Virus record (IMG/VR): IMGVR_UViG_3300008093_000065
Span: 1 to 24,480 of that record
Source of the DNA: a virus
Taxonomy: Duplodnaviria > Caudoviricetes
Reading direction: 5' to 3' (one strand)
Length of the DNA: 24,480 nucleotides
Made by a program: the position numbers and the translations under genes
The notes under the pieces: generated by a model
What the model was told of the DNA's origin: nothing
The model's input: only the letters and a program-made list of their open reading frames with translations
Database searches by the model: none
Part shown: one piece after another, positions 1 to 24,480 of the stretch
How positions within the stretch are numbered: position 1 is the first letter of the stretch
Layout of the letters: each line of letters starts with the position of its first letter

Positions 1-1314
1 AACAATAGTCCATGCTCGGGCATCCAGTGTTGCTTCCTCGAATGTTTCGTTGTGGGTCGTGATGCTACCAGATGGTCCGTTGCGGTATTGGATTTCTACT
101 GTAACGGTTCGGGATCGTGGAATGCCCCGGTCATCGAGCACGGTCAGGCCTTCCGGAAAATAGAAGTCGAATTCAATTCTGTTGGTGTTTTCACCAGGTG
201 GGCAGCAATTAAACCAGCCGCCATAGGCACCAAAATCTCCGGTATTAATGATTTTAAAATACCCAAACAGCAAATCACCTTCAGCGCCGAAACCGTTCCA
301 TGTCTGATCAACTTGCCAGGTGCCATAAATCACGCGCTGAAAAGAAGCGACAGAGCCACTCTCTACAACCCGAAAATATTGATAGCCGCCCTGCGGGATT
401 TGCAGGCGCAGAACAACGCCAACAAATTCTGAGTTGTTATATTCGGCTGGGAGGAAGTCGCGCCAATCGGCGCCATCGGCGTAAGTGATTGAAGTAACCG
501 TGCCGCCACTACCGTTGGCAGAATATTTGTTAAGGCGCATTTTTTTTGTATCGCCCTGCACTACCCACTGATACGTGAATTCACCAGGTGTAAAAGGGCT
601 AATGAATTCAAACTCAGGCAATGCCCCTTTTAGTTCGACCCCTGCGCCATCAACCTCGGCCACGCTGTACATATGCCGGTGTGCTTTGTGGCCGGTAACG
701 GTATCGCCTGGTTTAAAGACACTTACGCTAACATCGCTGCCAAGGTCTGCAATCGATGTGTCCCCCAGACGAATATCCGCAAGATCAATACTGGCACCAT
801 GAGCGCATACAGAAAGCATAAAGTATCGCCACTCTTCGTGGGCAACATACTCCCGGTAAGACGGGCACAAATAATCGGGGTAGATTTTGTGCATGCCAAA
901 AAGAACCGGGGCCGGAGCCATCAATTTCGGCTTATTACCCTGAGCATTCACCGAGTAAATTGAAGAGCTATCCGGGGTTGTGCTGTTGTAGGTATCAGGC
1001 ACGTTGAGCGCGTTCATGGCCCTGATTGCGGCAATGGCACTAATAACTGTAATAACCGTGGCCACAACCACTACCGTACCTTTCGGCTCTACGACAACAT
1101 CCAGCGCATCATGCTCGGCTAATGGCGTATCCCAGCGGTCTGGGGGTAATAGTTTACCGTTGAGGGATACCGAAAACAGCTGCTTGCTGTCTATTTCATC
1201 ATTGTAGTTAGATACGTTTGCGCGCAAATAGTCGCGGAACGATTGACTGGCAGTGGCGACATTATGCTCTGCCTCATCGCTGAATTTATTGCTGTAAACC
1301 TTAATCAAAGGCAT
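1..1314 (-). CDS. Tail-tip/host-specificity protein, lambda J-like with a probable gpI-like N-terminal region; runs off the left end
   Basis: Absent from the ORF track because no stop lies in the window. Read by hand from the ATG at 1314 (MPLIKVYSNKFSDEAEH...), it is open to base 1 (438 codons). It contains SIYSVNAQGNKPKLMAPAPVLFGMHKIYPDY and IEFDFYFPEGL, typical of J-like tail-tip proteins, and overlaps the NlpC/P60 stop. Confidence 0.85.
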   Translation of the reverse strand, partial: MPLIKVYSNKFSDEAEHNVATASQSFRDYLRANVSNYNDEIDSKQLFSVSLNGKLLPPDRWDTPLAEHDALDVVVEPKGTVVVVATVITVISAIAAIRAMNALNVPDTYNSTTPDSSSIYSVNAQGNKPKLMAPAPVLFGMHKIYPDYLCPSYREYVAHEEWRYFMLSVCAHGASIDLADIRLGDTSIADLGSDVSVSVFKPGDTVTGHKAHRHMYSVAEVDGAGVELKGALPEFEFISPFTPGEFTYQWVVQGDTKKMRLNKYSANGSGGTVTSITYADGADWRDFLPAEYNNSEFVGVVLRLQIPQGGYQYFRVVESGSVASFQRVIYGTWQVDQTWNGFGAEGDLLFGYFKIINTGDFGAYGGWFNCCPPGENTNRIEFDFYFPEGLTVLDDRGIPRSRTVTVEIQYRNGPSGSITTHNETFEEATLDARAWTIV

Positions 1315-1705
1315 AGCGCCAGTACTCTATACGATGGTCATAAAACCGCTCAAAGCGGGCGATGGGCATTGTAGAAACCCCGTTCTTAGGGCGTGTATGC
1401 AATACGGTGTGTCCGGTGTCTCCAGGCACCACGATTCCCAAGTGGGCACATTCGTTATCTGCATTAAATACGCACACAACGTCAGCAGCCATAGGTTGAT
1501 CAACGCGAACAAACTCAGAGCTCGACGATATGTACGCGGCATTAATAACGCGGTGTGACGCATTAAGAATGCGGCCCCAGCTTGGAAGCCATGGCACACC
1601 ATACTCCTGAATAAGCACCAGGCGAACGATGCCCCAGCAGTCGGCACCCATCATTGTGCGGCCGCCATCAACATACGGAACGTCTTTGTATTTTTGAGCG
1701 ATCAT
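1301..1705 (-). CDS. NlpC/P60 (C40) family tail-tip assembly peptidase, lambda gpK-like
   Basis: PYVDGGR..GADCWGIV (catalytic Cys), HLGIV and VLHT motifs; lies between DUF1833 and the J-like gene. Confidence 0.9.
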   Translation of the reverse strand: MIAQKYKDVPYVDGGRTMMGADCWGIVRLVLIQEYGVPWLPSWGRILNASHRVINAAYISSSSEFVRVDQPMAADVVCVFNADNECAHLGIVVPGDTGHTVLHTRPKNGVSTMPIARFERFYDHRIEYWRYAFD

Positions 1706-1728
1706 ATTTAAGCGAAGGTTAAATTCGG

Positions 1729-2223
1729 TTAGCCGAAATACTTCAAGCCAGGGGCGATATTTGTTGTATACCGAAGAGCAGGAAACGAGGCGTTAACAAT
1801 ATCGCGGGCGCGGGCGGCGCACTGAACAGACAGATCATCAGAAACGACTGAAACAACCTGCAGGGTCAGTGGCTTTTTTTGCGGCGCGATACGGTGCTTT
1901 TCGGTATAGACATACAGGGTAACCGTTACTACAGAATCAGCATCAAGCGCCTGGTCGATTTTCTCCAAAACATCAAGAGTGGCACCACCAATCGACAGGG
2001 CCAAATCCTGAACCCCGCTTGACGTTTTATCTGGCAACTCAACAGCAAGGCCCGACCATTCGAACGTTGCTACAGAGCCGCCGGGCAGCGTTACCGTTTC
2101 ATCTGCTGACGACACCGCCAGGCGAATGGGCTCATCCCACGCTGTACAGTCGAACTGTGTCAGCAGCAGGTGTGAGTCATCCGTCGGGGCTGAGTTGTAG
2201 ATGCGAGATAGGATGATTGACAT
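1729..2223 (-). CDS. DUF1833-family minor tail protein (gpL-equivalent position)
   Basis: IYNSAP N-terminus, LPDK..G.QDL.LSI, C-terminal FPALRYT...PGLKY; tail-tip gene order. Confidence 0.8.
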   Translation of the reverse strand: MSIILSRIYNSAPTDDSHLLLTQFDCTAWDEPIRLAVSSADETVTLPGGSVATFEWSGLAVELPDKTSSGVQDLALSIGGATLDVLEKIDQALDADSVVTVTLYVYTEKHRIAPQKKPLTLQVVSVVSDDLSVQCAARARDIVNASFPALRYTTNIAPGLKYFG

Positions 2224-2302
2224 GGTTTCTATTAGTAATTTATTAATTAAGAATAATTACACTACTCTCCTATCATTATAGGAAATGATATTAAATTCAC
2301 AT

Positions 2303-4447
2303 TTATATTTTAACCTTAACTCCAATCCTTCCCTTAGAACCTTCTGGCGCAGCACTTCCCATTCTAAAAGAAACAACAACATTAGTTGAGTCAGTTGATA
2401 ACACATAAAGCTGATGAGGCTGGTTAAGATTGTCGGCTGGTTCTGACGAGAGAAGCGTAACAGAGACTGATTTTTTTGTTGGTGTGTACAACAGTCCATG
2501 TGGAATTGTTATGTTCTGATTTGTTGTTATATCGAGACTTATTAAGTCACTTTGAACTTCTGACGAACATCGCAGATTCCCTTTACCAGAAGCCTGAATG
2601 TTAAATTGATCGAGTTGATCTACTGGCCTGTCACCGATAACATAATTGCCAGATGTCTGATATATCTCTAGCGACACCCTGTTTCTACCAGGATGTGTTC
2701 CGGACGGAGTCGAATAACTGAATGAATCTGTGCAAAGCAACAGCTTTCCGTTAACAGTATTGAGTCCACCTGTAATAGTGCACCCTCTTAAACACTCTCG
2801 AGAATTTAAATCTTCGACAGTGTTGCCAGTTCCAGAAATAAATAAGCCATCGTGGCTGTTATATGAACCGTTCAATATGGCCCTGCCAACGTAGTTGTTG
2901 TTACCTGTAATTCTCAACACATCATACCCGGACGTTCCGGTTAGCATTGCGCCACTCATCGTTGATATGTTGTTATGATCGCCAGAAATTATTACCCCAT
3001 GGTTTGATTGCCCTCCAAAAATAAGCTTAATCTTATTAATTTGGCAATCTGAAGAAGCTACCTCACTATGCCCTCCGTCGACAATAAGCGTATTGATATT
3101 TGTAACTGCACCAAAATAACTCTCCGAGTTAGAACCGTCTAGTCCATTAGCATAAGTATGCAAATGCGTAAGTTCTGAGATATTACCATCATAAACTTCT
3201 TCAAAATATTCATTTCTAAAACCCCACTTATAATTGTATGAACAAATTACTGAGCCTATAATTGTATTATGAGGCCCCCTATACACCCAACCACTACCAG
3301 TTACTGAGTTTCGAGAAATAACCTGATCAATCTCCCCCTCTTCCTGACTTTCTGGCGATGTCGATCCGAAATTTGGTGAGTACTCAGTATAAAGGTTATT
3401 ACCTCGACATCGATACACAAAAAAAACTTTCAGCTTTAAACGCGGCCCGTATAGCTTAACGCCTTCTCCAGATGTCTGATTTTCACCATTCCCGTCAATC
3501 ATAATGTTTTCGAAACCGAAATTATAAGGGCATAATGGATTTACAGCGGTTTCCCCTGTTAAAGTTAGGCTATCAAAGTTCTCTGACTTTACGGGGTCAC
3601 AGTTTGATCCATCAGCTAACTTAAGTATTGTTGCAGTGTCGCCACGGCCTTTGATGATAACATTTCGACGGGGGATTAATGTGCTGCTAAATTCAATGGT
3701 CCCCGATTCTACAACTACAATGCCGCCACCGAAAAACCGAGACTGCACATAGATAGCCGAATTTATTCCATCAGCGTTTTGTGCTGGTGTAGATGATCTC
3801 GACACTCCAAACCATTCGCTATTTAAAACCCCGCCAGAACTTGATCTGAATAAGACAGCCACGCTAGGTGGAACACCATCCATAGCAACGTAAACACCCT
3901 CCTCAGTATCACCCGCTACCTGCGCAGAGAAATCTCCATATACAACCACAAAGTTACCAGATCGGCCGCCAGCGGATAAAAAGAATACCTGCCCTGGGTA
4001 TTGTGGAATGACATTTTTAAGTTGAGCCAAACTGGTGCAAACCTTCTTATTGCTTACATCCTGATGCGGCCGCACTTTTTTATCGGTGATATCCGCCAGC
4101 GCGGTGGCACCGGCTGTGTAGTCGGCTGGAACAATCCACATAGAGTTATCAGCCGGGTCCGTCCATACATCGTTTGCTTTGTATGCAGTATCAGCAACAT
4201 GAGCGCCTTTATAGTTTATGGCGCTGTAGCGGCCCAGCAGCGAAACTGCATCAGCCAATGCTGCTCGCCCTTCTGAATCTCTCGCATCCAACATCTCTTG
4301 AAATGTGCGAAGGCGACTTGAGATGCTTTTGTGCACTACGCCAGCAGGTGTAGTTACATTATCAATATCAATACCTGACAATATATCTTCAATGGCGGCC
4401 AGATTTTCGCCCAGGCGCTCAAGGTCAGCTTTGCTTGGCAATGGCAT
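2303..4447 (-). CDS. Tailspike/receptor-binding protein with a predicted parallel beta-helix (pectate-lyase-like) depolymerase domain
   Basis: 714 aa. N-terminal anchor, then LNSEWFGV...NADGINSAI...GGGIVVV..G...IIKGRG..TILK (beta-helix cap), then Gly/Asn-rich coil repeats (ISGDHN, ITGNNN, ISGTGN, ITGGLN). Confidence 0.8.
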   Translation of the reverse strand: MPLPSKADLERLGENLAAIEDILSGIDIDNVTTPAGVVHKSISSRLRTFQEMLDARDSEGRAALADAVSLLGRYSAINYKGAHVADTAYKANDVWTDPADNSMWIVPADYTAGATALADITDKKVRPHQDVSNKKVCTSLAQLKNVIPQYPGQVFFLSAGGRSGNFVVVYGDFSAQVAGDTEEGVYVAMDGVPPSVAVLFRSSSGGVLNSEWFGVSRSSTPAQNADGINSAIYVQSRFFGGGIVVVESGTIEFSSTLIPRRNVIIKGRGDTATILKLADGSNCDPVKSENFDSLTLTGETAVNPLCPYNFGFENIMIDGNGENQTSGEGVKLYGPRLKLKVFFVYRCRGNNLYTEYSPNFGSTSPESQEEGEIDQVISRNSVTGSGWVYRGPHNTIIGSVICSYNYKWGFRNEYFEEVYDGNISELTHLHTYANGLDGSNSESYFGAVTNINTLIVDGGHSEVASSDCQINKIKLIFGGQSNHGVIISGDHNNISTMSGAMLTGTSGYDVLRITGNNNYVGRAILNGSYNSHDGLFISGTGNTVEDLNSRECLRGCTITGGLNTVNGKLLLCTDSFSYSTPSGTHPGRNRVSLEIYQTSGNYVIGDRPVDQLDQFNIQASGKGNLRCSSEVQSDLISLDITTNQNITIPHGLLYTPTKKSVSVTLLSSEPADNLNQPHQLYVLSTDSTNVVVSFRMGSAAPEGSKGRIGVKVKI

Positions 4448-4457
4448 TTTTAAGATC

Positions 4458-4931
4458 TCATTGTTTATTTACGTTTTCTTCAACCTGAATGATGAAACCT
4501 TCCAGGTCTGTTAGTTGCGCGCCGATATCGATTACTGATGTGGTTAAGCCATCATCGAGTAATTCCAGCTTTTCTATCTCAACATCTACCGCGAATTCCC
4601 AGCGGTTGGGGGGGTGATAAACAGCGCGGTAATCACTTATGAATTTGCACGTATGATCGATCAGGCCAGCCGGGGTTTTAAATGGAATTACAAAAGTAAC
4701 AGCCCCACCTTCAAGTACGTCCTGAACCCAGCCCTCAAACAATTGAGCCTGCTCTGAGTTCATGCGAAAAACTAAGCGTGAGTCCGAAGGAGCGCTAAAC
4801 CACCGGCGGCGATTTCTTGTTCGCCCAGAGGTCATTTTTATTCGTGTGGTGCCTGATCGTCTTGTGTATCCATGGCCGGAAAGCTGCGGGTACGGCAACA
4901 GATGGGCCGGGTATTTTGTGTAGTCGGTCAT
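4458..4931 (-). CDS. Distal tail protein (Dit, gpM-like)
   Basis: Directly downstream of the tape measure; LPYP..SG, R..M.SGR.RNRR, FEGW...L.GG..F motifs. Confidence 0.8.
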   Translation of the reverse strand: MTDYTKYPAHLLPYPQLSGHGYTRRSGTTRIKMTSGRTRNRRRWFSAPSDSRLVFRMNSEQAQLFEGWVQDVLEGGAVTFVIPFKTPAGLIDHTCKFISDYRAVYHPPNRWEFAVDVEIEKLELLDDGLTTSVIDIGAQLTDLEGFIIQVEENVNKQ

Positions 4932-4932
4932 T

Positions 4933-6957
4933 TCAGCTTCCGTACGGATTCAGTCGAAACTTACTCATCAGGCGCTGGGTAAAGTCGCCGTCACTATCGA
5001 TGTCGCGCACCAGTACCTGGGTGATCATTCGCCCCTGATCGTCGGTTGATTTGCTGGTTTCTGTTGTTGTTCCGCTGCTGGCGTTAATGACTTGCACAAT
5101 CTGATCGCCCGATGATTTACCGGTGCTGGCGTTGCCGTTAGCAATATCAAACAGTTGCTTTTGCTGGCCCATATTCAGGACCATTTCGCGGGAGTTTACG
5201 GCGGCGGTGAGGTTGTCGCCGGTGTAGCTTGCGCCAGGGATAATGCCGCCGTTTTCGTATGAGCCTGCGATGGCTGTGCCAGACACTACCCCGATGGACG
5301 CATAACCCAGGCCGCGAATAATGCCAGCGCCTATAGGGCCAGCGACGGGGCCCAGCTTGAGCGCGGCGGTTGCACCCTCTTCTGTGCTGGCAATCATGCT
5401 GGGAATTGCAGCCATTTTCTGGGCTGCGAACATCGCTTTGTATAATGAGCTACGCTTTTTGCCGACGCTTTCCAGTGCGCTCAGAGTTGTTGAGTTGAAG
5501 TTGCTGAGGGCTGCAATATCCTGTTCGCGCTGTCGCTGCTGCAGATCGGCGGCGCGTTTATCTTCCTCCACCCGTTTCTCGGCACCTGTTTTTGCAATGT
5601 CGGCCAGGCGCTGTTGGTAAATGGCGAAATTTTGAGCGGTTAGGTTTTGCCACTCTTCTTCCGACAGGTTTTGATTCAGCCAAGCCTGGTCGATTTTATC
5701 CTGGCGCTCGGCCATGGCGATGTCTTCGACCTGCTGTTTATCGGCCAGTGACCGGCGAACAGATGCGATTGCAGCTTCATCTGCTGTTTTTTGTTTTGCC
5801 AGGCGCTCAGCTTCTTTTTCAGCCAGCTTTTTATCTGCTTCTGCTTTTGCTGCCTCTGATATTTCGCGCTGCTTTTGCTCTGAAGCCAGCTGGGCGGCGG
5901 TTTGTTCTGTTTGTTGTTTTTTGCGCAGCTCCTGCAGCTCGCTCAGACGTGCCATTACTCTGTCGTATTCAGAGTTGAGGTTCATCAACTCCGATTTGTT
6001 ACCGACCAGCCATGACATGACGCCTGTTTTTTCGCCGGAGCCGAGCTGCTTCATTTCGGCCAGTATTTCCTGGCGGCGGGCAAACAGCTGATCGAATTCA
6101 TCCTGCCCTTTTGGGGCCATCGCGTTATTTACGCGATCCAGTCCATTGGCCAGCGTGTTAAATAAGTCGGCGGCGGCTTCGTTTGCATCAGTGCTGCTAA
6201 CAAGCCCAATTTTAAATTCGTCCCAGCGCTGACTTAAGGTATCGACAGAGCCAGATAAACCACCTGCAGACGCAGCCCCGGCACCCCCAATTTGGTTTTG
6301 AAGCTCTTGTAAAATCAGGCGCTGGGCTTCTGCCCGGTTGCCTGCAGCATCCAGCGCGGTAATTTGATCTTTTTGCTGTTCTGTAAATGACACCCCGGAG
6401 CGTTTAAGTGCTGTCAGTCCCTCTGTCGGGCTTTCCAGCGCCTTACCCAGCTGCAGGGCTTTGTCTTTAGCTGTTCCGCCGAATACGGCGGCCATGTCTT
6501 GCGATAACACAATTGCTTGTTTAAAGGTGTCGCCGCTAACACTTTTAAAGGTCAGCAGTACGCTTTGCGCCTCGGCTATGCCGTCGACACTGGCGAGCGT
6601 GGCCAATGCCACTGCAGATGCCTGCTCCCTTAAATCATCGGCTGTTAGGCCAGCTGCATAACCGGTTGTTTTCAGCAGTTGCTGAACCTGCAGCTGATTC
6701 TGCTCGTATTGCTCATACGTGCGCAGTGCAGCGGTCATTGTTGCTGTGCCGGCTGCTATCGCTGCGCCAAAGCCAGCAGCAGCAACGGTCGTGGTGCTGA
6801 GCAAGCCAGACACCGATGACAGAGAGCCGGTCAGGCCATTATTGCCCTTTATGCTTTCGCTATATCCGGTGGTGCTTCGTTTGGCTTTGTCGATTGTGGC
6901 CGAGTAGCCAGAATCAGCGCCCTTCAGGCGAACGGTAAAGTCAGTGCTTTGTCCCAT
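4933..6957 (-). CDS. Tail tape measure protein
   Basis: 674 aa, Ala/Gln-rich and helical; QLGKALESPTEGLTALKRSGVSFT motif; C-terminal YENGGIIPG...GD motif; follows the G/T chaperones. Confidence 0.95.
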   Translation of the reverse strand: MGQSTDFTVRLKGADSGYSATIDKAKRSTTGYSESIKGNNGLTGSLSSVSGLLSTTTVAAAGFGAAIAAGTATMTAALRTYEQYEQNQLQVQQLLKTTGYAAGLTADDLREQASAVALATLASVDGIAEAQSVLLTFKSVSGDTFKQAIVLSQDMAAVFGGTAKDKALQLGKALESPTEGLTALKRSGVSFTEQQKDQITALDAAGNRAEAQRLILQELQNQIGGAGAASAGGLSGSVDTLSQRWDEFKIGLVSSTDANEAAADLFNTLANGLDRVNNAMAPKGQDEFDQLFARRQEILAEMKQLGSGEKTGVMSWLVGNKSELMNLNSEYDRVMARLSELQELRKKQQTEQTAAQLASEQKQREISEAAKAEADKKLAEKEAERLAKQKTADEAAIASVRRSLADKQQVEDIAMAERQDKIDQAWLNQNLSEEEWQNLTAQNFAIYQQRLADIAKTGAEKRVEEDKRAADLQQRQREQDIAALSNFNSTTLSALESVGKKRSSLYKAMFAAQKMAAIPSMIASTEEGATAALKLGPVAGPIGAGIIRGLGYASIGVVSGTAIAGSYENGGIIPGASYTGDNLTAAVNSREMVLNMGQQKQLFDIANGNASTGKSSGDQIVQVINASSGTTTETSKSTDDQGRMITQVLVRDIDSDGDFTQRLMSKFRLNPYGS

Positions 6958-7276
6958 TGCCGAACATACCTGTGAATATTGCGAATTGTTCTTCTGCTGT
7001 TTGTTCGCGGACCGGGCGGTGCACTGTTAGCAGAAAGTCGGAGGCGGTTAATGCTTTGCTGTTTTTGCTGCGGTACATATTGACCAGCGTCGCGGATATC
7101 TGGCCGAGCCGCAGCTCGTCGGCTTCTGCTCCAAAGGGTTCTAACTGGTAGAACCGTTCCCACTCAGACAGCAGGCTGGCGGGCATGGTTTGAAGCATTT
7201 CGTCGACGTTCCAGATTCCCAAATGAGCCGCTATGCGCAGGGCTGCGCGGCGGGCTGGCTGGTCTTTCAGGGGTTT
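6941..7276 (-). CDS. Tail assembly chaperone gpT-like portion, probably reached by a -1 frameshift from the upstream gene
   Basis: RIAAHLGIWNVDEMLQTM....LSEWERFYQLEPFG is typical of gpT-like proteins; it lies in the -1 frame relative to the upstream ORF. Confidence 0.8.
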   Translation of the reverse strand, partial: KPLKDQPARRAALRIAAHLGIWNVDEMLQTMPASLLSEWERFYQLEPFGAEADELRLGQISATLVNMYRSKNSKALTASDFLLTVHRPVREQTAEEQFAIFTGMFGNGTKH

Positions 7277-7674
7277 AGTGTTGGGGCCTGATATTCCTGG
7301 GGCGGAGGTGGCAACAGCCACTCAAGGGCGCTCATGCAGCAAGATGCCGAAAGCAGATCATCGACAATACTGCTGGGCAGCAGCGCGAGTTTTCGCAGGT
7401 GTTCCGGGTTGTTGTGGTCGTAGAGGTAAAACCCTTTTGAGCTGCGCAAGCTGGCGGCAATTACCTGCAGACGCATCGCCATAAACTGGCGTGAGCGCTC
7501 CTCAGCATCGTCAATTTTCATCAGCTCAGAAGCCAGGTCGGCGAACTGCACGCGAAGATCCGCGCCCAGCTCAACCAGAGTAAATCCATTTACTGTTGTC
7601 TTTTTGCGCACTTTAAAAAGCCCGTCGCGTGGCAGAATGCCCAGCATGGCCATGATTAATGCGAGTATTTTCAT
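7267..7674 (-). CDS. Tail assembly chaperone gpG-like
   Basis: Sits between the tail tube and the gpT-like ORF; ends in CTA AAC CCC TGA. Confidence 0.7.
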   Translation of the reverse strand: MKILALIMAMLGILPRDGLFKVRKKTTVNGFTLVELGADLRVQFADLASELMKIDDAEERSRQFMAMRLQVIAASLRSSKGFYLYDHNNPEHLRKLALLPSSIVDDLLSASCCMSALEWLLPPPPQEYQAPTLNP

Positions 7675-7676
7675 GG

Positions 7677-8111
7677 TTACACCACGCTGCTCATTGCTGG
7701 CTTGCCGCTGATTTTCATCGCAAACGTGATGTCGATGTGCGCATCTTTGGTTGTGGGCATGCCAATTTTTGAGATTACTGCATCAAAGTCGGCTTTTTGC
7801 GAAATGGGTGATGGATATTTAAGGCGGGCTTTCAACGTCTCACCGGCCAGACCCGATGCACGCAAAGCATCCACTTTGGCTTTGTTGGCTGTGCGGGCGC
7901 GGATGGTTACGGATAACTCGCCGGCATCTTTCATGCCTGCTTCAAACGTGCGCCAGTCGTCTTCGTCTGGACCGTATTGTGTGTTTTCGCTGGTGTCGAT
8001 CGTCATGTCTAAGCCAGACATTTCCATCACGCCACCAATCAGGTCGTACTTGTCGGTTTCTGTGCTGGCCTCGTCGTAGACGTAAAAGCCGGTTTTTAAT
8101 CCAAGGGTCAT
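7677..8111 (-). CDS. Major tail tube protein
   Basis: D.WRTFEAGMKDAGELSV and C-terminal ITFAMKISGKP, typical of siphophage tube proteins. Confidence 0.9.
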   Translation of the reverse strand: MTLGLKTGFYVYDEASTETDKYDLIGGVMEMSGLDMTIDTSENTQYGPDEDDWRTFEAGMKDAGELSVTIRARTANKAKVDALRASGLAGETLKARLKYPSPISQKADFDAVISKIGMPTTKDAHIDITFAMKISGKPAMSSVV

Positions 8112-8116
8112 GGTGG

Positions 8117-8509
8117 TTATTCCTCGTCGTAGTAAACGGTGTAGGTAATTGCCAGCGAGCCGCTGGAGGTTTCTGGATCGCGGTCATAGCTGAAGCCGTT
8201 GCGGGTAATGCCTGCAATCAGATCACCGAAGGTTGTGTCGGCGGCGATCAGCGGCTTCATGGCTTCTTCTTTTTCATCAAGGGCGCCATCAATATCGCGC
8301 ATGCTGGCCGCCCAGATTTCTATCACCAGCTGGCTGTCTGCCCGGTATTCTTCGTCGAAGTCTTTTTCGGTATCCCCTGCCTGAAAATATACGGCGGCAC
8401 AGGGCAGATCGTCGGGGTCCAGATCGGCTGGGCGATAATCAAACGTGCGCTCAAACACTGGAGCAATTGCGGTGCTGATGGCGCTGCGGATTTGTTTTCG
8501 GGTCGGCAT
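8117..8509 (-). CDS. Tail terminator (lambda gpU-like)
   Basis: R.QIR.AI N-terminus, DLPCAAVY, GFSYDRD, acidic; gene order. Confidence 0.8.
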   Translation of the reverse strand: MPTRKQIRSAISTAIAPVFERTFDYRPADLDPDDLPCAAVYFQAGDTEKDFDEEYRADSQLVIEIWAASMRDIDGALDEKEEAMKPLIAADTTFGDLIAGITRNGFSYDRDPETSSGSLAITYTVYYDEE

Positions 8510-8510
8510 T

Positions 8511-9107
8511 TTATTTCGGCATCCGCTTTAAAATTCGGTATTCGTATTCGTGTTTTAAAAGCCGGGCGATGTCGTGGCGCATGGCAGAGCTGGCTGTTTT
8601 AATGGCGTTTTCTTTTACGACTTTGGCAATTTCAACGGTTACGGCGCGCAGTGGGTAGCGGCCTTTGCCTTTGCGCTTAAACACCTGGGTTTTACCAATG
8701 AGTTGCGAGGCCGGATTTTTGCGGCCTTTCGTCGAGCCTTTTGGTGCACTGGTGGCGGTGGCGATAAATGCGTCAGGCTGCAGATATGCCCCTGCTTGCA
8801 CGCCGCCGGGAACCTCGCGGGCGTTGAGTTTTATCATCGGTATGCCGCGGGTATTTACTTTAATTCCGGCCACCAGCTTTTTACTGCTGGCGCGGTTAAT
8901 TCGCACGCGCTGGCGAATCAGTTTTTGCTTAATCGACAGTTTGCTGGCTGTTGCGCGCACAGTGCCGGTGCTGACTTTTGCCGCGCTTTTATTCAGTGCT
9001 GCGGCTTGGGCACGCCCTACTTCTATGCCCTTCATGTGTCGCAGCTTGGCTTCCAGCCTGCCCAACTCGTAATTCAGATATTGTTCATCGACCGATAATT
9101 TTGGCAT
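8511..9107 (-). CDS. Minor tail/tail-completion protein (lambda gpZ-like)
   Basis: Basic protein with ALNK.A, DAFIA and QVFKRKGKGRYPL motifs. Confidence 0.85.
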   Translation of the reverse strand: MPKLSVDEQYLNYELGRLEAKLRHMKGIEVGRAQAAALNKSAAKVSTGTVRATASKLSIKQKLIRQRVRINRASSKKLVAGIKVNTRGIPMIKLNAREVPGGVQAGAYLQPDAFIATATSAPKGSTKGRKNPASQLIGKTQVFKRKGKGRYPLRAVTVEIAKVVKENAIKTASSAMRHDIARLLKHEYEYRILKRMPK

Positions 9108-9109
9108 TG

Positions 9110-9418
9110 CTAACCCCGCTCTATTTCTGCGAAATAAACACGGTATGCCGTCATGCTTTCTGCCGGTTTTGCGATAACCATTCGCACGGTTTCGCCGGAT
9201 TCCAGCGTGATATCCAGCTTGTCATCACGCCGCATTTTATGGGCGCGTTTCAGGGTTATGCGGTAACCGTCGGCCATCATGCTGCCGCCTGCTTCATCGA
9301 GCATTTGCGATTTCAGGCAGGTTGCTTGCACCGGGCTTGTGTCCGGATGCAGAACGCACGGAAGCCCCCGCAGTGCCATTAATGTATCGATTGCCATTTC
9401 TGCGAGGGTATCCGTCAT
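9110..9418 (-). CDS. Putative head-tail joining protein (gpFII position)
   Basis: 102 aa, beta-rich, between the cement gene and gpZ; based mainly on position. Confidence 0.55.
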   Translation of the reverse strand: MTDTLAEMAIDTLMALRGLPCVLHPDTSPVQATCLKSQMLDEAGGSMMADGYRITLKRAHKMRRDDKLDITLESGETVRMVIAKPAESMTAYRVYFAEIERG

Positions 9419-9427
9419 GCGTCAGAC

Positions 9428-9757
9428 TCAGCAGTTCGGGATCAAGCGAACTTTAGCTTCAGCGGTGCTGGCTGCTGTCGCTTCGACGACGTAGCCGCAC
9501 TTCACGTTGCCGGACGCCGTGCTGGTTACCGTGCCGTCGGCCTTTGCGTACACAGTAGCGCCGAGTTCCAGATTGTCTGCCGGTACTTTTGGCAGGTTGT
9601 AAACGCTTCCGGTATCAATGCTGATGGTGTCGCCAGCTGCACCGGATGACTGGGCAACGCCTACAATTTTACCGTATACAAGCAGGTCGCCTGATTCTGC
9701 GTCCGCTGTCAGTGTGATGGCCAGAAACTGGCCGTCCTGAATTTTGTTCAGTGCCAT
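9428..9757 (-). CDS. DUF2190-family capsid cement/decoration protein
   Basis: N.IQDG, SGDLL..G..VGVA, GSVYNLPK, G.TVY motifs; follows the capsid gene; GGAG RBS. Confidence 0.85.
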   Translation of the reverse strand: MALNKIQDGQFLAITLTADAESGDLLVYGKIVGVAQSSGAAGDTISIDTGSVYNLPKVPADNLELGATVYAKADGTVTSTASGNVKCGYVVEATAASTAEAKVRLIPNC

Positions 9758-9793
9758 GGTGGTTCTCCGTTGGCTTAATTTGTAAGTGGTATT

Positions 9794-9825
9794 AAAAAGC
9801 CGCTGGTTTTACGCAGCGGCTTTTT
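9794..9825. terminator. Intrinsic terminator hairpin, potentially bidirectional, after the major capsid gene
   Basis: AAAAAGCCGCTG-gttttacg-CAGCGGCTTTTT, a perfect inverted repeat with A/T tails. Confidence 0.8.
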
Positions 9826-9852
9826 GGGTTAAGCGGTTAGGTTTTCTGACGA

Positions 9853-11979
9853 TTATGCGCCAGCGTTTTTGTGCAGGCCGCGGAAGTCGGCAGCGGCGGC
9901 GGCAAAGTCGTGGCGCACTTTCAGGATCATGGCGTCAGACTTAAAGTCGATCATGCTGTCGATGTACGCGCCCTCCTGGCCGTCGAGGTAGCCGTACACG
10001 ATGGTATCGATCAGCATCGGGTCAGCGGCGGCGAACCAGCCGGTAACGCCCAGGTTATCCAGCTCGGCTTCTACAACCAGGTTCATGGAGTTGATGAACG
10101 GGTTAACATCGCCGGATTTAGCAGCGGTGATGGCTGCCAGCACCTGTTGCGCTTCCAGCTCACGTTTAGCTGGTACGATCAGGAACTTAGGCGCCAGGTT
10201 CATGGCATCGCCAGTTTCGCCCTTCGGTGCAAAGGTGGTCTGCAGGCGCATCATTTCGCGGGCCTTGGCCAGCGTGTCCACGCTGATGGCGCCCGCAGCA
10301 CCGATGTTTTTATGGTCGCCATGGAACAGGTTTTTACCGGTTTCAGCCAGCGCCTGGCTTTTAGCCAGAATGCTGTAAATGGCCTTAACTTCCGCACGGG
10401 CAGCAGCGGAACCCAGTATCTGAGGTACGCGGCTCAGGGCATCCATGTCGTCGTTGATCAGGGTTTCACGGCTGATGGCGATCAGGCGGCCTTTGGTGGC
10501 GAGCTTGATTTTCTCCGCACTGTCTGCCAGTGCGCCGAATTCGTACTCACCGTTTTCCAGCTTGTCTTTCAGCTCCGGCGAGCTGGACAGCTTGGAGAGC
10601 TGCTTTTCTTTGAAGTTGGTCAGGTTGGTACGGCGACAGAAGCCGGTGAAAGTGCGTTGAACAGCGGTAAAACCGGCGGCCAGTTCATTACTTGCAACGT
10701 CGGCCAGAATGTTCGGCAGATCACTGGTGCTGATAGCCATTTGCGCAATCTGGTCGTGAGACAGGCCGTTGGTAGATACGCCGCCGTATTGCAGGGCCAT
10801 ACGCGACATTTCAATTAGGGTCATGCCTGCAAAGTCATTTGCTACACGGTCACCGGTGCCAGCGCGGGCACGCATGGCAGCGGCCATATCGGTACGCAGT
10901 TGCGCGTTGCCGCCATTGGACACGCGCACGCGGCCTGATGGCACAGTGCCTTTGTCGCGCTCGGCCACGGCGGCCAGCGCTTCGGCGCGGGCGGTGGCGA
11001 TATCGGTGCCGTTGTCGATCCAGTCGTTCAGTGCGCTGTCGGTCAATTTTGCTTGTGCAGCAATGCCGCGCAGCTCTTTTACGCGAACGCGCTCGGCGGA
11101 GATTGCTGCCTGAGCGTCTGCACCTGGCACGGGCGTCGCTGGCGCTGCCGGGGCGGCTGGGTCTTGTGGTGCTGGATTCGGTGCACCTGCCGGGGCTTGC
11201 ATTTTCATGGGGTCTTCCTCGTCGGAGTTGTCTGCTGCAGGTGCAGCATCGGGTGGTAAATCAGATTCTGTGTTTGGCTCTGGCACCGGTTCCGTAACCT
11301 CTGGCAGCTGCATCAGAGCAGCGGCTCCGGCCGGCATTGTGGTTGCGTCGAAGTCGTGGTGAGCCACGGCGGTTACTTCGCCGATGATTTCTGTAGCCAT
11401 GCCGTTTGCCAGACAGTCGGCGGCGGTGAGCCAGGCTTCTGCTTTCATCAGCGCTTTCCATTCGTCGGCACTGAGGTTTGTGCGGCTTGCGTAAATGTCG
11501 GCCACTTCACTGGTCCACATTTCCAGATCGTCAGCTGCTTTTCGCAGGTCGTCGGCGTTGCCTTCGACGTAATCCCATGCCTGATGTACAAATTGATAGG
11601 AATTTTTTGGCATACGGCGCACGTCACCCGCCAGTGCGACTACGGTGGCGATGCTGGCGGCAATGCCATCGATTGTTACTTCAACCGGCTTGCCGCAGTT
11701 GCGCAGTGCGTTGTAAATGGCCAGACCCTCTACAACAGAACCGCCATTGCTATGAATACGCACCTTTACCGCGGGGCCGCTTACCAGTGTTAATTGCTGG
11801 ATAACGCTGGCGGCGTCGAGTTCGTCCCACCAGTCGCCAATGATTCCGTAAATCATCAGGGTGCCGTCGGCAGCGATGTAGTTTTTCGCGGTAGTGCCGC
11901 GCACGGGTGCTTCCATACGGGCGTTACTGGTATCGGTAAAGGCCATGGCGACAGCCCGCGAAAGGTAGGTTTTATTCAT
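9853..11979 (-). CDS. ClpP-like prohead protease / scaffold / major capsid fusion protein
   Basis: N-terminal ClpP motifs (IHSNGGSV.EG.AIYN, IDGIAASIA, FVHQAW, EAWLTA), a Pro/Ala-rich linker, then a capsid domain (STSDLPNIL, ENGEY, ISRETLINDD, KVRHDFAA). Confidence 0.93.
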   Translation of the reverse strand: MNKTYLSRAVAMAFTDTSNARMEAPVRGTTAKNYIAADGTLMIYGIIGDWWDELDAASVIQQLTLVSGPAVKVRIHSNGGSVVEGLAIYNALRNCGKPVEVTIDGIAASIATVVALAGDVRRMPKNSYQFVHQAWDYVEGNADDLRKAADDLEMWTSEVADIYASRTNLSADEWKALMKAEAWLTAADCLANGMATEIIGEVTAVAHHDFDATTMPAGAAALMQLPEVTEPVPEPNTESDLPPDAAPAADNSDEEDPMKMQAPAGAPNPAPQDPAAPAAPATPVPGADAQAAISAERVRVKELRGIAAQAKLTDSALNDWIDNGTDIATARAEALAAVAERDKGTVPSGRVRVSNGGNAQLRTDMAAAMRARAGTGDRVANDFAGMTLIEMSRMALQYGGVSTNGLSHDQIAQMAISTSDLPNILADVASNELAAGFTAVQRTFTGFCRRTNLTNFKEKQLSKLSSSPELKDKLENGEYEFGALADSAEKIKLATKGRLIAISRETLINDDMDALSRVPQILGSAAARAEVKAIYSILAKSQALAETGKNLFHGDHKNIGAAGAISVDTLAKAREMMRLQTTFAPKGETGDAMNLAPKFLIVPAKRELEAQQVLAAITAAKSGDVNPFINSMNLVVEAELDNLGVTGWFAAADPMLIDTIVYGYLDGQEGAYIDSMIDFKSDAMILKVRHDFAAAAADFRGLHKNAGA

Positions 11980-13489
11980 CGGTCATTCCTGTTTTGTTTG
12001 CGGCTTCGCCTTGGGTGGTTGCCTCTGGATTAATGTTGCCCGCGCCGGAAACTTTGCGCGGATCGGTATCGAGGGTAATGCCGAATTGATCGAGCCATGT
12101 GTTCCACTCGCTGATTTGCAGCAGTTGCTGTTCTGGGTTTTCGCCGAGCTCGGCCAGCGCATCCTGCATGGACTTCAGGCCGGCACGGATCAGCGCAATC
12201 ATCGGCGGCACTTCGCGCGTCGGGTCGAACATTTCACGCGGCGGTTCAATCCATTTGCAGCGCATGGCATCCAGCGGGTTGCCGGCCAGCGCCTGCACTT
12301 CGGAGTACCATTGCCACACGCGCTGGCACAGATGCGGAATTAAAATGCGCTGACGGTGGTTGCCGATTTTGCGGTGCATGCCGTTAAAGCCGAGGCGGCC
12401 ACTGCTGAAGTTAACGCCGGTTAAATCGCCGGTTAGCTCTTCGTAGGTGATTCCGAAATCGGACGCAATGGTGCGCAGCTCTTCGCGCACAAAGTCGCTC
12501 TGCCCGTTCACATTCGGCGGGGTGTTGAAGTTCATTTCCTGATTGCTGCCGAGGCGTAAAATCAGGCCCGGTTCAGCGCGATCTGGGAGCGGATCTCCGG
12601 TTGCATTGCCAACGCCACCCATGGTTTTAACTGCGCCGACCATGCAGCTGGCGATTTTCATCAGCTCAAGGCGTGCATCTTGAAAGCTATCGAGGTTGCG
12701 AAGGCGGTTAAAGCTGGCCATGCCCCACGGCAAACCACGGTTCTGGCCGGGCTCGCGGCAGTCGAACAGGTGAATAACGCCTTCGGCATCATGGCGAACC
12801 GATGTGTTTTTATGGCGACTGAAAAACCCGCCCACTTCAGATGGGTGATTCGGGAATAACCAGTAGGCCACCACGGCGTCGTTGTCGTCGTATTCAACGC
12901 CCTGTATTACACGGCGGCCGTCGAAAACACCGTCTTTCATGTGGTCGAGATAATCGCCACTCAGTACTTTCAGCTGCAGCTGCACGCCGCTGATCGGTTC
13001 GAGCGTGCGCTTGCGTACGATTAAACATTCTCCGCTTTTTACCAGTTCCAACATGGTCTGAAACTGAATGCCGTACAGGTTGTGCTGGCCGTCCACATCG
13101 AGGTGAATGGATTCAGCCCAGGTATTAAACACACGCTGCGCAGCCTGCTGGCGTTTTGGTGCGCTGCGTCCAATGGTTTCAAGACGCGGGCGAATACCAG
13201 ACGACACTGTGTTGTAGGCAATGGCGTCGCAGGCGGCTTTGTGAATACTGTTGTTGCGGTAAAAGTCGCGGGCAATACGGCGGGCTTTTACCAGTTCTGA
13301 GCGGGTGATATTGCGCGCGGAGTTATCGCGTACATTCTGCGCACCACGGCGGCCAGCGCTGGTGCCTTCGTAGTAGCTGTTTTGCGCCCCCATTTTCTTC
13401 AGCTGTGCCAGCGCCTGGCGGCTGGCTTCACGCTCTACGCCGGCTGAAGGTGATAGCAGGTTGATCATGCTGTCGAGAATATTGGCCAT
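11972..13489 (-). CDS. Portal protein, lambda gpB family
   Basis: ARDFYRNN, QGVEYD, VIHLFD.REPGQ.RG, GITYEELTGDL..VNFSSGR, DPTRE motifs. Confidence 0.95.
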   Translation of the reverse strand: MANILDSMINLLSPSAGVEREASRQALAQLKKMGAQNSYYEGTSAGRRGAQNVRDNSARNITRSELVKARRIARDFYRNNSIHKAACDAIAYNTVSSGIRPRLETIGRSAPKRQQAAQRVFNTWAESIHLDVDGQHNLYGIQFQTMLELVKSGECLIVRKRTLEPISGVQLQLKVLSGDYLDHMKDGVFDGRRVIQGVEYDDNDAVVAYWLFPNHPSEVGGFFSRHKNTSVRHDAEGVIHLFDCREPGQNRGLPWGMASFNRLRNLDSFQDARLELMKIASCMVGAVKTMGGVGNATGDPLPDRAEPGLILRLGSNQEMNFNTPPNVNGQSDFVREELRTIASDFGITYEELTGDLTGVNFSSGRLGFNGMHRKIGNHRQRILIPHLCQRVWQWYSEVQALAGNPLDAMRCKWIEPPREMFDPTREVPPMIALIRAGLKSMQDALAELGENPEQQLLQISEWNTWLDQFGITLDTDPRKVSGAGNINPEATTQGEAANKTGMTDE

Positions 13490-13493
13490 AAAA

Positions 13494-13709
13494 TCAGCGA
13501 TAGCCTTTGCTGTGACTCATGAATGCAGGGGTATTGTTTTGGGTTGTGCTGCTGGGCAAGCCCAGTTCGGCACGGATTAAATTGCGCAGCGAGATCATTT
13601 CGTTAAGCGAGCGGTATTTCGTTGTTTGGCCATCGTATGTAAATTCGGTAACGCCAGCGGCGATGGCTTTTTCCAGCGCCTGCAGTTGCGTGGTTGTGAA
13701 GTTACTCAT
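13494..13709 (-). CDS. Head completion protein gpW-like
   Basis: 71 aa; LEKAIAAG..EFTYDG....YRSL.E; between terminase and portal. Confidence 0.85.
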   Translation of the reverse strand: MSNFTTTQLQALEKAIAAGVTEFTYDGQTTKYRSLNEMISLRNLIRAELGLPSSTTQNNTPAFMSHSKGYR

Positions 13710-15676
13710 TAGCGGTTCCAGTAGTCCGATTTGCGCCGCTCTTGTTGCGGGGCGCTGTTGCTATTCGTCGGCGTGATGCCATTTGTTAAGTCGAGGCCTA
13801 AATACTGCTGCGCGAATTTAACCGCAGCAGTGGCGTAGCGGCGGCAGTCGTGCGCTTCGTTACGCTTACCCTTCGGGCATTCCCAGCGCCAGGTTTCACG
13901 GCCACCAACGTAATGCAATTTCCTCTCTTCGGCGGTGAGCATGTTGAAGTATTCGGCGGTGTGGTATTCCGAATATGGCCAGTGACAGAAGCCGGGTGTG
14001 TCGGGCTCGCTGATCTCGAACCGGTTGGCCATTAAATCGCTGGTGTTGTTGGTTCCAACGATGGCGAGATAGCTGCCGTGGTCGGTTACTTTTTTGCTGC
14101 TGAAGCTGACAATCGGCCGGTTCGGTCCACCATCCCCTTTAACCGGTATCCACCAAGCCGGATCGACGGCGGCGGCATGTCGGTATACGTCGTCGGTAAA
14201 TCCGCCGCCGGAGTCATGGAACACCAGGTTGATGCCCATTTGCATGCCGTCTTCACGCTGCCAGTTGCGGCGCATGTATTGTGCAAGCTGATCCCAGATG
14301 CTTTGTTCTGCAAGGTTCCCCAGCAGCTCTCGATATTCGATAGACCAGCTTTGTTCGCCTTTACCCCAGCCGACTATTTCCCACGCAAAGCGGTTGCCCT
14401 GTGTATCCACCCCGGCGGTGATGTACAGCACATCACGCGGCAGTAATAACGTGGCGTTGTCGCTGGCTTTCGGGTAGTGCTCGCGGCGGTGCTTATAGAG
14501 TTGAGTGCCGTCGATCTTGCGGGCCACATCGTCGTGCCAATATTCGCCCAGTGTTGTATTCACAAAGCCCTGAAATGTCAGGCGGTCGGGTTTTGCGTCG
14601 AGATATTCCCCGACAATTTCCGACCATGGCGTGGTGGGCGAATAAGCAGCCCACACGATGAAGCACACATGGCGCGGTGTTTTTACTTCGCGGCCTGTTT
14701 CGTGATCGAAATAGTGAATGCCATCGTATGTTGCTACGCCGTTTTCATCATCAAGCCAGAGCGGATCGGCTTCGCTTATAACGTCGATAAATTCGTGGTA
14801 ACCGAATTCGCAGGCGCAGTGTTCGCAGAGATAGCGGGCACTGTCGGCAGTGTCTGTTTTGCTTGGGTGTTTATCCCATTTAATACCGTACGAAAGACCG
14901 GGTCCGCCCCACTTTAAGTACTGCAGCTTTTGGCAATGTGGGCATGGAACCCAACACCGAAGCCGGACATCGGCGGCGTGTTCGCGGCGCTCAATATGAC
15001 TCAGTGTTGAGGTTGTCGGTGTTGTCCCAAGGATTACTTTCGGAAAGCTGGAGCCTTTTGTTCGCTTGAACATCAGCGTGATCGGGTCACCCTCTTTTGA
15101 GGATTTGCCAGATACGTTTTGCACAAAGCCGTCGATTTCATCGCCGATAACAACGTCTTTCGACAGGGCGCGATAACCGCCGGCAGCCTGACCGCCGCGG
15201 ATATGCAGCGAACAGCCCAGCAGCTTTTTATAATCGACTTTGTTGTTCTCCGACTTTTTGTGCCAGTCAGGGAATATTTCTTTAATCGCTGAGCAGTCGC
15301 GGATGGCCGGGTCTAGCTCAGTGTTCACAAATTCTGCTGCTGCTGAGTCATCCTCTCGCCACAAGCCGATATTTCGGCGCTTGTGTTCGGCCAAGTACAG
15401 AGTGGCCGCCAATAGCATTTTGGTGTAACCGATACGCGCAGATTTGCGGAAATCCACTTCGCGAATATCGTCGTTGCCCATCGCGTTCAGAATGGCTTTC
15501 TGAACGGGCTGTGTTGTCCAGGGCCCTTCTACATAAGATGATTCTGGCGACAGATAAAAATGTTTATCTGCCCACTCAACTGCCGTCTGCGGACGTTGAA
15601 CCCTCAGAGATTCCATTCCCCGCCGAATCGCCATCAGGATCGACTGGGCTGTATCCGGTGAGATCTGGTTTAACAT
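13709..15676 (-). CDS. Terminase large subunit, lambda gpA family
   Basis: EWADKHFYL..ESS, KSARIGYTK (Walker A), VIGDEID (Walker B), GTTPT, CPHC/CEHC, TAGVDTQ, RNEAHDC. Confidence 0.96.
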   Translation of the reverse strand: MLNQISPDTAQSILMAIRRGMESLRVQRPQTAVEWADKHFYLSPESSYVEGPWTTQPVQKAILNAMGNDDIREVDFRKSARIGYTKMLLAATLYLAEHKRRNIGLWREDDSAAAEFVNTELDPAIRDCSAIKEIFPDWHKKSENNKVDYKKLLGCSLHIRGGQAAGGYRALSKDVVIGDEIDGFVQNVSGKSSKEGDPITLMFKRTKGSSFPKVILGTTPTTSTLSHIERREHAADVRLRCWVPCPHCQKLQYLKWGGPGLSYGIKWDKHPSKTDTADSARYLCEHCACEFGYHEFIDVISEADPLWLDDENGVATYDGIHYFDHETGREVKTPRHVCFIVWAAYSPTTPWSEIVGEYLDAKPDRLTFQGFVNTTLGEYWHDDVARKIDGTQLYKHRREHYPKASDNATLLLPRDVLYITAGVDTQGNRFAWEIVGWGKGEQSWSIEYRELLGNLAEQSIWDQLAQYMRRNWQREDGMQMGINLVFHDSGGGFTDDVYRHAAAVDPAWWIPVKGDGGPNRPIVSFSSKKVTDHGSYLAIVGTNNTSDLMANRFEISEPDTPGFCHWPYSEYHTAEYFNMLTAEERKLHYVGGRETWRWECPKGKRNEAHDCRRYATAAVKFAQQYLGLDLTNGITPTNSNSAPQQERRKSDYWNR

Positions 15677-16160
15677 CGATGAGTTGGTTACACATATTCG
15701 CGATGGTTTTCTGGATCAGCTCAATGCTACGACTCGTCAGCATCGGGGCGGCCAGCTTTATCTGCATTGGCAGTGCCCGTAACTGGGCGCTAACCATCTC
15801 CATCTGCTTGCCGACAACATCGGTGATGATGTCGACCGGTGCGTTTTCGCGGCGCAGGATTTTCAGCCGCTCTTTTTTCAGATCGGCATCGTATTTTTTC
15901 CGGCGGGCTTCTTCTCGCTCGGCATCGATAAAGCCTTCGTCGTCATCGCCGCCGTAGTCGTCTGGATCGCGTGGGGGTTCCGGTGCGGAGGTCTGGCCAC
16001 TGCCAATCCCCCTAAGATATGTGATGTATGCCAATCGGCAGGCATCGAGATCATAACCGCCCCGCCCCTTCGAGCCAGGCAGGATGCCATCTTTTGTCAA
16101 ATCACGAACACGGCGCTCTGACAGATCAAGGTGTTCAGCAACATCTGCTTGAGTTGGCAT
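15576..16160 (-). CDS. Terminase small subunit, Nu1-like
   Basis: N-terminal winged HTH (TQADVAEHLDLSERRVRDL...GGYDL..C..AYI.YLR) followed by a coiled coil. Confidence 0.9.
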   Translation of the reverse strand: MPTQADVAEHLDLSERRVRDLTKDGILPGSKGRGGYDLDACRLAYITYLRGIGSGQTSAPEPPRDPDDYGGDDDEGFIDAEREEARRKKYDADLKKERLKILRRENAPVDIITDVVGKQMEMVSAQLRALPMQIKLAAPMLTSRSIELIQKTIANMCNQLIDVKPDLTGYSPVDPDGDSAGNGISEGSTSADGS

Positions 16161-16180
16161 TTTTCACACCCGAAAACTAC

Positions 16181-16275
16181 AACCGGAACCGGAACCGGCT
16201 ACTCGAAAAAATTCCTTAAACAGACAAAAGCCGCGCGGCTTATACCCGCAATGGGACACCCCCTTGGAAGGACCC
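16181..16275 (-). other. Putative cos packaging site (cosQ-like, cosN-like, and a downstream AACCGG x3 repeat)
   Basis: Minus strand GGGTCCT (16275-16269), 17 bp, then TTGCG-GGTATAAGCCG-CGCGG-CTTTT. This parallels lambda cosQ GGGTCCT and cosN TTACG-GGGCGGCGACCT-CGCGG-GTTTT, and lies just upstream of the small terminase. Confidence 0.7.
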
Positions 16276-16310
16276 ACATAGGGGGTGGGTGGCCATGACA
16301 TAGGTCGAGA

Positions 16311-16496
16311 CTATCGGCACCGCTCCACCTGCTCAAAGTAAAGCAGCAGGTCGCGCTGGTGTTCAGTCTCCAGCACCACCACTCCGTTCGGCTGGATTGG
16401 TGGCAACCTTGGAACAATCGGTGGGCAGTTGCTGCGGTTCGATTGCATCAGGCTGCACCCGACCAAAGCGATTAGCCCAAGCACTACCAGGATCAT
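16311..16496 (-). CDS. Outer-membrane lipoprotein, o-spanin (Rz1)-like
   Basis: Hydrophobic signal with lipobox LVG-C, Pro-rich mature part, overlaps the upstream gene in another frame. Start at 16496 preferred; 16520 is an alternative. Confidence 0.65.
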   Translation of the reverse strand: MILVVLGLIALVGCSLMQSNRSNCPPIVPRLPPIQPNGVVVLETEHQRDLLLYFEQVERCR

Positions 16497-16602
16497 CCTG
16501 AACTCGCTGTGCCTTATCATTGCGACGGCGCTCCATTTCGCGCTGCACGGCCTGCAAAGCTAGCCGGAGCAGCGTCAAAATAACTCCCAGCCCCTTCCCC
16601 AT
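16363..16602 (-). CDS. Small putative i-spanin (Rz)-like lysis protein
   Basis: N-terminal hydrophobic/amphipathic helix, then a charged helix; overlaps the lipoprotein gene as Rz/Rz1 do. Confidence 0.5.
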   Translation of the reverse strand: MGKGLGVILTLLRLALQAVQREMERRRNDKAQRVQDDPGSAWANRFGRVQPDAIEPQQLPTDCSKVATNPAERSGGAGD

Positions 16603-16607
16603 TAGCC

Positions 16608-17048
16608 CTATTTCAACCGGATATCAGAGAAAGGCTTTTGCTTAACTTTGTGCTTAAAGATAACACCAGCCAAGGGCTCAAGCAGGTAACGGTATAACTT
16701 TCCGTATGCAGTATTGTCATCCGGAGTGTCTGTAAAATTGATGTATGCGGTTGCTAAAAAGTGCGCGACAACAACGCCAACCAATAGCCAGTCAACCCAC
16801 GTGAACGACCCATTAATCAACTGACTAATAAGCAATTCAAGCAGCGACGTAAACACATCAGAGTCCGGCATTGTCGTTACGTCAGCAGCAGCCATACCAC
16901 TACCAAACAGAAGCACAATAAAAACACCCGCATGCTTACGAACCTCGCGAACCAGGGCGGTGGCGAGACTCACTAACTCAATGCCGGCGACATAAATAAC
17001 CGACAGCGTACAAACCAGAACTATTGCGAGCAGAATAATCAAAGGCAT
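16608..17048 (-). CDS. Multi-pass membrane protein, putative holin
   Basis: ATG overlaps the endolysin stop (TAATG); about 3 hydrophobic segments; TDTPDDN..GKLY..LE.LAG motif; basic C-terminal tail. Confidence 0.6.
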   Translation of the reverse strand: MPLIILLAIVLVCTLSVIYVAGIELVSLATALVREVRKHAGVFIVLLFGSGMAAADVTTMPDSDVFTSLLELLISQLINGSFTWVDWLLVGVVVAHFLATAYINFTDTPDDNTAYGKLYRYLLEPLAGVIFKHKVKQKPFSDIRLK

Positions 17049-17437
17049 TATGGGTAACTCCAAAAGTGTGGGCGCGGACGCCATGGTGCTTCCGGTGCAT
17101 CATCCAGATGAACGATGCGCTTTTTGTACTCGCCGTACTGACGAACGCCAATACCGGTAAAACCGTGCTTATTGGCGAGTGCTATTAAGCGGGTAACATC
17201 AGCACCTGATATCTGCACATCAACAGCACAGCCCATTGCGTGTGTACCAGGCTGAGACTTTGCAATCTCAATCGAATGCTTTGGGCTACGATAGCCAGAG
17301 CTGATCACCATTGGCTTTGCAAAGTCATCACGCAGCCGCTGCAGTCGATCCATAAAACTGGGAAGAATCGCCAACTCCCCGGTTTCTTTGCAGCGCATCT
17401 CGTGTTGCGGAAAGTTTTTCCAAGGCCAATCAGTCAT
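17048..17437 (-). CDS. Endolysin, peptidase M15A family (Zn peptidase)
   Basis: KNF...E..C, ISSGYRS..H, H..G.AVD, GFTGIG, VHLD motifs. Confidence 0.92.
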   Translation of the reverse strand: MTDWPWKNFPQHEMRCKETGELAILPSFMDRLQRLRDDFAKPMVISSGYRSPKHSIEIAKSQPGTHAMGCAVDVQISGADVTRLIALANKHGFTGIGVRQYGEYKKRIVHLDDAPEAPWRPRPHFWSYP

Positions 17438-17667
17438 TCTGAAACTCTCTTCTGGCGGTCCTGCAGAACAGCCAAATCACGTTCGTGCCGATTGATCAGC
17501 TTTGCATGCTCGTCAATGCGGGTCTGGTGGCGGATGTGCTGCTCATCGTGAACATCAAGTCGCGTGCTGATTTGCCCAATCATTTTCGAAAAGGCAATAA
17601 CCTGCACAGCCACGGTAATGAACAGCGTCAAGGCTGATACGACGAGTGAAGGATCAATTTCAGGCAT
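17434..17667 (-). CDS. Single-TM plus coiled-coil lysis-cassette protein (holin/antiholin-like)
   Basis: One N-terminal hydrophobic helix, then a heptad-like His/Arg-rich tail; first gene after the terminator; ATGA overlap with the endolysin. Confidence 0.55.
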   Translation of the reverse strand: MPEIDPSLVVSALTLFITVAVQVIAFSKMIGQISTRLDVHDEQHIRHQTRIDEHAKLINRHERDLAVLQDRQKRVSE

Positions 17668-17731
17668 AGGAATAAGGTGCCCGGCATGGACGGTGCCGGG
17701 GCTTTTCTCGGGTCAGGACGGGACCAGAAAC

Positions 17732-17760
17732 AAAAAAGCCCCGGTGAGAACCGAGGCTTT
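17732..17760 (-). terminator. Intrinsic terminator, tR'-like, upstream of the lysis genes
   Basis: Minus strand AAAGCCTCGGT-TCTC-ACCGGGGCTTTTTT: GC stem with one G-U pair and a U6 tail. Confidence 0.8.
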
Positions 17761-17793
17761 AAATGTGTTTAGGCGTTATTTCGCCAGCATGGA

Positions 17794-17824
17794 AATTTAG
17801 CCATAAAAGCGCGTCACGAGTCAA
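17794..17824 (-). promoter_or_regulatory. Putative late promoter, pR'-like
   Basis: TTGACT-19 bp-TAAATT. The hexamers match lambda pR' but the spacer is longer than optimal. It lies just upstream of the terminator. Confidence 0.4.
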
Positions 17825-17851
17825 CCCCGCTTTTGCATTCAGGCGTTTTTG

Positions 17852-18037
17852 CTATCGTGTTGGCTCCGCCATCTTGATCCGGAATAACTCCCATAGCCCA
17901 GGGTGCATGCGCCTATCCCCTGCTTCCCACTGCTGCCATGTGCGCAACTTACTATGAACCAGCTCGGCAGCGGCAGTCTGGCTCAATCCGGCAGCTTCTC
18001 TGGCGGCGCGAACCTCACGCGGCATTGGGCTGGTCAT
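17852..18037 (-). CDS. Small XRE/HTH repressor, anti-CRISPR-associated (Aca-like)
   Basis: 61 aa, VRAAREAAGLSQTAAAELV....RTWQQWEAG; ATGA-coupled to the AcrIF11-like gene. Confidence 0.8.
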   Translation of the reverse strand: MTSPMPREVRAAREAAGLSQTAAAELVHSKLRTWQQWEAGDRRMHPGLWELFRIKMAEPTR

Positions 18038-18492
18038 GCTTTAACCAGCTCAGATTCGTGGCCCAGCATATCAACGAGATACGAAACGCCCTGCTCGTCG
18101 CTAACAGCTACGCCCCGGAATCCCAGCAGCTTTGCGGCGCGGGCGGTGTAATGCTGGATATCCCAGGAGGCATCGGCCATATCTTCAGGTTCTACATTAC
18201 TGTCGATGTCGTAGATTGAGGCGCTTTCTTCAATCAGCGCTTCTGCGGCATCTTCTTCGATATCGAATCGAGCAGCGACTTCTGCGACAAGCGCGGAAAG
18301 CTTTTCTGCATTCTCATGATAAAACAGAGCGCTGGCTTCGATTACTGCGGCATCATCGAGATCGATGGCGTAGATAATATAACTACCGGCGGTCATCACG
18401 TATTCGTCATGAGCAAAGAACAAGAACTCACCGAAGCGGCCGGATGTGTTGATGCTGGTTATTTCAACGGGGCTGGTGTGGGTGAGTTGCAT
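18034..18492 (-). CDS. AcrIF11-like anti-CRISPR (putative ADP-ribosyltransferase)
   Basis: 152 aa, acidic. N-terminal MQLTHTS..EI..I...G.FG..LF and C-terminal WDIQ....AAKLLGF.GV.VSDEQGVSYL match the recalled AcrIF11 pattern (MELFHGS.EEI.EI...G.FGGLF; WELQRLRG.LA..LGY..VEMEDEHGTTWL). Start at 18492 has a GGAG RBS; the longer TTG start at 18546 is the promoter -35 hexamer. Confidence 0.8.
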   Translation of the reverse strand: MQLTHTSPVEITSINTSGRFGEFLFFAHDEYVMTAGSYIIYAIDLDDAAVIEASALFYHENAEKLSALVAEVAARFDIEEDAAEALIEESASIYDIDSNVEPEDMADASWDIQHYTARAAKLLGFRGVAVSDEQGVSYLVDMLGHESELVKA

Positions 18493-18517
18493 AAGGTTTC
18501 TCCGTGTTGATAAGCAA

Positions 18518-18546
18518 ATAATGCGCTCAATGAGCGTATTCGTCAA
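18518..18546 (-). promoter_or_regulatory. Sigma70 promoter with an overlapping inverted-repeat operator (acr-aca promoter)
   Basis: TTGACG-17 bp-CATTAT. The palindrome AATGCGCTCA-A-TGAGCGTATT (18520-18540, 9/10 match) fills the spacer. Confidence 0.8.
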
Positions 18547-18585
18547 GCGCTATCTCAAGAAAACCCTAATGCCCGGTATTTTATT

Positions 18586-18918
18586 TCAATCCCCACTGTA
18601 CCGCCCGTTCCCATAATCATCTGCTGGCGTTTTTTCCTTTGGCGGCTGCGTGCGGCGCCGCAGCTGATGGACTCGCGCAGACTGCCTGTTCAGCTGAGTA
18701 CGCAAAAGCAACAACGCCTCATGCTCCGCCAGGGGCTGACCATCGGGCGGTATCCATCCTGCAGCGTTGCACTGAATACATGCTGCTGATGGGCTGCTAT
18801 CAAACATGCCAGCCACCAGCCCTTTTCCACCGCAGCCGCTACAGCGAATCCACGTTGCCTTACTGAAGCGCTGGCGCTCACACTGGCGGCTTAGGTTGCT
18901 CTTCTTCCACCCAGTCAT
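18586..18918 (-). CDS. Zinc-finger protein (CxxCxGxG...CxxC), function unknown
   Basis: CSGCGGKG and CIQCNAAG; TGATG-coupled to the upstream Q-like gene. Confidence 0.7.
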   Translation of the reverse strand: MTGWKKSNLSRQCERQRFSKATWIRCSGCGGKGLVAGMFDSSPSAACIQCNAAGWIPPDGQPLAEHEALLLLRTQLNRQSARVHQLRRRTQPPKEKTPADDYGNGRYSGD

Positions 18919-19559
18919 CAGATAGCTATCGCGGGTGCTGTATTGATTACATCCATGCCCGGCGCAGCAGGATCTCGAAAACTGCGAACAGATGCCAATG
19001 CTGCGCCAACCGAAGGCAAGCCAGCTTTATCCAGCTCAGCGCACGCCTGCTCAACCAACGCTGCCAGATACCCATAATCACGGCCAAAATTCCGGCCAGA
19101 CAGATCAAATCCAACCGCACCGCCACTTATGCGGCGCACAGCACGATCAAAATGTGCAGGTTTGCGGTATTTACGGTGGCCGGTCACAGCCATAGCCCGG
19201 TAGTTGTCCATATGGGCATACACAAGCAGCTGAGTGCGCAGCGCCACAGGATCACTAAGGGCTGCCAGATCGACATCAACCAGCGCAGCAATGGCTGCAA
19301 CAGCCACCTCCTGATTTGAGCGGATAACAGCAAACACCGCCGGGCCATAGGCCCACATCAACCAAGCGCGGATGTGATTCGGCAACTTTTCAACTGCAGA
19401 GATAATTTTTGCGGCTTCGTAACGACTGGCCAGCCGGTGAGTGCTGGTGGTCATTGGCCGGCCACCGGCAGAGCCTGTAAAGTCTGAATTTCCCTGCAAC
19501 TCTATGCTGTAGGCTTCGAGAATGGCGACGCGCGCCGAGAACTTTGTGGTGATGATCAT
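18918..19559 (-). CDS. Putative late antitermination protein Q-like
   Basis: Position ahead of the late promoter and lysis genes; I..AVEKLP.H.RAWL.WAYG motif as in Q-like proteins. ATG at 19559 preferred to the 19589 start. Confidence 0.55.
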   Translation of the reverse strand: MIITTKFSARVAILEAYSIELQGNSDFTGSAGGRPMTTSTHRLASRYEAAKIISAVEKLPNHIRAWLMWAYGPAVFAVIRSNQEVAVAAIAALVDVDLAALSDPVALRTQLLVYAHMDNYRAMAVTGHRKYRKPAHFDRAVRRISGGAVGFDLSGRNFGRDYGYLAALVEQACAELDKAGLPSVGAALASVRSFRDPAAPGMDVINTAPAIAI

Positions 19560-19654
19560 GCGGTGCCCCTGTCCTGAGTCCAGAGGCAAATATACGATGA
19601 TCAGTGAAAGCTAACAGGCCCTATAATTATGAACGAAGAGCTGCTTTAACTCTA

Positions 19655-20542
19655 TCATTCGACGTTGTACTTGGCGTTTTCCAGGCTCTTATGGATCTGA
19701 AAAGAAAGCTGATGAATAGTACTCATAAAAAGACCGTATTGGTATTCTGGATCTTGATCCTGAGGTAAATTCTCAAGCATCTCAAACGCATCCTCAAATC
19801 CGATAGCCGCATTAGTTTTAACGATTCTAATGACGGAGGCAATATCACGTAGTGACGCTAAATCACTGAAATACTCATCAAGAAGCTTTGAACCCTCCTC
19901 ATCCACGGATTCGCGCAGTTTGACCCTGCTCCACTTGCTTCTAAATTTTATTATTTCAGTATTAAGAGTCTTAAAGAAAATATCTCTAAACCAAAAGTCG
20001 TCATAAATAGACTTCCGGTTTTGGTAGGCAAAATTTTGATACATGCGCCAAGTATTAAATAGTGACACAACCAAAGTAATGGACGCTATTACAAGACTGA
20101 CAATCCAAAATGAAATTGGCTTATCTTCATTATTACTGGAGCCAATTTCGCGGGATTCTTTGGCGCTATAAATCTCATCTGGCGCGCCATGCTTTGCGGG
20201 TAGAATCCTCTCGTCACCCTTCACTTCAGGTAAAGTCTTCTTATTCGCTGAATCAGTATCAACTGCAACTACATCGGCCTCAACTTCAACAACATCTGTC
20301 GTCGCGTCACTAGGCTGAATAGGTTCCTTTCTGGAGTTATCGGAATCAATTTTGAGGATTTTGATACTTGGAGGAGTTACTTCAACCAAATGAGACTGAT
20401 GTGCTGGAGTAGCCAGGCCGCCATCATCTAATGCATTTACGCGAACTGCCAAGTCGGAATTTTTTTGAATACCCTCCTCGGCATACGAGGCCGAGGAGGA
20501 TGAAAATATAAAAACAAGGCAGAGATTAAACAGCCATTGCAT
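19655..20542 (-). CDS. Uncharacterised bitopic membrane protein (signal peptide, acidic low-complexity exported region, one TM, helical cytoplasmic domain)
   Basis: Start MQWLFNLCLVFIFSSSSASYA|EE overlaps the STAS gene end; TM segment ISFWIVSLVIASITLVVSLF; AT-rich DNA. Confidence 0.75.
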   Translation of the reverse strand: MQWLFNLCLVFIFSSSSASYAEEGIQKNSDLAVRVNALDDGGLATPAHQSHLVEVTPPSIKILKIDSDNSRKEPIQPSDATTDVVEVEADVVAVDTDSANKKTLPEVKGDERILPAKHGAPDEIYSAKESREIGSSNNEDKPISFWIVSLVIASITLVVSLFNTWRMYQNFAYQNRKSIYDDFWFRDIFFKTLNTEIIKFRSKWSRVKLRESVDEEGSKLLDEYFSDLASLRDIASVIRIVKTNAAIGFEDAFEMLENLPQDQDPEYQYGLFMSTIHQLSFQIHKSLENAKYNVE

Positions 20543-20858
20543 TGACCGCTCGGGAAAAGCCTCGATTAATGCCACGCAACAATTCCTTCTGGTTTGTATC
20601 ATTCAGCTGTTTGAAATCAATATTTTCTAAGAGTTCTTTTTTTGTTGTGTATTTATCAAAGAGCTTAGATAGCATTCCCAAGAAATATGAGTTGGTAATG
20701 ACAGTATCGCCATCATTCTGCAACACAATTTTACAATTAGAGGCTACATCTGAGAGTTCCAGAAGCTCACATGCATCTTTACCATTGTCCCGGCCAGAAA
20801 GTAGCTTTTTACCTCTGGTGAACCTACCTAGGTCAATAATCATCGTATTGTCACTCAT
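20526..20858 (-). CDS. STAS-like domain protein (DUF4325-like, anti-anti-sigma fold)
   Basis: 110 aa; IDL, LSGRDNGK, ITNSYFLGM matching the DUF4325-type pattern with a candidate phosphoacceptor Ser; ATGA-coupled to the ATPase. Confidence 0.75.
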   Translation of the reverse strand: MSDNTMIIDLGRFTRGKKLLSGRDNGKDACELLELSDVASNCKIVLQNDGDTVITNSYFLGMLSKLFDKYTTKKELLENIDFKQLNDTNQKELLRGINRGFSRAVNAMAV

Positions 20859-22228
20859 TCATCATCCTCCTCTTTGAGAGGGAATCTGATACTTATAGCA
20901 ACGCCAGGGAAGAATGATCGGCTCAACTTCCGGACGTAGCGAGGATCGGGCGGCGATCTTAAACTATTTTGCTCATTAAAGGAAATGATCAATTGCTCAT
21001 CCCCTTCTTCAGCATCAGGGTTATTGTAGTTCGAAAGCTGAGAAAGCCTATAAGTTCCATCAAAAATAATATGTGTCTTACCTGAAACAATGCTCATCAT
21101 GGGCTTCACGTCTGCTCGTCCAAACTTCTGAGAGAACTCTTCACACATTCTTTCAAAAAACTGGATAAGGAATACCGTCCCTTGGCCGTTGTTTTCACTA
21201 TCATCCTCATTTTTACAGCTATAAAGCTGCTGCAGGGCGGCAACAGTAATCAGCTGTTCTATAGTAAATTCACCCTCATGGGCGTTGGCATAATCCAATA
21301 CAAGATTGCGGCTATAACTCCCTTCCGGAAGCATAAGGAACGAATCTGCAATAGTTATGCCAAAATTAAATATTGACACTTCAAAGTTCTGGCTTTTTGA
21401 GTGACTATTTAGATACCCTCTTGCATACCATACATGCCCTCCTTTTCCCTCTCTAACAGAATGTCTTTCGGCGTTATCTAAAACCTCACTCACCGACTTC
21501 ATAAGCAACTCAGAAGCCTCATTGGTAAGCTCTAGCTTGTGATCACGGATACAGTCATTCACATGCTCAGTGAGTTTTTCAGATGCAATGGTCTTATCAT
21601 CAACACTATGGGCGCTTGGAGTTGATTTTTTGACGCTCTTGTAAGAAAAAAGATGCTGCTTTTCAGTCGGAAGTGGGACTGGGCGGGACGACTTCGCATT
21701 GAGCTCCTTGATAATGCCGATCTCATTGATAAGTTGTTGATGGTCAGGACTCTCCGGCAAGCTACCGCTTATTTTGATCGGGCTCTTTGTTAATCGACGC
21801 CATTGCTCAGCAACCTCAGCACCAACACCAAGCAGCGCCTCGGAAGTCAAGTTGTATGATCTAACGCGATGATGATCAACCATCACGCTCTTGACCTTCT
21901 TATCAATGCACGTCTCAACCGCCTCCCATATGCTCAAAAGTGATTCTTCGGGATATTCAATAAAGCAGCTGCGAGCAGGCAAACGGACACGTCGATACCT
22001 ACCTCGCTGCGACTTGGGCAACCTTGGACTGTCAGAGAATTTACGGAAGTAATTCAAAAGATAATCGGTGCGAGCCCAGCGCTGGTGACGACCTTCTTCA
22101 GAAATAGGCCCAAACCTTCTGACATGCTTTAACTTTTTATAGTGCTTGGCTCGAGCGCATCCAGCTAAATGGCGCTTCCACCCCTTTGTATTGCATGCAC
22201 GAGAATAATGCCTATCACTAAGGCGCAT
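20855..22228 (-). CDS. GHKL (HATPase_c-like) ATPase/Ser kinase with a basic N-terminus and a probable degenerate STAS-like domain
   Basis: N-box SEVLDNAERHS, G1-like FNFGITI, G2 NGQGT, terminal FPGVAISIRF; no TM segment and no obvious HisKA H-box. Confidence 0.8.
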   Translation of the reverse strand: MRLSDRHYSRACNTKGWKRHLAGCARAKHYKKLKHVRRFGPISEEGRHQRWARTDYLLNYFRKFSDSPRLPKSQRGRYRRVRLPARSCFIEYPEESLLSIWEAVETCIDKKVKSVMVDHHRVRSYNLTSEALLGVGAEVAEQWRRLTKSPIKISGSLPESPDHQQLINEIGIIKELNAKSSRPVPLPTEKQHLFSYKSVKKSTPSAHSVDDKTIASEKLTEHVNDCIRDHKLELTNEASELLMKSVSEVLDNAERHSVREGKGGHVWYARGYLNSHSKSQNFEVSIFNFGITIADSFLMLPEGSYSRNLVLDYANAHEGEFTIEQLITVAALQQLYSCKNEDDSENNGQGTVFLIQFFERMCEEFSQKFGRADVKPMMSIVSGKTHIIFDGTYRLSQLSNYNNPDAEEGDEQLIISFNEQNSLRSPPDPRYVRKLSRSFFPGVAISIRFPLKEEDDE

Positions 22229-22263
22229 TCAATCTTCCCTGTGAGAATCAAAAATAGCGGACG

Positions 22264-22317
22264 ATTCTGATACCTATACACAGCAATATCAATAGATGGC
22301 GCATGCTCTTGAGTCAA
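22264..22317 (-). promoter_or_regulatory. Candidate promoter(s) for the GHKL-STAS cassette
   Basis: TTGATA-17-CAGAAT (22292-22264) and TTGACT-17-TATTGA (22317-22289) in the 99-bp AT-rich gap. Confidence 0.35.
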
Positions 22318-22327
22318 ATAACAAAAA

Positions 22328-22822
22328 CTACAGTTTAAAGTACAGCGCCAACAGAGCCGCATCACGAGTATCTGAATTGCTCCGGCCTGCCCAGCCAGTA
22401 ATCCGGTTAAAGTATTCCGCATCAGCCTTTGCCTGGCGCTTTGCCGGACCTTGCAGTGGCTTTACCAGCTGAATATCTGCACCCATGTGCCGCAAACACT
22501 CCACCAATACCCGGGCCACCCCCTTTACCTGCCCAACCTTCTGGGCAATTGCAGCGTGCGTGCGGGCGTTTGTGCGGGCGCGGTGGTACGTCGTTTTGTC
22601 GTGCTCAACGTCTTCAACAACAAACAAAGCGGCGCAGGCCACCAGCTGGCGGGCATACTGAAGCAAATCAGGGAATGCCATGGCCTGAAGACTGGTCAGC
22701 TGGCCGCCTTCAACCACCGCAACACCACTTTTAACCAGGTCAGGGTCAATGCCAACCACCAGTCGACCAGATACAACCTTGGCCGCTGGATTTCGTCTTA
22801 CCGGTGTTTTTTGTTCAGCCAT
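22328..22822 (-). CDS. RuvC-like (RNase H fold) Holliday junction resolvase
   Basis: VVGIDPD...SGVA, FVVED, KVGQVKG, RDAALLA acidic catalytic pattern. Confidence 0.8.
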   Translation of the reverse strand: MAEQKTPVRRNPAAKVVSGRLVVGIDPDLVKSGVAVVEGGQLTSLQAMAFPDLLQYARQLVACAALFVVEDVEHDKTTYHRARTNARTHAAIAQKVGQVKGVARVLVECLRHMGADIQLVKPLQGPAKRQAKADAEYFNRITGWAGRSNSDTRDAALLALYFKL

Positions 22823-23232
22823 GCGCTGTACTCCAACATAATTTCGTTGCGGAAACGCAGGCCAAGGACTGGGTCATTATCCAGCTGGGCGCGACTGGTA
22901 AAGCGAAGCAGGCTTTTAACCGCCTGTTCAGCCAATGCGGGCGTACTGGCGTTGCAGCCAAGCGTAACCAGAAAGGCCTGAAACGGCTTTTCCTTCTCCC
23001 GCTGCGCCAGCCAGATCGAAAGCTGGCCGCCCTTGATAGGTTCTGCGCTGGTGGCTGGTGGCTCATTAACGGCGGCAGGCCGGTCAGCAATCTGAGTGCG
23101 GGTCATCAACTCAACACTCGTCGGATTGCTTGCCAGGCGGCGGCGCAGCTCATCAGCCGGACAATCAATAACCACGAGAGCCACAGAGCGGCCCTTGTCG
23201 TCGGCATGCAGGTCTTTAATCAGGGCGCGCAT
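22798..23232 (-). CDS. Hypothetical phage protein
   Basis: Fills the gap and overlaps both neighbours; ATG at 23232 (MRALIKDL) follows a GGAG RBS. Confidence 0.6.
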   Translation of the reverse strand: MRALIKDLHADDKGRSVALVVIDCPADELRRRLASNPTSVELMTRTQIADRPAAVNEPPATSAEPIKGGQLSIWLAQREKEKPFQAFLVTLGCNASTPALAEQAVKSLLRFTSRAQLDNDPVLGLRFRNEIMLEYSAWLNKKHR

Positions 23233-23587
23233 TACTTCGCTCCTGCAACTCAATGATTGCCAAAATGTTCCAGGCAGCGTGCCACAGGTGCGGCATGCCT
23301 GTTTGATGGTCAATACCTTCCAGATTTCTCAGCTCCAGCAGGTGGCGCATAAGTGCATCTTCATACCGCTGGGGGCCATCCTTAACACTTTGCCAACCGC
23401 CTCGCGTGTACTTTTCCGCACCAAAAGTTCCGACTCGTGCAACACGCTCCAGCGCATTACCAAAATCCAGCAACACGCCAGCTAAGGTTTTACCGGCATC
23501 CAGCTTGGCGCCAGGCTGGTGCTGATCAATCCCCGCAGGGTCACTCTCTGGTATCCGCTGACGGATCAGGCGACGCTTTCCAGTCAT
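23216..23587 (-). CDS. dATP/dGTP diphosphohydrolase N-terminal domain protein (DUF5664-like)
   Basis: GAKLDAGK, VARV.TFGAEKY..GGW, RY.DAL.RHL, D.QTG.PHL.HAAWN. Confidence 0.85.
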   Translation of the reverse strand: MTGKRRLIRQRIPESDPAGIDQHQPGAKLDAGKTLAGVLLDFGNALERVARVGTFGAEKYTRGGWQSVKDGPQRYEDALMRHLLELRNLEGIDHQTGMPHLWHAAWNILAIIELQERSNARPD

Positions 23588-24207
23588 GCTGCCACTACCC
23601 CCTCAGCAATCGCCACCACAAGGTCCCGCGCCGCGACAGCATCAGCCAGCGCACGATGAGCCTTGCCGGTAAACTCAACACCCGCCAGCTCACAGCAGCG
23701 CGCCAGTGATAACCGGCGGAACTTGCTGTTTTGAACATCCCATTCCAGATGCTCTGAAAAGTACCGGTTAGCCAGCTCCATAACGTCATTGCGCTGATCC
23801 CACGGGATAACAGATTCAAACGGGTCCCAGCTTTTTTGTGGACGCACAGTTTCCGGCTCGGCAGTGTTAGATAACGACCAGACATCAAAGCGCAGATTAA
23901 AGGCTGACAACTGCCGACCATTGGCAATCCGCTGATGAATCATGGCAACGACTGCCCCGGGGCGCGGGGCTGATTTCAGGGTTTCATTATCAATGCCATG
24001 CAGCGCAGTAGCGCGGTCACTTACCACCAGATCGGTGTGCACCAGTGTGTCCAAAACCACCGCGCCGGTATCGCCCTCAATAACCGCTATATCAATCACG
24101 GCATCAGTGGCTTCATCGTTCCAGTTCGTCTCGGTATCAAAAAAATCGCACTCGGCAAGAATGCGGCGAGCCTCTGCCCGAAGGCCGTCTTTAGTAATCA
24201 AAATCAT
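23584..24207 (-). CDS. DEDDh 3'-5' exonuclease (DnaQ-like)
   Basis: ExoI FFDTET, ExoII AFNLRFD, ExoIII AHRALADA; GGAGG RBS. Confidence 0.9.
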   Translation of the reverse strand: MILITKDGLRAEARRILAECDFFDTETNWNDEATDAVIDIAVIEGDTGAVVLDTLVHTDLVVSDRATALHGIDNETLKSAPRPGAVVAMIHQRIANGRQLSAFNLRFDVWSLSNTAEPETVRPQKSWDPFESVIPWDQRNDVMELANRYFSEHLEWDVQNSKFRRLSLARCCELAGVEFTGKAHRALADAVAARDLVVAIAEGVVAA

Positions 24208-24221
24208 GCAAAGCCTCCGGG

Positions 24222-24480
24222 CTAAAAGGGTATGTCATCATCAAAGTCATCAAATCCATTGCTATGCGCAGGGACTGGCTGCTGATCAGCAGGCGCAGGC
24301 TGCTGGCCGCCATGAATTTGCCCCGCCATCGCCCCGGCCGACTGATATCCACCTGCAGGCTGGCCAGCACCCGCAGGGCGTGAGCTGCACATTGTCATAT
24401 CGCTGGCGATGATTTCGGTGGTGTCGCGTTTAATGCAGCCATTCTCCCACTCACGGGAGCGCAGCTTGCCCTCGATGTAC
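24222..24480 (-). CDS. ssb: Single-stranded DNA-binding protein, 3' part; runs off the right end
   Basis: Manual translation gives YIEGKLRSREWE...TTEIIA, a Gly/Gln/Pro linker, and the acidic tip FDDFDDDIPF*. Confidence 0.93.
   Translation of the reverse strand, partial: YIEGKLRSREWENGCIKRDTTEIIASDMTMCSSRPAGAGQPAGGYQSAGAMAGQIHGGQQPAPADQQPVPAHSNGFDDFDDDIPF

Follow-up and report, generated by a model that had tools for sequence, protein, structure and literature searches.

A kinase, STAS and membrane protein cassette in a Caudoviricetes genome as a candidate anti-phage switch of the VapKSC kind

Kinases of the partner-switch type are familiar as gates of sigma factors. The question raised by the cassette described here is what such a kinase would control when its STAS partner is followed by a gene for a membrane protein. 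The cassette is carried by a prophage and lies in a window of 24,480 nucleotides, i.e., positions 1 to 24,480 of the IMG/VR virus record IMGVR_UViG_3300008093_000065, and it had been proposed from the sequence alone (hereafter, the original prediction) that it encodes an undescribed phospho-switch for defence or exclusion. Work published in 2026 on CapKS and VapKSC showed that, in immunity, such kinases control a repressor in one case and an RNase in the other (PMC13373217).

Layout and genomic setting of the cassette

Genes 1 and 2 join through an ATGA overlap, and genes 2 and 3 through an overlap of 17 nt, both as originally described (Table 1); the latter is found again in enterobacterial relatives, which favours the gene 3 start at 20542 over the first ATG at 20602, from which a protein of 315 residues would result. 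The AT-rich character of the insert is also confirmed: the GC content is 42.8% at 19655–22327 versus 54.9% and 56.3% on the flanks, the hand counts given with the original prediction (17/60, 18/60 and 39/60) are exact, and at all 63 homologous loci examined the cassette has a lower GC content than its flank (63/63). Its location between a resolvase and a Q-like gene agrees with the families detected, weakly in the case of the Q-like gene. The candidate promoters that had been attributed to the cassette fared less well: a sigma-70-like candidate is present in the 99-nt gap 5' of gene 1, but the scan gave 5 sites versus 4.9 ± 2.6 in shuffled sequences, i.e., not above chance, and the count of the terminator scan was likewise at chance level.

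Table 1. Features of the cassette, its products and its immediate flanks
Feature	Position	Strand	Basis
Gene 1, 457 aa	22228-20855	minus	ORF
Gene 2, 110 aa	20858-20526	minus	ORF
Gene 3, 295 aa	20542-19655	minus	ORF
Holliday junction resolvase family gene (upstream flank, outside the cassette)	22328..22822	minus	phrog_1770, E 5e-14
Q-like antiterminator candidate (downstream flank, outside the cassette)	18918..19589	minus	phrog_304, E 1e-4 (weak); phrog_3373, E 2e-11
Candidate sigma-70-like site upstream of gene 1, consensus match 9/12	22264..22292	minus	promoter scan
Gene 1, basic helical arm	about residues 6-62		model
Gene 1, STAS domain	residues 74-182		model
Gene 1, SpoIIAB-like GHKL domain	residues 190-454		model
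Gene 1, N box	E248/N252/H256		
Gene 1, G1 box	Asn288 replacing Asp		
Gene 1, G2 box	G348/G350		
Gene 3, signal-like segment	residues 1-21		hydropathy
Gene 3, acidic linker	residues 22-140		
Gene 3, membrane helix	about residues 143-161		
Gene 3, stalk with conserved Trp184, then cytoplasmic four-helix bundle			predicted

In four DNA runs, zero variant letters were seen within the trio where the contigs of these runs reach, and no cassette-free form was found. Genes 2 and 3 are covered by contigs of all four RNA libraries (4/4), a coverage that does not by itself prove transcription. Contig pieces of more than 25 nt were absent from 4500–17700, where the structural genes lie, in these four RNA runs, while both the trio and the AcrIF11 region were covered; since the trio had served to find the runs, and since they consist of contigs, this was not counted as lysogen-specific expression.

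The survey of trio conservation proposed with the original prediction showed that the three genes are kept as a unit across several phyla and are widespread; the kinase family comprises 791 clusters at 50% identity (E up to 1e-30), with zero relatives among 50,697 GenBank phages. In 15 of 74 loci the cassette lies between the P2 portal gene and gpA, and Table S5B of Rousset et al. 2022 (PMC9122126) lists 155 occurrences of the arrangement called system 19 in the E. coli P2 prophage hotspot, in keeping with the accessory or defence slot that had been suspected; an E. coli allele was found in 23 of 5426 complete genomes. The three proteins of the P2-type allele of E. coli are WP_000723541.1, WP_000763711.1 and WP_001548207.1. 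Of 31 genome loci, 14 have no neighbour within 1.8 kb that is clearly mobile or defence-related, and some loci adjoin housekeeping genes. Neither the 23 window ORFs scanned nor the 109 neighbour ORFs of the 31 loci include a sigma factor or a PP2C phosphatase, and a close phage relative sharing the Q-like gene was not found. Pfam, PADLOC 2.0.0 and NCBIfam gave no name to the three window proteins, and related trios had no match in PADLOC (six trios) or NCBIfam (four trios), a negative outcome for the PADLOC check that the original prediction had put forward.

The predicted kinase and its STAS partner

The GHKL domain of the gene 1 model is nearest to SpoIIAB (1l0o, Z 11.0, rmsd 3.7, 140 aligned), the type that had been anticipated, and also matches 6m36 (Z 8.8); Foldseek with gene 1 shows SpoIIAB in the top rows (E 1.6e-3), and a further match of the model is 4qtp (Z 6.8, rmsd 3.0, 94 aligned). 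Residues E248, N252, H256, G290, G348 and G350 are identical in 230/230 kinase homologues. The canonical G1 box (DxGxG) is absent: among the 230 kinases, the Asp column is occupied by Asn 193 times, by Ser 28 times and by Asp itself just 7 times, and Thr or Ser takes the place of the second Gly in 226; VanS and ThkA are active kinases with an Asn in this box (bioRxiv 2022.12.12.520123). The basic arm has a net charge of at least +10 in 87% of 222 homologues. The only library match of gene 1 was phrog_3364, of unknown function. The internal STAS domain and the basic N-terminal arm of gene 1 went beyond the features originally described, as did the signal-peptide-like start of gene 3, for which hydropathy was the criterion.

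Gene 2 encodes a stand-alone DUF4325-type STAS protein, the homologues of which have about 100–130 residues and are STAS only; DUF4325 was detected by Pfam in 4 of 63 family members, and also in the Atlas. Since it carries no winged-helix domain, the gene 2 product cannot be a CapS-type repressor. The expected STAS partner with a serine was borne out, as Ser57 is invariant in 60/60 and 61/61 distinct homologues and aligns with the phospho-serine of VapS.

Using hhalign, the kinase family profile was aligned with that of six VapK-type kinases (probability 96.4%, E 1.3e-9, 279 columns), and the STAS profile with that of nine VapS-type proteins (92.0%, E 6.7e-7), with Ser57 falling on the VapS serine. 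The reference STAS protein of locus L094, where a PIN gene comes next, matches VapS of PDB 9Z7O with an E of 1.8e-16. Single-sequence comparison with the L094 kinase and STAS protein was weak (E 0.0032 and 0.073, respectively), the relationship being clear by profiles only, and a PDB sequence search with the kinase and STAS profiles gave no match, the CapS and VapS chains being absent from the rows. Judged by the profile alignments, VapK and VapS are remote homologues of gene 1 and gene 2, respectively. It has been reported that VapS needs its C-terminal helix (residues 94–116) for VapC inhibition, and that the aromatic residue that stacks on ssDNA is Phe54 in VapK and Trp68 in CapK (PMC13373217). 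The VapS alignment ends at residue 105 of 110 in gene 2 versus 96 of 116 in the VapS-type reference, so that 5 versus 20 residues remain. The VapK Phe column is polar in the window family (Ser124 in gene 1), and the column of Phe87, a residue present in 221/230 kinase homologues and replaced by Ser in the window copy, may match CapK Trp68 when inspected by eye.

The membrane protein and the possible output of the switch

The third gene had been described as a membrane protein, with neither a sigma factor nor a PIN domain, and the gene 3 model agrees with this, being all-helical with a membrane helix and no PIN. Third genes fall into one membrane-helix family in 58 of 63 cases, and the third-gene swapping for which the original prediction had suggested a survey was not found within this kinase family. 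Fold searches returned generic bundles only, the Atlas unnamed clusters only, and a protein search gene 3 itself as the sole match; no consistent Pfam domain occurs in the third gene across 35 members. Trp184 is the only invariant residue (35/35), and no catalytic residues are conserved. According to the positive-inside rule, the bundle is on the cytoplasmic side in 61/63 homologues, and therefore the STAS protein can reach it; the part outside the membrane has 40 residues or fewer in 34/63, and the periplasmic segment is longer than 80 residues in 21/63, the window copy included. Gene 3 diverges fastest, with a median tree distance of 5.1 versus 3.7 and 2.9 for the other two genes. It is the presumed effector, and its toxicity is argued from gene position and analogy because gene 3 is without a named family and its fold is generic.

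A complex prediction for the STAS protein and the cytoplasmic part of gene 3 gave 0.51 versus 0.01 for the best control (runs of 0.22, 0.51 and 0.60; contact agreement of at least 64%; partner pLDDT of at least 66). Of the solved complexes, 116 of 157 came up to the mark set for complex scores, as did 2 of 215 mismatches; among those reaching it with a score of 0.60 or lower were just 18 of the 157 solved complexes, yet both mismatches. These values give weak support to the binding of the STAS protein to the gene 3 product. The original suggestion that the STAS protein holds a membrane effector gains from this score, weakly, and from the published analogue VapKSC.

We favour, with a probability of roughly 55%, a toxin-antitoxin switch against phages that resembles VapKSC. 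In it, the single-pass membrane protein would be bound and kept inactive by the STAS protein; upon infection or DNA damage the predicted kinase would phosphorylate Ser57, and the gene 3 protein thus freed would cause arrest or death of the cell. Phosphorylation, release, toxicity and protection from phages are proposed by analogy with VapKSC. The most speculative steps are the trigger, where the basic arm and the STAS-GHKL groove may bind a nucleic acid, and the killing, which may proceed via membrane depolarisation after oligomerisation. A bolder version, to which we give somewhat less than even odds, is that a membrane toxin is under the direct control of the SpoIIAA-like STAS protein and that a non-canonical kinase, possibly GTP-using and with the basic arm as nucleic-acid sensor, triggers membrane-based abortive infection by phosphorylating this STAS protein. 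Counting against the favoured reading are the Asn or Ser of the G1 box, the polar Phe column, the short C-terminus of the STAS protein, the lack of a PADLOC match and the 14 loci lacking a clear mobile or defence neighbour.

Gene 3 might instead keep phage DNA from crossing the inner membrane without killing the cell; it would act in the lysogen and be toggled by the kinase and the STAS protein, i.e., a switchable superinfection exclusion. A single-pass membrane protein found in prophage accessory slots, with a long periplasmic segment in a subset of homologues including that of the window, would suit this role, and its fast divergence is expected of a phage-facing protein; however, conservation falls on the cytoplasmic part, 34/63 homologues have hardly any periplasmic part and many loci lie outside recognisable prophages, and we consider exclusion improbable. 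Gene 3 might also provide the input, as an anchor or a detector of envelope damage that keeps the STAS protein and perhaps the kinase at the membrane, with the kinase basic arm, or freed STAS protein acting on a host target, as the output. The gene 3 model is similar to the four-helix sensor bundles of TorS (Z 10.9, rmsd 3.6, 108 aligned) and QseE (Z 10.6, rmsd 3.4, 107 aligned), the absence of conserved catalytic residues and the charge of the kinase arm agree with such a role, and the weak complex prediction is equally compatible with it. Nevertheless, designed bundles reach equal Z scores, all within the range of generic matches, the known sensor bundles are periplasmic whereas that of gene 3 is cytoplasmic, and in VapKSC and CapKS the kinase itself is the sensor (PMC13373217). 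A periplasmic-sensor role is unlikely because the same 34 homologues expose next to nothing beyond the membrane, which weakens the original idea of the membrane protein as sensor, and we give the input role as a whole little credence.

It is also doubtful that the cassette is not chiefly anti-phage, being instead a general DNA-damage or stress toxin-antitoxin or an addiction module that stabilises its element, in which gene 1 may serve as a scaffold that binds nucleotides and has little activity as a kinase. The non-canonical G1 box and the loci adjoining housekeeping genes point in this direction, and the authors of the VapKSC study describe the boundary between stress and phage responses as blurred (PMC13373217); against it stand the repeated occurrence in the P2 Q-A hotspot and the invariance of the N box, the G2 box and the STAS serine.

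Comparison with known systems

System 19 of the P2 hotspot, labelled with HATPase_c and DUF4325, is of the same family as the cassette: its three proteins bear the motifs of the L007 trio by a motif search of Table S5B, with one TM in protein 3; this trio is homologous to that of the window in all three genes, and the L007 kinase and gene 1 share 33% identity. System 19 is catalogued with no experiment on it, not being among the cloned systems of Tables S2A/S2B, and the accessible part of PMC9122126 states no mechanism. The word "undescribed" in the original prediction has to be narrowed: the arrangement appears in Table S5B of that work and the switch logic has been published for VapKSC. Rst_3HP (hp + hp + hp, pFR109, PMC9122126), inspected by eye as given in the accessible part of that source, shows neither an N box nor a STAS serine motif nor a membrane helix and looks unrelated, and the DefensePredictor main text has no mention of STAS, HATPase or GHKL.

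The pairs SpoIIAB-SpoIIAA and RsbW-RsbV are the best structural matches for the GHKL domain and the STAS folds; unlike SpoIIAB and RsbW, gene 1 has no sigma factor or PP2C phosphatase among the neighbouring ORFs scanned, carries an extra STAS domain and has a non-canonical G1 box. With CapK and CapS the cassette shares a GHKL kinase with an internal STAS domain, a STAS protein as actual or presumed substrate and a link to immune loci (PMC13373217), whereas gene 2 is STAS only, and the gene 1 model opens with long basic helices instead of a recognisable HTH.

VapKSC (Chambers et al., EMBO J 2026, PMC13373217) is a toxin-antitoxin system with anti-phage action whose operon protected against one phage by about 2 logs; its third gene is the toxin and VapS the antitoxin, and S48E abolishes binding. 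It is the GHKL, DUF4325 and PIN relative that the original prediction had mentioned. Like VapKSC, the cassette has the order kinase, STAS protein and third gene, with a STAS-GHKL kinase (N252 in 230/230) followed by a stand-alone DUF4325-type STAS protein with a conserved serine. Unlike VapKSC, its third gene codes for a predicted membrane helix and four-helix bundle and no PIN nuclease, its kinase has 457 residues versus about 300, and carries the basic arm together with insertions in the lid and C-terminal parts and Asn in the G1 box, its STAS protein appears by alignment to be missing most of the C-terminal helix of VapS, and its column aligned with the ssDNA-stacking Phe of VapK is non-aromatic; the cassette is not VapKSC, because gene 3 replaces the VapC nuclease. 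If the favoured reading is true, gating by such kinases would extend to a membrane effector, and what the P2 defence hotspot of E. coli commonly carries would be explained; if the bolder version is true, a new membrane effector family would be defined, and a membrane effector would be the third output of one plug-in phospho-switch, after the DNA binding of CapKS and the RNase of VapKSC.

Setting of the cassette in the phage genome

The 24,480-base virus record encodes a terminase, a portal, a Clp-capsid fusion and a tape measure protein, and the window phage is of lambdoid type. As described in the original prediction, three minus-strand ORFs joined by two overlaps are inserted with a gene of a resolvase family on one side and a Q-like gene on the other; the hand-made GC counts agreed with ours, and the insert is indeed AT-rich, with a GC content of 42.8% versus 54.9% and 56.3% on its flanks. 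The candidate promoters that the trio was said to have of its own are not above chance, with 5 sites against 4.9 ± 2.6 in shuffled sequences. A search with the resolvase returned four other phage contigs, and the closest two, with identities of 68% and 51%, lack the trio after the resolvase; therefore, the cassette is accessory. The zinc-finger-like gene that follows the Q-like gene in the window has a counterpart (27% identical) directly after the resolvase in a comparison locus (L079:6495-7270).

Features of the window that are discussed in the text
Feature	Position	Strand	Match or content
Gene 1, STAS-GHKL putative kinase (457 aa)	20855-22228	-	
Gene 2, STAS protein (110 aa)	20526-20858	-	
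Gene 3, membrane protein (295 aa)	19655-20542	-	
Q-like gene and the zinc-finger-like gene after it	18586-19589		
AcrIF11-family anti-CRISPR ADP-ribosyltransferase	18034-18546	-	NCBIfam NF052490, E 1e-51
Small HTH gene	17852-18037	-	HTH_31, E 7e-8
714-aa ORF among tail genes, low GC (0.39-0.45)	2303-4447	-	no Pfam or NCBIfam match

The AcrIF11-family gene and the small HTH gene after it form an acr-aca-like pair located 1.1 kb from the trio, which is covered by RNA-library contigs in three of four runs. The 714-aa ORF is possibly a second accessory or host-range gene. Metatranscriptome contigs from all four runs cover genes 2, 3 and the end of gene 1, and one run also covers parts of the remaining gene 1, this coverage denoting only presence in the RNA libraries. 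At position 22966 and at four places near the end (24425-24441), all outside the trio, the four DNA runs differ from the window.

Conservation and distribution of the trio

That the three genes keep together elsewhere was borne out by a neighbourhood survey of 74 loci in which the kinase was found (31 viral, the window phage's own copy included, and 43 genomic): the STAS gene is next in 73 and the third gene is present in 72, the misses being contig ends. An iterated profile, whose late rounds may drift, joined 58 of the 63 distinct third genes at E <1e-3, the best unrelated ORF having an E of 0.077. A metagenome set of 79 loci, less 2 identical to the window, partly duplicates the first set and is not fully independent; in it, the STAS gene occurs in 69/69 loci with room and its serine in 61/61 distinct STAS proteins. 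The third gene was recognised in 52 of 58, and the remaining six have a membrane-helix ORF at that place (E 0.001-1.6; best reverse-strand decoy, E 0.33). Across 56 loci, the three genes have correlated tree distances (Mantel 0.62, 0.74 and 0.37; p 0.001), which shows joint inheritance, not co-evolution. According to record titles, the hosts include Proteobacteria, Firmicutes, Bacteroidetes and others, and the GC content of the trio is below that of its flanks in 63/63 loci (median 9.4 points).

In 15 of the 74 loci (L035 being a duplicate of L003) the trio lies between the P2 portal and gpA genes, a position so annotated in one E. coli genome; this P2-type allele is found in 23 of 5426 complete E. 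coli genomes. Rousset et al. 2022 (PMC9122126) described this site as a defence hotspot, and in their Table S5B the trio appears as system 19, with 155 occurrences; it is not among the cloned systems examined in Tables S2A/S2B. The trio is real, widespread and already catalogued, and of the suggestion that it was undescribed there stands only that no paper testing or explaining it was found by a full-text search, mostly beyond subscription papers, in which a recent validation could be missed; it also has no match in a PADLOC release dating from 2023. Table S1B of the same work holds a second "HATPase_c | DUF4325" trio with a one-TM protein (system 69, P4 hotspot, 9 occurrences). Judged by eye, the kinase of this second trio shares the basic N-terminal arm and the Pro-x-x-Phe motif, although its G1 box has the canonical Asp; kinases of more than one clade may therefore take part in the kinase-STAS-membrane design.

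A reading by hand of the scan of neighbouring ORFs places an integrase, relaxase, phage, restriction-modification or toxin-antitoxin gene at most 1.8 kb away in 17 of 31 genome loci (the 43 less 11 duplicates or short loci and one without an ORF to scan), a count made without a background control. In one locus (L060:4250-10108), with an SNF2 helicase/DUF4391 pair on one side and a DNA methylase on the other, the trio is apparently inside a restriction-modification-like operon; in two others it adjoins type I hsdM (L045) and ApeA (L033).

Features of the three proteins

The AlphaFold2 model of gene 1 (mean pLDDT 89.3, pTM 0.86) shows two long helices at the N terminus, followed by a STAS domain and a GHKL domain. 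The STAS domain (74-182) matches the anti-sigma antagonist 4qtp (Z 6.8, rmsd 3.0, 94 aligned), and the best structural match of the GHKL domain is SpoIIAB (1l0o; Z 11.0, rmsd 3.7, 140 aligned), with which Foldseek agrees weakly, RsbW (6m36) scoring Z 8.8. Residues E248, N252, H256, G290, G348 and G350 are unchanged in all 230 distinct homologues of at least 380 aa. The G1-box Asp position is Asn in 193 of these, Ser in 28 and Asp in 7; this Asp to Asn change is rare, yet found in VanS and ThkA, and one kinase that carries it prefers GTP, as cited in the VanS preprint (10.1101/2022.12.12.520123). Phe87 is kept in 221/230 and is Ser in the window copy, where the DNA runs show no alternative letter. 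The arm at the N terminus is basic, with a median net charge of +14 and a charge of at least +10 in 87% of 222. The family has 791 representatives at E up to 1e-30, and among 300 genomes sampled from the class of G001 two have a strong match, one of them the seed genome itself.

A close relative of gene 2 is named DUF4325 in UniRef, and 4 of 63 family members match PF14213 at E ≤0.01. For gene 2, the Atlas returned DUF4325 clusters by structure (TM 0.68, which meets the Atlas bar) and by features (0.89, a lead only). Ser57 is present in 60/60 distinct homologues. In the sampled class, DUF4325 most often occurs at the C terminus of a single protein of roughly 345 aa (L082-L110), which begins with an HTH-like part and also has a GHKL N/G1 box; a second protein with a C-terminal DUF4325 (300 aa; L047:9108-10010) lies about 0.9 kb downstream of one trio.

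Gene 3 begins with a signal-like segment, followed by an acidic linker of 119 aa and a membrane helix, and its model (pLDDT 87.8) shows a continuous stalk running into a four-helix bundle, for which fold searches gave generic matches only. Of 63 distinct homologues, 61 have Lys/Arg residues after, not before, the membrane helix; therefore, the bundle is predicted to be cytoplasmic. The length before the helix is at most 40 aa in 34, 41-80 in 8 and above 80 in 21 of the 63, and the sole invariant residue is Trp184 (35/35). A lipobox-like Cys at residue 26-27 was seen in enterobacterial homologues (strict in L010, L013, L021 and L022; loose in L005 and L007-L009). Unimolecular spanins cross the periplasm with a lipidated N terminus and an inner-membrane helix; homologues with both could have a periplasm-spanning topology.

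A candidate membrane switch and its relation to VapKSC

By analogy, we favour, with a probability of about 0.55, a reading in which the STAS protein would bind gene 3 at its cytoplasmic stalk and bundle and silence it until infection or DNA damage sets off the kinase, which would phosphorylate Ser57; gene 3, once released, would arrest the cell at the membrane. Complex prediction lends weak support to the binding of gene 3 by the STAS protein (0.51 versus 0.01 for the best control; runs 0.22/0.51/0.60; contacts agreeing to 64% or more, partner pLDDT 66 or above), in a calibration passed by 116/157 solved complexes and 2/215 mismatches; only 18 of the 157, but both mismatches, passed with a score of 0.60 or under. 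In L026 (5691-7020) the kinase gene is in pieces and the STAS and membrane genes are intact, as expected if loss of the trigger is harmless; the near-identical L025 kinase is whole. Against the arrest reading count the non-canonical G1 box of gene 1 and the lack of any toxin likeness in gene 3. Three rival readings are each unlikely, and to the same degree: that the trio is a switchable exclusion system, that gene 3 serves as an anchor or sensor, and that the whole is a general stress or addiction module.

The closest published switches are CapKS, in which CapK phosphorylates CapS once activated by ssDNA, and vapKSC, a toxin-antitoxin operon protective against one phage, where VapS inhibits the VapC nuclease and a phosphomimic frees it (Chambers et al. 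2026, PMC13373217); the word "transmembrane" is absent from the main text of that paper. A PIN family coupled to DUF4325 genes has also been reported (PMC7824862, PMC5499597, PMC6514570). Natural vapKSC-type loci (L094, L115, L117 and L118) served as references, the L094 STAS protein, with a PIN gene next to it, matching the VapS structure at E 1.8e-16. Profile comparison linked gene 1 to vapKSC-type kinases (96.4%, E 1.3e-9; a six-row profile, in which two kinases come from pairs where no PIN gene is in view). It likewise linked gene 2 to the STAS proteins of these loci (92.0%, E 6.7e-7), Ser57 falling on the conserved serine of the latter; given these links, the cassette plausibly works like VapKSC. 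Two apparent differences count against the arrest reading: as aligned, the ssDNA-stacking column of VapK is polar in the gene 1 family, and the inhibitory tail of VapS seems mostly missing from gene 2. As originally predicted, the cassette lacks a PIN gene and has a membrane protein at that position, and for this reason it is not a VapKSC member; the trio would be a variant of the VapKSC design in which a membrane protein replaces the PIN nuclease.
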